Assembly (NCBI RefSeq): GCF_021028975.2
Contig: NC_059437.1
Span: 32,798,001 to 32,862,000, forward strand
Direction: 5' to 3'
DNA length: 64,000 bases
Source: Sphaerodactylus townsendi
Lineage: Eukaryota
Below are positions 1 through 64,000 of this stretch, piece by piece. Position numbers and translations under genes: made by a program. The notes below the pieces were generated by a model. That model saw only the letters and a list, made by a program, of their open reading frames with translations. It had not been told where the DNA came from and searched no databases. The stretch's first letter is position 1; every line of letters starts with the position of its first letter.

Positions 1-720
1 GGGTGGGGGTGGGGGTGGGGGTGGTGGGGGGCTCAGAAGGGCTGCTCGGCCACACATGCCCCCCCCTTCCCCGGGCCTGCCTGTCTGGGCGGAGGCGCAG
101 GCATCTTCGCCGCGCAACTGCGCCGGAGCACCGGGCGAACAGGTGGTTGCTGGCTGGCCTGGAGCCGCCCGGGCTGTCCATTCTCTTCCCCCGGCGGGCC
201 GCGGCTCCCTCCCTCGCACCCGCCTCGACCTACCTGCCTGCCTGCCGGCCGGCCAGGAGCGCAGCGATGCCGCCTCGCGCCGCCCGAGCCTCCTCTCCGA
301 GCCTCCCCCGAGCCTCCTCTCCTCGGGGCTCCTGCAGCGCCGTGGGGGAGCGCGCGTGCTCGTCGTCCTGCAGCCCGTTAGGCGCAGCGGCGCCACCGAA
401 GCCTGGCGAGGGCGGCCCCGCAACAACAGCCCCGCCGCTGCCGCCGCTCCCCGCACGTGTTGCTTCCTCGCCCGCCGGTCCAGCCACCCGCCCTCCCTTG
501 CGGGAGCCGTCAGCCCTTCAGCCCACCAGGCCAGGCTGGCTGGCTGGCGAGCGAGGAAGCGCCGCGCATGCAGCCGCCCCAGCGGCACTGCAGTGTCGTC
601 TTCCACCCCCCCCCCCTTGGAAAAAAAAACCCTCTTCCCCGCCCCCTCCTCAGAACTGAGTCAGTCCGTAGTGCGGAGAGAAACGCCAGCTGCTTTTTCC
701 GAGAGAGATGCCCGGATTGT
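1..720 (-). promoter_or_regulatory. CpG island; probable promoter and non-coding first exon of an unidentified neighbouring gene running off the left edge
   Basis: Very GC/CpG rich. Candidate minus-strand donor CAG|GTAGGT near 233, E-box CACGTG near 455, (GGGGGT)n G-run at 1-30. No recognisable protein. Human synteny would suggest DGKK, but this cannot be confirmed here. Confidence 0.55.
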
Positions 721-1423
721 TTTTAATCCGAATTAATGAATTCAGATTAATCCGTATTCATAATCGTGTCACCCACAAAACAATCACATTATACATATGA
801 ATGTGCGGGGGGGGGGCGTATCTGGATTTGAAGCGCGGTGGTGTTAACCCCCTCTGCCTTCTTAGGGGGCCACCACACACCAGGCAGAACCTTAAGGCCC
901 CAAACGGAGCCCTCGCCTCAATTTGCCTAAGCCTCAGGAGGAAAGGCTAAAGTGTTCAGGACTTTTGAGTTGAGAGAAGAACGCCTGGAAGAGGGGGCCG
1001 TGGTAGAGGCAATATAGTTGTGGACCAGAACAGAGGGAATTTTTTCTCTTTTCAGATCACCACAGCTAGACTTTCATAACAATGGATAAAACGATGTACT
1101 TGTTCACATAATAAATGCACACCTGTGGAACTCACTGTCTCAAGATGCAATAGTGACGTCTTGCTGAAATGGCATGAAAGGAGAATTGAACTAATGCACG
1201 GAGCAAAGGTCCTTTGATGGCTGTTGGCCTCAATGGGACAGTGGAACCTTTGTGCACAGAGGAGTATATCAGGGTTCCAGCTTGGAGGGGTGTGTGTGTG
1301 CTGTTGCCTTGTTGCTGTATTTGCAGATGCTCTACAAGCATCTGGACAGCCATTGTGGGAAAAGCGATGCTTGGATGGGCTTCCTTCCTTAGCCTATTAA
1401 AGCAGGGTTCTGCTAATGATGGA

Positions 1424-1690
1424 TTGTCAAAAGCTTTCACGGCTGGAATCAACTGGCTGTTTGGGGTTTTCCAAGCTGGGTGGTGATGGTCTGGTAGTTT
1501 TTGCTCCTAATGTTTTGCCCAGATCTATGGTTGGTTGGTTTCTTCAGAGGCATGTCACACTAAAGTGTGTTTTTCTCCATGGCACATCTTACCATGGCAT
1601 GCCTCTGAAGATGCCAGCCATAGATGCAGTGAAATGTTAAAAGCAAAAATAACCAGACCACAGCCACACAAGCTGGAAAACCCACAACTT
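1424..1690. mobile_element. Penelope-like retroelement terminal fragments in inverted arrangement
   Basis: GGTTTTCC..GCTG..GGTCTGGTAG arm faces its reverse complement CCTCTGAAGATGCCAGCCA..ACCAGACCACAGCCACAC..GGAAAACCCACAAC. Same family as 7208-7456. Confidence 0.6.
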
Positions 1691-3422
1691 TAATCTACTA
1701 GTATGCTTAAAGTAGGTGCAAACACATATGTAAGCTTCGCTCTTGCTTTACAACTGGGTGCTTTATTGAGGGGCAGAAAATAAACACACAATCTCACAAG
1801 AGAAGAGAATAATTATTTTTGATTAATTAATCTATATTTTACAAGGGGCATTTTGATCTCATATATGCAGGCTAAAGATAAAGCCTCAGCTGGAAAAAGA
1901 CCAGATTAAATCTGCAATTGTGTACATTCTTGTCAGTTGTACAGAATGCATGGGGTCTTGAAAACAGGAATAGTAAGCATCCACAGTAGGGTTGTTGAAA
2001 GCATTGTTGAAGTGCCTGAAGACCCACTGAAATCAAGGGTACAGAAACTACCCCAAGGTATTTTTGGTGCCTAAAACTAAAAATCCAAATGGTTCCTCCT
2101 CCCCACCCCACAGTGATCATAAACTGAATAGCTGACTGTTTTGGGCCTGAAGTTAGGTTGACATCACTGGGTCTAATGAAAGGCCCGGCTCTGCAAATGG
2201 ACTTAGCATGTTCAGCTGCGATGGATCATGGCCAGTGAGGTGTTTCATGCAAACAGCAATGGGCAGAAATGGCCAATTGTCTGAATCCTTTACTTTTTTC
2301 AATCCAAGGGAAGCACTAGTAAAAAAAGATGTGTAGATTTTGATTGTAAGACAGGAATGGACTTTTAATGATCTGTTTTATTTTCTCCAGTCCACTTGGC
2401 AGCCATGGCTGCCAGTCCATGTCTTTGACCTTAACTACCAGCTCCTCAGCATAAGACTATCCTTTTTGCCCAAAAATTCAGTCCAGGCATTTGTCTCCTT
2501 CTAGAGTGAAAAGATTAAAGGTATTTGGTCCAACTGTAAGTTTTGCCCAATATCTGCTGCTTCATTTCACAACTCAGCTTGAACTCAAGTGAGAACAGAG
2601 TAATCTTGGTTCTCATCTGCCTTCATGATGCTAATCTCTGGCATCTGATATGGTTTAGGAGGATTTTAACTCCACTTCAGTCATACTCTGCCTCTGTGCT
2701 GTTAAAACCTCCTTCGATCAATCAGCATTCCAGTCAAGTCAACAACAATTCAACAGCATGGTTTATGCATAAATGGAAAATTAATATACTGAGATTAAAA
2801 TGCATAGTCTTAATTTGGTGAAATTAATTGTATATAAAATGTTATTAAGATTTGGAATATCTGCTTTCTTTTGGACAAAGTCTCAGCACAAATTTGGCCA
2901 CTTCAGAAGTGGTCTCATTGGAGAGGGTTTCAAAGAGGAAACAAAAAGACTTTTTCAACTCTTCCTGGGAACTTGGATAGTGTAGGAGTGAGATATGAAG
3001 AATGGATGTCCATATACAACAGACAGTATAATAACACATGTTCCACTGTTTTAACTGCATTCAGTTGGCAAGAATGCAGGCATTGAGGGCAGGGAATGTG
3101 TAAGTAGCTCTCTTCTCAACAGTGCTGAGGGTAGGCAATTAAAGACTAGAATGAATGCTCTGAGACATCTCGGGGATTCTTAAAGCATAAAGATAGCTTG
3201 TTCACACAAAATGTGGGGTATGATTGTCTACCACCTGACCTCTATCAGCTTGAAGAGCTATAGTCCATTTTTGTTAAGCTTTTCTTTAGCTCTCAAGAAC
3301 CTGTGTTGCATATTGCTAAGAAGGAAAAGCTGTATATTATTGTCAGTTGCAACTATCCAACTTGAGTGGTAGCTGTCCAAGAGAATTAAGAGGGTTGATC
3401 CAGACAGATTAAAATTTCACTT

Positions 3423-3733
3423 GAGCCAAAGACAGTGGCGTAGTGGTTAAGAGCAGGTGTACTCTAATCTGGAGAAACCGAGTTTGATTTCCCATTCTGC
3501 CACCTGAGCTGTGAAGGCTTATCTGAGAAATTCAGATTAGCCTGTACACTCCAACACACACTGGCTGGGTGACCTTGGACTAGTCACATTTCTTCTGAGC
3601 TCTCTCAGCCCCACCTACCTCACAGGGGGTTTGTTGTGAGGGGGGAAGGGAAATGAGTTTGTAAGCCCCTTTGAGTCTCCTTGCAGGAGAGAAAGGGGGG
3701 ATATAAATCCAACTCTTCTTCTTCTTCTTCTTC
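3423..3733 (+). mobile_element. tRNA-derived SINE, Squam3-like
   Basis: A-box TGGCGTAGTGG, B-box GTTTGATTTCC, core GGGTGACCTTGGACTAGTCAC, (CTT)n tail. Four other close copies in the window. Confidence 0.85.
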
Positions 3734-4069
3734 ATGTAGTTTGATACCAGCTATAAGCTTTAAGTGACATCTCCCCTAATTCTGTTCTAAGAATTCCATT
3801 AAAGTTAGGGAAAGCTTCAGGGTGTGACATGATTCCTCCAGAGTTGATAAAAGCAAACACTGAGTGGTGGGTGCCAGTGCTGGCTGTGCTTTTTACAACT
3901 ATTGATCTGACAGCACAGATCCCCACTGATTGGGGCCGAGCCATTATCATCCAAGTGCATGAGAAGGGGACAAATGTTACCCCTTTAATTATCACCCAAC
4001 TCGCTCGCTCAATTGTAGTAAGTAAGCGTTATGTCAAGCACTTGTGCTGGAGGTTTTGGGACTGAGAGA

Positions 4070-4592
4070 CAGAGGTGGGATCCAGCAGGTTCTCACCAGT
4101 TCCCGAGAGTGGGTTACTAATTATTTGTGTGTGCTGAGAGGGGGTTACTAATTGGGTCCGCTTTTCTATCTCCACACCCTCGCCTCCCCGAGAGGCATAC
4201 AGCCTTTGAACATGAAGGTTCCATATAGCAATTGCGACTAATAATGTAACTCCCTGAACTGGGTTAATCCCTTTCAGGTACTGCAATTCATTGATTCTCA
4301 GCCTTTCGTACTTTTTATCTCACCAGTCTCTATCAAAGAACCTGAGTGTTTCACCATTGCTGTGTTCAGATTTGTGAGTTGGGGCATTTTCTATAATGTG
4401 ATGATTTAGAAATGACCAGGTGCAAAAAAATTTGGGGGAGTTGTGGTGGGGTGGCTGCCGATGGGGGGGGGGGGGGGCATCCAACTCAGATTTTGCCCAG
4501 GGTTCAGATTTGCCTAGGTATGCCTCTGCCCCCTTTGTTGAGGGGGGGCTGGCGAGGGAACCTGTTACTAAAATTTTTGGATCCCACCACTG
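4070..4592. mobile_element. non-autonomous hAT DNA transposon (about 520 bp)
   Basis: TIRs CAGAGGTGGGATCC / GGATCCCACCACTG flanked by an exact 8-bp TSD CTGAGAGA (4062-4069, 4593-4600). Confidence 0.85.
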
Positions 4593-4694
4593 CTGAGAGA
4601 CCATAATAGCTGACAAACAAGTGGGCTTTAGGCCCAGTCTCTCTGCTTGGACAAATGCCTGATTTTATATCATTTAGCAATGAAATATAGAACC

Positions 4695-4920
4695 AGGTCT
4701 TTGTAGATTACAAAATGGCTTTTCAAAGTATTGTCCAAGATAGATTTTGGGCTAGGTTAGAGGCATCCTCAGTAGGGCGCAGGCTACTTGTTCATAGGTT
4801 GCATGAAAATGATTTCTTTACTATAAAATGTAGCCCAACAGCACCACCCATTTTCCAAGGTCCCTGTCAAGAAGGAAGGCTGTATTCTGGCCCCTCTGCT
4901 ATTTAACTTTTATATTAATT
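4695..4920 (+). mobile_element. decayed LINE (RTE-like) reverse transcriptase fragment
   Basis: Translates across frameshifts to VDYKMAF..IV..FW..L and GCILAPLLFNFYIN, RT motif-like. Confidence 0.6.
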
Positions 4921-7207
4921 CAATATTTCAAGGTTGAATTTGATTCAAAGTCTATCAAATGCACATTCCAGACTGAAATGGAAGCACTAACAGCCTACAC
5001 CGTGAAGCTACTATATGGAAGCACAAAGGGTTATTAGACATTTCCTGTATTTAGGCAGGAGAGAGAATAACCTGATCAGTGCCAAACAGGGGTGGGGAGT
5101 GGACAGCAGGTGAACTGGCTGAATCTAAACCTATATTGTTCTGAGCAAGAGCTCTTTAGGGCTGCTTATTCTGCTGGCCGAGACAATAAACAGAGGTAGG
5201 CAATATAGGTTTAAATCTGCTCTCAGTCAGCATCTGTTAATATACATGTCCATGGGAGCTGGGTTTGGGTGGCCATTTTATTAGCCTTTGGTGTCCAGAC
5301 AAATTATTCTCCAAGGCACCGGGCTGGGGAGGGGCAGGAGGGAACGTGAGGTCTGTGATAAGGAAGAATGGAGGGCAGTGGGACCTGTGAACTCTCTTAA
5401 GGAACCAGGAGCTCTTGGGCTTCCTGATCAGTAGCACCGTCTGTGGAAGACATAACATTTGCCAATGAAAGGGGAGAGTGAAGCCCCACCACACTCCCAT
5501 ACATACATTATGGTCCAATCCTGCTATTTTAAAAGACTCACCCTGAACATGGGCTTTACAAAAAACAACAATACGAAGCTAGGTGGGCACACCTTCATGA
5601 GATCTCTTTAAAACAGGCCTACCAAGTGGCCTTAACTTCCTACCATGACAACAGGCTGAGCAAGAGCAGCTAGCAGCCTGGACTATTGTGGCAGTCACCA
5701 AGCCTGGCGCATCACTGCTGAATGAGTAGGTGGATGGGAGGGAGGGACACACTAGGCCTGTCAATCACCATTGCTCATGTGTTCAGTAGTTCTAGGGAGT
5801 TTAATTGCTGGACAGTTTCTGGAGGCCCACAGAGATGGCTGATTGGGGAAATGTCAGTCATTTGTCTCACTGCTTCCGGCCGTCAAGAGCAGAGCTAATC
5901 TTGTACCATGTCTGCTTCTCAGGATTGCTTCCTTGCTTCCCTACCAACAAAACCAAGGTTTGGGTTGTGTCACTCCAAATGAGAACTAGAATCTTCCCTT
6001 TGAAATAAGCTTAGGTTGTGAGATGCTGACCTATACGCTAGGTTCAGATGTGGCTTTGGACATGAATGCACTGGGCTTTTAAAAGTCAGATGCTTCCCCT
6101 GTATCCTGAAGAAAGCAACAACTACTTACCTTTCAGGGCTCTTGCAAGTATTCCCAACATTATAGATGTGAAAACTCAAAATGGCCTGGCTGGATGTATT
6201 TGGAAAGACGCTCCTGTCCGCCCCCCACCAAAAATCAACAGTCATTGTTCAAGCGAAGCTACTTTATGTGGTCATTGTGTATGTGGGAGTTCTATGCAGG
6301 AAGGAGAATAAATAAATGTATAACCAATAATTACAACACTCACAAGAAGCTCAAAGGTCTGCAGCGTGCCTGTCTTCTTCTGAAAGCAATAAGCATGGCT
6401 GATCCCTTTTAAAAAGGGCTTGTGTTTCCATCTAACCCCAAAGGGAGCCGGGTGGAAGGGTGGGGAGAATATGTATGCGACCACTCTGTGATTTACAGCA
6501 AGGAAGGCCAATTAGACTGGCTCTTTAGCCATTCATCATTACCCTACCAATTTCTCTTCCCATCCAAGGCATGAAAAGCTGCACTCGATCCACGGACAAG
6601 CTGCAACTCTCAAGCTTCCCTTTACACAGCCGTTAAGAGACATAAGTCTCAAAAGGTCAGTAATACTTGCAGTTATACAAACATGATTATTAAATACTAA
6701 CTAAATGGACCCATTTGCTAATTAGCATTTCCTGCCATCCCTAAAGCCTCATGTAGCTTGTCCAAGCAACAAATGTCAGGGTCCTAATTCATTCTTGAGT
6801 CTATAAGCCTGGCGAGGATGCTCTTGGAAGAAGCTAATTCAAGCAGAAATCACAACATGTCAGAATTGTCCCCTCCCCAGTCCAGGTCTAGCAGAATCTG
6901 GGGCTGCTGGTCAAATATGGCTGTGTGTTTCAGAATCTCTTAAATGGGTCACTAACAACACTTCCATTTGCAGGGCTGTAAAATCTGATCAAGTCAAGCA
7001 GGAACCTTTGAAAAGGCTTTGGAACTGTGAGTCACGCTCCCATTGAAAGCTTCAAAGGACCAGGCTATCACACAATAATTGCAGCCATCACTGGGGGAAA
7101 AGAGGTCTTCAGACTTCATCCTTCTGGTTCTTGCATTGCTTCCATAATTTGGGTTGCTGCTGTGTTGGAGGGCCCTCTGGTGGCTAAAACAGCAAACCAT
7201 GCTAACA

Positions 7208-7456
7208 TTGTAGAAGGCTTTCATGGCTGGATTCAACTGGTTGTTATGGTTTTTCCGGGCTGTGTGGCTGCGGTCTAGTAGATCTTGTTCCTAAAGTTTC
7301 GCCTGCATCTGCAGAGGTGTATCACAGAGGGAAGTCTGCACAGTGTGTAACTCTGTGATACACCTCTGAAGATGACAGCCACAGATGCAGGCAAAACATT
7401 AGGAACAAGATCTACCAGACCACAGCCACACAGGCTGGAAAACCCACAACAACCAG
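7208..7456. mobile_element. Penelope-like retroelement terminal fragments, palindromic
   Basis: About 100-bp inverted arms (7237-7330 vs 7352-7456) containing a CTGAAGA...G(A)AA hammerhead-like core. Confidence 0.65.
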
Positions 7457-7695
7457 TATGCTAACAGACTTTCCCTTACCAGGGGCCAGGTTGATCAAGC
7501 AACTTCATTCACAAAGAACACTACAGAACCTGTCCTACTCTAGAGAAGTCTATTTTGGCAAAACTAAAAAGGGGGCACCTTAAAGGTTACAAAGATTTTG
7601 TTTCATGAGCAACTCTGATGCGCTAGAATCAGCTACAACAGATGCATGTGGGGTTTTTTCACAAGATACACTATAAACATAAATAGGGTCTACAT

Positions 7696-7701
7696 TTTAT
7701 T
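7696..7701 (-). terminator. candidate SHROOM4 polyadenylation signal (implies a 3'UTR of about 5.2 kb)
   Basis: AATAAA on the minus strand followed by U/GU-rich sequence. An alternative AATAAA lies at 8595-8600. No transcript evidence. Confidence 0.35.
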
Positions 7702-7986
7702 CGATTTCGTTCAGGACTTCATCAAGGAGCATCTTTGTCGGCTACAACCACAACATGAGAAGCGTCTGTTTTGTGTTCGCTGCCACTGCAAATGCAGACA
7801 TATGACAGGGACAACAGAGCTTCCACACACGTTCTCTGTGCCCTCTGTCCATCAGCCACCATCTTCCCTGCCTTTTCCCCTCTGCTGTGCCTTCAAATGG
7901 CCATTTAAGGGCTTTGAAAAAAGTCCTGTTATAGCACTATGGCAACTGTGGGTTCTGTGTGGGGAGAATGAGAGTCACAAGGGGCT

Positions 7987-8290
7987 GAGAGCCAGCGTGG
8001 TGTAGTGTTTAAGAGCAGGTGCGCTCTAGAGAACCAGGTTTGATTCCCCACTCTGTCACTTGAACTGTGGAGGCTTATCTGGTGAACCAGATTAGTTTGT
8101 GCACTCTAACACATGTCAGCTGGGTGACCTTCGGCTAGTCACAGTTCTTCAGAGCTCTCCCAGCCCCACCCACCTTACAGAGTGTTTGTTGGGGGGGGGA
8201 AGGGAAAGGAGATTGTAAGCCCCGTTGAGTCTTACAGGAGAGAAAAGGGGGATATAAATCCAAACTCTTCTTCTTCTGATGATGATGATA
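7987..8290 (+). mobile_element. tRNA-derived SINE, Squam3-like
   Basis: GAGCCAGCGTGGTGTAGTG head, core, ATATAAATCCAAACTCTTCTTC tail. Confidence 0.85.
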
Positions 8291-11200
8291 GGAAAACAGT
8301 GCTAATTGAGGTGGGACCTTTGGAAATGGCCACAATCCTATGCAGCTGTGATAATATGCATGAACGGTGAGAACAGCAAAAAGCAGGTTTGGGAAAGCAT
8401 CCTGCGGACAAGGAAGGACAACTGGAACACAATTAGGTCAAAGCATCATATAGATGCTTTAAAAAAAAGAAAGAAAAAGCACTTCCAATTTGGAAGCCAA
8501 AGCAGAGAAACATTCATATGGAAGGTAATGGGGATCCCCTACATGCATCTGACAAAACAAGATATGGTCATAAAAGGTTAAGAGGGATTAAAATTTTATT
8601 GGCCTTCAAGATGTGGCCAATCTGTTTCTTTTTCTATCAACTCTGTCTCCTGAAGAGCGCCAGCAAAGATGAAGCCAGTATTCAGGCTTAACTTCCAAGG
8701 ACTGTCTTTAGGGCTGGAAGGCCAGCAGCCTGCCACAACCTAAGCCCATGTCTTTGAGAGTTCAGATGCAGCCCTCCTGCCCTTCCACAGCTAAAAGAGG
8801 CTGCAAGCATCGGCTCCAGTGGAAAATCACCACACAGGACTCCATAAGCTTATCATCATTAGCACCGTTTAATGCAAGTGACTCTGCCCCCTTCCCCTCC
8901 CTCCCACGCCCAAGGCAGGAGCTGCTGGAGGAGGTTCCAAACCACCTGACTGGCGAGAGACACCTTCAGAAATGCTACTGAAAAAAACTTTGCTGTGGAA
9001 ATGCTGGACAGCAACCACTGATTTCTTTGGTGTGTAGGAAGCACAAAATTACACCCAGCAATACATGCATTTAATAACATAGCAACATACAGAGTTGGCA
9101 CTTGGACTCTCCCTGTGCAGAGGAAAAGCTGGCCTAGGCAAGAAGAGGCGGCTTATCCTGGGAATGGCACGACAGGGGTGTGAGGGGGAGGAGGCAGCCT
9201 GGTTAAGCGTGCAGGGTCTGATCCCTTCACATATGACCCGGCAAAACTGGTCTCCCCTCAGCAGCCCCCCAAAGAAAGAGGGGAGTGATCTTAAGTATGC
9301 AAAGTTTCCAAGTTACCCAGAATGTTTCAAACAGCTTTTAACCCCACTTGACAAAGAACCCTGTTGTGTAAAAAATTTACATATTCCATCACCACCAGAA
9401 CTTGGTCACATACAGAGAGATGCTGTCTTGCCTAGTCTGATTCTCACTTGGGGGAGGACACCCAACTCCCCAATCACTTGGGGGAGGACAATAACTTTTC
9501 CCCTGTTGCAAGAAAAGCAGGGGACCAGTACAGTCATGGCAATAAGCCCAAGAACGCATTCCTTTCTCAGGGCCTTGGCATACAGGAGGCCTGCGTCCAT
9601 TTCCCACAAAAGCTTCACCCCAGCTGATGGTGGCCGGAGCTTCTGGTGGAGCAAGCGGGGCAGCAAACGGCTCACGCCCGGCTGCACCAGATGAGAAACT
9701 CAAGCCCCACCATGTAAAGAAGGGGGATAAAAAGCAAGCAAACCCTACGCTAGTTTCTGAACAGACTAGTGGGGAAAGCCTTACACTTGAGTTCAAGATT
9801 GCCATTTTTGGACAGCAGCAAGAGGATGAGAGATGGTCTCTGGGTTAGAGGACAGTAGCTTTGGGTAAGATCCAAGATCCAAGCTTTGGGTAAGAGCCTC
9901 AAGGGCTGGGAAACGAAGGAACCTCCCCCACCCCCTGAAAACACACGAGCAGCAGAGAGTATAGCTGAGAGTGATCCAGGGAGCAGCAACAATTGCAGGT
10001 GCCAAGAGAAGCCTGCAATGCTGCACAGGGCCAGAAGCCAAGGTGGGTGTCTAAATGCCGTTGAAAATGGAACATTAACGTTTTCGTAAAGGTCAGGCAG
10101 AAGGTTCAACCTTCCCTGAGGGATTATGAGCAACAGGAACTGACTTCTGTGTAAATCATATAAATACAGTTTGGGGTGGAGGAAAGACCAGATTAGAAAC
10201 CAAAAGACAGAGACCAGAGCCCTACATGAGAGGGGCGGGGTGGACAAAGCAAACAAGCCGGGCTGCCTGCCTTTGTTCCGTGCAAAGGCAGGCTTGGAAA
10301 GGGAGTGTGTGGCTGCAAAGGGGGTTCTGGAATGACTGGCAAACAATCAATCCTGTTGAGTCCCTGAAGCCTGCCCAACCCCATACAGATTAGAGAAACA
10401 TCCCTTTCCAGCAGGGCAGGTGATAGCAGGGTATTCCAGACCTCCCTGCTGCCCCTGAAGAGCGTTGCCAACTCTGCAGTCCCTGGCTTGCTCAGAACAG
10501 CGCTAGCGTAAAGGAGGTCCCCGGTTGTTGTTTTTAATCAAACTCACTGTCTACCTCTCATCCAAACACGGCCAACTTTGTCTAGACAGTTTGAGGCTTG
10601 CCTGCGGAAAAGTTCTCCAGACAAATGTTTTGAAAGCTTAGCTGAGGGCACACCTGTGTGGCTTCCCTCTCCAGAGGGCAAAGAACAGCCCCAGGGGAGA
10701 AAAAGATCTGAATCAGGAAAACAAGGGGTGGGGGGGATAAAACCCCACATCCATTTGCATCACCTTGCTGCTGTGCAGACAAACAGAGGAGGGGAGAAGA
10801 CGAATGTCTCATTAGGGGAAGTGTAGTAATCCTTTAACAGGGGAGAATCTGAAAGATGGACTATCTTTGTCGCAAACCTGAAAGCCCTTTCAGCTATTTT
10901 CAGGCGTTAAGTGCTATTTTTCCACAAAGGAGTCTCTGTTATTAAGGAGGTGGGTTTGGATGTATATAACTCAGGTTCTACTGAGAGAGCAGCCCCAAGG
11001 TTAGAAAGTGTGGGTGGCTTTTGACTGTGCTGGAGTGGGGGTGGGGAGCGACTCTCCTCCCCTTTTCTGATTGCCTGAGGGAATCTGCAGCCAGAGAACA
11101 GGCTAAGGGCAGCAGTGCGCTCAAGGGGTTAAAGAGAGCTCAGCCTTCCAACATTGTTTCAAAAACAATGGAGAGGAAGAGGATGTTGAGGTGGAATTTC

Positions 11201-12890
11201 TGTGGCAAGAGCCCAGCACATTCCTTTGGCCACAGGGGGGACTGAGGAACGAAGAAGGACAAGTCCCACTAACTCCTCAGACCTGAGAGAACATAAAGCA
11301 TTCCCTGCACAGATGAGTCCACATCAGGAACGCTCAACTCCTCCAGAAATATGGGGCAAAAAAGACTGGCTCTTTCTCCACCCCCACAATCTCCCTGAAA
11401 CAGAACTAAGAGGGGCAGCAAAAGGGGCCAATAAATGTGACTTGTACCCAAATAAGCAGTTTCTCTTGTAAGGTACGTTAAGGCACAAGGGGTCTAAATG
11501 CAGACAGCATCTGGCTGGCTCCGGCTGCATGAAGACACCCAGCAGTTTTGAGAGCCTCTAATCAAAGGTCACTGTAGTCCAAGAGACCCACAACAGACCC
11601 TTAACCTCAAATCCAGAAGGAGCTTCCTGAGATCCAGCCACACCTTCTTGGCAAGGGAAAGGAGGGCGCAGGCCCACGGCTGGCTCAACAGCAACTACTT
11701 CTCTTCAACAAAGCTTCATCTGCATGGCAAGGAAGTAGCTTTGCTCTCGAGTCTGGGATTACCCAGACCCCATCTCAAGGGATCAGAAAAGCACAAGGGC
11801 CTTCTTCAGTGTTACATGGGAAATGGGGGCTCCAGCCTCCCCTCCCCATTCACATGCAGCAAAAAAGCTGTGTTCAGGCTGAATCATTGCTGGATAGATG
11901 ATGCACAGAGACAGTTTTAAAACTTCGCCCTTACATGGAAAAAGGGGAAATGAGTAACCAGTTGAGAAGGCCAGAAGGGCTACCCTTGCTCCAGACGCTG
12001 ATGGGAAAAGTTGGCTCAGCCAGGAAGAGGAGCTGGAAGGACTTCTCTCTTCCTGAACGTACAGGAGCTATTTTGGATCAAGGCACTTTGAAAGATGGAA
12101 GAGAAAATTGTGGGTTCCGCATTTGGTTTAAATTCCACAGAATGTCTACCTGAACAGATCCCCCACAAATGGGGGGAACCCCCCCCCCCCCCCGCCAAAG
12201 GATTGGGGTCATGGCTGCTGCTGGCATTATAAGCTCGGGAAGAAGGCTAGAAGGACGAACTGCTGGCACGCGAAAGGAATGGCATCTTTGCGAAGGCAGA
12301 CAAATCCCGTCATTATTCCTCTCTTAATTATTTTTCTTTCTTTCCTTTTTTTAATAAACAAAATTAGTTCGGAAAATAAATAGAACAGGAGAAACAGAGA
12401 GCCCCAAGTGTTATCAGGCACATGAGATGTGGAACCACAGCCAGGTTGAGAGGACACAATTGCTTGCAGGCACCTTTGCCCTCTGCTTGGCAATGCAGAT
12501 ACCACACGGGGCAGAAAGGAGTTGGTTTCCCTGGCACAGCCTATAGAAGTCTAGGAGAGAGGTTGAACTGCCCCATGATCGCCCTTCCAGTGTTGCTCCA
12601 GGAATCCCACCATCCTGTTTTTGAGCAGGTGTAACCGTCCATCCCAGGTACACAGCCTGAGTCCTGACACTTTGGTGAGCCCTTCCTTCCCCCATGAAAG
12701 AAGGTGATACAGTTTTCTGGCATGGCAGAGTCTTTGGCAAAGAGGATTATCCTGAGCGCGAGAAGGCAGCAGATGGCAAGCAGTCCAGGACAGGCAGGGC
12801 AGCCGGCATCTCTCCAAGGGGGGACTCCTTTGGCACATGGGAGGCCTCCTCCCGGCGTGTCCCTCCTGGAGGCCACCACGCAGGGCTCCG

Positions 12891-13160
12891 CTAGCAGTCC
12901 CAGGGCACCCGGCGCAGGCTCTCACGCAGGCAGCGGAGCTGCTCCTCGCCTAGCTTGATTTTGTCATCCAGCTGCCGCTGCTGGATGGCGAGCGCTGATT
13001 TCATGCGCACAAAATGCTGGTAGTCCTGCAGCTGCTCGCTGGGCAGGCAGCGCGACACGCTGGCAAAGACCACGCTCTCCCGCTGAGCAACGTGCTCCTG
13101 CAGCTCTTTGGCATCCTCTAGCTGGGCTGTCAGCTGACGCTTCTTCTCCAGCAGGGCCAG
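12891..13160 (-). CDS. SHROOM4: SHROOM4 coding exon 11 (ASD2 C-terminus, stop)
   Basis: AAG| acceptor; LALLEKKRQLTAQLEDAKELQEHV...DYQHFVRMKSAL...IKLGEEQLRCLRESL; TAG at 12891-12893; 270 nt. Confidence 0.95.
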   Translation of the reverse strand: MALLEKKRQLTAQLEDAKELQEHVAQRESVVFASVSRCLPSEQLQDYQHFVRMKSALAIQQRQLDDKIKLGEEQLRCLRESLRRVPWDC

Positions 13161-13612
13161 CTTGTAGGGAGGGGAAGAGAAACAGGAGGGGACAGGTAAG
13201 TGCCTGCATGGAAGTGCAAGTAGTCAGCCAAAAGTAAGGGGCTGCCTGAGGAGGTACCAAAGAACAGGATTTTAGGGAGAGCCCAAAACTAGCCAACCCC
13301 CCCTAAAGCATCAGGCATTTCTGTTCACCCCTCTCCTATGAAACAATGGCAGATGGTTCCTGAACTCCTCTCCCCCTATTCAAAACAGCAGAGTCCTGAA
13401 ACCCTCCATGCATAATCTCAAAGATTATAGGTACATTTGCATAATTATTTGTTCTGATTTGGCTTGGAATTACAGGAGGCTGAGATAAAGAGGTAGTAGG
13501 AAAGAGACACCGGTTGGCTAACAGGATGCTCTTCCATTCAAGAGGACCAGCTGGTAGGTGTGTTTTGGTTTTACAAGCTGCCATAACTGCACCCTACCTG
13601 CCCATAGCATAC

Positions 13613-13885
13613 CTTTTCTTCCTCTGGAGCATCAGAGTCCAGGTTGCTAAGGGCATTCTCCACCCTGGCCAGTCTCCCGGAAAGCGAGAGAAACAGGTTG
13701 ACTACTTTGTCCAGGTCTCCGATGAAGAGGCGGAACTTCTCAAATTCGTGCTGCTTGCAGACCCCCTTGACGTGACTCTCCACTTCTTTGCCCAGGATTA
13801 CATTGGCATTGATGTCATCCTGCAAGCCCCGCTGGGCCTCCTGCAGCACCGCCAGCTTCCGGCTGATGCTTTCAATCAGCTGCAC
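13613..13885 (-). CDS. SHROOM4: SHROOM4 coding exon 10 (ASD2)
   Basis: CAG|...|GTATG; [11 protein letters not shown]...[26 protein letters not shown]; 273 nt, phase 0/0. Confidence 0.96.
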
Positions 13886-13923
13886 CTGGGAAAGGGAGAG
13901 GCCACAATAGGATGCCGTTAGAA

Positions 13924-14068
13924 CATAGGTGTCCAAATCTGGCACTTCAGATGTTCATGGACTACAATTCTCACCAGCCCCTGCTGGCATGGCAATTGGC
14001 CATGCCAGCAGGGGCTGATGGGAATTGTAGTCCATGAACATCTGAAGCGCCAGAGTTCGACACCCCTG
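13924..14068. mobile_element. palindromic hAT (Charlie/Buster-type) MITE
   Basis: Near-perfect 145-bp hairpin; TSD CGTTAGAA/CATTAGAA. Confidence 0.85.
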
Positions 14069-15341
14069 CATTAGAAGCATGGTGGGGCAGCATTAAGGGA
14101 AAAGGAAGTTTCTGAACTTCTTTTAGCCACTGGCTACCAACCCACCAGAGTGGAAGTTCTGTAATTGCTTAGGATCTCTAATGACGTGTTCTCCATACCC
14201 TCCCTCTGAGAGACAAGTCCCAAAGTTTTCATGACACTGCAATGCATGATAATCAAGTGTTTTCAAACCAATCTGACTGTGCAGCACTGGCAGGCAGGCA
14301 AGCCCTTATTATGTCAGGTGATCTTGGGCTATTGTTTAATCAGATACATTTATATTGATGAAAATCTGAAGGAAAAAGGCAAGCTTAGGAGACACACAAG
14401 GCTATCCTTCAGCCTGAGATGGAATATCAAATCAGGCTTGGAGGCTGGAAACGATCGTGTAGCTATTAATATTTTAAAGACCAAAAACCAACACGTGGGA
14501 GGTGAAATTTAAGCAGGGGGAATTAACTCGTTCTGACTCTTGGTGAGCACCTCTGGGGGTCTTAAAATCTGCCCTACTCTCTTCTCAACTAAAAAACCCT
14601 TATTTTTGTAATGCACAAATTGCTTTAACACCAACCATCATCCTTTGGCTTCCTTCACTTACACACTCATACACAAGGTCAGCATGGGAAATGCTTTGGT
14701 CTTCAGAGTTAGCCAGACCCAGTAGGGACTCCCCAAATGGGACAGATGTGGGCATTTCACACCCAGCCGAGTCCCAAGCAGCAGAAGCAAAAATACATTA
14801 GCAACTTGAATGGGAGAAAAGGGGCCCCAGGAGGCTTTAATCCACAGGCTAACTCCAGCAAGATTTAAAGCAAAGTTTTCATGCCGGCATCCTCCCCACC
14901 CCTGCCCCCAAGGGGAGGACTCATACAAAAGTATGGAGGACAGCTGCAGAAAATGGGCACAGAAATCAACGCCCCAAAAGCACCCAGCTTTCATACACTG
15001 TCCAAAAAGAGTGCATTGCTAGCCCTCATGGCTGCAACAAGGCAGACTTCAAAGTGTGTGGGGCAAAGCTTGGATACATCATGCCAGAAACCTAGGGGAG
15101 AAGGGAGGAAAGTAGGACTTTCAGAGTCCTACAAGCTTTTTGCTTCTCCCCATGACTAGCATGAGGTCCTAGAGATTTTTGTAGCATGAGGTCCTAGAGA
15201 TGGGGCTACAGGTCAGCAAAGTTAGGGCCTGCCTCCTCCTCTGGACTCTACTGGGGGCTTCTTTCTCCAGATTTGCTGGGACTACAGGAGAGAATGATCT
15301 CTGACAGACAATTCGCTCTCCGGATGAGCAGGGTCTCTTAC

Positions 15342-15501
15342 CTTTTTTTGGGCCAGATCGTGGTCCGGCTCCTCCTCTTCTGCACTGGCTCCTGAAAGCT
15401 CTTTCATCTTGTTCAGCAACTCGGCCTTTCCTGATGACAGGCTGTAATAGGCTGAACAGGTGGTGCCTGCTGAGGTTGGAGAGGCAGGCTGAGCTGGATG
15501 C
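15342..15501 (-). CDS. SHROOM4: SHROOM4 coding exon 9 (start of ASD2)
   Basis: CAG|...|GTAAG; SAYYSLSSGKAELLNKMKE...DHDLAQKK; 160 nt, phase 2/0. Confidence 0.93.
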
Positions 15502-15804
15502 CTGCACCAAGAAAGAGCATGACAGAGACTAAATTCTGTGTGACCCCAAGGGGCCAGAAGACCCAAGTCTCAGCACAACTGGGAGCAAAAGGTTGGACAA
15601 AACCCTATCTTTCGGGGACACCTTCAGGGGAACCCTATGTCCACGTATTCAGCTATGAGGGAAGGTTGAGGCAGGGTCCCACAAGACTCAAAACAGTTCC
15701 ACAGGTAGGACAACTTTCTGCTTCCCCAGCAACCCCCACACTTTCAGTTTCCAAAAACATGGGTGCTTCTATCTGCAAGTCTCAGCTCACCAAGCAGTTC
15801 CTAC

Positions 15805-16078
15805 CTCTCAGGAAGTTCCTTGCCAGCCACCTGCGGTTTCCAGTCCTGCCTCTTCCACATCTCGCACTTGCCGGGGGAGAAGAGGTCGCTCATCACCTCG
15901 GCTGCTGTCACTGGCCCTAAGGATGGATTCAGCACACCTGCCAGAGAACGGTCCCTGCCTGCCACATCCCTCATCAGCTCTTCAGAGTTCAGGTGGAAGG
16001 GCGGTGCTGGACTTGCTGTGCCTGGATGACAGCCGTCTCCTCCAGCACCCGCTTGCATGGACTCGTAGTCTTTGGAGC
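15805..16078 (-). CDS. SHROOM4: SHROOM4 coding exon 8
   Basis: TAG|...|GTAGG; contains NSEELMRDVAGRDRSLAGVLNPS...MSDLF, a Shroom2/3-type pre-ASD2 motif; 274 nt, phase 1/2. Confidence 0.82.
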
Positions 16079-16155
16079 CTATGTGGAGAGACATCGTGTC
16101 AGTCAGGAGAAAGGACATCAGGGCATTGGCAATCCCGAGACAAAACGTGACTCAC

Positions 16156-16268
16156 ACAGACTGGAGGGGCTGACTGCTGGCTGCTCTGGGTCTCTGCTAG
16201 ACGCTGCGCTCTGCTCCTTATCCCACGAGAGCTCGGCTTTTGCTTCCTCTGCCAGGGAACTCGCTGGC
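16156..16268 (-). CDS. SHROOM4: SHROOM4 coding exon 7 (predicted)
   Basis: AAG|...|GTGAGT; 113 nt open, phase 2/1, exactly bridging exon 6 (phase 2) to exon 8 (phase 1); followed by a 77-bp intron. Confidence 0.65.
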
Positions 16269-16585
16269 CTTCAACACAAAACCAACCAGGTACGGGTAAG
16301 AAACAGATTAACAACACTGCATCTTCACAAGCACAGGTACTGCAGGCTCCCTTCCCCCAAGTTGTCATTTCCAAACAGAAACTTTTGCTACAGCCACAAT
16401 ATAGTTCAAGCTGAACCTCCCCAAAGAGGGGCAATTTGCCCATGTCAAGATACCCAATAACAGAATATGTAAAGACCCCGGGCACTGATTTCCCCAACCC
16501 TGCCCAGCCAGTCATTCCTGGAGCACTATCCCCCCATCCTTCCCTGGAGTTTGAGCAATAGGACATAAAAATCCCTGGAACTTGC

Positions 16586-17248
16586 CTGGAAGAGTCACTC
16601 TCGCCACCCAAGTCTGGAGTTGGCCACTCTGGAGTCCCACGTGGTGAGCCACGGCAATAGTAGTGAAGGTTTCCCTGCTCCTTGGGCAAAGGGGACCCCT
16701 GAGGCCTGGGCTGGGGGTCCCGGGCCACATCATGCCAGAGCTGCTCCAGGGGCAGGCTCTGAGACCGTTGCCTGGCCATTGCTGTGCTGTCCTGGCTGGA
16801 GGCGTGAGAGTCTTCTGGGACTGCCGCCAGGCCAGCCTCAGTGGAAAGCGGCTGGTGGCAGAAGGCATGGCGTGGGTGGTACTTCTCCCACTTTGGGGGT
16901 GGGGGTCGTGGAGGGGGCGGCCCCTTCTTTCTGGTCATGCAAGGCAACTCCTCCAACTTGGCCAGTGGGGCCTCTCGCCTCTGTCTTCTAGAAGCACTGC
17001 CTGACTCCCCGCAAAGATGGCTTTCAGAATACGCCCTCTCGCGCAGTGGGTGCTTGCGTGGTTCAGCGGCACCCTCCTCGTAGGCGCCCTCCTCCTCCTC
17101 CACAGCTCGGCCTGGCCTCTCGCCATCCCAAGAGAGGCTGTGAGTGGACACAGCCCGGCAGAAAGGAGCCCACTCTGGCTCAAAGTTTTCTGAGCAGGCC
17201 CGGAAGGGTCCTACCCTCACAAAGCCCATCTTCTGCTGTGCCAGCTCG
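16586..17248 (-). CDS. SHROOM4: SHROOM4 coding exon 6
   Basis: CAG| acceptor; LRERAYSESHL, KKGPPPPRPPPPKWEKY, RQRSQSLP; ends at AG|GCAAGT (GC donor, inferred); 663 nt. Confidence 0.85.
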
Positions 17249-18406
17249 CTGGAAGAAAGACCAGGACACAGTTGAGAGAGCAGCAACGCTGGGACTCTCC
17301 AGCTCAGGCAGCCCCTGCAGCGCCAGGCTTTGTACGAGGCACACAGCTTAGGACTCCCAGCCCGTTCCAGAAGTCTGACTTCAGCTACTGGACTCCTCAA
17401 TTAGCTCAGTTCACTTTGGCAAAGATCCTCCCTTCCCTAATCAAAAGCCAGCTCTGTGAAGGATGCCAGCTCATTAGTTACAGCCGGGAGCTAAGCGAGG
17501 CTCTAGCTGGCCCTGCAATGTGGTCACTGTTCCTCCGCGAAGAATTAACAGCAGGAGCAGACTTCTGGTCATGAGGCCAGCTGAGCAAAACAGCTCAACT
17601 ACACAAAGGGATAGTTGTCAACCCACAGCAGCAACATTACAATAATGTCTGGCAAGCCTGACGAGGGGAAAGAAATCTTCTGAATGTTTGCTGCGAGTGC
17701 GTGTGTATGTGGAGAGGGAGGATGCGTTTTCTCTGGCCCTTGTGCGGGCTTCAGCGGGCTCACTGGCAGATGTTCTGACCTTCTGCCCATCAGGGCCTCC
17801 TGCACATACTAGGCCCAAGTCAGGCTCTTTTGCTCAGGGGCCCCTCCCAAATCTTCTGCTGGGCTCCACTGTTTCCTTTGTGGTGTGGACAGACAGACAG
17901 ACGCAAGCACGCACACACACACACACAGGTTGTTCATGTTTTGCATTCTTGGCTGCTATCATTCCAGTCACACACTATATTCCTCCAACAGCAGGAGGAG
18001 TTGTGGGTGGCTCTCGGCATCCAAAGAACGGTCCCCACTGGCCTCGGTTTGTGCCATGTGCCAGATGCCACAAAGATGCAGTATTTATCCACAAAGCGAA
18101 CTGCCTCTTGACCCTCCCAGAAGAGCAGCTATGGCAAACACAAAGCTCAGCAGGAATGGGAAGTAGTGCTTTTGCTATCTTCTGACCCGCAAGAATCCCC
18201 TCTGTGGGCTGCTGGTGCCCAAAACTGCATTCAGGCCACATAGTCATTGGTACGGTGGTCATTGATGGAAAGCCCTCTTCTGTATTATGAGCAAATTCAA
18301 CAGGCAGGAGCACCCCACAAGCACCACAAGGACATCTGTGGCAGGCAAATGGATTCTCTGCCGCCCCAGGAGACCCAAGGGCAAGTGTTCCCCGCCCTGT
18401 CCTTAC

Positions 18407-18468
18407 CTCATTGACTGGCTGTTCTTTCTGTTTATTGCCGGGGGCTCCCAGTTATCCACGGGAAATTC
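18407..18468 (-). CDS. SHROOM4: SHROOM4 coding exon 5
   Basis: CAG|...|GTAAG; EFPVDNWEPPAINRKNSQSM; 62 nt, phase 0/2. Confidence 0.88.
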
Positions 18469-19063
18469 CTGGAAAGAAGAACCAAAGGGTGAGGGGATGG
18501 AACAGGACACAGTTCTTCTCGCAGGCTGCCTTTCAGACTGGACTATGGTGATGGTGCTGGGCAGTCCAGGAGAGACAAGCCTATCCTTACTCATTGTAAG
18601 GAGAACACCTTTATTAGTGACCTGACTGATTTTCTACATTTGACAGAGCTGGGGATTGTGGGGCCACAAGTGAGCTGAGAGATACGGTGCTAAGGCTAAG
18701 CCCACCACTTTGAAAGGGAAAGGGATTTCACAGATGAGAGGAAGCCCTGGGCAAGAGGGAGCTACTGAGTGTGCATAACCCCCAACCCCTGACTCTGGGG
18801 CATTAAAACCCGAGCAAAAGCAGATACCCCAGGTAGCTTGTAAGCCACATGTGATGATTACAACTTACCTGTCCCCTAGGGAAATGTTCTACCCTCAATA
18901 GATCCTGTCCTCCATCAGATTCATCTGCTTTTCTTACACAGGGTTAGCCAAGTAAAGCATCTATTCTGGCCAGCAGCAGCCTCCCCCAGCCCCACTATAA
19001 CTAAGTCAAGTGACCATGTACATGCAAACCGTGAGCACTGCACCCTGAACGCACTCCTCTTAC

Positions 19064-21317
19064 CTGCGGGAAGGTCTTCCTGCCCTGCCAGGGACCTCCT
19101 TCCTCCAGGAGCTTGTGCTGAGCTGGGCAGCAGCAGTCAGTGCAGCGGGCCCAGGGGCGATGATGGCAGTGGTGGGCATAATGGCTGGATGGCGCTGGCA
19201 TGTTCCTCTGAAGCAAGGCGGGACATCTCTCCCCACAGCAGTAGGCACAGGCCTCTCGGGTCGCACAAGCACAGGGAAGGGACCGCCAACACTCACAGTC
19301 TCTGTGCCGGGCCAGTGGCTTGTAAAACCCAGACACCTCTGATCGGAACTCCGGGTAGATGGGAGGGGAGGACGGCGAGCCGTAGGAGTGGTCCATGGAG
19401 TGCCGGCGCTGGTCCCTGTGCTCAGAACTCACTGGCTGGAAAGAGTTTGGGTCCACCTCTCTTGGATGCAGACTTCCGGGCCTGCTGCGGTGGAAGGCTG
19501 CATGCACGGGGGCTGGAGCCTTACTTGTCTCCTCAAAGAACTTCCGCCTGTCAGCAAAAGGCAGGAGGCCAGATTCTTCTGCAGGCCGCGATGGTGAGCC
19601 TGGCCCCGGCCCCTGGGGGCTCTGAGAGTGGGGCTGCAATTTGTGCTCCGGAGACCACCGCCAGCGGCCTCTTCCCCCAGAGGGCAGGTGCAGGGCTGCT
19701 GGGACCTTCTCAGTTTCTAGCAAGGGGGCCTTCCACTTGGGCTCTGAAGGCACCCTGCTGGGGCTCTGGGGATCAACCGCTCCTTGCAGCACACTCAGTT
19801 CAGAGCCCCAGCGCTTGGGACCGGTGGTTCTGTGTGGCCTGCTTTCTGCTGGGAGGGGTGGAGCAGCAGGGGCAGGAGGAGGGGAAGGAAGAGGAGGAGG
19901 AGAGGGGGCAGGAGCAGTGGGGCTGTCGGGGGGCTCCTCCGTCTCCTGCACCGGCTCCTCTCCACACAGCAGTATGGCAGAGCCTTTGGCCTTCTGGAGT
20001 TGGGCCTTGCGCCATTGGATCTCGTTGCGCAGATTGGTGGCAAAACGGTCGCTGTGCCGGCGCATCTGGGCCGAGCGGTGCTGAGCCGAGCCTCCCTTCC
20101 TCACGACGGGCTGCCTCCCTTCACCACCTCGTCCCCCTTCCATTAAAGCATCTGTACTGGGGACAGCCTTGAGGCCTGGTTGGGTGTCACCTGAAGGCGG
20201 AAACTCAACCGAGGCACTCCTGGGCCTCTCTTGAATGGTGCGGCTGCTCTCGGGAGACCAAGGCCCTTCCCCTGAAACTGGGCAAAGGTCCGACTCTTGT
20301 TCCTGACCGGAGTGGCTCTGATTGCTGTGGCCTTGAATCAGCCGTGGTTCCTGGGTTCTGGTTGTCTTGCTCTCCACATGCAGTGGAGAAACTGTCCAGT
20401 GGGGTCCCTCCTGGCTATGGGCTACATTCAGAGTCTGCAACTGGGCAGCCAACAGCTGCTCAGGGGCACTGTGCCGGTGAGCCAGGTGGCCCAACCAACA
20501 AGCCTTCCAAGCAAAGGGAGAGAGGTTGTTCCGGCCGCCTCGCTCAGCCTCACGCTCCTTGCTGTCCGCACGCTGGGCAGGCTCTTCCGGAGGGGGAACC
20601 CCTCCCTCCTCATTCAGAAGTGACTCCATGCTCTGCGCTCCTCTCTCCATGGGCAGGTGTCTGTCTGCGTGGGAGCTCAGCAAATAGTACTGGTCGGTGG
20701 AAAGGGTTTCTTTGGTGTGGCTCGCAGAGGCCAGTTGCCCGCAGATCCCTTCAGGGTCTCTGCCACGCACACAGAGAGAAATGTCTGAGGTCCACTTGCC
20801 TTTTGGGTGCAAAGAATCGGCCTGAGGCAAAGCCCCCCGTACCTCTGCGCTGGCTGGAGAGGGGTTGCAAGCGCGCAGGCTGTCCTGCCTCACAGGGGGC
20901 TGCGGAGGGGCAAAGGCTTTGGCAGAGCTGGGAAAGTGAGTTTCCTGAGTGCAGGAGGCTGGCCTTGCACTGGGGCTGAGCTGGCCGGTCAGGGAAGGCA
21001 CGCTGACGGCGCCCGACGTCTCGCTACCTTCGCTGCCCGTCTGCAGGTAGCGGGGGTCCGGCAGCTGGCCTTGCTGAATATATTCAGCGGAGCTGTTCTC
21101 TTCGGGTCTCAAGGCAGAGTCGGAAGTGTTAGAGCTGGCCGAGAAGGAGCTGTAGGCAGAGTCGCGCTTGTTCTGGTACATGGCCTGGTCAATGGGGGAG
21201 AGGCTGCCCTCGTAGTAGGTCTGGCTGGGCTGGTCCAGACTCTCCATGCTCCCGAGGGAGCTGCTCTTGTCAGTGCTGCAGTGGCGCGACAGCGGGTTCC
21301 ACGGCAAGGACAGGTCG
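19064..21317 (-). CDS. SHROOM4: SHROOM4 coding exon 4 (large central exon)
   Basis: CAG|...|GTAAG; STDKSSSLGSMESLD, NKRDSAYSSFSASS, RFATNLRNEIQWRKAQLQK, PFADRRKFFEE, Cys/His-rich tail; 2254 nt, phase 2/0. Confidence 0.96.
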
Positions 21318-22279
21318 CTGCAGGGGCAGGGAAGAGGAGACACCACCCAAGATCAGGACCACTCAAGCTCAGAAGGGCAGAATCCTGTCCCAGCTGACTC
21401 AGGGCACTTTGCAGTCTAGCTCACTACCCTCCCACCCTCCCCTTACTTACGGTGGTCATCTGCCAGGATGTTGCCAAGACAACACCACAGCCCATGTTTA
21501 ACATCTCCATTTAAAAGGACCTTTTTGGAAAAGACCCTCAAATGGGTGGCAGGCAAGGAGGTCTAAGCAATGCTGGCAGCCAGTAATGGAGAAGCACAGG
21601 AGGAGGAAAAGATCCCAGCTGCCCAACGTGGAGGATGGCCCCAAAGGCCAGGAGCTGCTTCTCTGATGGCTTCCCTGCCCCTTGGGGATGAACAGTCCTT
21701 CACTGGGCAGCACCACCTGTCCCAAAGGTGCACCTGGGCCATGTGATGGTCATCCTGCTGAGATGACACCCTAGCCTCAAAAAGCAAGCGATGACAGAAT
21801 TTGGGGGCTGGACAAATCATTCCCTTCTACACTGCTACATACGGAATTACTAACAGATTCTATTTCTAATCTGTCTTTCCACCATTATGGAATTTCAAGA
21901 GTGTATATGGGAATTCCCAGGGAATTTCCTATCCAAGTACTGAACACACCTGGACCTATTTAGTTTTGGTATGGTGAATGCCTGAGTCCCTAAGGATCTG
22001 ACGTCTACACTAGCTTCACAGGAAGGCTTGGATCCCACCAACCCCCAGCTGCCCTCACTGCAGCCTCCTCAGCTGAGGCAGCCCCACCTCCACCCTCACA
22101 GTGCTGATCTGGGCTCTCCAGATGAGGCAACCCCCCCCTCCAGTGTTGACCACCTCCCACAGAGATATTCTGGGCCAGTGGGCCTGCTGGGGACTCCCCA
22201 GCCAAGGCAGACACCCCCACCCCCGTCACATTTGTTTCATATCTGATCCTTGTAACAATTCAGTTTGACACCCAGTTTG

Positions 22280-23322
22280 ACAAACCCAAACAAAGAGAGG
22301 CTCAGATGACCACCCAACTACCCTGACACATTTCTGCATTTATATGAAAACACACACATGGGGAGTGGGGGTGGATGCAGGAGGTACTGGAAAGCTACTG
22401 GGAGCTCATGAGCTACCTGTTGGAGACAACCCCACCCCCCTCCCGCCCGGGCATCATGCTTCCCCATGTCCCACTTGTTCTTTATAGAACATCCTTTTTG
22501 TTGGGCCCTGCAGGGGGACAGTCTTCCTTTTCAAGGCAACTTCTGCCCCAGTATCCCTTGTTGCTGTGGCTTCTGTCTCTTTTCAGAATCCAGGCAGGCA
22601 GGAGTGATCCCGAGCACCCGAAGAGCCGTTTCAGGTCAGGGGAGAAGAGTACACACAACATGCCTGCCACACCCGCCAACCAGACGGAATTGGCAGCTCC
22701 AGCTCTTTTCACTTGGGCAAGAGATCTGGAATTCATTACCTCCTTTTCTGGCAGCCGGAGAATCTCCCAAGCCGCCTCCCTTCCTGACAGGAGATGAGAG
22801 AAAGCTCAGCCCAAAACAAGCAGCTGCCAGGGAGCCAGCTCCAGCCCGTGCCCCACGCCCAGCTCAGCTCAGCTCAGCTCGCACCATGGGGACGGTTTTG
22901 CCCCGGGGCCAGCAACAGCTCTGAGAAGGAAGGGTGCAAATCAACCCCGCAGAAGCTCCCCAACAAGACCCATTCATGTCATGGAGCAGCCTGATGAAGA
23001 AGCCGAGCCACACGCTGCTCTGAGTTCCCAGGCAAGGCTCACAGGAACCGCCAAGTGAGAGCACGGAGGGGGTAGGCAGCCCCCTCCCCAGCACCCTAGG
23101 AAATTCAGCACTGAACCTAACCAGCAACACAATCCATCCTGTGGCCCTTCAGGGCAGCCACAGAGCTCCCAGCTCTGGCTTGATGACAAATCCAGCAAAA
23201 AAGCAGCTGTCTAGGATAACTGAGGTACAAACCCAAACAAAGAGAGGCTCAGATGACCACCCAACTACCCTGACACATTTCTGCATTTATATGAAAACAC
23301 ACACATGGGGAGTGGGGGTGGA
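22280..23322 (+). repeat. exact 96-bp dispersed duplication (22280-22375 = 23227-23322)
   Basis: Identical ACAAACCCAAACAAAGAGAGGCTC...GGGGTGGA in both places. Confidence 0.9.
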
Positions 23323-23492
23323 ATAGCCAGGAACTACTCTGGCCGTCAAAGAAACCAGACACCAGACCGTCTGAGCCCCTGATTAATCCTCCTGAATATA
23401 CTCACCCATCTTCAGCCCCTCTTGCTGCTATGAATACTGTACCTAAGAGGGGAACGCATGGGCACAAGGACCCTTCTCCACTGTCTACTCAC

Positions 23493-23624
23493 CTGGTGTC
23501 ACATCCCGAGTGCCAGGAGAGGCTGAAGGCATCTGCAGGAAAGTGCATGGTGGCAGTCTCAGTCCGGACCTCGGACAGCTTGGCCAGATGCCATGAGTGA
23601 GGCCTGATGACGGGCACGTTCCTC
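23493..23624 (-). CDS. SHROOM4: SHROOM4 coding exon 3
   Basis: CAG|...|GTGAG; RNVPVIRPHSWHLAKL...AFSLSWHSGCDT; 132 nt, phase 2/2. Confidence 0.93.
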
Positions 23625-23772
23625 CTGCCCAGTGGCAAGAATGAAAAGGACATTACTGGGAGGAAGGCACACTAAGACTCCCTTACCCAAAGACACACAC
23701 ACACACACAACACCAGGGAAGTATAGTGAGGAGCTGATATAAGGCAAGGAACCTAGAGTGTCCAGACCTACC

Positions 23773-24057
23773 AAGAAGAAGAAGAGTTTGGATTTATATC
23801 CCCCCCTTTCTCTCCTATAAGGAGACTCAAAGGGGCTTGCAATCTCCTTTCACCCCTCCCTGCAACAAACACCCTAAGAGGTAGGTAGGGCTGAGGGAGC
23901 TCCAAAGAACTGTGACTAGCCCAAAGACACCCAGCTGACATGTGTTGGAGTGCACAAGCTAATCTGGTTCTCCAGATAAGCCTCCACAGCTCTAGTGGGA
24001 GGGGAATCAAATAGATTAGAGTACACCTGCCTTTAACCACTACAGCACACTGGCTCA
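23773..24057 (-). mobile_element. tRNA-derived SINE, Squam3-like
   Basis: Reverse complement of the 7987-8290 family, with an (AAG)n tail. Confidence 0.85.
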
Positions 24058-26776
24058 TAAGGCAAGGAACCTGGAGTGTCCAGACCTAACTGGGTCCCAC
24101 CCCAGCAAAAAATCCTGCATACTGGGCCCCCCTCTGTGCCCCACAACCCTGGCTGTCTTCAGTTCCTTTTCCCACCCAAGCACTCCTATGCCGCATTCCC
24201 AGCCCCTGGCACCTTGCCCTACTGTCCTGTGAACTGCAGCCAGAAAAGTTTGCATTCTCTGCAGGACCCAGCCAGGTTGTTCACTGATGATGCATTTACA
24301 GAAAATGCTCCAATTCGTGCAACAGCATGTTGCCTCCAAAGTCCATAAAACTGTCACTCTCTAGGTTGCTGATGAAAACCTAAGGGAATCTCAGAAGCCC
24401 AGATAAAAAGCTCCCCCACAGCATTTTTACAAAATGTTTTTCCTGAGATTCCAGCAGAGTATAATAGTGCCAGCTGGAGTGGGAAGAGAGACGTTAGGGG
24501 GAAGCATTGTGATTGGAACATTCAGAATCTAAGTTTTCATCTAAAAACAGCCATCGAGAGGAGGAACAGCACTCACAGTAACAAGGAGGAGGAATCAGAG
24601 AACTCAAAGAAGGTCCCATCAAGAGGTGACAGTCACCGGCTCTTAGCAGAACAAGGATAAAGGGACCCCTGGCTGAGGAATGATGCTTCATTGCTGCCAT
24701 GAGGGACTTACAAGTGTGCAGCTTCCCATAGGACTGGGAGGGGTGGAATTCCTAAAGGCCACCTACTCTGCCCAGCAGCCTGCTATAGCTACACCTATTT
24801 CTCCACCATCACACAAGTCATCCATCCTTTCAATCCAGACCACAATGTGCCATCACACTCAAGTGGTTTATGAGCCATTAACTAGAACGCTACACCAGTG
24901 GGGAACAACATAAGAGTAGGCGCTGGCTAATCCTCGCCCATGCAACCCAACCACGGAGCACCAAGAAGACCAAAGACAATCCAGGCATGGAGGGATTGCT
25001 GCAGTGTATTTTGAGATCAACGCAGGGAAGACATAACATCCTCTTCACTACCAAATACTCCAGCACCTCACAGGTTAACGCTATCAGTAGAACAAGGACA
25101 GCTTAAAAGAGAGGTTTGTTGAGGAGCCTTTGGAATCCACCAGCTGAGGACCTGCATGCATGTACCTGCAAGCTCCATCAGTCCAGGCAGAATGAGAAAG
25201 TCTGTATTGGAAACCTTACTAAAGGGGAAAGAAGGGTCCCTGCTGTCCTCTGATGCTCAGGTTTGTTTACAGCAAAATGCACAGGAGAAAACCTCCCCTC
25301 TTTCCCCAAAATGTAAGAGATGCAACCAAGGTAGATGGCAGAGGTTTGTCTACACTCACCTGTCACTGGGAAGTGGAAGAGGCTGGAGGGAACTGCTTAG
25401 AGGACAGACAGCGCTCCAGCGCTCCTGCCTACAGACAGCTGGAAGTTGTGGGGAAGATTCAGCCTGGAGGGGCTGGAACTGGCCCAATAGGGAAGGGCTC
25501 CTTACTGGCCAGGGGTTTCCTGGCCCCTCCCTACTCCCAGGGGGAGAAGCCATTCTCATTCCCTCACAGCCAGGAAGTGGGGAGGAAGTGATGTGCAGAG
25601 AGATAACACTGCACACGGAGCAGACGGCGGTAATATCAGAGGCCGGAGACCACCCCCCAGGGGAATGGGGCTTCCTGGCTCTGCAAGCAGCAGTCATCCT
25701 GCTGCAAGACCCACGGCTGAAAGGAACTCCAGGTTGCCTGCTTGGGAAAGAAAAGGTTCCAGTAGTCCCCAACGCACAGCACCTGCTAGCCACTCTTACT
25801 TACAGCAGGAGGCAGGCTGCTCTACAGAGGGGCTGTTGCTGTCCCCAATACTGAGAGGTCCCTGAAAACAGGGAGACTCCCCTCAAGTTCTGGACTGGCA
25901 GGGGGATTTCCAGAACTCCATCTAGTGGAACAACTACAGCCGCCTCCTGGCTCAGCCTCAACACTCACCCCACGCAGGAAGCGGCTGGGACAGAGCACAG
26001 GAAGGGTGAGATCACTGCCAACTCTGTGCTGGAAGCGATGAGATTGGGGCGAAAGAAGCCTGGATGCTCGTGAGCGTGGATTTGCTGGCGAGGGCTGGGC
26101 AGGAGAGGAGGGCAAAGCCAGGGAGACTAACCTGGATCAGACAGCCCTGCAGCTATCCAGACAGGCACCTCCGCCTTGCCAGCAAGGACTGTGGTGCGCG
26201 GAGGTATTTGCACACACATGTGTGTGAAGGTTAACAGCAAGATCCTCTGGCTCAGTGCAGGAGACCATACTGAAAGGCAGATTGTGACTTTTAAGTCATA
26301 TATAGGGTGGCCAAGAAAGAAATTCACAGAGAGACAGAAACTTCCCTGAACAGTCTTTAAGAAAGAATTGGTGAAGGGATGTTTCCTTTCCTGCCGTGAA
26401 CCTTGTAATCTTTTTTTTAAAAAAACCAGAGATCTTATGATACCCACATAATGCGGAAGCATCTCTGCATTACTATAATTACGATCTCTATTTCGGGAAT
26501 AAGCTCAACTTGCTGCTGTGCTGAACAACATTCTGCAAAGTTCAAAAGTCTACACACTTTCCCACAAACAGCAGCTGCCTCAAAGAAATCTACTTTATAT
26601 CTCAGATCTGTCCAATTATTACATGTTGCAGAACAGCAGTATCAGCAGTTCTAAATTATTATATTACGGATAATGGCAGCCCGCTCGAGATGGTGTCCGA
26701 ATTTGGATGGACGGAGGAAAGGGAGCTGCTTTTGTGATCCCCAATAAAAGTTTCGGTCTACAAATCTTAATTCCTG

Positions 26777-26790
26777 CCACAAGGGGGCAG
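26777..26790 (+). promoter_or_regulatory. candidate CTCF site
   Basis: CCACAAGGGGGCAG, close to the CTCF core consensus. Confidence 0.45.
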
Positions 26791-27000
26791 CAGCAATTCA
26801 GCCAAAGGATTCCAGAATCTGATAAGGGAGTTGGAAAAGATGGCACAGGAAAGGTATGGAGGGGAGCCGAAAAGACTGGCCTTTTGTTGTGGCATCACAG
26901 GAAACTCAAGTACCACCAAGCAAGCGCTTCTGCAACTGCAGTGCCCAGTAGAGCTGATGCAGTAAAAGGACAGGACAGGGGACCTCTCCAAGGGCTAGCT

Positions 27001-27148
27001 CAGAGATCTACAACCTGCGGCTCTGCAGATGTTCGTGGACTACAATTCCCATCAGCCCCTGCCACCATGGCCAATTGGTCATGGTGGCAGCGGCTGATGG
27101 GAATTGTAGTCCATGAACATCTGCAAAGCCGCAGGTTGCATACCCTTG
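27001..27148. mobile_element. palindromic hAT (Charlie/Buster-type) MITE
   Basis: Hairpin; exact TSD GGCTAGCT (26993-27000, 27149-27156). Confidence 0.88.
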
Positions 27149-27205
27149 GGCTAGCTAAAGTCTGGTCCGCTCTTGACTCTGCTCCAGCTGCCTGGCACCT
27201 CTCAC

Positions 27206-27357
27206 CTCCTGATGATCATCTTGAGTGTGCGGTAGGAGCCCTTGATGAGGATCAGAGCCTCCTGCCGAGAGCCATACAGCGGGGTCCCGTTGATGTTCAC
27301 CAGCTCGTCCCCAGGGTGCATCTTCTGTGACAAGGCTGCCTTCCCGCCATCCTCCAC
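27206..27357 (-). CDS. SHROOM4: SHROOM4 coding exon 2 (PDZ)
   Basis: CAG|...|GTGAG; VEDGGKAALSQKMHPGDELVNINGTPLYGSRQEALILIKGSYRTLKMIIR; 152 nt, phase 0/2. Confidence 0.96.
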
Positions 27358-27389
27358 CTGAACCAAAAGAAGGCCAACTGTAATTCATT

Positions 27390-27597
27390 TAGATACTTAT
27401 CCCTCACTTTTCTCCATTACAGAGATCCAAAGTGGCCTACAACACTGTTCTGCCATCATCCATTTTATCCTAACAACAATCCTGTAAGGCAGGCGAGACT
27501 GAAAGTACTGGCCGAAGGTCAACCACTGGACTTCCATGATAGTGGGGATTCCCACTGAGATCCTGGTCCCGGACTCTAACCACACCACCGTGCTGGC
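27390..27597 (-). mobile_element. older diverged SINE (Squam3/MIR-like)
   Basis: Minus strand GCCAGCACGGTGTGGTTAGAGT head and CCTTACAGGATTGTTGT body. Confidence 0.55.
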
Positions 27598-30500
27598 TTG
27601 TGAGAGCAAACAGGCAGGCTGTGCTCCTGCTCAAGGTCTTGTCAACACCCCCCCAGGCACTCCCCAATTTGCCCAGCAAGCGGCAGCCCCCATCAAAGGA
27701 GCCAAGGAGAAGGAAATGGAGAAAGACTATCCGGCCTCCTCTTACAAACATAGCAGCATTCTTCCCAAGAAGCAGGTCATGCTTCAAGCAACAACCCCTT
27801 AGTGCGGCACAACCTCTCTCCTCCAAAGTGAGGCAGAAATGAATACCAGCTGGAAATTGCTTAGTTTAGCATTAAAGAGAACAAACAAGCCAACTCCCCC
27901 CCACCCCCTCCCAGCCACACACAATTCTCCTGTGCCCGACTGGCAGCAAGTCCAGGGAAGAGCTTTAACAGAATGGAACACCACAGAGAGTGCCACCAAA
28001 TACCATCCCGCATCGCAGGGCAGTCTCTCATCCAGGCAACAATGCACCCCTCCTTTCTTCTGCAGCTGATATCTAACAACCTTTATTTAGAAAGCCCAGA
28101 TACCACCACTCCAGAAAAATGTTTATAGTTGGCAACAATACAAAGAATGATAACATCATTTTTGATAAATAGGGGAAAACCCACTCATATCAATACACTA
28201 ATAAAACCTCAGCCAGAACACAAAAACGGCATAAAACGTTCATCAGTCAAAAAATAATCCTCTTTAAAATAGTCCTCAGGCTTATCAAGGGAGATGTTTC
28301 TGATCAGGTTTCTCTTTACCTACTTCTCTGTTCATACCCTCAACCCACAGGAGAGATGGGGGGCTGGAACAATCTCCTCCCTTCCCCAAACAGCTCACCT
28401 GTGACCTCTCTCAACTCCAGATCACCTCCCAATTTAGGGGCCAATAAACTCCCCTTTTCTTGGCTCTTCATCCAATAGAAACTATTCCCCTCTGCTCTGG
28501 AGCCTTCCATCTTCTTGACCTTACCCAGAGAGAAATAGTCCCCTTTCTCTTGGATACCCCCTTTGACAAGGGAACAAGCTACAGTCTATCCTCACCTCCT
28601 GGCTGTAGAGCAGGGACCCTGAGGAGACGGTTCTGACAGCAACAACTCCAGGACCAAGCTGGGACAACAGAACCAGGCACGGCAGAGAGCTGGGCTTGGC
28701 CACCCTTCTCCGTCACAGTCACATGAAACACAAAGGGGGCTCCCTCAGCTGCTTCCCCCGCGGCCTGGCAAACACAAGGGCCCATTGTGCTGCCAAAATG
28801 CCAGTGGGACTGTCCAGAACCCACACAGGCCTTGTGATGCTGCTCGCCGGAAGAGTCCATGCTCAAGCCATGCCCAGCAGTGCAAGCCAAAACCATTCTG
28901 GCTAACAGAATGGATGATTGGCGGGTAGGAAAAATGGATGATTGGCAGGAAGGGGAAAACACAGAGAGAGAGAGAGCGCAAATGGAGACCTCACCACTAA
29001 GTCATGTGGTTTGACAAGTGGTCAGGCATACCCCCAAAACATTGATGACTTTGATTGGAAACAAGACCCCCTCCGGGCTAGTAGGTTCAGCTCTCCAATT
29101 CTGTCCTCAGGTTTGCAGGGACAGGCTAATATCTGGGGCCCTTGCAGAGAGAGATGCCACTTCTAACCTAGCAGATCCCTGCTACAATCTACAAACACTG
29201 AAGGGCACTAAAGAAATGCCAGCATTTCTTCATCTGCTTGGCTACCCCACGAGGCCCCAAAAGCTTGGCCCAGACACAAGTCCCAAAGTATCCAACTTCA
29301 CACACATCCAACTAAGATTCTCCCAAGGCCATGGCACGTGTTGACCAATTATGGCTGCTGAGACTTTTAAACACACACACAATGCTGAGAAGCTTCTTAA
29401 CATGGGAAGAGCCTTTCTAAGCCAACCCAAAGGCCAACGACAGAAGCCACCTGAGAAAATAGTTCAGAAGCTGCATGAATTGCCGCCCACAGTTAATCCT
29501 GGGATATGTACAAGTCAAGAAACTTTCTCAAAGCTATGGAGGTAGGCAAGATGCCTGTCTAGGCTGCGACAAGATTTCAAATCCCGATGGACTCCCGTCA
29601 CTTCTGAATGAGAGAACAGGGTTTAATAAGCAAAGTTGTTGAGTGGCGGGGCACAGTAATGTGAGTAATTTGTCCAGACTGCATGAAGGAGGAGAAAAAC
29701 CTGCCCTCTCCCACAGAGTGGAACCATCCACTGATCCCCAACAAAGAACAAATTCTGCTGAACAAATTCTGAACGGACAGTCACTCCAACTCTTCAAGCA
29801 TTACCATTCCTTGGAAAGAGCTAAAACACATGATTAACATTACAAAATTCCCCAAGAAACCCCTCAGCTTCTCTTAAGATCAGAATCTCAACTGATGAGA
29901 AACTCAAAAGGACAGGATGAGACCCATTTTTAAACAAACGTATATGGGAGATACTCTGTCACTCAGAATTGTTAAATTCAAAACATCTCCAGAACGGCAA
30001 GTTCTGCAGGCTTGCTAATGCTAAGGAATACCTGGCATTAAAACCAACAAATGAACTCCAGCAGCCAAGGACTCCTGTCCTCAATTGTAACGTAAAAAAC
30101 CCCAAACCTCCCGAGGTATGTTAATCACATACAGATACATGTGCTGGGGCTTTGAATACAGAATCTGTCATTTATCAGTGCTATAGCAATTTGCAGTGGA
30201 ATTGCCTCCTCTTACAAACATAGCAGCATTCTTTAAATGCAGTGAAAGTCCAGTTCCACATTTTGAAACTAAGCCGCAATAGTTGGGCAGATCTTAAGAA
30301 CACAGGTTTGCCAATAAGGCAAAATCATTACGGTAGTCCGCAAGAACTGTTTACCTTCCTATAGAGGTGTGGAATAAAAAGTTCCAAATCTCTTCCAAGA
30401 TACACCCTTCCTGAACATCCATAGGGGATTCTTATCTATACCTTATAAAGTGGTTATTTGAGAGACTATGAAAATAAAGTCTCCTTCACCATCCGAACTG

Positions 30501-30615
30501 CTGGGAAACCATCACCTTCCCACTTTCCGGAAATTACAAAGTCTAGTCATTCTTTTTAAATAATCATTTTCTAATGGCAAACTGATATGCCATAAGTTAG
30601 CCTTACCCTCAGGAG

Positions 30616-30751
30616 CACAGGTGTCAAACTCGTGGCCCTCCAGATGTTATGGACTACAGTTCCCATCATCCCCTGCCAGCATGATGCTGGCATGGGGATA
30701 ATGGGAACTGTAGTCCATAACATCTGGAGGGCCGCGAGTTTGACACCTATG
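30616..30751. mobile_element. palindromic hAT MITE
   Basis: CAGGTGTCAAACTC...GAGTTTGACACCT with the same internal GGACTACA.TTCCCATCA arms. TSD not clear. Confidence 0.8.
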
Positions 30752-32092
30752 CCCGGGCTCAGTGGATCGCAGAATGCTTCACTCAAATTCTGATGGGGAC
30801 CCAACTCTGCTCTGCTAGCAAGAAGCCTAATTGCAGCTTGAGGGCACTCAATTGCAGAAAACAGAGCACACTCCATTGGAGGAAAAGGAAGCATGTCTCA
30901 CCCTTCCAATTTCCCCTCTCCGTGATCCCACCACCCCACCTAGCCTCTGCTGGTTCTCCCATGCCCCCGGTCTCCCTACATGTCTGCTGCAGCTCCAAAC
31001 GCACGGAGCACAGCTAATGTACAAAATCAGCACATTCTCTCCAAATGCCACGAGGGGCTGAGCTCAGATCGGAAAGAAAACAAACAACCCTCTGCTCTAA
31101 ACTCTGGGTCTGCATCCCATGCATCTCAGACACATTTCGGAAATAGAGTCCAGATGGGGACGGCCAGCACAGTCAGAGGGCCTGGCACACTCAGAGCAAG
31201 AAGAGAGGCTCTCATTCCTCAAATCCCAGCTGGAGGCAACAGGGAGCTTGGAGTTTGCTAGGGAGGAGCAAACAGCAGGCCTGGACTGTAAAAATGCTGG
31301 ATGCGGAGGCTGTACACATATGTCTGAAGTCCCAGTCATGCGGGCTCCTGCCAGAGGTTTTCAAACTGCCTCCCAGAGAAGTACAGGATTCTCTGAAAGT
31401 TTGTCAAAAGTTCCCACACTAAGTCTTCTCCATCCCCATCTACAAGGGGAACGTAGTTCTCAGAACCCCTGCAGTTGCCTGGCAACTTTTCCAGTTTCCA
31501 AGAGCCTCAGCAGCCTTCTGAGTCCAAGATACCTCTCCTCCTGTAGGTACCACGATGGGGTTCTAAACATGACGCAAATGGCCCAGGAGCATTGGGGTGT
31601 GGCAGGCAAAGAACAGAGAAGCCAGAGTACTTGACAGCCCAGGTGAAGGAGGCCAAAAGCCAGTTCATCCATCTGTGGCACCAAGCCCAGGCAAGACTCG
31701 GCAACAGGGGCACGGTGTCTAGACGCTCCATCTATCTGGGGAGTCTGGGAATCCCATAGTGCAATTACTAATTAGATGTAGTGCCAAGAACATCAATTAT
31801 CAAATGTTCCCCATGCTCTCAAAAACAAGATACATGGAATAGCCTGGTTTCAAAAACAAAGATTGAAGAAGAATGGGGCAGTTTCAGAAATGCTGGAGCC
31901 CGAAACTGCCAGGCAGCTCCATGGAGAGCCCTAGGCAAATAGAGGATTTATGTGAAAGGGAGTCATGAAGCAGCAATCCATTTGGGAACGTTTTTAACCA
32001 CTCCACAGTTCTGCCCCAAAACTTAAATCTAAACTAGTCAGAGCAACCTGAGAAGCTAATTTTGTAAGTTGTGTACTGAGATGCCTCTAACG

Positions 32093-32227
32093 CAGGGGTC
32101 TGCAACCTGCGGCTCTCCAAATGTTCGTGGACTACAATTCCCATCACCCCCTGCCAGGATGGGGTGAATTAACTGATGGGAATTGTAGTCCATGAACATC
32201 TGGAGAGCCGCAGGTTGCAGACCCCTG
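32093..32227. mobile_element. palindromic hAT MITE
   Basis: CAGGGGTC...GACCCCTG; TSD CTCTAACG/CTCTAACC. Confidence 0.85.
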
Positions 32228-33129
32228 CTCTAACCCAATATTTCTATAGGCCAACAGTGCTTTCATCTCCACAGGGAAACAGGCAAGGTGGCAGAGAGGC
32301 AGCAATTGGCTTCTTGGACAAAAAAGACTCTCAAGACCACACACCCACCCACATTGCCCCAGTGAAAAGAAAAACCCGGGCTGCACAAATGTCCCTCCAC
32401 CCATATTAACAGTGGATGCACAACAGAGCGCATCAAAACCCAGGAAGGCTAAGACAATAACTTCCAACCTCTCCCAGCCCACTCCAAGACAAGGATATAA
32501 GGGCATCTTTCTTAGCCTTCAGGTAGCCATGATGAAGGGAACCGAGGTGGGAGCACAGGAAACGGAACCTTCTGCCACACATGCTGCCGGGGATTCAACC
32601 AACTGATACCTGATAAGCTTTGGGGACGTGAATTCTGAGCTCGGAATGAATGATCCAAATTTGCATTTAATTAACTTCTCTAAATAGTGGCTGCCAAATC
32701 TGGAATTTCACTTAGTCTGGAACTGTGAAGGGTGAGGAGGAGGAGGTCTGAGGTTGGGAGGATATTAGTGAAACTTTCAAAAGAGCTCACAAAGACAAAG
32801 AGATCCATCATCATTGTCCTCCTGCTATAGATTAGGCTGCAAGAAGATAAGCAGACGTGCGCCCCTCCCCACAGGAAACGACTGGCCTGCGGCTGGCTGG
32901 AACTCATAGACCCCCTGCTGTGGGTGGAAGTGCTGCCTCCTCCCCACTTTCTGGATTACAATGCTGCTTGGCAGCAGCTGCTCTTCACACCACAAGTGAG
33001 ATGCAATCGGAGGCGGCTGTACAGATGCACAATGCAGGACCAAATTGAAGTAAAAAACCCTTGTTCATTCATGACTGGCTCCCTCCAGACCAGAAGACCA
33101 AACCATGATGGGGATCCCCAGACTCGTTA

Positions 33130-33500
33130 GTGGTCAGGTACTCATACCCTGTATTGGCCTACTGTAACAATACACTACACAGGGCTGCACCTGAAGAATA
33201 TTCAGACACTGTGGGTAGTCAGTCCTGAGAGAGCTGGCTATATGGGTCTCATTATGCCAGAGTTGCATCATCTGTACTGGCTTCTAAGTGGTTTCTGGAC
33301 CCAATTCAGGTGCTGGACTTGACCTCTGGAGTATTAGTCCAGAGTGTATCATTTTCCTGTTTGGACCTACACAGAATTTGAGATCTTCCTCAGAGCCCCA
33401 CTGCATTTGCCTTGTCTGCCAGATGTGAGATGAGAAAGGCCTTTGCAAGAGTGGCAGCCAATTTGTGGAACTCCATGGCCAGAGTAGCAACTGAAACCCA
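33130..33500 (+). mobile_element. decayed L2-like LINE 3' fragment
   Basis: Remnants resembling YCN..Y.GL, L..L.WL..(F)..QF.VL of the L2 ORF2 C-terminus. Confidence 0.5.
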
Positions 33501-36028
33501 CACTATTTCCAGTAGTGAGACCTAGTCTAACTCCATCTCTTCCATTTTTTATGACTGTAAAATATTTGTTTCTAACTTCTGATGCTGCTGCTGCTGCTTT
33601 GTACTGGGTTTGGTTGTGTTTTGTTTGTTTGATAATTTCATTGGATACTGGTGGTTTTAGATAATTAGTGAGCTGTTCTTCAGAGAAAGCAGAGAGAACA
33701 GGTCCTCCGGCCACTGCTGACGTACAAGATGGGGCAGTAGAAAGGAAGCAACATTATGGATCCTGTGTCTGTTAGGCAGAGTTCTCTAACTACCAAAATG
33801 GGTAGGGCCAGGCCTGCCAAATTGGAGAAAGGAGGAGCCGTAAGTCTTTTGGCCCAAAACCAGGTCCCAGTTTCCAGGAGGGAGTGGGAAAGAAAAAGGG
33901 CCGGGCCAGAGCACACACAAAAAAGGGAGTTCACAGGCTGACGGCTAATTGTGGCACAAAGAGGCCCTTGTTCTTGCCTGGGCAGCTGGTGACTTTGCCA
34001 CAGAACAGCAAAGAAGATGCTAGCTGTCCTTGCCATCCTGCTGTCAAGGAAAAGATAGGAGGGACTCCCTTTCCATCACCACTGAGAGGGACTCGGCACA
34101 TGCTCAACCCTGCATCTCTTGAGCACATACAAAATTCCAGAAAGTTACTCCAGTTTGCATCAGCTGTATGCTCATTAACCCAACAGTGACCAGCAAGTTG
34201 CAAAAAGAGTGGATGGTCCCTGGCAAGCAAAACAAAAAGGATTGGGGCAAACGGAAACATGGCAGGAAGCTATGGGAAGAAGGAAGGAATTCTGGTTGCA
34301 TCTAGGAGGCTGAAGATCTAATCAAGATGTTGGTAATGCCTTCTCCAAAACTTACCAAACAGTTTAGGCTTAAAAGAAAAACAACACACAAAGAAGTCCA
34401 AGCATATAGGAGATCCAGATTTGGTGCCTGATTTTAGACACTATGCTTATCCCCCTCTCCCTCCAAGAAGCTCAGGGCTCCTCTGCATTTTATCCCCACA
34501 AATACTCTGAGATGTTGGTCAGGCTGAATGTGCAACTACTAGTCCAAAGCCACCTTGGCTACTTCATAGCGCAACAGACACTTGAAACAGGTCTCTAAAA
34601 TCCAAGTCCAACTAGCTGCTATATCACATCGCCTCTCATTGTGATACCACCATGAAGAAACAAGCCAAGTTCAGAGGAAATAACCACTCAATGCGTGGGA
34701 GTTACATGCTGAAGACCAGCCCCACCTGGGACATCAGTCGGCATCCTGAGCTTCATTCCCTTAACAAGAGAGACGTTCTAGATCTATAGTTCAGCTCCTG
34801 TTCAGCTCTATTCACTTCCAGAGGTGTCTTTCTTCACTTTCAAATGTCATCCAATTCTTCTTCCATACAGATATTTTGGTACATTGTGGCTCCCATGTAG
34901 CAGAACTGTTTTGAGAAGCATCCTCACGACCATCATCTCCTCCTCTCTCTTTTTTAGTCCTCCTTCCATATTTCCCCCCACTTTGCTGTGACCTTTTCTA
35001 CACCTGGTTCGGTGAGATCTATTCAAAAGATCACAGTCAAAGCACCCTAGCAAGGAGTACCGAAGGGAAGGTGCATAATTTGGATACTCCAGTCCACATC
35101 AGCATTATTTTCCCTGCCTCAATTCCCTTCAGCTGCCCCCCCCCTTCCACACACACACATTAACCAAATTTTTTTTAGGGCTTACAAAAACAGAATTCAA
35201 ACAGTTGTAAGTTAATTACCCTTGTTTAGTCCGCTGTGCCCTAAATCCTCTGATGGTGGGTGGAGGGAGGGAGGACAGGGGACTGAAGAAAGGAAACAGT
35301 GAGAGAAACAAGCATGAGGATGTTCCATTGCTGCTGCAAAGGCCCCTGAACCTGCAGTGGTAATGAAGAGCAACATGGAGAGCTGTTGCTGTGAAGAAGC
35401 AGCAGCAGCTGTCTCACATGCAAGGTGGCGATGCAAGGAAAATGGAAAAGCTCTGCTGTGTGGAAGAGGCCAACAGCCACTTCTCACAACTATCCCAGCA
35501 ACCACAGGGGCAGAGGGAGGTCTATTCCTGGCCCAGGTGGACCTGCTCAAACAAAAAGCAGATTCCCTTCCCGGCATGCCCCTCGCAAGCAACCCTCCAG
35601 GATGCAGCTTCTAGAGGTGGGTCCTGCAGCACACAAGCTATCTCATGACGAGGCACTACAAGCAAGGTTTCGCCTTCAGTCCCTGAAGCCGTTGTGACTT
35701 ATAGGCCTCCACAGATGCCAAAAGACAAAAGTCATCCTTTACACACCTGAAATCTTCTCCTTTCCTCCCGCAGGGACCAATCCAGTCCTGGCATCAAGAA
35801 GGCATTCCTCCCAGGGGAGTGGCCTTGCCTCAAGCACAAGAACCAAATGCCAAAGCTGGCAGTGCAGGAACAAGGACAGTTAATGATTCACTGTGGCTGG
35901 CCCTGGCTGATCTACACCCAGCCGACTCTCCTGGCAGACAGCCACCCACTTCAGCCCATCTAGGAAGTGGGTTGGGGGTGTATACAGATGGTTAGGAAAG
36001 CTTTGCTAACCTGAGTTTATTTCACACA

Positions 36029-36168
36029 GGCCACTTCCACACATGCAAAATAATGCACTTTCAATCCACTTTGCCGCTGGATTTGACTGTGGAAAATAGC
36101 AAAATCCACTTGCAAACAATTGTGAAAGTGGACTGAAAGTGCATTGTTCTGCATGTGTGGAAGGGACC
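36029..36168. mobile_element. palindromic MITE, PIF/Harbinger-like
   Basis: TIR GGCC.CTTCC.CACATGCA; 3-bp TSD ACA. Further copies at 36797, 40258 and 61644. Confidence 0.75.
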
Positions 36169-36796
36169 ACAGAGATTCACGTAGCAACACGAAAAAGCAT
36201 GCAATAGTGGGGTCATGGTGCAACATCAGCAGCAACACCTCCAAGAGTTCTGTATCCTTTCCAGTTATTATCACACACCCTCCCTGCCCATCAATCGATC
36301 CAACAGTGTGTGTGTGTGCTAGCATCTCCAGCAGGTTCAGGCTGATACTGCTTCACACATACAGTCTGTCTATCAAGCAGTCAGGGAGAAAGAGTATGCT
36401 GGGAGGAGATCAGTCCATAGCTGGGGGAAGTGGGTAACCAAAATTGTGTTACACACTGTTTCTCCGTTTAAGTATTTTTGAGGCTTTTTTAACTATTGGA
36501 ATTTGACTATTGCAAGTAGAAGCTTCACATTTTTTAAATTGGATATTCACTAAAAACATACATGTGCACTTTTTTTTTTTAAAAAAAAGGATAACAGAAC
36601 ATTTCAGCCATCATCTTCTAAGCCCATTCTCACAACTATGAATGCTTAGGGCTCTCCCTTAAAACCCTGACATTGCTCCCTAGATAAATGACCAGAAGAT
36701 AGAAAGCTGCAGTATACTGAGTCCACTGCCATTTGTTCCAACTTGCAGGGTCTCTCCCTTGAAAACAGAAAGGTCTTTTTCCACCCTGCCATCCAA

Positions 36797-36926
36797 GGCT
36801 CCTTCTGCACATGTAGAATAATGCACTTTCAATCCACTTTCACAATTCTTTGCAAGTGGATTTTGCTATTCCGCACAGCTGCGAAGTGCACTGAAAGTGT
36901 ACTATTCTGTATGTGCGGAAGGGACC
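36797..36926. mobile_element. palindromic MITE, PIF/Harbinger-like
   Basis: Same family as 36029-36168. Confidence 0.75.
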
Positions 36927-39599
36927 AAAGAGACTTTTAAACTGGGGAGATTAGGGATTGAGCCTGAAACTCTGTACATCCAAAGGAGGTGTTGTGCTGC
37001 TGAGCTACAGGACCTTCCACGCGCATGCATACAGCCATCTCAAATCAAATATCAAATTGACTTCTGAAAACTGACTTAGACAGTCCTTTATAATGTGCAA
37101 AAATGCTTCAGGCAGAACCCTAGAGGGAGCTTTTGCAGCAAGGTGGGGGAAAGTCAAATCCATTATTCCAGGAACCACAAGACAGGACAGTGACCAACTC
37201 CTTAATCAAGAAGCTTGGTAGAAATGCCTGGACTTACAAGAGACAGGGCTGGCCTGCTCCACAGGGCTCCAATGCGGCTTTTCAGCTACTGAAACAGACA
37301 GCACAGGAAAGCAAGGCACAAGGCAAACTGTGAAGAGGGGGCAAAGAGGAGCAGAAAGCGCCACATTGCTAAGTTTGGCAGACGCAAGGGAGAGGCCAGT
37401 AGGAATGGCAGGCCCTTCCCCACTTACTCTCAGCAAGAACTCCTGGTGCATATACAAGCCCACACAGTTATCATAACACTTTGTTAGTAGTTTCTCCTAT
37501 TGGTCAGGAAGGAGTTTCTGGGGAGATTTAAAACAAATACAGACTGGGTAAACCAACACTCAGGAAATGTTTTAAGGAGGTGGGGGGAGAAAAAGGGTGA
37601 AGTGCAGCACAAAGCCTCTTTCACGAGAACAGGAGAAGCAGCAGGCCTGAAATCAAGCTTGGGGCAAGCACAGCGGGTAAAGAAATCAAGCAAAATCAAA
37701 ATCTGCACTGCAGCTTCGAAGGCAAGGGATCAGGAGCCATCAATGACAGAGTCAAGGTGCCAGTGCAAGGGTATGGTATATGCCAGCAAGACTGCCTTAT
37801 CTGTGTTGCCACTGCCAAACAGGGGCCAGCAGAAACTCATCTGTGCCATTTGTAGGCAACTGTAATGTATTTCCACCCCTTTCTCCTCCTAAAACTAGCA
37901 AAATACTTCCCCAAGAACAGCTGATATTCATAAAGCCAGAGGGGAAAGAGAAGACCAGGAGAAATGGATAGCCATGATCCAGATCCACCCCAAGTAACAG
38001 TCTGGCAACTTTCATTCCTTCCTGCATAATCTTTTGTCTAGGGGGGGAAAAAACCACGTCGGGGCCCCAATGCCTTTTTGCTACTCAAAACTCAACAGGC
38101 GCTTTGTCCAACTTTGATTATTCGTCATTACACTCATTATTTGATGGACACAGGTGTGAAGCTACCTTTGACAGTTAAAAGGGTGATGGGGGTACATATC
38201 AGAGCTTCTTGCTCAGTCAAGGAATTCTTCAATACCACCAATCCAGCTGAGAAGTTTAATTAAATAATTTACATCCTGACTTATTTCTTTGGACTTGGGG
38301 CAACTAATCAACCATCCAAGCTGCAAAGACCCCCAAAGTCAATGCACATTTAAAAACAATGCACAGATTTTAAAGAACCACAAAGCTAAGCCAGCTGGAA
38401 TAATTCATCCTCGCACAAACACACTCTGCAATAGAACAATCTTGCATACTTTCCTGGATGTGGCCACCAAAGGCACACTCCAGTAGATCATTCTAGAGGG
38501 CTGGATCTGCAACTGAGAAAGGCCATGACCTAGCAGTTGCTGTACAGACAACCCTAAGTTGTATGCATGTTGCCTGCCCTCGGACACAGAATGCTGTACT
38601 ACTCACAGAAACTAACACACACTCCAGTGCCAATCAACCAGAGGCTGAGGCCATGATGGGTAGCAGGAGATTCACACAGGAAGGAAGTATTTTAAAGGGA
38701 CTGGCCCCTTGTTCAAACCCAACCATCCCATCAGCAACCCTCCATGGACCGCAATGCAAAACCAGCCGGCTCTTGACCTCCATACCCCTCTCCACATTCT
38801 TGCTGGCAGCTTTTACCTTCTGATCCCGCCTGAGCCGAGCCAGCCGTCTTCCCCAAGCCACAGATGGATTTGATTTTAATTGGCAAGTTGCATTAGGAGC
38901 ACAACCCTTTTTGGCAGTGCAGCAAGCCAAGCCCCAAAGGCCATCTCTAGCAGAGACTGGCACGGGAAAAGATACATTCACCACCCTGCGGAAAAATATA
39001 TGGTACCGGGGGGGGGGGGGGGGCTTGCGCTTATGAGGAAGTATGGCCTGCCAACCTCTAGGCAGAGCAACTGCTAAGTTGCATTCGCAGTCGAACCCGT
39101 TTTAATTAATGGAGGGCTGGGATTCAGGGACAGCACGTAAGTAGTTCTATCCAGGGCACCACAACACAAAGGCCTCAGGTCTGAAGATGCCAGCAACAAC
39201 CATGCTCTGCCACACAGTCACCACTATCAGAGCGGGAAAAGCCAAGCGACACGGTAGTTTCAGTCCATCGTTCAAAGACAAAGCACAAATGACTCCAGTC
39301 CTCAGAGGTGCTCAGGAGGCGTAGTCGCCCCGGCTGGATGGCTATTTCTACACCTGGGCAAGCAACAGTCGCCAAAACACGGGCTTACAGATGCCCCGGG
39401 GAAGCACTCTTGGCGTGAAGGCGATCCTCCTCCCCAGCAAGCCCTCTTCTCCCGGATCCCGCTAGTCTGCAACAGGGGTGCACCGTACAACCGCCCCAGG
39501 GTGTTTTGCAAAAATGAGGCAGTAAAGCAACCACTCTCCCCTCGCCAGGCCCAACTCAAACCAAAAACTTTCCCCGACACAACTAAACTCCGGAGAAAC

Positions 39600-40250
39600 A
39601 ACCAAATGGCGGCGGAGGGGGCGTAAGAGAGCGCGGGGGCGACGCTGGCAGCAGAGCCCTCACAGCCCCTGAGCCCGCCAGCAGGACCTCACGGGCCTCT
39701 CTCACCTTGGAGACGATGAGGGGCTCGCCATGCTCCAGCCCCCCGCGTAGAGTGAAGCCCCAGGGCGCGCCGCCGCCCAGCTGCACGTGCACGTACTGGA
39801 AGGAGACCAGCAGCCGGCTGGCCGTCGGGCTTTCCCGCCGCCGCGACTGCGCCTCCTCCCCCGTCGGGCGCGCCATGGCACCATCCCGCAGCCCCTCACA
39901 CACGGCGGGCCCGGCCAACCCGACGGCCGCTCGGCATCGACGGGACGGACGATGTCTGCGGGCTGGGGAGGCGGGCCGGAGGCGGCGGCGGTGGGTGGGA
40001 CAGGGCGAGACGGGCGGAGCTGCCGGCGCTCCGCGCTACCAGGCAGCGCTGGCCTTTACTTCCGAGCAAGCTCCCGTTGCACCCTCTCTGAGCCGTCCTT
40101 TCAAGTTCCCAAATGACGTCGTCCAGCTCTGGCGAAAGAAAGGATTTCTCTAACGCCACTTCTCCTTTGTGTGAGTAGTGTAAAAGCACGCGATCACGTT
40201 GGCAGTAATTTCGCCGCCGTGATTGAGGCACACGGGGTGCAAAAGCGAAT
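39600..40250 (-). promoter_or_regulatory. SHROOM4 CpG-island promoter / 5' region
   Basis: CpG-rich region spanning exon 1; GC boxes, ETS-like ACTTCCG (about 40038), CRE-like TGACGTC (about 40114). Confidence 0.75.
39706..39876 (-). CDS. SHROOM4: SHROOM4 coding exon 1 (PDZ start)
   Basis: gccATGG Kozak; [33 protein letters not shown]; |GTGAG donor; 171 nt, phase 0. Confidence 0.93.
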
Positions 40251-40257
40251 TGGTTTA

Positions 40258-40387
40258 GGTCCCTTCCGCACATGCAGAATAATGCACTTCCAATCCACTT
40301 TCACAACTGTTTGCAAGTGCATGTTGCTATTCCGCTCATCTGCAAAGTGCATTGAAAGTGCATTGTTCTGCATGTGTGGAAGGGGCC
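40258..40387. mobile_element. palindromic MITE, PIF/Harbinger-like, at the edge of the SHROOM4 promoter
   Basis: GGTCCCTTCCGCACATGCAG...CTGCATGTGTGGAAGGGGCC. Confidence 0.8.
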
Positions 40388-43204
40388 TTTGTGTGTAGGC
40401 CCCACGTCTAACGGGCCAGCAATTCTAATGGACTAGAATTGAAAAACCAGGGAGCTGCAGCCTGCAGGTACGAATGTGATCAACACTCTGAAGCAACCTG
40501 TGCCTTGGAGAAACTCACTGATGAGATGTGGTTTGCAATGAATTGACAGAGGGACCCCTAAATTCACTGATGAGATGTGGTTCATAAATGCGGAAGGGGG
40601 GGCTCAGGACCCCTGGCTCTTTTCAGGCTCAAGGCCGCTGCGAGGAAGTTAAGCAGGGCCCTGCATCTAGCACACAGGGCCCTGCTTCTCAGTCCCAGTG
40701 TGTGCACTTAACACGTTCCAAAAAGGTAACCTCACGAGTCCGTTGCCACCAGTAAAACAAGCTGTATTCTGACAGAAGCCTTCCTGAGTGACTTGTTTAC
40801 TTGGAAATGAGGCCCATTGTATTCCAGGAGATTTACTCCCTTGTGCGGGTGGGAGGATTGCAGCCGGATTTTTATTTCATTCATTTATTTTTGTTATTAC
40901 CTCACGCTTCCCAGGTCTAGGCAAAGCTTCGAAAACAGGTTCACCTACTGTTGAATCTTGTCTGGTAAGCCACTTCAGGTAAACCTGGACCCCTGGTAGT
41001 TGCTAGGTGTTCCGCAGCCAAGCTGTCTAACCAACCTAGCTGTGCGCCAACATAAAATAAATCCACTTGGGCTGGAAAAGTGGAAAACGTGCTATTGTGA
41101 CGTGGAAATGGGATGATAATTCTAGAATTTATTCAGGCAGTTACTAGCCAGAAAGGAAAGGTGGGTTTAAACTGGCGGACAAGGATAGGGGAGATCGGAG
41201 TTCAGATTCCCATTCAGCCAATAAGTTCCACAAGTGACCCTGGGCAACTAACGTACCTCAGGATTGTTGTCAGAATGAACCCCGGGGGCGGGGGGATAAT
41301 CACATACGCCACCCTTTCTGGGAGGAAAAGCAAGATGTAGACGTAATTAATGACGGCTAGGCAACACTTCCATTCATAGAGTTCTGAAAGCAATTTATAA
41401 ATCAGAAAACACACCCACCGTAAAATAGCCTAAGGGAAAATAATCAACATTTTAGGAGGTTAAAATCTGGCTTAGAGGCTCTTCAAGCATCTCCCTGGCC
41501 GCTAAGTCGGCTTAGATGCACAGAGTGTATTAGAACTATGAGGTAGAAAAGAAAGACGGCCAGGGGCCAGGCGTGGGGAGAGGGCTTGTGTGAGAAATGT
41601 TGCCTGGATGAGGCAGGGGTCAAATGTCCTGAGTGGCCTCCCTGTGAATCCCAAGCTGTGTTTGTTTAGGAGCTGTGAGGAAGAGAAGGGACCTTCTGCC
41701 CATCCATACAGCTCCTCCTCCCTGTGCATCTGAATCTGAACCTGTTTGCTCAGAATTAAGTTCCATGCAGCAGACTGAGAGGGGGCTTATCTACCACCTC
41801 CCCACCAACCCCAGACATGCTCACTCCTCCCTTGCGAGGACTCAGCACACATCCACAGCAGGTCAGGGGATGGGAGGCAGGATCAGCCATTCGGAGTGTG
41901 CCCACAGCATGGCTGCTGGAAACTTTCCAGATCCTCTTGTGCTTCATTCTAGCTCACCCAGCTCCTGCCTAGGCATGGCCTAGAATGACAAAATGGCCCT
42001 GGAGCAACCCAGGCTGAGTGGTCTCTGTAGCACTAAGCTTGGCTCTGTTCCTGGGCTGCCAGAAATTCTCTAGGAAGGTCGCTGCTTACTAGGAACTTTC
42101 CCTGTAAATTAAATGGCTAGCCTGCCCCTTCATCTGCCCCATTGAGTCTTTATGAAGTGGAAGAGCTCTAATGGGAAAATGAAGAGAGAGGGAACAATAT
42201 GAGTGGAATCCCAAAGAGGAATCTGGCAAAAAGAACAACCTTAGTATCTAGTTTTTAAACCTCTGGTGCTGTTTTTCAAGCATGCTGTGAATTGTGCAAG
42301 GGACTTGGTCTTCCGCAAGGAATCAAAAAGAGCAGTTTGGGGATATTGGGCCCAGTTATTGCAGTAAATGACTACATAGGGCTGCCCAACACAGCTGGGA
42401 TGAGAAACCCCACAGCTCTGCTTACACACTCAACCAGATTATGGTGAGGCGCTTCCAAACACACAGGCAGGCATTACTATAGTGCTGCCTAAAGTGCATG
42501 ATTGCTCTCTGAATTGCTCCCAATGGCTTCCCCCAACCCTCCCAGCACAAAGGCCAGACAATTATTAACACGACCCTGGGAAACAATAACCATCTTTTAT
42601 TACTCAGCTGGAAGGCCAGGATGGGGGGGGTGGGAGAGCGTCCCTTTTGGTCATGAGGTTTCGTTTCTGTCCTTGGTTGGCCTTTGCTAGAAGCTATTTG
42701 ACTTGGCTGTGAAGGCCAGAGAAGGGGGCTGGATTTGAATTAGAGACCAGCCCTGGAGCCCGATTTTAACACCAAAAGCTCACTCAGCACTTGGAAACAA
42801 AGCTTGCACTGCTGAGTCCTGCTTACAGTGACATTCAGGTTGAAATGTGGGGCCCAGCTAGGGCACGGTAGTGTTCGGAAAGACCCTGCTTTGCAGCAGG
42901 ATCCTTTGCATGTTAATCTCTGGTTACAAGCTCTGAGCCATTGCACTTTTCAATCAGAGGAAGACAAAGGCTGGACTTTATTTCAGGATGCAGCACCCCC
43001 TACTGGATGCAACTGCATGTGCGCACATAGCAATCACCACTACTATTCGTGCATCAAGTTGCCCTTGCCATGGAAAGCTCCATCTGCAATAAACAAGTTG
43101 TGGCAGGGATCCTTTGCTCAAATGCAACTCACAGCTGCACAAAGTGTTGCAGAGTATGGCACCTTTGCACGCTTACTTTGTTGAATGCTAGCAAAGCCCT
43201 CTGG

Positions 43205-43410
43205 GGGGCCAGTGATCAATGGTAAAGCATCTCCGTGGCATGCAGAAGGTCCTAAGTTCAATTCCCAGCATCTCCAGTTTAAAAAATCAGGTGATGGGTG
43301 ATGTGAAAAACCCTCCCCGAGGCCCTGGATCCACTACCAGCCTGACTAGACAGTCATGGACACTGATGGACCAATGCTGTGATTCGGTACAAGGAAGCTT
43401 CATGTATTCA
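43205..43410 (+). mobile_element. tRNA-derived SINE (second family)
   Basis: tRNA-like head ...GGTAAAGCATC...GCATGCAGAAGGTCCTAAGTTCAATTCCCAGCATCTCCA, then body. Related copy at 59593-59795. Confidence 0.65.
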
Positions 43411-45919
43411 CACGGACTAGAGCAACTGCAGAAAGATCGGCAAATGCAGAAGCCTGGCATTCCAGCAGTGTGTCGCTGAGCCATGACATCCTTCTAAATC
43501 CATTAACTCCCATGGGTGAAGTATGTAATTGGTATAACTGTACTATAGGTCACCTATGCATTGAAAAGTGATTCAGTGTGAACTACCATATTGCCAAGTG
43601 AGCAGCGTGTGGGCAAAAACTTCAAGGATTATACATCCATAAAAATGTACAAAGCATCATTTGTGAGTTTTCTGGGCTGTGCAGCTGTGGTCTGGTAGTT
43701 TTCACTCATAATGTTTCACCCACATCTATAAATGCCACAGAGAGAAACTGGGCAGTGGCTCGCCTGGAGGCAGGTGCCCATCTATGTTGCTCAGTTGTAC
43801 TTCTTTCTACTGACAGTGTCTTTCCTTCTGCCCTTTCATAGCTCCTGGCCCAAAGGCTGTCCAGGTTCAAAACAAAACCGAGGTCTAGTAACACCTTGAG
43901 GACTAACAACATAAGCTTCTGTGAGCCAGAGCTCACTCTGTCAGAGGCAATGTTCAATTGCTAGACTACAGCTGTCAATGACTTGGAGAAAAAGTGCCCT
44001 GCCCCTTTAACAGATGGTTAACAGGACTGCTATTTACCAGGTGATGTTACTTATCTCCATGCCATTAAAAGCTTTAACTGCCCATTCCCACGGATCGTGC
44101 TGCTGTTAAAGGGAGAATATTTCTTCTCCAGGTTCTTGGCAACTCTACTTGGAAGCCTGTACGGAAAGGGAGATGGGAAATATACTCTCTGCAGTTTTCC
44201 CCAGAGTTCGGCTTGTACGCAAATGCTTAAAGGGGGTGGTGGTGGTGGTCAGAGACTAACCATCTCCTGAAATGCTTTCTAAATTACCTGCCTTTGGCCA
44301 CCCAACCCTGCCCTGATTCCTGTCTTTTCCCCTCTGCCCTCAACCATTCTGCTGGGACTTGTCTCATTCAACAACTGTCTGCTCCTTGTCTCAAAGCTCA
44401 CCCACCTCATTACACAACAGCCCCTGTTCTTTTGCCAAAAGCTTTTCCCAGCGCCTGAAAAAGGGAGTGTCTCAGACTGACTCCCCCTTGGATCCCTATT
44501 TATAGCTGCCAAGTGCCTCCAGGTGGGAGATGCCTGCTTGGAAATTTTGAGACTGGTGCTGCAGTGAACACAGCTGCTGGCTGGGCAAACAGAGGGAAAG
44601 ACCCATTCCTGAGGCTTGATGGCAAGATCATGGGGCCGGCAAAGGAGATCTGGATTTATACCCAGGCTATGGAAGTTTTAGGGTCCTTCCCTGGCTGATG
44701 AGAGCACAGCCAAAGGAGGGGGAATTGCCACTTAGGACCCACATCAAGGAGATGTTTGTAGAGTAAGGCCAGGAACTGACAGGTAATATATTGTTCACTT
44801 CAACCTCCATCTTAATTCATAATGAAGTTGTCCATCATTCAGTGTCCAAAGCATTGACATCCTCCGTCTGAGTCAGTCATTAACATTTTCTTTTACAGTT
44901 GAGGGGCTGAGAGGAACACAGAATCACTTGGCGAGAGAGATGTAAACAAATGCCCGCTGCAGGCCGCAGCCAAACCTGTAGTCAGTGAATTTGTCTGACT
45001 TTCAAGCATATTGATCTGTTGAGGGAAATACTTGCAAAATCAATCATCCCTTGCTCGGGGGAAGCCAACAAGGAGGGGCAACACCTACATCTGCTCTCCC
45101 GCACTGCACAGGCCCTGCAGCCAGCCCCCACCCAACTGGCCAGTCCCAATTGATCCTCACTCTGGAGCCTGCAAGTCCACCCCACTCCAGCCAGAGGCAG
45201 CCCCCTTGGAGAGAGCCTCCTTTATGTTGCCCTGCTGGAGCCAACTTGACTCCCTTTTCCGTCCTCCAAAGCAGGGCAGCCTCAGCCCGCAGCCTTTAGG
45301 CACGATGAAGCAGCAGTTCTGTGCTTGTGCGCTCAGCCCCCCCCCCCCCCCCCGATCCCTGAGCCAAGGGTAGAAGCAGAGACGCACTCCTCCCCACCAG
45401 AGAATGCAGAGCGGGCGCCAACAAAAGAAGCAGGCTAGAGGTGGTTGTCATCTGCAGCAGAAAAGCCAAAGAGAAGGGTTCGAGACCTCCCTGCCGTCTG
45501 GCTCAGCCCAGCCTGCCCCTACTGGTGCAAGGAAAACAGATCAAAGGGAAACAGACCAGTCACCATGGAATAAGCCAGGCGATGTGCCTCAGTCACAGCC
45601 AGGCCTTCTCTGCAGCAGCACTGCAGGCTCAGGGCTAGATTACCACCTTGTATTGAAAATAGCACAGAGCAAGCCCAGCTAACAAGGGCTAGGCTAGAGT
45701 TGGGGCTCCTAACCCCAGGTGCCTCCCTCCCCCCAAAAGCAGAGCACAGGTGCCTGCTTACCTCAGCACACAAGAGAGACACCTAGGCATCAGCTAAAGA
45801 AGCAATTCCCCAATGTGGCACCCCTTAGTCTGTTTCTAGTGCCCACTTTTTCCTTCTAAGCAAAAAGCCAACCTAACAGCCTATCAGAGAAATTTTGTGA
45901 TGGTTCCTACTATGACTGC

Positions 45920-46120
45920 TAGTGTGGTACAATGGCTAAGAGTGCCGGACTAGTGTCTAGAAGACCCTGGTTTAAATCTCCACTCATGCCATGGAGGCTC
46001 ACTGTGTGACCATCTCTCACAACCTAGCCTACCTCACAGGGTTGTTGTGAGGGTAAAATGGAGGCGAGAAGAACGATGTAAGCCTCTTGGGATCCCCACT
46101 GGGAAGGCAGAGTATCCATG
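45920..46120 (+). mobile_element. older SINE (Squam3/MIR-like)
   Basis: GTGTGGTACAATGGCTAAGAGTG head; CCTACCTCACAGGGTTGTTGTGAG body. Confidence 0.6.
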
Positions 46121-47204
46121 AGTTAGATAATAAAGCAAATGCCTGTTCTCAGAATTCCAGAAGTGCTCAACAAGGTTGGGAGCTGAACTAGAAGGTTTGA
46201 AAGATGAGAAACTCAAAGACACAGGAAATCAGGGGGCTTTTGGCCTGTGCTAATGAAGGTTTCCAGCTCATGTCAGGATGGCCATGTCTGTGCCTGCTTC
46301 CCCCTCTCACCCCTATTTATTCTGCCATGCAGCCCCTTTCAAGCCTGCAGGCACAAATGAAAGTGTCAGGGGCCTGTGGCCAGGCAGCAGAAACAGCCCT
46401 GTCACCACGTGGCATGATGCAGTGGTTTCTTCTCGTTTCCCCCTGGGCCCTTTGCCGGCTTGGGGGAAACCATCACAAGACCTCACAGGTTTTTTGCCAG
46501 GCTAGGAATGGCGATGGTCAGAAGTGATTCATCTTTTCTAGCCTGTCTCTCCAACCCAAATGGCCTGGAGCCAGATGAACTGTCAAACACAGCTCAACCC
46601 TACTTAACTTCATGACTTCCAGCAAGACACCCCAACTCTCAATAAGCCTGCAACTAATTTGGCTCACCTGAGAAGGGCCCAGGTTAACAGTTTGCTCAGT
46701 CTGTCCCCTCGCTAGCTCAGAAACTCCAGTTGGGACTACTTGGGACTGATTGTAGCAATTTATGGCACGTTTAGAAAAATAATTGAATAAAGAGAAAATC
46801 ATTGGACGATGCACATAGTCTCCCCCGACTAAATTTAGCAACAGCTCCGGATTCACATGTCTAATGACGAAGCTGACATTTATGAGAGAGTTCCCCTTTT
46901 GCCACTTAGATCCACTCCAAATTGTGCAGAATCCTTTGCAGGGAAGGGAAAACAAAGCAAAACAGAAAGATATTGGAGGGTCACTTGAAAATCACCAGAT
47001 GCAAACAACTGGATCCAATATGTTACCTGGGGATAAGAAGAGTGGGACAGGCGGGGTTAGAGAGGCTGGGGCAGGAAAGGAAAGGAAAAGGTGAGCAGGA
47101 TTTGCATTAGAACTAGAACAAAAGGGACACCCGCTTTTTCCCCTGGAGAATTCAGAATCCACACGGCAGACTCTACCTTGAAGGATCGCAGAAGCACTTC
47201 ATGA

Positions 47205-47281
47205 TAATTGGCCATGCTGGTAGGGGCTGATGGAAATTGTAGTTCCTGAACATCTGGAGAGCCGCAGGTTCCCTACCCCTA
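47205..47281. mobile_element. half copy of the palindromic hAT MITE
   Basis: Right arm nearly identical to 55776-55850. Confidence 0.75.
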
Positions 47282-47306
47282 TACTAGCCACTCACCACCA
47301 CACTAT

Positions 47307-47320
47307 CCACTAGAGGGCAT
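47307..47320 (+). promoter_or_regulatory. candidate CTCF site upstream of BMP15
   Basis: CCACTAGAGGGCAT. Confidence 0.5.
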
Positions 47321-47814
47321 CACAAAGCTGTAAATAGTTCTGTGTGGCATTACACGCCACTATTTGTTCTCTGGCTAGTTAATTTAAACACACACACACC
47401 TATTTTCCCAATGCATTGGCTGGCATGAATTTCGAAGGAAGAAAGCTGCGCAGCGGTGTGGGTGGGGACTTTGGAATGACAGGGGGCCATATTCCGTGGG
47501 AGTACTTTCCTGTAGGAAAACGATGGGGAACGATTAAAGAGTCCCCCCCTTCTCCTGTGTCTTCCTCCTCCAGTAGCTGCATTTGGAAGACCGGGGGTGG
47601 GGGGTGGGGTGTTAGAATCTTCTGGCATGATCAGGGAACCAAATATAACCTGCAGTTTACCTTGTGGACTCCACAACAAATCCATTCACTTTCCTGATGC
47701 TGCAAGATTTCTGGTTGCTTTTGCTGCACGCCTACAGCAGACTGCTAAGGAGACCCCTCCAGAAACTATTTGGGTTTCCACAGGGTTGAGGCCAGCTCAG
47801 CAGATTAAGGAGGA

Positions 47815-47890
47815 GGCCTGTGGTAGATAGAATGGGGTTCCTGTGGTAGATAGAAAGGCCTGTGGTAGAGAAGGCCTGTGGTAGATAGAA
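47815..47890 (+). repeat. 4 x (GG)CCTGTGGTAGA(TA)GAA tandem array in the BMP15 upstream region
   Basis: Directly visible; each unit has TGTGGT and three have AGATAG. Confidence 0.85.
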
Positions 47891-48262
47891 AAGGGCCCTC
47901 CGGTCCCTTTAAATTCCATTTGAAGGTGTGCCTTTAAGATTGAGCAGGCAGCCCAATTCCTTTCCCACCCCTGCAGGCCTAGGGAAGCAAGGGCCTGTGG
48001 TTCAATTAGCTCGCAAGGGCTAAGGCCTGAATGTGAGTCTGTTTTGTTGGCAGTTTTGGAAGGGGTTGCTGCTTGATGTGCCTCTTGACAAGGTCATGGG
48101 GATGTAAATTGAGTTGGAGGCTCCCCCGTGTTACAGGAATCCCAGCATGGGGCCATAGTGGGAGGGTGGAAGCGGGACCCCGGCTTCCTTTAGGGAGGTG
48201 ACTTGCTGTGAGGCGCCATAGTTCCTGCCCTGTGAGCATCGGCCCCTAACCGGAGTGCTATC

Positions 48263-48629
48263 ATGGCCACCCTAGCTGCCTTATGTTCTTGTGGAACTTT
48301 ATTTCTCATGATGATGCTGTTTCCGCTAGAGCATGGCTTGGAGGGGGGCCAGGATGCTGCTGCTACTGCTACTGCTGCTGCTGCTGTGGGGGCTCTCTCT
48401 GGAGCCCCCTCTCTTCCACTCATTCAGGTGCTTCTGGGCCAGGCCCCACCCAAGACCAGCCCCAGGGGCCGAAACAAGCATCTAGCCAGAGGGCAGCCCC
48501 TGCGCTACATGCTGAACTTGTATCGGAGCGTTGCCGACAGGCATGGTCGCCCGCGTAGGAACCGGCAGCTGGCCACCAATACCATTCGCCTGGTCAGGCC
48601 TTTTGCCAAGACCCGCCGGCCTGGGGCAG
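48263..48629 (+). CDS. BMP15: BMP15 exon 1 (signal peptide, prodomain N-terminus)
   Basis: atcATGG; hydrophobic leader; PSLPLIQVLL, QPLRYMLNLYRSVADRHGRPRRNRQLATNTIRLVRP; G|GTGAGT; 367 nt, phase 1. Confidence 0.95.
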
Positions 48630-48651
48630 GTGAGTCGGGAGGGGCTGAAGT

Positions 48652-48860
48652 GAGGTTGCCAGCTCCAGGCTGAGAAAGACTTGGACATTTGGGGGGTGAA
48701 GTCTGAAGGGTTTGGGAAGGGGAGGAACTTCAGTGGGGTAAATTCCACAGAGTCCACCTTCCAAAATGCCATTTTCTCTAAGTGAAGTGATCTCTGTCAC
48801 TTGAAGATCAGTTGTAATAAGGGGAGATCTCAGGCCATCACCTGGAGGTTGGCAATCCTA
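48652..48860. mobile_element. MITE with AGG(G)TTGCCA terminal inverted repeats in the BMP15 intron
   Basis: AGGTTGCCAGCTCCAGG...CCTGGAGGTTGGCAATCCT. Related copies at 54296-54467 and 60894-61188. Confidence 0.7.
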
Positions 48861-50258
48861 GGCTAAGGGCTCTGTAGAGGAGAGAGCTGTGAGGGAGGGG
48901 GTTTGTTCTCTAGGTTGGTGGTTTCCCGTTCCATGGGCGATCTGCAAAATTTGATCTGTTGCATTGGAAGCTCAGAGGGTTGATGAAATCTTAAAATTCA
49001 ACCAGCATGGCTGCCAGCTTTGACGCAGGACAGACCTTTAAGAGCTGATAAGAAAGGGTCCCTTATTTGTTAATGTGGATAGTTGTGCCCTGCTTGTCTG
49101 TATAGTGGAGACTGAAAGTGGGCCACAGCGTTCTATTCTTCCTCCTCCCTCTCCACCTTTCCTCTCATGTAATTCGGTTTGGCCAGAGGGCCACTTGGCA
49201 CTGGGAAGGTGGGGGCTCTGTTTGAAGGTTGCTATCTTTGTCCTCTGTGGAAGGGTGTTGGGCAAGAGTTGTTAGTTTTGTTCACGTCTGTGAGCTGGCT
49301 TTCTTTCTGTGCCTGGAAACCCACAGGGTTCTTTCTCTATTGCCTCTGTCTACTGTTGTCTGAAGGTTCACAGGCCACAGCTATTCAGTGTTACTTCCAG
49401 AGAGCAGGTGGCAGCTGCTATCTCATGGTCTGCAGCTTTCTGTGATAACTCAGGACAAGGGGAGGAGAGCCAGGTACAGAATAAGACACCTACATGTTAC
49501 CTAGACTTTTGGGCTAGCCCTGGGCAGATCTAGATCAGAACCTCTCTTTCCATGAAACTCCTTGGCTAACCTTGGACAAGTTCTCTCCAGCCTAATCTAC
49601 CTCACAAGCTTGTTGTAAAGGTAAAGTGGAAGAGTGGATTGCGTATATTGCCTTGGAAGGCCATGATAAAAATGTAACTGAATATAAGGATGTACCTTCT
49701 GCTACAGTTCCAAAGCATGACTTTGAAGTGTAGCGTTTCTAGGAAGGAAGGTGATGGGAATGTAATGGTTAATGGAGTAAATGTCTGAGAACCTTTGCAC
49801 CATTAACCCCTCCCCTTAGAAGAAAAGTTTTGGGTTTTGGGTTGAACTTTGCAACTTTGCCATTTGGGTTGAACTTTGCAAGCTGAGTAACTGAATACCT
49901 TTAGGATGATGGCGTAATAACTTGGGTGGGGGGAGGTCCTTTCCCAAAAATCCCTGTGCCCAAGAGTTTGCCTTGGTCTGGCAAATGGGAAATGTCAGTT
50001 CACTGGTGGATTCCACACAGCTTAAATATAATGGCTTTAGGATGTCCTACAAAGATCCATTTTGGCATGTTGTGTTTCCACAGAACACAAGCATTGCCAG
50101 CCAAAATGGATCTTTTTTTCCCCTGCCTGCTGCATAGAGCTCTTGTCAGTTTCACAATGGCGCCCACCATTTTGTGTGCTGCAGCAGATGATGAATAGAG
50201 TTTGTCTTGCCCAGTGATCCTGTGCCCATGGCTTTGACCCACTCCTTTGATCCTGCAG

Positions 50259-51148
50259 GTCCCTGGTTGGTCTGGAATCTCGACTACCGCCTGGAAATCC
50301 AGCCACAAGTGGAGCACCTGGTGAGGGCCACTCTGGTCTATTCTAGGACTATGTCCTTGGCTCAAGGCCAGTTCTTGTGCACAGCTGAGCTGCTGTCTAG
50401 CAAAGATGTCCTGCTGAGGACCACCCTGAGCCTCACTTTGCCACAGGTTAGCAAGAGAAATGCTACCACCTTTTCGGGCAAAGACAGCTGGGTGGAGATG
50501 GATCTTTCTACGTACCTTCAGCCGTGGGTCTGGGCTGCCCAGAACAGCCAAGTTCTCCATGTGAGTCATGCATGTACCTTTGTGGGGCAGCCTTGGGGCT
50601 CCACCCCTGATCCTGCCTGGGAGGACACAGTGTCCCTAAATGACCCCTTCTTGTTACTTTACCTCAATGACACATTGAGTGGACTTTGGACCAGGCTAGG
50701 GGGCTCAGGCTCAGGGGAGGGGCCCTTTGAAGAGAAGCACCTCAAAGGGCCTGTTCAGATGCGCAGAGCCCGCCAGGCGGGCAATCTTGCCCTCGACCTC
50801 CCCAGCTACCTTCGAACGAACCGCGCTAAGAAGAGGGACTGTTCCCTCCACCGCTTCCGTGTCAGCTTTCAGCAGCTGGGCTGGGACCACTGGATCATCG
50901 CGCCACATTCCTACCAGCCCCAGTACTGCAAGGGCAATTGTCCCCGTGTCCTGCACTTTGGCTACCACTCCCCAAATCATGCCATCATTCAGAACTTCAT
51001 TAACGAGCTGGTAGACAAGAGTGTCCCGCCTCCCTCCTGCGTCCCTTACGAGTACAGTCCAATCAGCATCCTCATGATGGAACAGAATGGAACCATCCTT
51101 TACAAAGTGTACGAGGACATGATTGCAAAATCCTGCACTTGTCGGTAA
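50259..51148 (+). CDS. BMP15: BMP15 exon 2 (prodomain, RRAR site, 124-aa mature TGF-beta domain from 50774)
   Basis: CAG| acceptor in phase 1; PFLLLYLND; CSLHRFRVSFQQLGWDHWIIAP, YCKGNC, SPNHAIIQN, PPSCVP (Ser replaces the dimerisation Cys, as in BMP15/GDF9), NGT sequon, MIAKSCTCR-stop. Confidence 0.97.
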
Positions 51149-51340
51149 ATCTCTCTGGAGGAAGCAGGTTGTGTAGGTGATGCTGGTCCCCCTTGTGTGG
51201 CATTCCTGGAGACTCTCTGCCTCCAATCTGTGTGCAAGGATGACTTGACATGGTTTCTAGCTGGATTGCACTGCATACATTTAAATATCTATTTATTGAC
51301 TCTTGCATTTTCTGACAGCTGCATCAAGAGAGGGTGCTAG

Positions 51341-51351
51341 TTTTTAATAAA
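51341..51351 (+). terminator. BMP15 poly(A) hexamer overlapped by a CPE (TTTTTAATAAA)
   Basis: AATAAA at 51346-51351, about 200 nt after the stop. Further AATAAA at 52063 and 52223. Confidence 0.7.
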
Positions 51352-53767
51352 TGTGGTTACTTTTTTCATCTGGATCCCAACACCCTCCTTTCCCAGTGAT
51401 ATGATGAGCATGCAGTTTCACTGGACTGTTTTACAAATTGATTTTTATACACATGTGGGCAAACTATTGTCTTTTTTTTCTTTTTAAAGAAAGAGCCGAG
51501 TTGTGGACTACATAAATTCCTTAATCCTGCCAGCAGTCTGAAGAAAGCATGGCCAGCTTTGCCATGGGGATGGGGAGGATGCTGCAGATAGGTGACTGTC
51601 TGCCTGGTCTCTGGAGATTTGTTTGCTGCCCCTTGAATGTCCTAAAAGCAAACTTCTCTGCCTTTTGAGTGCACTGAATGAATCATGCCTTCTTTCTTCC
51701 TGGGAAGCTGTGTATTTCTCTCCTTTGGAACTGGGGACAGGAAATCACTGCTTGCTTGTGGGTCTAGAATGTTTGGATTTGTGTTACCTCTTTTGCCCCA
51801 GGAGTGCTTTGGAAGCAGCTGGTCTGTTCGGAAGGGAAACAAAACACCACTTTTGCAAACACTGTCTGGAACGGGTTGGGTGGGTAAGGAATGAACTCTC
51901 CTTGGGGAATTCCCACGAGCTGTCCCACTATCTTCTTATGTCCTATGATGCTAGTGTCTTTAGACTAATTCTTGATGTCACTGCTGTATCACTTCCTTCA
52001 TGCTTCTCCCCCTTCTTCCTCTTGGACTGACTGCCAGTCACAGCCGGTGTCCTCACTGTATGAATAAAGTCACACTAATGTCCTCTGCAAAACTTGAACA
52101 GTGTCAACCAGGGGAGTGCTGAAGGCTTTTTTTTTTTAAGTATCTCTGGGGAGAAGAGGGAAAAGGTTGTTGAGCAAATCCTTTCTCTCTGGAACTGGAA
52201 AGTTTGAAGTCTCTTCCTAGAGAATAAAAAACAGAATGTCTGAATATTTTAAGTGGAAATTGGATGTGGCCCGAGGGATGGCTGCCAAGTGGTCCATGGG
52301 CTGGCAAAAAATCTCTTTAGTTCCTAGCTAGCTCTGCCTAAGAAGAGCAGCCACTTCAGCTGTCCCTGGTAGATGTGAGTGGAAGCTGCTGTTTAGAATC
52401 TATTGTACCCCTGTTTTAAAGCACCTTGCTGACATTTGCATTTCTGTTGGCACAATGCTGGGGGATCTGGGATTCCCTCTAACACAGCCTCTGAAACACT
52501 TCTTTTTTTCCCTGTAGGCTGCCTGGGACATCTTGTTTGGCCTCAAACCCTTTAACCTTCCTCCTCCTCCTGAAAAACACTGTAGCCTGCCCTGATCTGA
52601 ATCAATAGTCAATAAGCTGGGAGTATCTTTCTCTTTACTGCCTGGTCTATTTAAAATGAGATTATGTAAATAAATTTGGTTTCTTTTGCTAAAGTGGATT
52701 GTAGTGTATTCTTATTCCTTAGCCCGATTGCAGTGAGGAAAGAAACCATAGCTGGGAGTGGAGAGGAAGAAGATAGAAAAGCTGGGTTCAATCTTGTCAC
52801 CTTATGAAACAGCTGAATAAATCTAACTAGCAAGACACTGGCTACTGGTGTATTACTCCTGATTGAAAGTGGGGCGGGGGTGGGGGGGGGGAAGGACTGG
52901 GGTTGGACTGTTTGGCCACTTTCTGCAGGCTGCAGTTGAAACTGTGGGGATAACTCCAGGGTTTTGTGTGTATGTATTAAGTGCTGTCAAGTCACAAGGA
53001 TCAGACGAAAAGAAGAGGTGGAAGTGTGTTTGGACTATTGTGTGATCGTGTGAATATGTGCATGAATGTGCAGAAACCCGGAAGGTCTGTTTACTGAAGC
53101 ATCAGATTCTAAGCTGTGGTTGTGAAGGTACAGGAAGGGTACTTCCATACACAAGGTTGCAGGCAGTTGTGCTTGTAATGATCTTAAAATGCATTGGCCA
53201 GAATGCTTACTTGCATTGCAAATGGCCCTTCAAGCTTTCTTGGTCTGAACCACCTTCTGTCTGAAATGTTTGGACTGAACCCCAAATGTTGTATAAAAGA
53301 GGGAGTTCATTCCTGGCATTAGAGGCTGGAGGACCTATTGCAGTTTGCCAGCAAAGGGCTCACAGGCATGCTACTTGGCTGGATGCAGGGCTGTCTTCCT
53401 AGAAAAGGTCCAGCATGGCCAGTGTCCTGGGCAAAGTTTTCCCAGGCCAGGATGGAATGTCAACAGGCCTCAGCCCTGACCTGGGCAGACCTCCAGCTCT
53501 GATGTACTTGCACAGCACAAGGTCTCAAGCCTGGACAGGCAGCGTCACATGAGTGTCAAACCATCGTTCCTGCTTAGCGCTCTTAGAATGCTACAGCAGC
53601 GCAAAGAGTTTGTTTATATAGGCATGCACACCGGTTGCTAGGTGAACTTCCCCTACAGAGGCTAGGTAATCTACCTGCTGCTTGTTTATGGCCTCCTTTC
53701 ACGTGGAATGTTCCTCTAGACATCACATAGAGTTGGTTGGATTTAGTAGGAGGAAGTGGTGAAGTAG

Positions 53768-53811
53768 CTTCCTTCCTTCCTTCCCTCCCTCCCTCCCTCC
53801 CTCCCTCCCTC
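53768..53811. repeat. (CCTT)n(CCCT)n microsatellite
   Basis: Directly visible. Confidence 0.9.
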
Positions 53812-53961
53812 TGCTGTTTGTCCTGTTAACCTGTTAGGATCAATTTGCAGAACTGGGTGGGGAGAAGTGCTCAATTGTGCATTTTGTTCGTGAATGGCCT
53901 CTTGTCCTAAGATTTCTGGTCCAGAAAGGCTGTTGGAGAAATGTGAAGGGAACCATTAGAG

Positions 53962-54076
53962 CAGGGGTGTCCAACTCTGGCGCTTCAGATGCTCATGGAC
54001 TACAATTTCCATCAGCCCCTGCTGGCATGGAATTGTAGTCCATGAACAGCTGAAGCGCCATAGTTGGACACCCCTG
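53962..54076. mobile_element. palindromic hAT MITE
   Basis: CAGGGGTGTCCAAC...GTTGGACACCCCTG; exact TSD CATTAGAG. Confidence 0.88.
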
Positions 54077-54295
54077 CATTAGAGGGATTCTGAAAGTGCT
54101 GTTCATCAGGCCCCAATATATTTTAAACTGCCTGCCACTTTCTTAATGAGCTCATTTCCTCTCCCTGCCCCACACCTCTAATGGAGTTTAATTAGCTGCT
54201 CAGATGGGCATTAAGCTTCTGTTTCACTTAGATGGGAGAAGTGACAATTACTCCACTTTTCCTGATTTCCAATATATCCCAAAGCATTCACATTA

Positions 54296-54467
54296 AGATT
54301 GCCAGCTAAATTCCTGGAGGTTGGGGGTAGGGGTCTCCGTGTGTTGTAATGCCCTAGAATCCACTCTCCAAAGCAGCTGTTTTCTCCAGGTGAACCGATC
54401 TCTACAGCCTAGAGATCAGTTACAATTCTTGGACATCTCTAGGCCCCACTTCGAATTTGGTAACCCT
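54296..54467. mobile_element. AGGGTTGCCA-type MITE (diverged)
   Basis: Similarity to 48652-48860. Confidence 0.6.
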
Positions 54468-54901
54468 AATTCACATTGGCGGGGCAGAGGTTGCAGCGTT
54501 GGTCATAACTCAGGCCATAACTTCTGGCTCTATGTGCTTGGCATCAAGAGAATCATGCTGGGGAAAGCGCTTACCATTCCCAGAGCCTTTGATCGCTCCT
54601 CATGGGTGGTTCTGCCTGGGAATTGGGGGAAGAGTGGGAGGGATGAGTAAATAGACCAGCCTGCAGAATTAGATGGCTGGGCACATACTAGTTAATCATT
54701 CAGCCGAGTTCACTGACTCATTTAGAACAGAGATGATGCAATGCAAGACCAGCTCCAGAGGGATGGCAAAGACTCTGTTGCCCCAATAACCTCTCTTGCT
54801 GTGCTTGGGATGCTCAACAAGGCTGCAGGTGACACAAAAGAAGAGTTTTCACACCCTGAGGAGTCCTCACTTTTTGAGTTGCCTCTTTGGCAATTACCAT
54901 T

Positions 54902-55199
54902 GAGAACCAGTGTGGGGTAGTGGCTAAGAGCAGGTGCACTCTAATCTGGAGAACCAGGTTTGATTCCCTGCTCTGTCACCTGAGCTGTGGAGGCTTATCT
55001 GGTGAACCAGATCAGCTTATGCACTCCAACACATGCCAGCTGGTTGACCTTGGGCTAGTCGCAGTTCTTCGGGCTCTCTTAGCCCCACCCACCTCACAGG
55101 TGTTTGTTGGGGGCGGGGGGAAGGGAAAGGAGATTGTAAAACCCTTTGAGTCTCCTTACAGGAGAGAAAGGGGGGATATAAATCCAAACTCTTTTTCTT
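54902..55199 (+). mobile_element. tRNA-derived SINE, Squam3-like
   Basis: Same family as 7987-8290. Confidence 0.85.
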
Positions 55200-55359
55200 A
55201 CATAGCCAACACTGGATGGAAAATTCCTTGGATTTAGGGATGAAGCCTTGGGAGGGTTTTGGGAGAAGAGGAACCACAGTCAATTCTCCAAAGCAGTCAT
55301 TTTTTTTCCACAGGAAGGTTGTCTTCTAGAGTCTCCTAGCTCTGGTGTTCAGGGGTTTA

Positions 55360-55545
55360 CTGCTCCTGGATATGAAGGTTCCCTGTCATCATTATGACTA
55401 GTAGCCACTGAGAAACCTATTCTCTGTGACTCTGACTAGTCCTCTTTGGAAGCTATCTGTGCTAGTGGCCAGCACGGAGCCCACTGGCAGTGAATTCCAC
55501 AATTTAATGATTAACTGAGTGAAGAAGTACCTCCTTTTGTCTGCT
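55360..55545 (-). mobile_element. CR1 LINE 3' fragment
   Basis: GGCAGTGAATTCCACAATTTAAT...GTGAAGAAGTAC.TCCTTTTGTC resembles the reverse complement of the CR1 ORF2 end. Confidence 0.55.
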
Positions 55546-55702
55546 GTGAATATATGCAACATGTCATGACAAACTGGCTAATGATCACTTGACTAATATG
55601 TATAATTTTTACAATAGGAAAGGAGGAAGGTCTGGTGCTTGAACTTTCTTCACTGATAGCTCATCTAGCCCAAACTTCTGGACCAAGTGAGTTGCCCTAA
55701 GC

Positions 55703-55850
55703 CAGGGGTAGGGAACCTGCGGCTCTCCAGATGTTCAGGAACTACAATTCCCATCAGCCTCTGTCAGCATGGCCAATTGGCCATGCTGGTAGGGGCTGAT
55801 GGGAATTGTAGTTCCTGAACATCTGGAGAGCCGCAGGTTCCCTACCCCTG
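55703..55850. mobile_element. young, near-perfect palindromic hAT MITE
   Basis: 148-bp hairpin; exact TSD CCCTAAGC (55695-55702, 55851-55858). Confidence 0.92.
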
Positions 55851-55857
55851 CCCTAAG

Positions 55858-56043
55858 CAGTGGTTCTCAACCTTCCTAATGCCGTGACCCTTTAATACAG
55901 TTCCTCATGTTGTGGTGACCCCCAACCCTAACATTTATCCATTTTACAGATGGAGAACACTGATGCAGAGAGTCTTAGAAGACCCCTGTGAAAGGGTCAT
56001 TCGACCCCCAAAGGGGTCCTGAACCCCAGGTTGAGAACCACTG
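55858..56043. mobile_element. non-autonomous SPIN (URR1-like) hAT element
   Basis: CAGTGGTTCTCAACCTTCCTAATGCCGTGACCCTTTAATACAGTTCCTCATGTTGTGGTGACCCCCAACC...GACCCCTGTGAAAGGGTC...AGGTTGAGAACCACTG matches recalled SPIN/URR1 ends; TIRs directly visible. Confidence 0.85.
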
Positions 56044-57361
56044 CCCTAGAGACTTTTGTTGCTGTTCATTCAGCAAGTTACTTTCTGATTTCAAGCCCTT
56101 GACTCAGATCAGACTGAATGGGGTCATTGTAAAGGTATGCATTAGGCTGAAGCATGAAAAGTGATTAACTTCTGGCTTGGAAAAGACTCCAGATCATTAG
56201 CAAGGAAATGTGACTGGAACAGCCTTATATGCACGGGAGCGAGGGCTGGGGGAGGGGGATTTGTATGTGTATGTTTAGCCAGGCTGTTTCAAGTTTAGTT
56301 CACATAAGCAAAAATGAGGGTGTAAACCTGACTTTGAGCTGAACCATAGTTGGAGGCTGATAGGAAAGGATATTTATTCCTACAAAACCAAATTTCCTTC
56401 ACATAGAAAAGTAGCCTGTTGAGAAAGGTTCGAGTTTATCCCTGGTAGACCTGCAGCTACAGTCTGAGATGCTGTAGGCCAGACCGGATGTCCATCTTTA
56501 TCTGCCATTTTTGAAAACTGGTCACATAGACAGCTGGAAGTCCTGATCATATGAACAAGTCTCTGAGCAACAACCAAAATCTGAAGACATGCATAATATT
56601 ACTTGTCACTTCCACTGTTCAAGGTACTTTACATATATCACATATGCAGTGGCCCTTTCCAAAGATTTATTCCAGCATAGCTTTCATGGGTCAGAGCTCA
56701 TTTAATCAGGAGCATTCAAGTATTCAGTCATATTAGGCAGAGGTATTTATTTCAGCACAGTGGATTTCCTCTTCATATGACTACATTTCCAATGGGCAGC
56801 TATAATCCTTACAATGGCCCTGTTATTGGACCTGTATTGCAGATGGGAAACAGGCTATGAGTGACTTGCTAATTAAGGCTACCACACAAATTGGTGGAAG
56901 AGGTGTGACTGAAACCCATTACTTTTCAGATCCCAGCTTATTCCCATATTTACTATTCTACACCTGCTCCCAGATCTGCTTTTACCAATGTGGGCCTCAA
57001 TAACCGCTGAGATATTCCTTTTTAACTCTGCAAACCTTTAATTCTTGAATATGACACTTGCTACCAGAATGGTTATTGCTCAACAGGAATTTATCCGTCT
57101 GTACCACAAACATGACTGCTTGCAAGAGGACCATGCAGAGCCCTACAACAAGTGTGCAGAATGACAGACTGAGAGTCTTGCCATGCTGGAGACCAGGCAG
57201 AGCATGATAGAGCAAGCTGTGTTCGCTGAGGAAAAAGAGGCAACTTGCAGGAAAGATACCCGAAGCACAGTTTCATCTTAGCGCCTCTCAGCTGTCCACT
57301 TGGAGCCTTGTGGATTTTACTGGGGGAGGAGAAGGGAGGCAAGTGGAGGTGGAGACAGCCC

Positions 57362-57380
57362 GAGATAAATAAAGGGCGGG
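57362..57380 (+). promoter_or_regulatory. TATA-like box and GC box of the LEAP2-like gene
   Basis: GATAAATAAAGGGCGGG about 110-120 bp upstream of the ATG. C/EBP-like TTGCTCAA at 57076-57083. Confidence 0.5.
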
Positions 57381-57482
57381 CTAGAGGACTAGCAACTCAG
57401 AAAGATTTGACTGCTGTTTTGACTTTGGGGGGTTGTAGAACACAGACATCAAGGCCAGTGACTTCAGAGGCAGCGAAGAGAC

Positions 57483-57563
57483 ATGGCTTGTGTGCTTTCC
57501 TCTGGAGCTCGGACAGCCCTAATGCTTGGGGTGCTTTTGCTCCTCTTCCTCAGTTCCCAGCAG
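57483..57563 (+). CDS. LEAP2-like prepropeptide exon 1 (signal peptide)
   Basis: gacATGG Kozak; MACVLSSGARTALMLGVLLLLFLSSQQ; perfect donor CAG|GTAAGT; phase 0. Confidence 0.85.
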
Positions 57564-58655
57564 GTAAGTCATGTCATGTCAGAGGGGTGAATTGGGAGTG
57601 GGACAAGAAGGGGGCAAAGCCAGAGTAGTAGTAGCCTTTGGCAAGACAGGCTGCACTTTGGGAGCTTCCTCTGCACCCTCTGCAGCTGCAACAACCAACC
57701 TGTGCAGAAATGGAAAGAGCCTGGCTCTGACCCCGTCCCTCTTGACCTGCTGCTCAGCTCCTTCTGTGAAGCAAATAGTTTGGCCCCCATTATTGTGATT
57801 TGTATGGGAGAAGAAGGATGCTGTTCTGAGGATTCCTGTCAGATAAGGAGGATTTATTCCCAGGGCCAGATCTTAATTTGCTGATTGAGGCAGCTTCCAC
57901 ACGGTGAGGGGTTCCAGGACTTTGTTGCTACAAATGAAGTGGCATTTGCACTGGCAATGAAGTGTCTACATGAGAATTTTGTGCATGCTTTTCTCTGTTG
58001 GGCTTGCCATTTCCCCTGTATTTCCTCCCACTGCACCACTGGAAGTCTTTGGAAGGTTTTAAAAACTATTGCTATTAAGACATAGCACAGTGCCTTTATA
58101 AAAGTCCATTGGTGTAACCCACTAGTAACTAGTTCCTCAAAAAGGGCTAGAGATTTACCTTTAAAAGAGAGAAAGAGAGCTAAGAATTCAGCGGAGCCTT
58201 CTTGATTGTGGCAAAAGATTATAACGTTATTGTGCCCTAGTGCAAGAACAGTAACTCCCAACACCCTCTGGAGGAAGGGGAGAAAGGGTAGCCATTGGAA
58301 CTGAGGCAAGGAAAATGATGCCAATATGTGTAGATCTTTCACCTTCCTGTCCAGGTGGCTTTCTTACACATTTGGACAGTGTTCTTTCTGCAAAGACTAA
58401 ACCAAATGAGGTTTGAGAAGAAATATATTGAGCACAGGGAATGCCCAGAGAGGGGATGGTTAGAGAATGCCATTGTGTGGACGCTCCCCCCACCCCTTCC
58501 CCAATCCTGTGACTTAATTAAACAGTTGCTTATTTTAATTTCTAAAAAAAAGGTATAGATTCTTTCTTGGGGTCTTACTGGAGCTCAGTCCCAGGATCAA
58601 TTTAAATAACAGGCCTAAGTTCAGGAGTATGGGAAATAATCACAAAGTGCTGTGG

Positions 58656-58656
<1 letters not shown>

Positions 58657-58720
<64 letters not shown>

Positions 58721-58733
58721 TGAATGAATGAAT
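58657..58733. repeat. compound (TG)n(AG)n(AATG)n microsatellite
   Basis: Directly visible in intron 1 of the LEAP2-like gene. Confidence 0.95.
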
Positions 58734-58814
58734 CGGGGTGGGGGTTAATAGCAAGCTGTTGAGGCACAGTTCATACCAAGAAGTTGTCACCAAGTCCATC
58801 CCTCTCTTCTGCAG

Positions 58815-59014
58815 GTGCTGGCCACGCATGCCAGAGGCCAAGCCTTCACTGGGCTGAAGCTCCACATGGCATCTGCTTCCAAGATAGCTCCTTCCAGCTG
58901 GCGCCTGCTCTTGCGTCGAACCAAGCGTTCCACTCCCTTGTGGCGGACAATGGGCAGTAAACCCTTGGGCGCCTTCTGCAAGAGAGGGCTGGAGTGTAGT
59001 ACCTACACATGCCA
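58815..59014 (+). CDS. LEAP2-like exon 2 (propeptide, RRTKR site, mature peptide from 58929)
   Basis: Polypyrimidine tract + CAG|; VLATHARG...LLLRRTKR/STPLWRTMGSKPLGAFCKRGLECSTYTC; CA|GTGAGT; 200 nt, phase 0/2. Confidence 0.92.
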
Positions 59015-59205
59015 GTGAGTATGAGGTGCCCACTTGCAGGGAGGAAAAAAAAGGGCTCGACACTGTCCAGGGCCACAGGAAAAGGATGGCAACATGGCAG
59101 CATCTTGGCCTTCAAGTACTGTGGCAGAGATCAAAAGAAGACTCAGGGAGGGAGGACGAGTGGCTACTCCCCTGCTCACATCTGTGTTGTCTGCCTCTTT
59201 CCTAG

Positions 59206-59242
59206 GAATGGGCACTGTGCAGACCCCCAGGTCAAATCCTGA
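59206..59242 (+). CDS. LEAP2-like exon 3 (fourth Cys, stop)
   Basis: TCTTTCCTAG|; (Q)NGHCADPQVKS-TGA; phase 2 matches exon 2. Confidence 0.9.
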
Positions 59243-59592
59243 AGAGGGACGTTGCAGGTCCTGGCATCCTTTCTACAGTCTCTTGTCTCTCTCAAGCATT
59301 TCAGATGGGGTGGCTCTGAAGACTGGTATGCAAGGGGCACTGGGGGCCAGGCTTGGTACATTTGGCTCCAGGGAAGAGCTTTGAACCCCACTCCCCAAAG
59401 GCACAGAGACAGTAATCAGCTAGATGGCTTGACATACTTGCCAGCAGTCTGATGAAACAAGAGGGAGCCACTGAGCCCCTTTCTATTTCCAACTGTTCCC
59501 AGGCCTGTTGCCCAGCACCCCCTCCCAAGCAGCTCTGTCTCTTCACTGGGCCAAGGTATATTTGTAGGCATTTCTCTGGACGTTTACCCACT

Positions 59593-59795
59593 AGGGGCCC
59601 AGCCATAGCTTGGGAGCAGAGCACCTGCTTGCTATGTGCAATGTTTCCAGTTCGACCCCCAGCATCCTTAGGTAAAAGATGTTGGGAAGCAGGTGTAGGA
59701 AGTGACACATTTCTGTCTGACCTTTGCCAGTCAAGGGAGACAATACTTAGCTTAGAGATATCAGTGGCTTGATTTGGTAGAAGGCAACTCTGCAT
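59593..59795 (+). mobile_element. tRNA-derived SINE (second family)
   Basis: GGGGCCCAGCCATAGCTTGG...GTTCGACCCCCAGCATCC head; similar to 43205-43410. Confidence 0.6.
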
Positions 59796-59894
59796 GTTAA
59801 TAACCTTTGCTACAAGAGGCAGATCCTTTCAGTGGTAGCATACACAACTGGTACACTTGCACCTTGTAGGTTCTGAGTGCCACAGATGGGGCTA

Positions 59895-60181
59895 GAGAGC
59901 CAGCGTGGTTTAGAGGTTAAGAGCAGGTGGATTCTAATCTGGAGAACTGGGTTTGATTCCCCACTCCACCACCTGAGTGACAGAGGCTTATCTGGTGAAC
60001 CAGATGTGTTTCCGCACTTCTACTGGGTGACCTTAGGCTAGTCACAGTTCTTTGGAACTCTCTCAGCCCCACCTGCCTCACAAGGTGCCTGTTGTGGGGA
60101 GAGGAAGGGAAAGGAGCTTGTAAACCACCTTGAGTCTCCTTACAGGAGAGAAAGGTGGGGTATAAATCCAAACTCTTCTTC
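59895..60181 (+). mobile_element. tRNA-derived SINE, Squam3-like
   Basis: Same family; TATAAATCCAAACTCTTCTTC tail. Confidence 0.85.
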
Positions 60182-60893
60182 AGTTGCCTGCCAGGACTTG
60201 GAAAGTGGGAAAGGGAACAACCCGCGAACAAGATAACCATTTTTTTCTGACACATGACTGAAGAGGAATCATTGCTTAGGCTTAAGACTCTGATCTCGCC
60301 ATTGTATGGTGCCCCACCATTGCTAGGGTCCCAAAGTGAAACAGCGTAGGAATGGAAACCAAGAGCAGAAAGCCTTTGTTGGAAAGTTTGCTAAGGGAGA
60401 TGATTCCAGAGAGTGACTCCAAAGGAAAAATGCCGCCAAGTGCAGAAAACCTCAGCCATGAATAGGTGAGTTCCCAAAATAGGAAGCCCTGTGGCCAGAG
60501 TCCCACATTTGTTCCCTGTAGAACAAATATAGCTGATTCCCAGGAGCCTGCTAGCAGAGGATCTGCTAGGTCAGTGCCCTGGAGAGATGACTCCAGTGAT
60601 AGCCTCTCTGAGCCAGGGGTGAGAACACACTGTGCAACTGGGCCAAACCACTGTGTGTGTACACAACACAAGGTCTTGCTGTGCCAGAGTGGGATGGCCT
60701 TCACATGTTAGCAGGAGCCAGGCTAAGAAGGGTAATTCATTTCCCCAAACACACCTGCTAGTGTGACAAAAAACTGCTTAAGAGAGGTGATGCTCAGCTA
60801 GGCACTAAATAGTTGCGGTTCCGTGCTTGTGTCTTTGGGGTGGAGGCTGAAGCAGAGGCCATAGTGGTGCCATGTTAAACCAATATACTGTAC

Positions 60894-61188
60894 AGGGTTG
60901 CCAACTCCAGATTGGGAAATTGCTGGCAATTTTGGGGTGGAAGGGCAAGGTTAGGGAGTGGTGGGACCTCTATAGGAGATAATGCAGGGGTGTCCACTTC
61001 TGGTGCCCCAGATGTTCATGGACTATGATTCCCATCAGCCCCTGCCAGCATGGCCAATTGGACACCCCTGGGATAATGGAAACAGCCCACCCTCCAGTGC
61101 TTCCATTTTCTCCAGGAAAACTGGCCTGTAATCTGGAGATGATTTGTAAACCCAAAAGATCTTCATGCCCCACCTGGAGTTTGGCAAC
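60894..61188. mobile_element. AGGGTTGCCA-type MITE with a nested, internally deleted hAT MITE (60985-61070)
   Basis: Outer TIRs AGGGTTGCCAACTCCAG / CTGGAGTTTGGCAAC; inner CAGGGGTGTCC...GGACACCCCTG with TSD AGATAATG/GGATAATG. Confidence 0.75.
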
Positions 61189-61643
61189 AGTAAACATAAA
61201 ACAGTAACCAAGTGGATTCTTCAGCATGTACAATATTTAAAATATTTTTTTAAAAAAACAGGTAACTTTAGCGAGAAATACAAACTTTTTGAAGTCTTGT
61301 TTTTGTATCCTGTGGATTTAATCTGTTTCGGCCTTGAACACAGTTTTTAAAAATGCAACTGTAAAACTTACCTTTAGACCTGTACGAGGCTGTTACTGAT
61401 AGGATGTTTTGGAGGTCATTTATTCTTAAGGTTGCCATAAGTCAGAAAGGACTTGATGGCACTTAACATGCACGCAAATATGCTTGAGTTACACACACTG
61501 GCCATTTGAGGTCTCTTCTTCATGAAGTACATTCACTGATCAGTAGACTCTGAAAGGCACTTTTCAAGGTGAGACACCAAGGAGTCTGGTGGCACTTGAA
61601 TGGAGATTTCAGTGCAATCCTAACCAGAGTTACTCCCTTCTAA

Positions 61644-61791
61644 GGCCCCTTCCACACATGCAGAATAATGCAATTTCGATCCACTTTCAATGCACTTTGC
61701 AGCTGTGTGGAATAGCAAAATCCACTTGCAAGTTGCAACCAATTGTGAAAGTGGATTGAAAGTGCATTATTCTGCATGTGCGGAAGGGGCC
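61644..61791. mobile_element. palindromic MITE, PIF/Harbinger-like
   Basis: GGCCCCTTCCACACATGCAG...CTGCATGTGCGGAAGGGGCC. Confidence 0.8.
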
Positions 61792-62126
61792 AATGAGCTT
61801 AGAAGCATGTCTGCTTCCATAGGCTAGCTAGACTGATCCTGTTTCCTAGATTTTGTTTCATGCACCTGAGAAAATAGGCTCCCATCCAAAAAAACTTCTG
61901 CCACAACAAGACTCCTGAACGGTTCTACTGCCACAGGCTCCCTCTGGCACTTTTTAGCCTGTGATGCCAAGCACAAGTGCAATGGCTTTTAGCGAGGCTT
62001 ACTTTTGAGTGAACATGCTTAGGATTGTATTGCCTATGTGGAAACAGTTTTACAGCTCAGACTCAAAGGCTGCTTGGCTGATAAACTTGTTATTCCTTAC
62101 AGTGCAAGTCACAAATGGGCACTAAG

Positions 62127-62140
62127 GTGCCACCTAGCGG
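62127..62140 (-). promoter_or_regulatory. candidate CTCF site
   Basis: Minus strand CCGCTAGGTGGCAC. Confidence 0.5.
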
Positions 62141-62890
62141 CTACTTATATTAAGCCCTTCAGCAGATATTAGGACTCAAGTTTGCGTGTTTCTTTCTACA
62201 AGCCACCACTTTCATGGGCTAAGAAGTCCAGGCTGTGTAGATGTCTTTGGAGCTCCCAGAGCAATCTTGGCTGATCAGAGATATGCCTCGTTTTCAGAAG
62301 TGTCTTTAACAAGGACTTCATTATTTTATACTTGGTTAATCCAAATAGGAGGTATTGCATGGCTTTTGTATTGTGATTTTGCAATGGAAACTGCAACATC
62401 GAAAAGCAGCAACTGTGTTATCCCAGAGCATGACACAAACACTGCATTCCTGACTCAGTGGAGGTGCCAACAGCTTATACGTTTCATCTTTTACAGATGC
62501 TGATTTGATTCACTGTCTCATGTCATCCTGCATTAGATTTAATGTTTATTCTACTCTGTTGTTTTTTGTTGGAAGCATCTCACACCTATTTTAGGTGAAC
62601 GAATGCCTCTTTTCATTGGATTTACTTTGATTGGATCTTGCTTCATAGCAGCCTTTCTTTGTAGCATCTCCTCCACCCCTTCTTTTGTGTATTTATCCCA
62701 GGCTGATGGATATCAATTTCTAACCATTCGAGGCAGTGAGCTCTGACTCACCAAAACACATGCTGAAATAAATTGTTTATGCAACCAGATTCCTGTGTAA
62801 TTTTGTTATGACCAGTTTCTCTAGTTTTGAAATGGTTTAACTTTAAACAAAGACAAGGCATTTCTCGCACACCACAGCAGGAGTCCCCAG

Positions 62891-63027
62891 CAGTGGTAGG
62901 ATTCAAATAATTTAACAACCGGTTCTGAAAGGACTCAGTGGTGGGATTACAACCATTCTCTGAACTAGACAAAAAATTAGCTACCAGTTCTACCGAATAG
63001 GTGCGAATAGGCTGAATCCCACCACTG
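62891..63027. mobile_element. short hAT element related to 4070-4592
   Basis: TIRs CAGTGGTAGGATTC / GAATCCCACCACTG; exact TSD GTCCCCAG. Confidence 0.85.
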
Positions 63028-63519
63028 GTCCCCAGTCTTTCTGAGCATGCTGCACAAAATTATCACACAAGGTGCTGAGGGCAACCACAAAATGGCTGCT
63101 GCAGGAGGTGGAGCCAACAAAAAATATCAGGGAGCGAGGTAGTGCATATTTCTAATAAAGTCTCTTCAACATTTCAGACAGAATTGATGCAACCATGTGG
63201 GTGAATGCTTCAGATAGGATGCTCTTCAAATGAACACATTGCTTAAAATATTTTCTTGCATACACGCAGCTTACTTTCAGTCATTTTCTGTATAATTTCA
63301 TAAGAACTTTTAATAAGACAAACAAAAACAACAAGTAGAAGTATACACACAAACACTATACTATAAAGGGGGAAAAGGAGGGCTCCTGATTTCTTCTGCA
63401 CTACTAGAACACGGCCCGGAAACCACACAAAACCCCAAATAAACTTCTGTTTAATCCATTTACACAACAGGGACGTCATTTTTGGAGGGTTTTGTGACAA
63501 ACTAAATAAGCAGTGAAAA

Positions 63520-64000
63520 CAAACTCGACACAGCCTTTCTAACAATTGCTTCCTCTCACTTCCCGGACCCTCTTTTTCTCCTCCCTTCGACACCACCGAG
63601 CAAAGTGCTCTTAACGCTTTGATTTCCATCTCACTCACCGGCGACTTAGAGCACCTCCGCCAGGGGGCGCGCGCGGACCCCCCAGGGCGCGTCACTCCCG
63701 GTCTTAAAAACTAACAACCCTAAAGAGTAAACTTCCGAAGAAGAACCCTTCGTGGGTCCTGGCAGATCAATAACACAGAAGGATGTAAGAATGCCGATCC
63801 GGCCCCTCACGCGTTCAGGAATCGCCTCGCTCCAAGGCGGATGTGAGTTTGTTTTGCCGGGCAAAGGAACCTTTTTTTTTCTTGCAAAAGAGTCGTTCGC
63901 TATGGAGCTGCTAGGACTGCCCAAGATACTTTGTTAACCCTTTCACGCCCGGGTTGCGGAGAAACGCGTTCCCTGTGTAAGACAAGCGGGTCGGGGGGCG
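63520..64000. promoter_or_regulatory. CpG island / promoter of an unidentified gene at the right edge, with a CTCF motif at 63657-63670
   Basis: CpG enrichment; CCGCCAGGGGGCGC; ETS-like ACTTCC motifs. Confidence 0.6.

What the first reader, a model, noticed from the sequence alone, without database searches (positions are those of the whole stretch)
57483..59242. Hidden 3-exon LEAP2-family gene downstream of BMP15 (candidate second LEAP2 / ghrelin-receptor ligand or antimicrobial peptide)
Seen in sequence: exons 57483-57563, 58815-59014 and 59206-59242 have canonical GT-AG sites and matching phases (0, 2). They join to MACVLSSGARTALMLGVLLLLFLSSQQVLATHARGQAFTGLKLHMASASKIAPSSWRLLLRRTKR/STPLWRTMGSKPLGAFCKRGLECSTYTCQNGHCADPQVKS. 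The product has a signal peptide, a furin-type RTKR site and a cationic 40-aa mature peptide with Cys at 17, 23, 28 and 33. Established: human LEAP2 (MTPFWRGVSLRPIGASC...) is 40 aa with this Cys spacing and a 3-exon layout, and is both an antimicrobial peptide and the endogenous GHSR1a antagonist. Inference: the sequence (TPLWRTMG.KP.GA.C, GHC...KS, long propeptide) resembles teleost LEAP2A/B as recalled, more than amniote LEAP2. It may therefore be a distinct paralogue that is easily missed by annotation. No ORF in the supplied track contains it whole.
Basis: partly seen in the sequence, partly recalled or inferred. Interest (0 to 1): 0.93.

Follow-up and report, generated by a model that had tools for sequence, protein, structure and literature searches.

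The report
Second LEAP2 hormone gene beside BMP15
This gecko DNA holds an intact, selectively conserved three-exon gene for a second LEAP2-type peptide between BMP15 and PHKA1; by position and sequence it matches the "LEAP2" of fish rather than the LEAP2 of mammals, so reptiles probably carry a ghrelin-receptor ligand that mammals appear to lack.

Summary
Exon 2 alone passes Pfam LEAP-2 (31.8 bits, cut-off 27).

The gene is not new to databases. Its orthologues are RefSeq models in Paroedura ("uncharacterized", 105 aa, 66% identical), Elgaria and Pogona ("LEAP2-like" / "LEAP2"). Related models exist in emu, crocodilians, turtles, amphibians and coelacanth.

In every informative locus it lies in the block SHROOM4(-) / BMP15(+) / LEAP2-like(+) / PHKA. 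Zebrafish leap2, Lates and Takifugu LEAP2 are also next to PHKA. The gene tree follows the species tree from ray-finned fish to the window.

Canonical LEAP2 lies in the paralogous block SHROOM1-GDF9-UQCRQ-LEAP2-AFF4. It coexists with this gene in alligators. The window gene is therefore a distinct, ancient paralogue (probably a 2R ohnologue) and the positional orthologue of fish leap2.

Against the Paroedura orthologue, dN/dS is 0.13 for the mature peptide and 0.65 for the signal peptide plus propeptide.

The likely product is a furin-released 40-aa, four-Cys peptide that keeps the TPLWR motif which binds GHSR.

RNA evidence could not be obtained. Whether this gecko also has a canonical LEAP2 could not be tested.

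The parts
57365..57371 (+). TATA-like element (ATAAATA) about 115 bp upstream of the ATG; putative core promoter
   Evidence: Found. The ATAAA core and the flanking 190 bp are conserved in the Paroedura locus. Function is inferred, not shown.
57483..57563 (+). Exon 1 (coding part): 27 codons, most of the signal peptide (n-region with R10, hydrophobic core LMLGVLLLLFL)
   Evidence: Maximum Kyte-Doolittle 11-residue mean 3.19. 27 codons also in Paroedura. Donor is GTAAGT.
57564..58814 (+). Intron 1 (phase 0), with a compound (GT)n(GA)n(GAAT)n microsatellite at about 58660-58735
   Evidence: GT...AG ends.
58815..59014 (+). Exon 2: end of the signal peptide (VLA, predicted cut before T), propeptide, RRTKR site and the first 28 residues of the mature peptide up to the third Cys, plus 2 bases of a split codon
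   Evidence: Pfam LEAP-2 31.8 bits. 66 codons, no indel against Paroedura.
58914..58928 (+). Codons for R-R-T-K-R, a furin-type (R-X-K/R-R) processing site directly before the mature peptide
   Evidence: Read. Aligned R-x-x-R sites occur in Elgaria, Pogona, emu, alligator, amphibians and fish. Paroedura has RRTSH instead.
58929..59014 (+). Mature peptide, first part: STPLWR... with Cys17, Cys23, Cys28
   Evidence: This is the only stretch of the gene still alignable at DNA level with Elgaria (58929-59003). dN/dS 0.13 for the mature part.
59015..59205 (+). Intron 2 (phase 2), placed right after the third Cys
   Evidence: The same position and phase occur in 11 other species.
59206..59242 (+). 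Exon 3 (coding part): last base of the Q codon, then NGHCADPQVKS (with Cys33) and TGA
   Evidence: Still alignable at DNA level with Pogona (59193-59248).
48263..51148 (+). Context: BMP15, two coding exons (about 48263-48634 and about 50213-51148), with the mature domain lacking the fourth Cys (PPPSCVP)
   Evidence: Pfam TGF_beta 110 bits. Alignment. Exon 1 aligns to Xenopus 'BMP15 isoform X2'. Orthologous exons are present in Paroedura, Pogona, emu and Lates.
13571..39918 (-). Context: SHROOM4-type gene, from the ASD2 exon at 13571-13945 to the PDZ-start exon at 39583-39918
   Evidence: Pfam ASD2 128 bits. The first exon is 84% identical to the emu gene that carries PDZ and ASD2.

Best explanation
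The stretch is an intact gene for a 105-residue secreted prepropeptide of the LEAP2 family.

Evolutionary identity. It is the gecko member of an old gene lineage that sits between BMP15 and PHKA1. The LEAP2 genes of ray-finned fish, including zebrafish leap2, belong to this same lineage. It is a paralogue, most simply a 2R ohnologue, of the canonical LEAP2 that lies by GDF9, UQCRQ and AFF4 in mammals and other tetrapods.

Proposed mechanism (inferred steps are marked):
1. The signal peptide is removed, predicted after VLA at residue 30 (inferred from sequence).
2. A furin-type convertase cuts after RRTKR (inferred from the consensus).
3. This releases a 40-residue, net +3 peptide held by two disulfides (connectivity inferred from human LEAP2).
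4. Its N-terminal TPLWR motif binds the ghrelin receptor GHSR as an antagonist or inverse agonist, as measured for the zebrafish orthologue (inferred by orthology). Weak antimicrobial activity is a possible secondary property.

What is shown here: gene structure, family membership, synteny, orthology, and purifying selection on the mature peptide.

Sub-confidences: a real, selected LEAP2-family gene of the BMP15-linked lineage, about 0.85-0.9; acts on GHSR, about 0.5.
For: Structure and family:
- Exons and splice sites are as described.
- Pfam LEAP-2 is passed by exon 2 alone and by 14 of 14 clade members.
- The family profile matches human LEAP2 (2l1q) at E 6.7e-12 over the whole mature peptide.

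Orthologues:
- Paroedura XP_077164705.1, 105 aa, 66% identical. Elgaria XP_062997830.1, Pogona XP_020651581.3, emu XP_025963564.1, alligators, turtles, amphibians, coelacanth, a parrot and a sawshark also carry the gene.

Synteny:
- TGF-beta gene, then LEAP2-like, then PHKA in Paroedura, Elgaria and Pogona.
- Shroom(PDZ+ASD2), TGF-beta gene, LEAP2-like, PHKA in emu.
- LEAP2-like then PHKA in alligator.
- leap2 then PHKA in zebrafish. TGF-beta gene, LEAP2, PHKA in Lates. PHKA then LEAP2 in Takifugu.
- BMP15 is flanked by SHROOM4 and PHKA1 in chicken and turtle (PMC9928969).
- The human order is SHROOM1, GDF9, UQCRQ, LEAP2, AFF4 (PMC4837217).

Two genes in one genome:
- Canonical LEAP-2 of both alligators is printed in PMC4078517 Table 7. 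It is distinct from their PHKA-linked 110-aa proteins.

Phylogeny and structure:
- The gene tree equals the species tree: window with Paroedura 98/85, squamates 100/99, sauropsids 98/99, ray-fins 96/90.
- The intron position is conserved from fugu to gecko.

Selection:
- dN/dS is 0.127 for the mature peptide and 0.65 for the signal peptide plus propeptide (Fisher p 5e-5).
- Only the mature-peptide coding parts still align at DNA level with Elgaria and Pogona.

Function by orthology:
- Zebrafish Leap2, which has Leu4 like this peptide, binds zebrafish, croaker, coelacanth and human GHSR. Phe4, Trp5 and Arg6 are the residues important for binding (bioRxiv 10.1101/2022.09.21.508860).
- leap2 knockout in zebrafish raises GH and growth (PMC11437977).
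- P, W and R of the motif are invariant in 127 sequences.
Against:
- No AATAAA or ATTAAA lies within 1.75 kb after the stop codon, whereas the other species examined have one 0.26-1.25 kb downstream.
- The predicted mature N-terminus is Ser, not the nearly invariant Met. A croaker LEAP2B that lacks Met1 did not bind GHSRs.
- The nearly invariant Arg after the third Cys is Gln here.
- The closest orthologue (Paroedura) has RRTSH, which is not a furin site, so processing in geckos may differ.
- The squamate branch is long (0.84 changes per column), which would also fit a change of function.
- The duplication date rests on synteny. No canonical LEAP2 could be placed in the tree, so the tree is unrooted.
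Confidence: 0.72

Rival explanations
1. The gene is real and selected, but its peptide works mainly as a host-defence (antimicrobial) peptide, or on a receptor other than GHSR. The squamate copy has drifted away from ghrelin-receptor antagonism.
For: - The family was first described as antimicrobial, and fish members are mostly studied as such (PMC11767564 and PMC11722547).
- The peptide is cationic (5 K+R, 2 D+E).
- Met1 is lost in all four squamates, and the furin site is lost in Paroedura.
- The croaker LEAP2B without Met1 does not bind GHSR.
- The squamate branch is long.
Against: - Antimicrobial concentrations reported for LEAP2 are far above physiological levels (PMC11767564).
- The mature peptide is under strong purifying selection (0.13). 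The receptor-binding P, W and R are invariant across 127 sequences. This is unusual for antimicrobial peptides.
Confidence: 0.2
2. This is the only LEAP2 gene of this gecko. The canonical GDF9-linked copy has been lost, so this gene is functionally 'the' LEAP2 rather than a second one.
For: - The rest of the genome could not be searched. Earlier notes of the scan hold nothing on LEAP2 or GDF9.
- RefSeq names the Pogona protein plain 'LEAP2'.
Against: - A canonical LEAP-2 is annotated in the squamate Anolis, in turtles and in alligators (PMC4078517 Table 7).
- Elgaria's protein is named 'LEAP2-like', which suggests another LEAP2 is annotated in that genome.
Confidence: 0.15
3. The exons are not an independent gene. 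They serve as alternative 3' exons of BMP15 read-through transcripts, or the gene is a silent relic.
For: - A Xenopus tropicalis RefSeq model joins BMP15 exon 1 to the LEAP2-like exon.
- No polyA hexamer lies near the stop codon, and there is no RNA evidence.
Against: - The gene has its own ATG, its own signal-peptide exon and a conserved TATA-like promoter.
- Independent 90-124 aa gene models exist in more than 10 tetrapods.
- The Xenopus model runs into the intron and lacks exon 3, which points to a mis-model.
- dN/dS of 0.13 excludes a relic.
Confidence: 0.05

Closest known systems
Canonical LEAP2 (human LEAP2, PDB 2L1Q; chicken, Anolis and alligator LEAP-2)
   Same: - Same Pfam family.
- 40-aa mature peptide with Cys at 17/23/28/33.
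- Signal peptide, propeptide and a basic cleavage site.
- Three exons.
- N-terminal TP(F/L)WR motif.
   Different: - Different locus: BMP15-PHKA1 here, GDF9-UQCRQ-AFF4 for the canonical gene.
- Only about 38-44% identity in the mature peptide.
- Signature ...WRTMGSKPLGAF... here, against ...WRGVSLRPIGAS... in the canonical peptide.
- A 35-aa propeptide, against about 15 aa.
- Ser instead of Met at position 1.
Zebrafish Leap2 (NM_001128777) and other ray-finned fish LEAP2
   Same: - Same position, next to PHKA and, in Lates, a TGF-beta gene.
- Same intron positions.
- Leu4 and the S/T-K-P signature.
- About 61% identity in the mature peptide.
- Part of one clade that follows the species tree.
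   Different: - Fish peptides start with Met and have shorter propeptides.
- GHSR binding and the knockout phenotype are measured in fish only. Nothing has been measured in any reptile.
RefSeq models of the same gene in other reptiles (Paroedura LOC143822881, Elgaria and Alligator sinensis 'LEAP2-like', Pogona 'LEAP2')
   Same: Direct orthologues with the same length class, the same three exons and the same neighbours.
   Different: - They are named inconsistently.
- No paper in the searchable library discusses them as a separate lineage.
Hepcidin (LEAP-1)
   Same: A liver-expressed, Cys-rich peptide from a three-exon gene, released by furin.
   Different: Eight Cys, an unrelated sequence and a different Pfam family. 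It was not a hit in any search here.

Membership tests
LEAP-2 family (Pfam PF07359) | Profile score above Pfam's gathering cut-off | tested here: met
   Exon 2 alone scores 31.8 bits against a cut-off of 27. 14 of 14 clade members pass. The clade profile matches human LEAP2 at E 6.7e-12.
LEAP-2 family (Pfam PF07359) | 40-residue mature peptide with four Cys at 17, 23, 28 and 33 | tested here: met
   counted exon by exon with the split codon.
LEAP-2 family (Pfam PF07359) | Disulfides Cys17-Cys28 and Cys23-Cys33 | not testable with these tools
   This needs peptide chemistry or NMR.
LEAP-2 family (Pfam PF07359) | Signal peptide, propeptide and a basic convertase site before the mature peptide | tested here: met
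   Hydrophobic core with KD mean 3.19. RRTKR lies directly before STPLWR. No signal-peptide predictor was on hand, so the cleavage point is read by the -3/-1 rule.
LEAP-2 family (Pfam PF07359) | Three exons and two introns | tested here: met
   The literature gives three exons for LEAP-2 genes (PMC9986249). The intron position in canonical LEAP2 was not compared.
LEAP-2 family (Pfam PF07359) | N-terminal T-P-(F/L)-W-R receptor-binding motif | tested here: met
   TPLWR is present. P, W and R are invariant in 127 sequences.
LEAP-2 family (Pfam PF07359) | Binds GHSR as antagonist or inverse agonist; expressed in liver or gut | not testable with these tools
BMP15/PHKA1-linked LEAP2 lineage (fish-type LEAP2, 'LEAP2-like' of RefSeq) | Lies directly downstream of BMP15, with SHROOM4 beyond it | tested here: met
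BMP15/PHKA1-linked LEAP2 lineage (fish-type LEAP2, 'LEAP2-like' of RefSeq) | PHKA gene on the other side | tested here: inconclusive
   The window ends at a point that corresponds to Paroedura locus L001 position 18258. PHKA starts there at 18436. The two loci are collinear up to the end of the window.
BMP15/PHKA1-linked LEAP2 lineage (fish-type LEAP2, 'LEAP2-like' of RefSeq) | Groups with the clade's members in a tree, and carries the G-S/T-K-P signature | tested here: met
   Tree; K and P are invariant.
Canonical LEAP2 orthologue (GDF9-UQCRQ-AFF4-linked) | Position next to UQCRQ, GDF9 and AFF4 | tested here: not met
   The neighbours are BMP15 and SHROOM4. No gene is called between the TGF-beta gene and LEAP2-like in four orthologous loci. 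The human order is given.
Canonical LEAP2 orthologue (GDF9-UQCRQ-AFF4-linked) | Mature-peptide signature W-R-G-[VI]-S-(L)-R-P-[IV]-G-A | tested here: not met
   The window has W-R-T-M-G-S-K-P-L-G-A. This was compared with the sequences printed.

The most novel reading that the evidence does not exclude
LEAP2 exists as two ancient ohnologues. One is linked to GDF9 and is kept by mammals. The other is linked to BMP15 and PHKA1; it is kept from sharks and ray-finned fish to amphibians, reptiles and some birds, and was not found in mammals. If so, all the fish 'LEAP2' work has been done on the copy mammals lack, and reptiles, birds and amphibians may have two endogenous ghrelin-receptor antagonists. 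The fast-evolving squamate copy has lost Met1, and in one gecko the furin site. It may have taken on a new target or a role tied to its ovarian neighbour BMP15.
Probability: 0.5. Interest if true: 0.62.

Novelty: new member of a known kind. Interest (0 to 1): 0.5.

Why it matters
LEAP2 is the endogenous antagonist of the ghrelin receptor and a current drug lead.

- The reviews read here describe tetrapods as having one LEAP2. Studies of fish LEAP2 treat it as the counterpart of the mammalian hormone.
- The synteny and tree found here indicate that the fish gene corresponds to a second gene. That gene persists in reptiles, amphibians and some birds, and was not found in mammals.
- This changes how fish and reptile results should be transferred to mammals.
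- It raises a directly testable question: do sauropsids regulate GHSR with two peptides?
- It explains inconsistent database names for the same gene: 'LEAP2', 'LEAP2-like', 'uncharacterized', and a BMP15 'isoform'.

For this window alone the result is modest: a correctly spotted member of a known family that was absent from the supplied ORF list.

Tried and rejected
Searches and tools that gave nothing:
- The word-indexed protein search with exon 2 found nothing. This reflects the index, not absence.
- A 46-aa profile built by reference, meant to pull out canonical 76-80 aa LEAP2, found only two fragments of the same clade. The full-length profile listed only fish and clade members among its top 120.
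- As a result, no canonical LEAP2 was available by reference. I did not type one in, so the tree is unrooted. Comparison with canonical LEAP2 rests on the printed alignments and on Table 7 of PMC4078517.
- NCBIfam has no model for these proteins.
The Atlas model of the alligator orthologue is of low confidence, so no fold argument is made.
- Complex prediction was not used, because GHSR is not among the sequences it permits.

Uninformative loci:
- The frog, turtle (Emydura), caecilian and salmon LEAP2B loci showed no informative neighbour within 10 kb.

Step left out on instruction:
- The spliced 105-aa model was not searched, folded or looked up, and every search used single exons by reference.

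Rejected readings:
- The neighbour is GDF9: rejected.
- A chance ORF: rejected.
- A tandem duplicate in the window: rejected.

The two strongest-scoring hits are repetitive proteins of an alga and an unnamed ENA record. They match only the Ala/Ser/Leu-rich propeptide, in 14-20 stretches, and were set aside as compositional.
Full report
**1. The observation**

Reading 57300-59500 shows the following:
- An ATG at 57483 in the context AGACATGG.
- An exon ending CAG|GTAAGT at 57563.
- An acceptor ...CTTCTGCAG| before 58815.
- A donor CA|GTGAGT after 59014.
- An acceptor ...TTTCCTAG| before 59206.
- A TGA at 59240-59242.

The split codon CA|G is Gln, and exon 3 adds NGHCADPQVKS. The phases are 0 and 2.

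The mature part after RRTKR is 40 residues. It has Cys at 17, 23, 28 and 33, five Lys+Arg and two Asp+Glu. The window has no N runs and only one LEAP2-like copy.

All searches used single exons by reference, and the spliced 105-aa model itself was not searched, folded or looked up.

**2. Family**

- Exon 2 alone scores 31.8 bits against Pfam LEAP-2 (cut-off 27, E 1.3e-7).
- It matches the solved human LEAP2 peptide 2L1Q weakly (20 bits).
- A full HMMER pass over 1.84 billion representatives gave 49 hits.
- The best real hit is a 105-aa protein, 66% identical over residues 5-66 of exon 2. It is Paroedura picta XP_077164705.1, named only "uncharacterized protein LOC143822881".
- Further hits are "LEAP2-like" or "LEAP2" models of Elgaria, Pogona, emu, alligators, gharial, turtles, newts, a caecilian, frogs and coelacanth. 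There are also a parrot, a sawshark, a bichir, a sturgeon and many teleosts. No mammal appeared.
- All 14 members tested pass Pfam LEAP-2.
- A 127-sequence profile of the clade matches human LEAP2 over the whole mature peptide at E 6.7e-12.

Homology with canonical LEAP2 is therefore secure but distant. Identity in the mature peptide is about 38-44% with human and Anolis LEAP2 (sequences printed). It is about 61% with zebrafish Leap2 and alligator LEAP2-like.

**3. Surroundings**

- Upstream on the + strand lies a two-exon TGF-beta gene, at about 48263-48634 and 50213-51148. Its mature domain reads PPPSCVP where other BMPs have two Cys. That is the GDF9/BMP15 hallmark (established knowledge).
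- Further upstream, on the minus strand, is a Shroom gene. It has an ASD2 exon at 13571-13945. Its first exon at 39583-39918 is 84% identical to the first exon of the emu Shroom gene, whose product carries PDZ and ASD2. That is the SHROOM4 architecture; SHROOM1, the neighbour of GDF9, has no PDZ domain (my knowledge).
- A Xenopus tropicalis RefSeq protein named "bone morphogenetic protein 15 isoform X2" aligns with the window's TGF-beta exon 1 (49% identity, E 5e-15).
- PMC9928969 reports SHROOM4, PHKA1 and HDAC8 as the neighbours of BMP15 in chicken and softshell turtle.

**4. Synteny of the orthologues**

| Species | Gene order |
|---|---|
| Paroedura, Elgaria, Pogona | TGF-beta gene(+), LEAP2-like(+), PHKA(+) |
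| Emu | Shroom PDZ+ASD2(-), TGF-beta gene(+), LEAP2-like(+), PHKA(+) |
| Chinese alligator | LEAP2-like, PHKA |
| Zebrafish (reference leap2) | leap2 directly upstream of PHKA |
| Lates | TGF-beta gene, LEAP2, PHKA |
| Takifugu | PHKA, LEAP2 |

- The window is collinear with the Paroedura locus at 70-80% identity, non-coding DNA included. It stops just short of the point where PHKA begins there.
- By contrast, the human order around canonical LEAP2 is SHROOM1, GDF9, UQCRQ, LEAP2, AFF4 (PMC4837217).
- Two paralogous blocks, Shroom / GDF9-or-BMP15 / LEAP2, are most simply explained by duplication of the whole block. That means the early vertebrate genome duplications (inference).

**5. Two genes, not one relocated gene**

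- PMC4078517 Table 7 prints canonical LEAP-2 precursors for Anolis, both alligators and two turtles. They are 76-78 aa and read ...MTPFWRG[VI]S....
- The same two alligator species also have the 110-aa PHKA-linked protein, under other accession numbers.
- At least crocodilians therefore carry both genes, and a squamate (Anolis) has the canonical one.
- Whether this gecko does could not be tested.

**6. Phylogeny and gene structure**

- I built a maximum-likelihood tree of 35 clade members plus the window's exon 2.
- It groups the window with Paroedura (98/85), then the squamates (100/99), then the sauropsids (98/99).
- Amphibians (93/85), coelacanth and ray-finned fish (96/90) follow in species-tree order.
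- The tree is unrooted, because no canonical LEAP2 was available by reference.
- The phase-2 intron directly after the third Cys is shared by gecko, anguid, agamid, emu, alligator, turtle, frog, salmon, zebrafish, Lates and fugu.

**7. Selection**

Figures are against Paroedura, counted exon by exon.

| Part | dN | dS | dN/dS |
|---|---|---|---|
| Whole coding sequence | 0.174 | 0.456 | 0.38 |
| Mature peptide | 0.087 | 0.68 | 0.127 |
| Signal peptide plus propeptide | 0.236 | 0.366 | 0.65 |

- For the mature peptide, Fisher's test gives p = 5e-5.
- With the distant squamates Elgaria and Pogona, the only parts of the gene that still align at DNA level are 58929-59003 and 59193-59248. Both encode mature peptide.
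- This is the signature of a processed bioactive peptide.

**8. Transcript signals**

- A TATA-like ATAAATA lies at 57365. The surrounding 190 bp are conserved in Paroedura.
- No AATAAA or ATTAAA occurs within 1.75 kb after the stop codon. The other species have one 0.26-1.25 kb downstream.

**9. Mechanism**

- By homology, the precursor should lose its signal peptide after VLA and be cut after RRTKR. It should then fold with two disulfides.
- The N-terminal TPLWR keeps the residues that matter for GHSR binding (Phe4, Trp5 and Arg6 in man).
- It has Leu at position 4, as in zebrafish Leap2. That peptide binds zebrafish, croaker, coelacanth and human GHSR (bioRxiv 10.1101/2022.09.21.508860).
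- Loss of zebrafish leap2 raises GH expression and growth (PMC11437977).
- I therefore commit to GHSR antagonism as the most likely function, with odds of about 0.5.

Points against this function:
- Position 1 is Ser, not Met, and a croaker paralogue lacking Met1 did not bind.
- The Arg after the third Cys is Gln here.
- Paroedura has RRTSH instead of a furin site.
- The squamate branch is long.

A mainly antimicrobial or otherwise changed function is the main rival.

**10. Novelty**

- The gene is already modelled by RefSeq in several reptiles, so it is a new member of a known kind.
- What I could not find in the searchable literature is any recognition that this is a separate lineage. No paper pairs LEAP2 with PHKA1, with BMP15 synteny, with "LEAP2-like" as a tetrapod gene, or with ohnologues.
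- The reviews read describe mammals as having one LEAP-2 and teleosts three paralogues. They treat the fish genes as LEAP-2 orthologues.
- The Xenopus model that fuses BMP15 exon 1 to the LEAP2-like exon shows how annotation loses the gene.

**11. Verdict**

- Interest is moderate. The window adds one more orthologue. The lineage-level reading, that fish leap2 corresponds to this gene rather than to the mammalian one, deserves a proper rooted analysis.

Noticed in passing
P0020 (Xenopus tropicalis XP_017952151.1); compare window 48263-48673: A RefSeq 'BMP15 isoform X2' model joins BMP15 exon 1 to the LEAP2-like exon 2 and then runs into the intron (it ends ...CRYSRWCILT). It is either a mis-model or a real read-through transcript. 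It shows how the LEAP2-like gene can be hidden inside BMP15 annotation.
   Followed up: partly
L001:12381-12518 (Paroedura picta), aligned to window 58914-58928: The closest orthologue has RRTSH where the window has RRTKR. It therefore lacks a furin consensus directly before the mature peptide. Cutting after the RR would leave a three-residue N-terminal extension. All four squamates lack the Met1 found in nearly all other members.
   Followed up: partly
window 59243-61000: No AATAAA or ATTAAA lies within 1.75 kb downstream of the stop codon. The only variant hexamer noted is TATAAA at 60161. The 3' end of the transcript is undefined.
   Followed up: partly
window 58660-58735: Compound microsatellite (GT)n(GA)n(GAAT)n in intron 1, about 80 bp upstream of the exon 2 acceptor.
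   Followed up: no
window 47212-47287, 53956-54084, 55702-55855, 60980-61051: Copies of a short interspersed repeat of about 70-140 bp, some as adjacent inverted pairs. They match several places in both orientations in the Paroedura locus (L001 about 6985-7107, 14661-14754, 19328-19401, 22268-22415). This is presumably a gecko SINE or MITE-like element.
   Followed up: no
P0001 (Closterium sp., 1871 aa) and P0003 (ENA, 792 aa): The two top-scoring hits of the HMMER search match only residues 4-49 of exon 2 (the Ala/Ser/Leu-rich propeptide), in 20 and 14 repeated stretches. This is most likely compositional, not homology.
   Followed up: no
window 13571-39918 (-) and 48263-51148 (+): SHROOM4 and BMP15 lie head to head, about 8.3 kb apart. 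The same pair is only about 2.3 kb apart in emu (L003).
   Followed up: partly
window 59013-59014 + 59206: The split codon encodes Gln at a position that is Arg in at least 90% of 127 family members (the residue after the third Cys).
   Followed up: no
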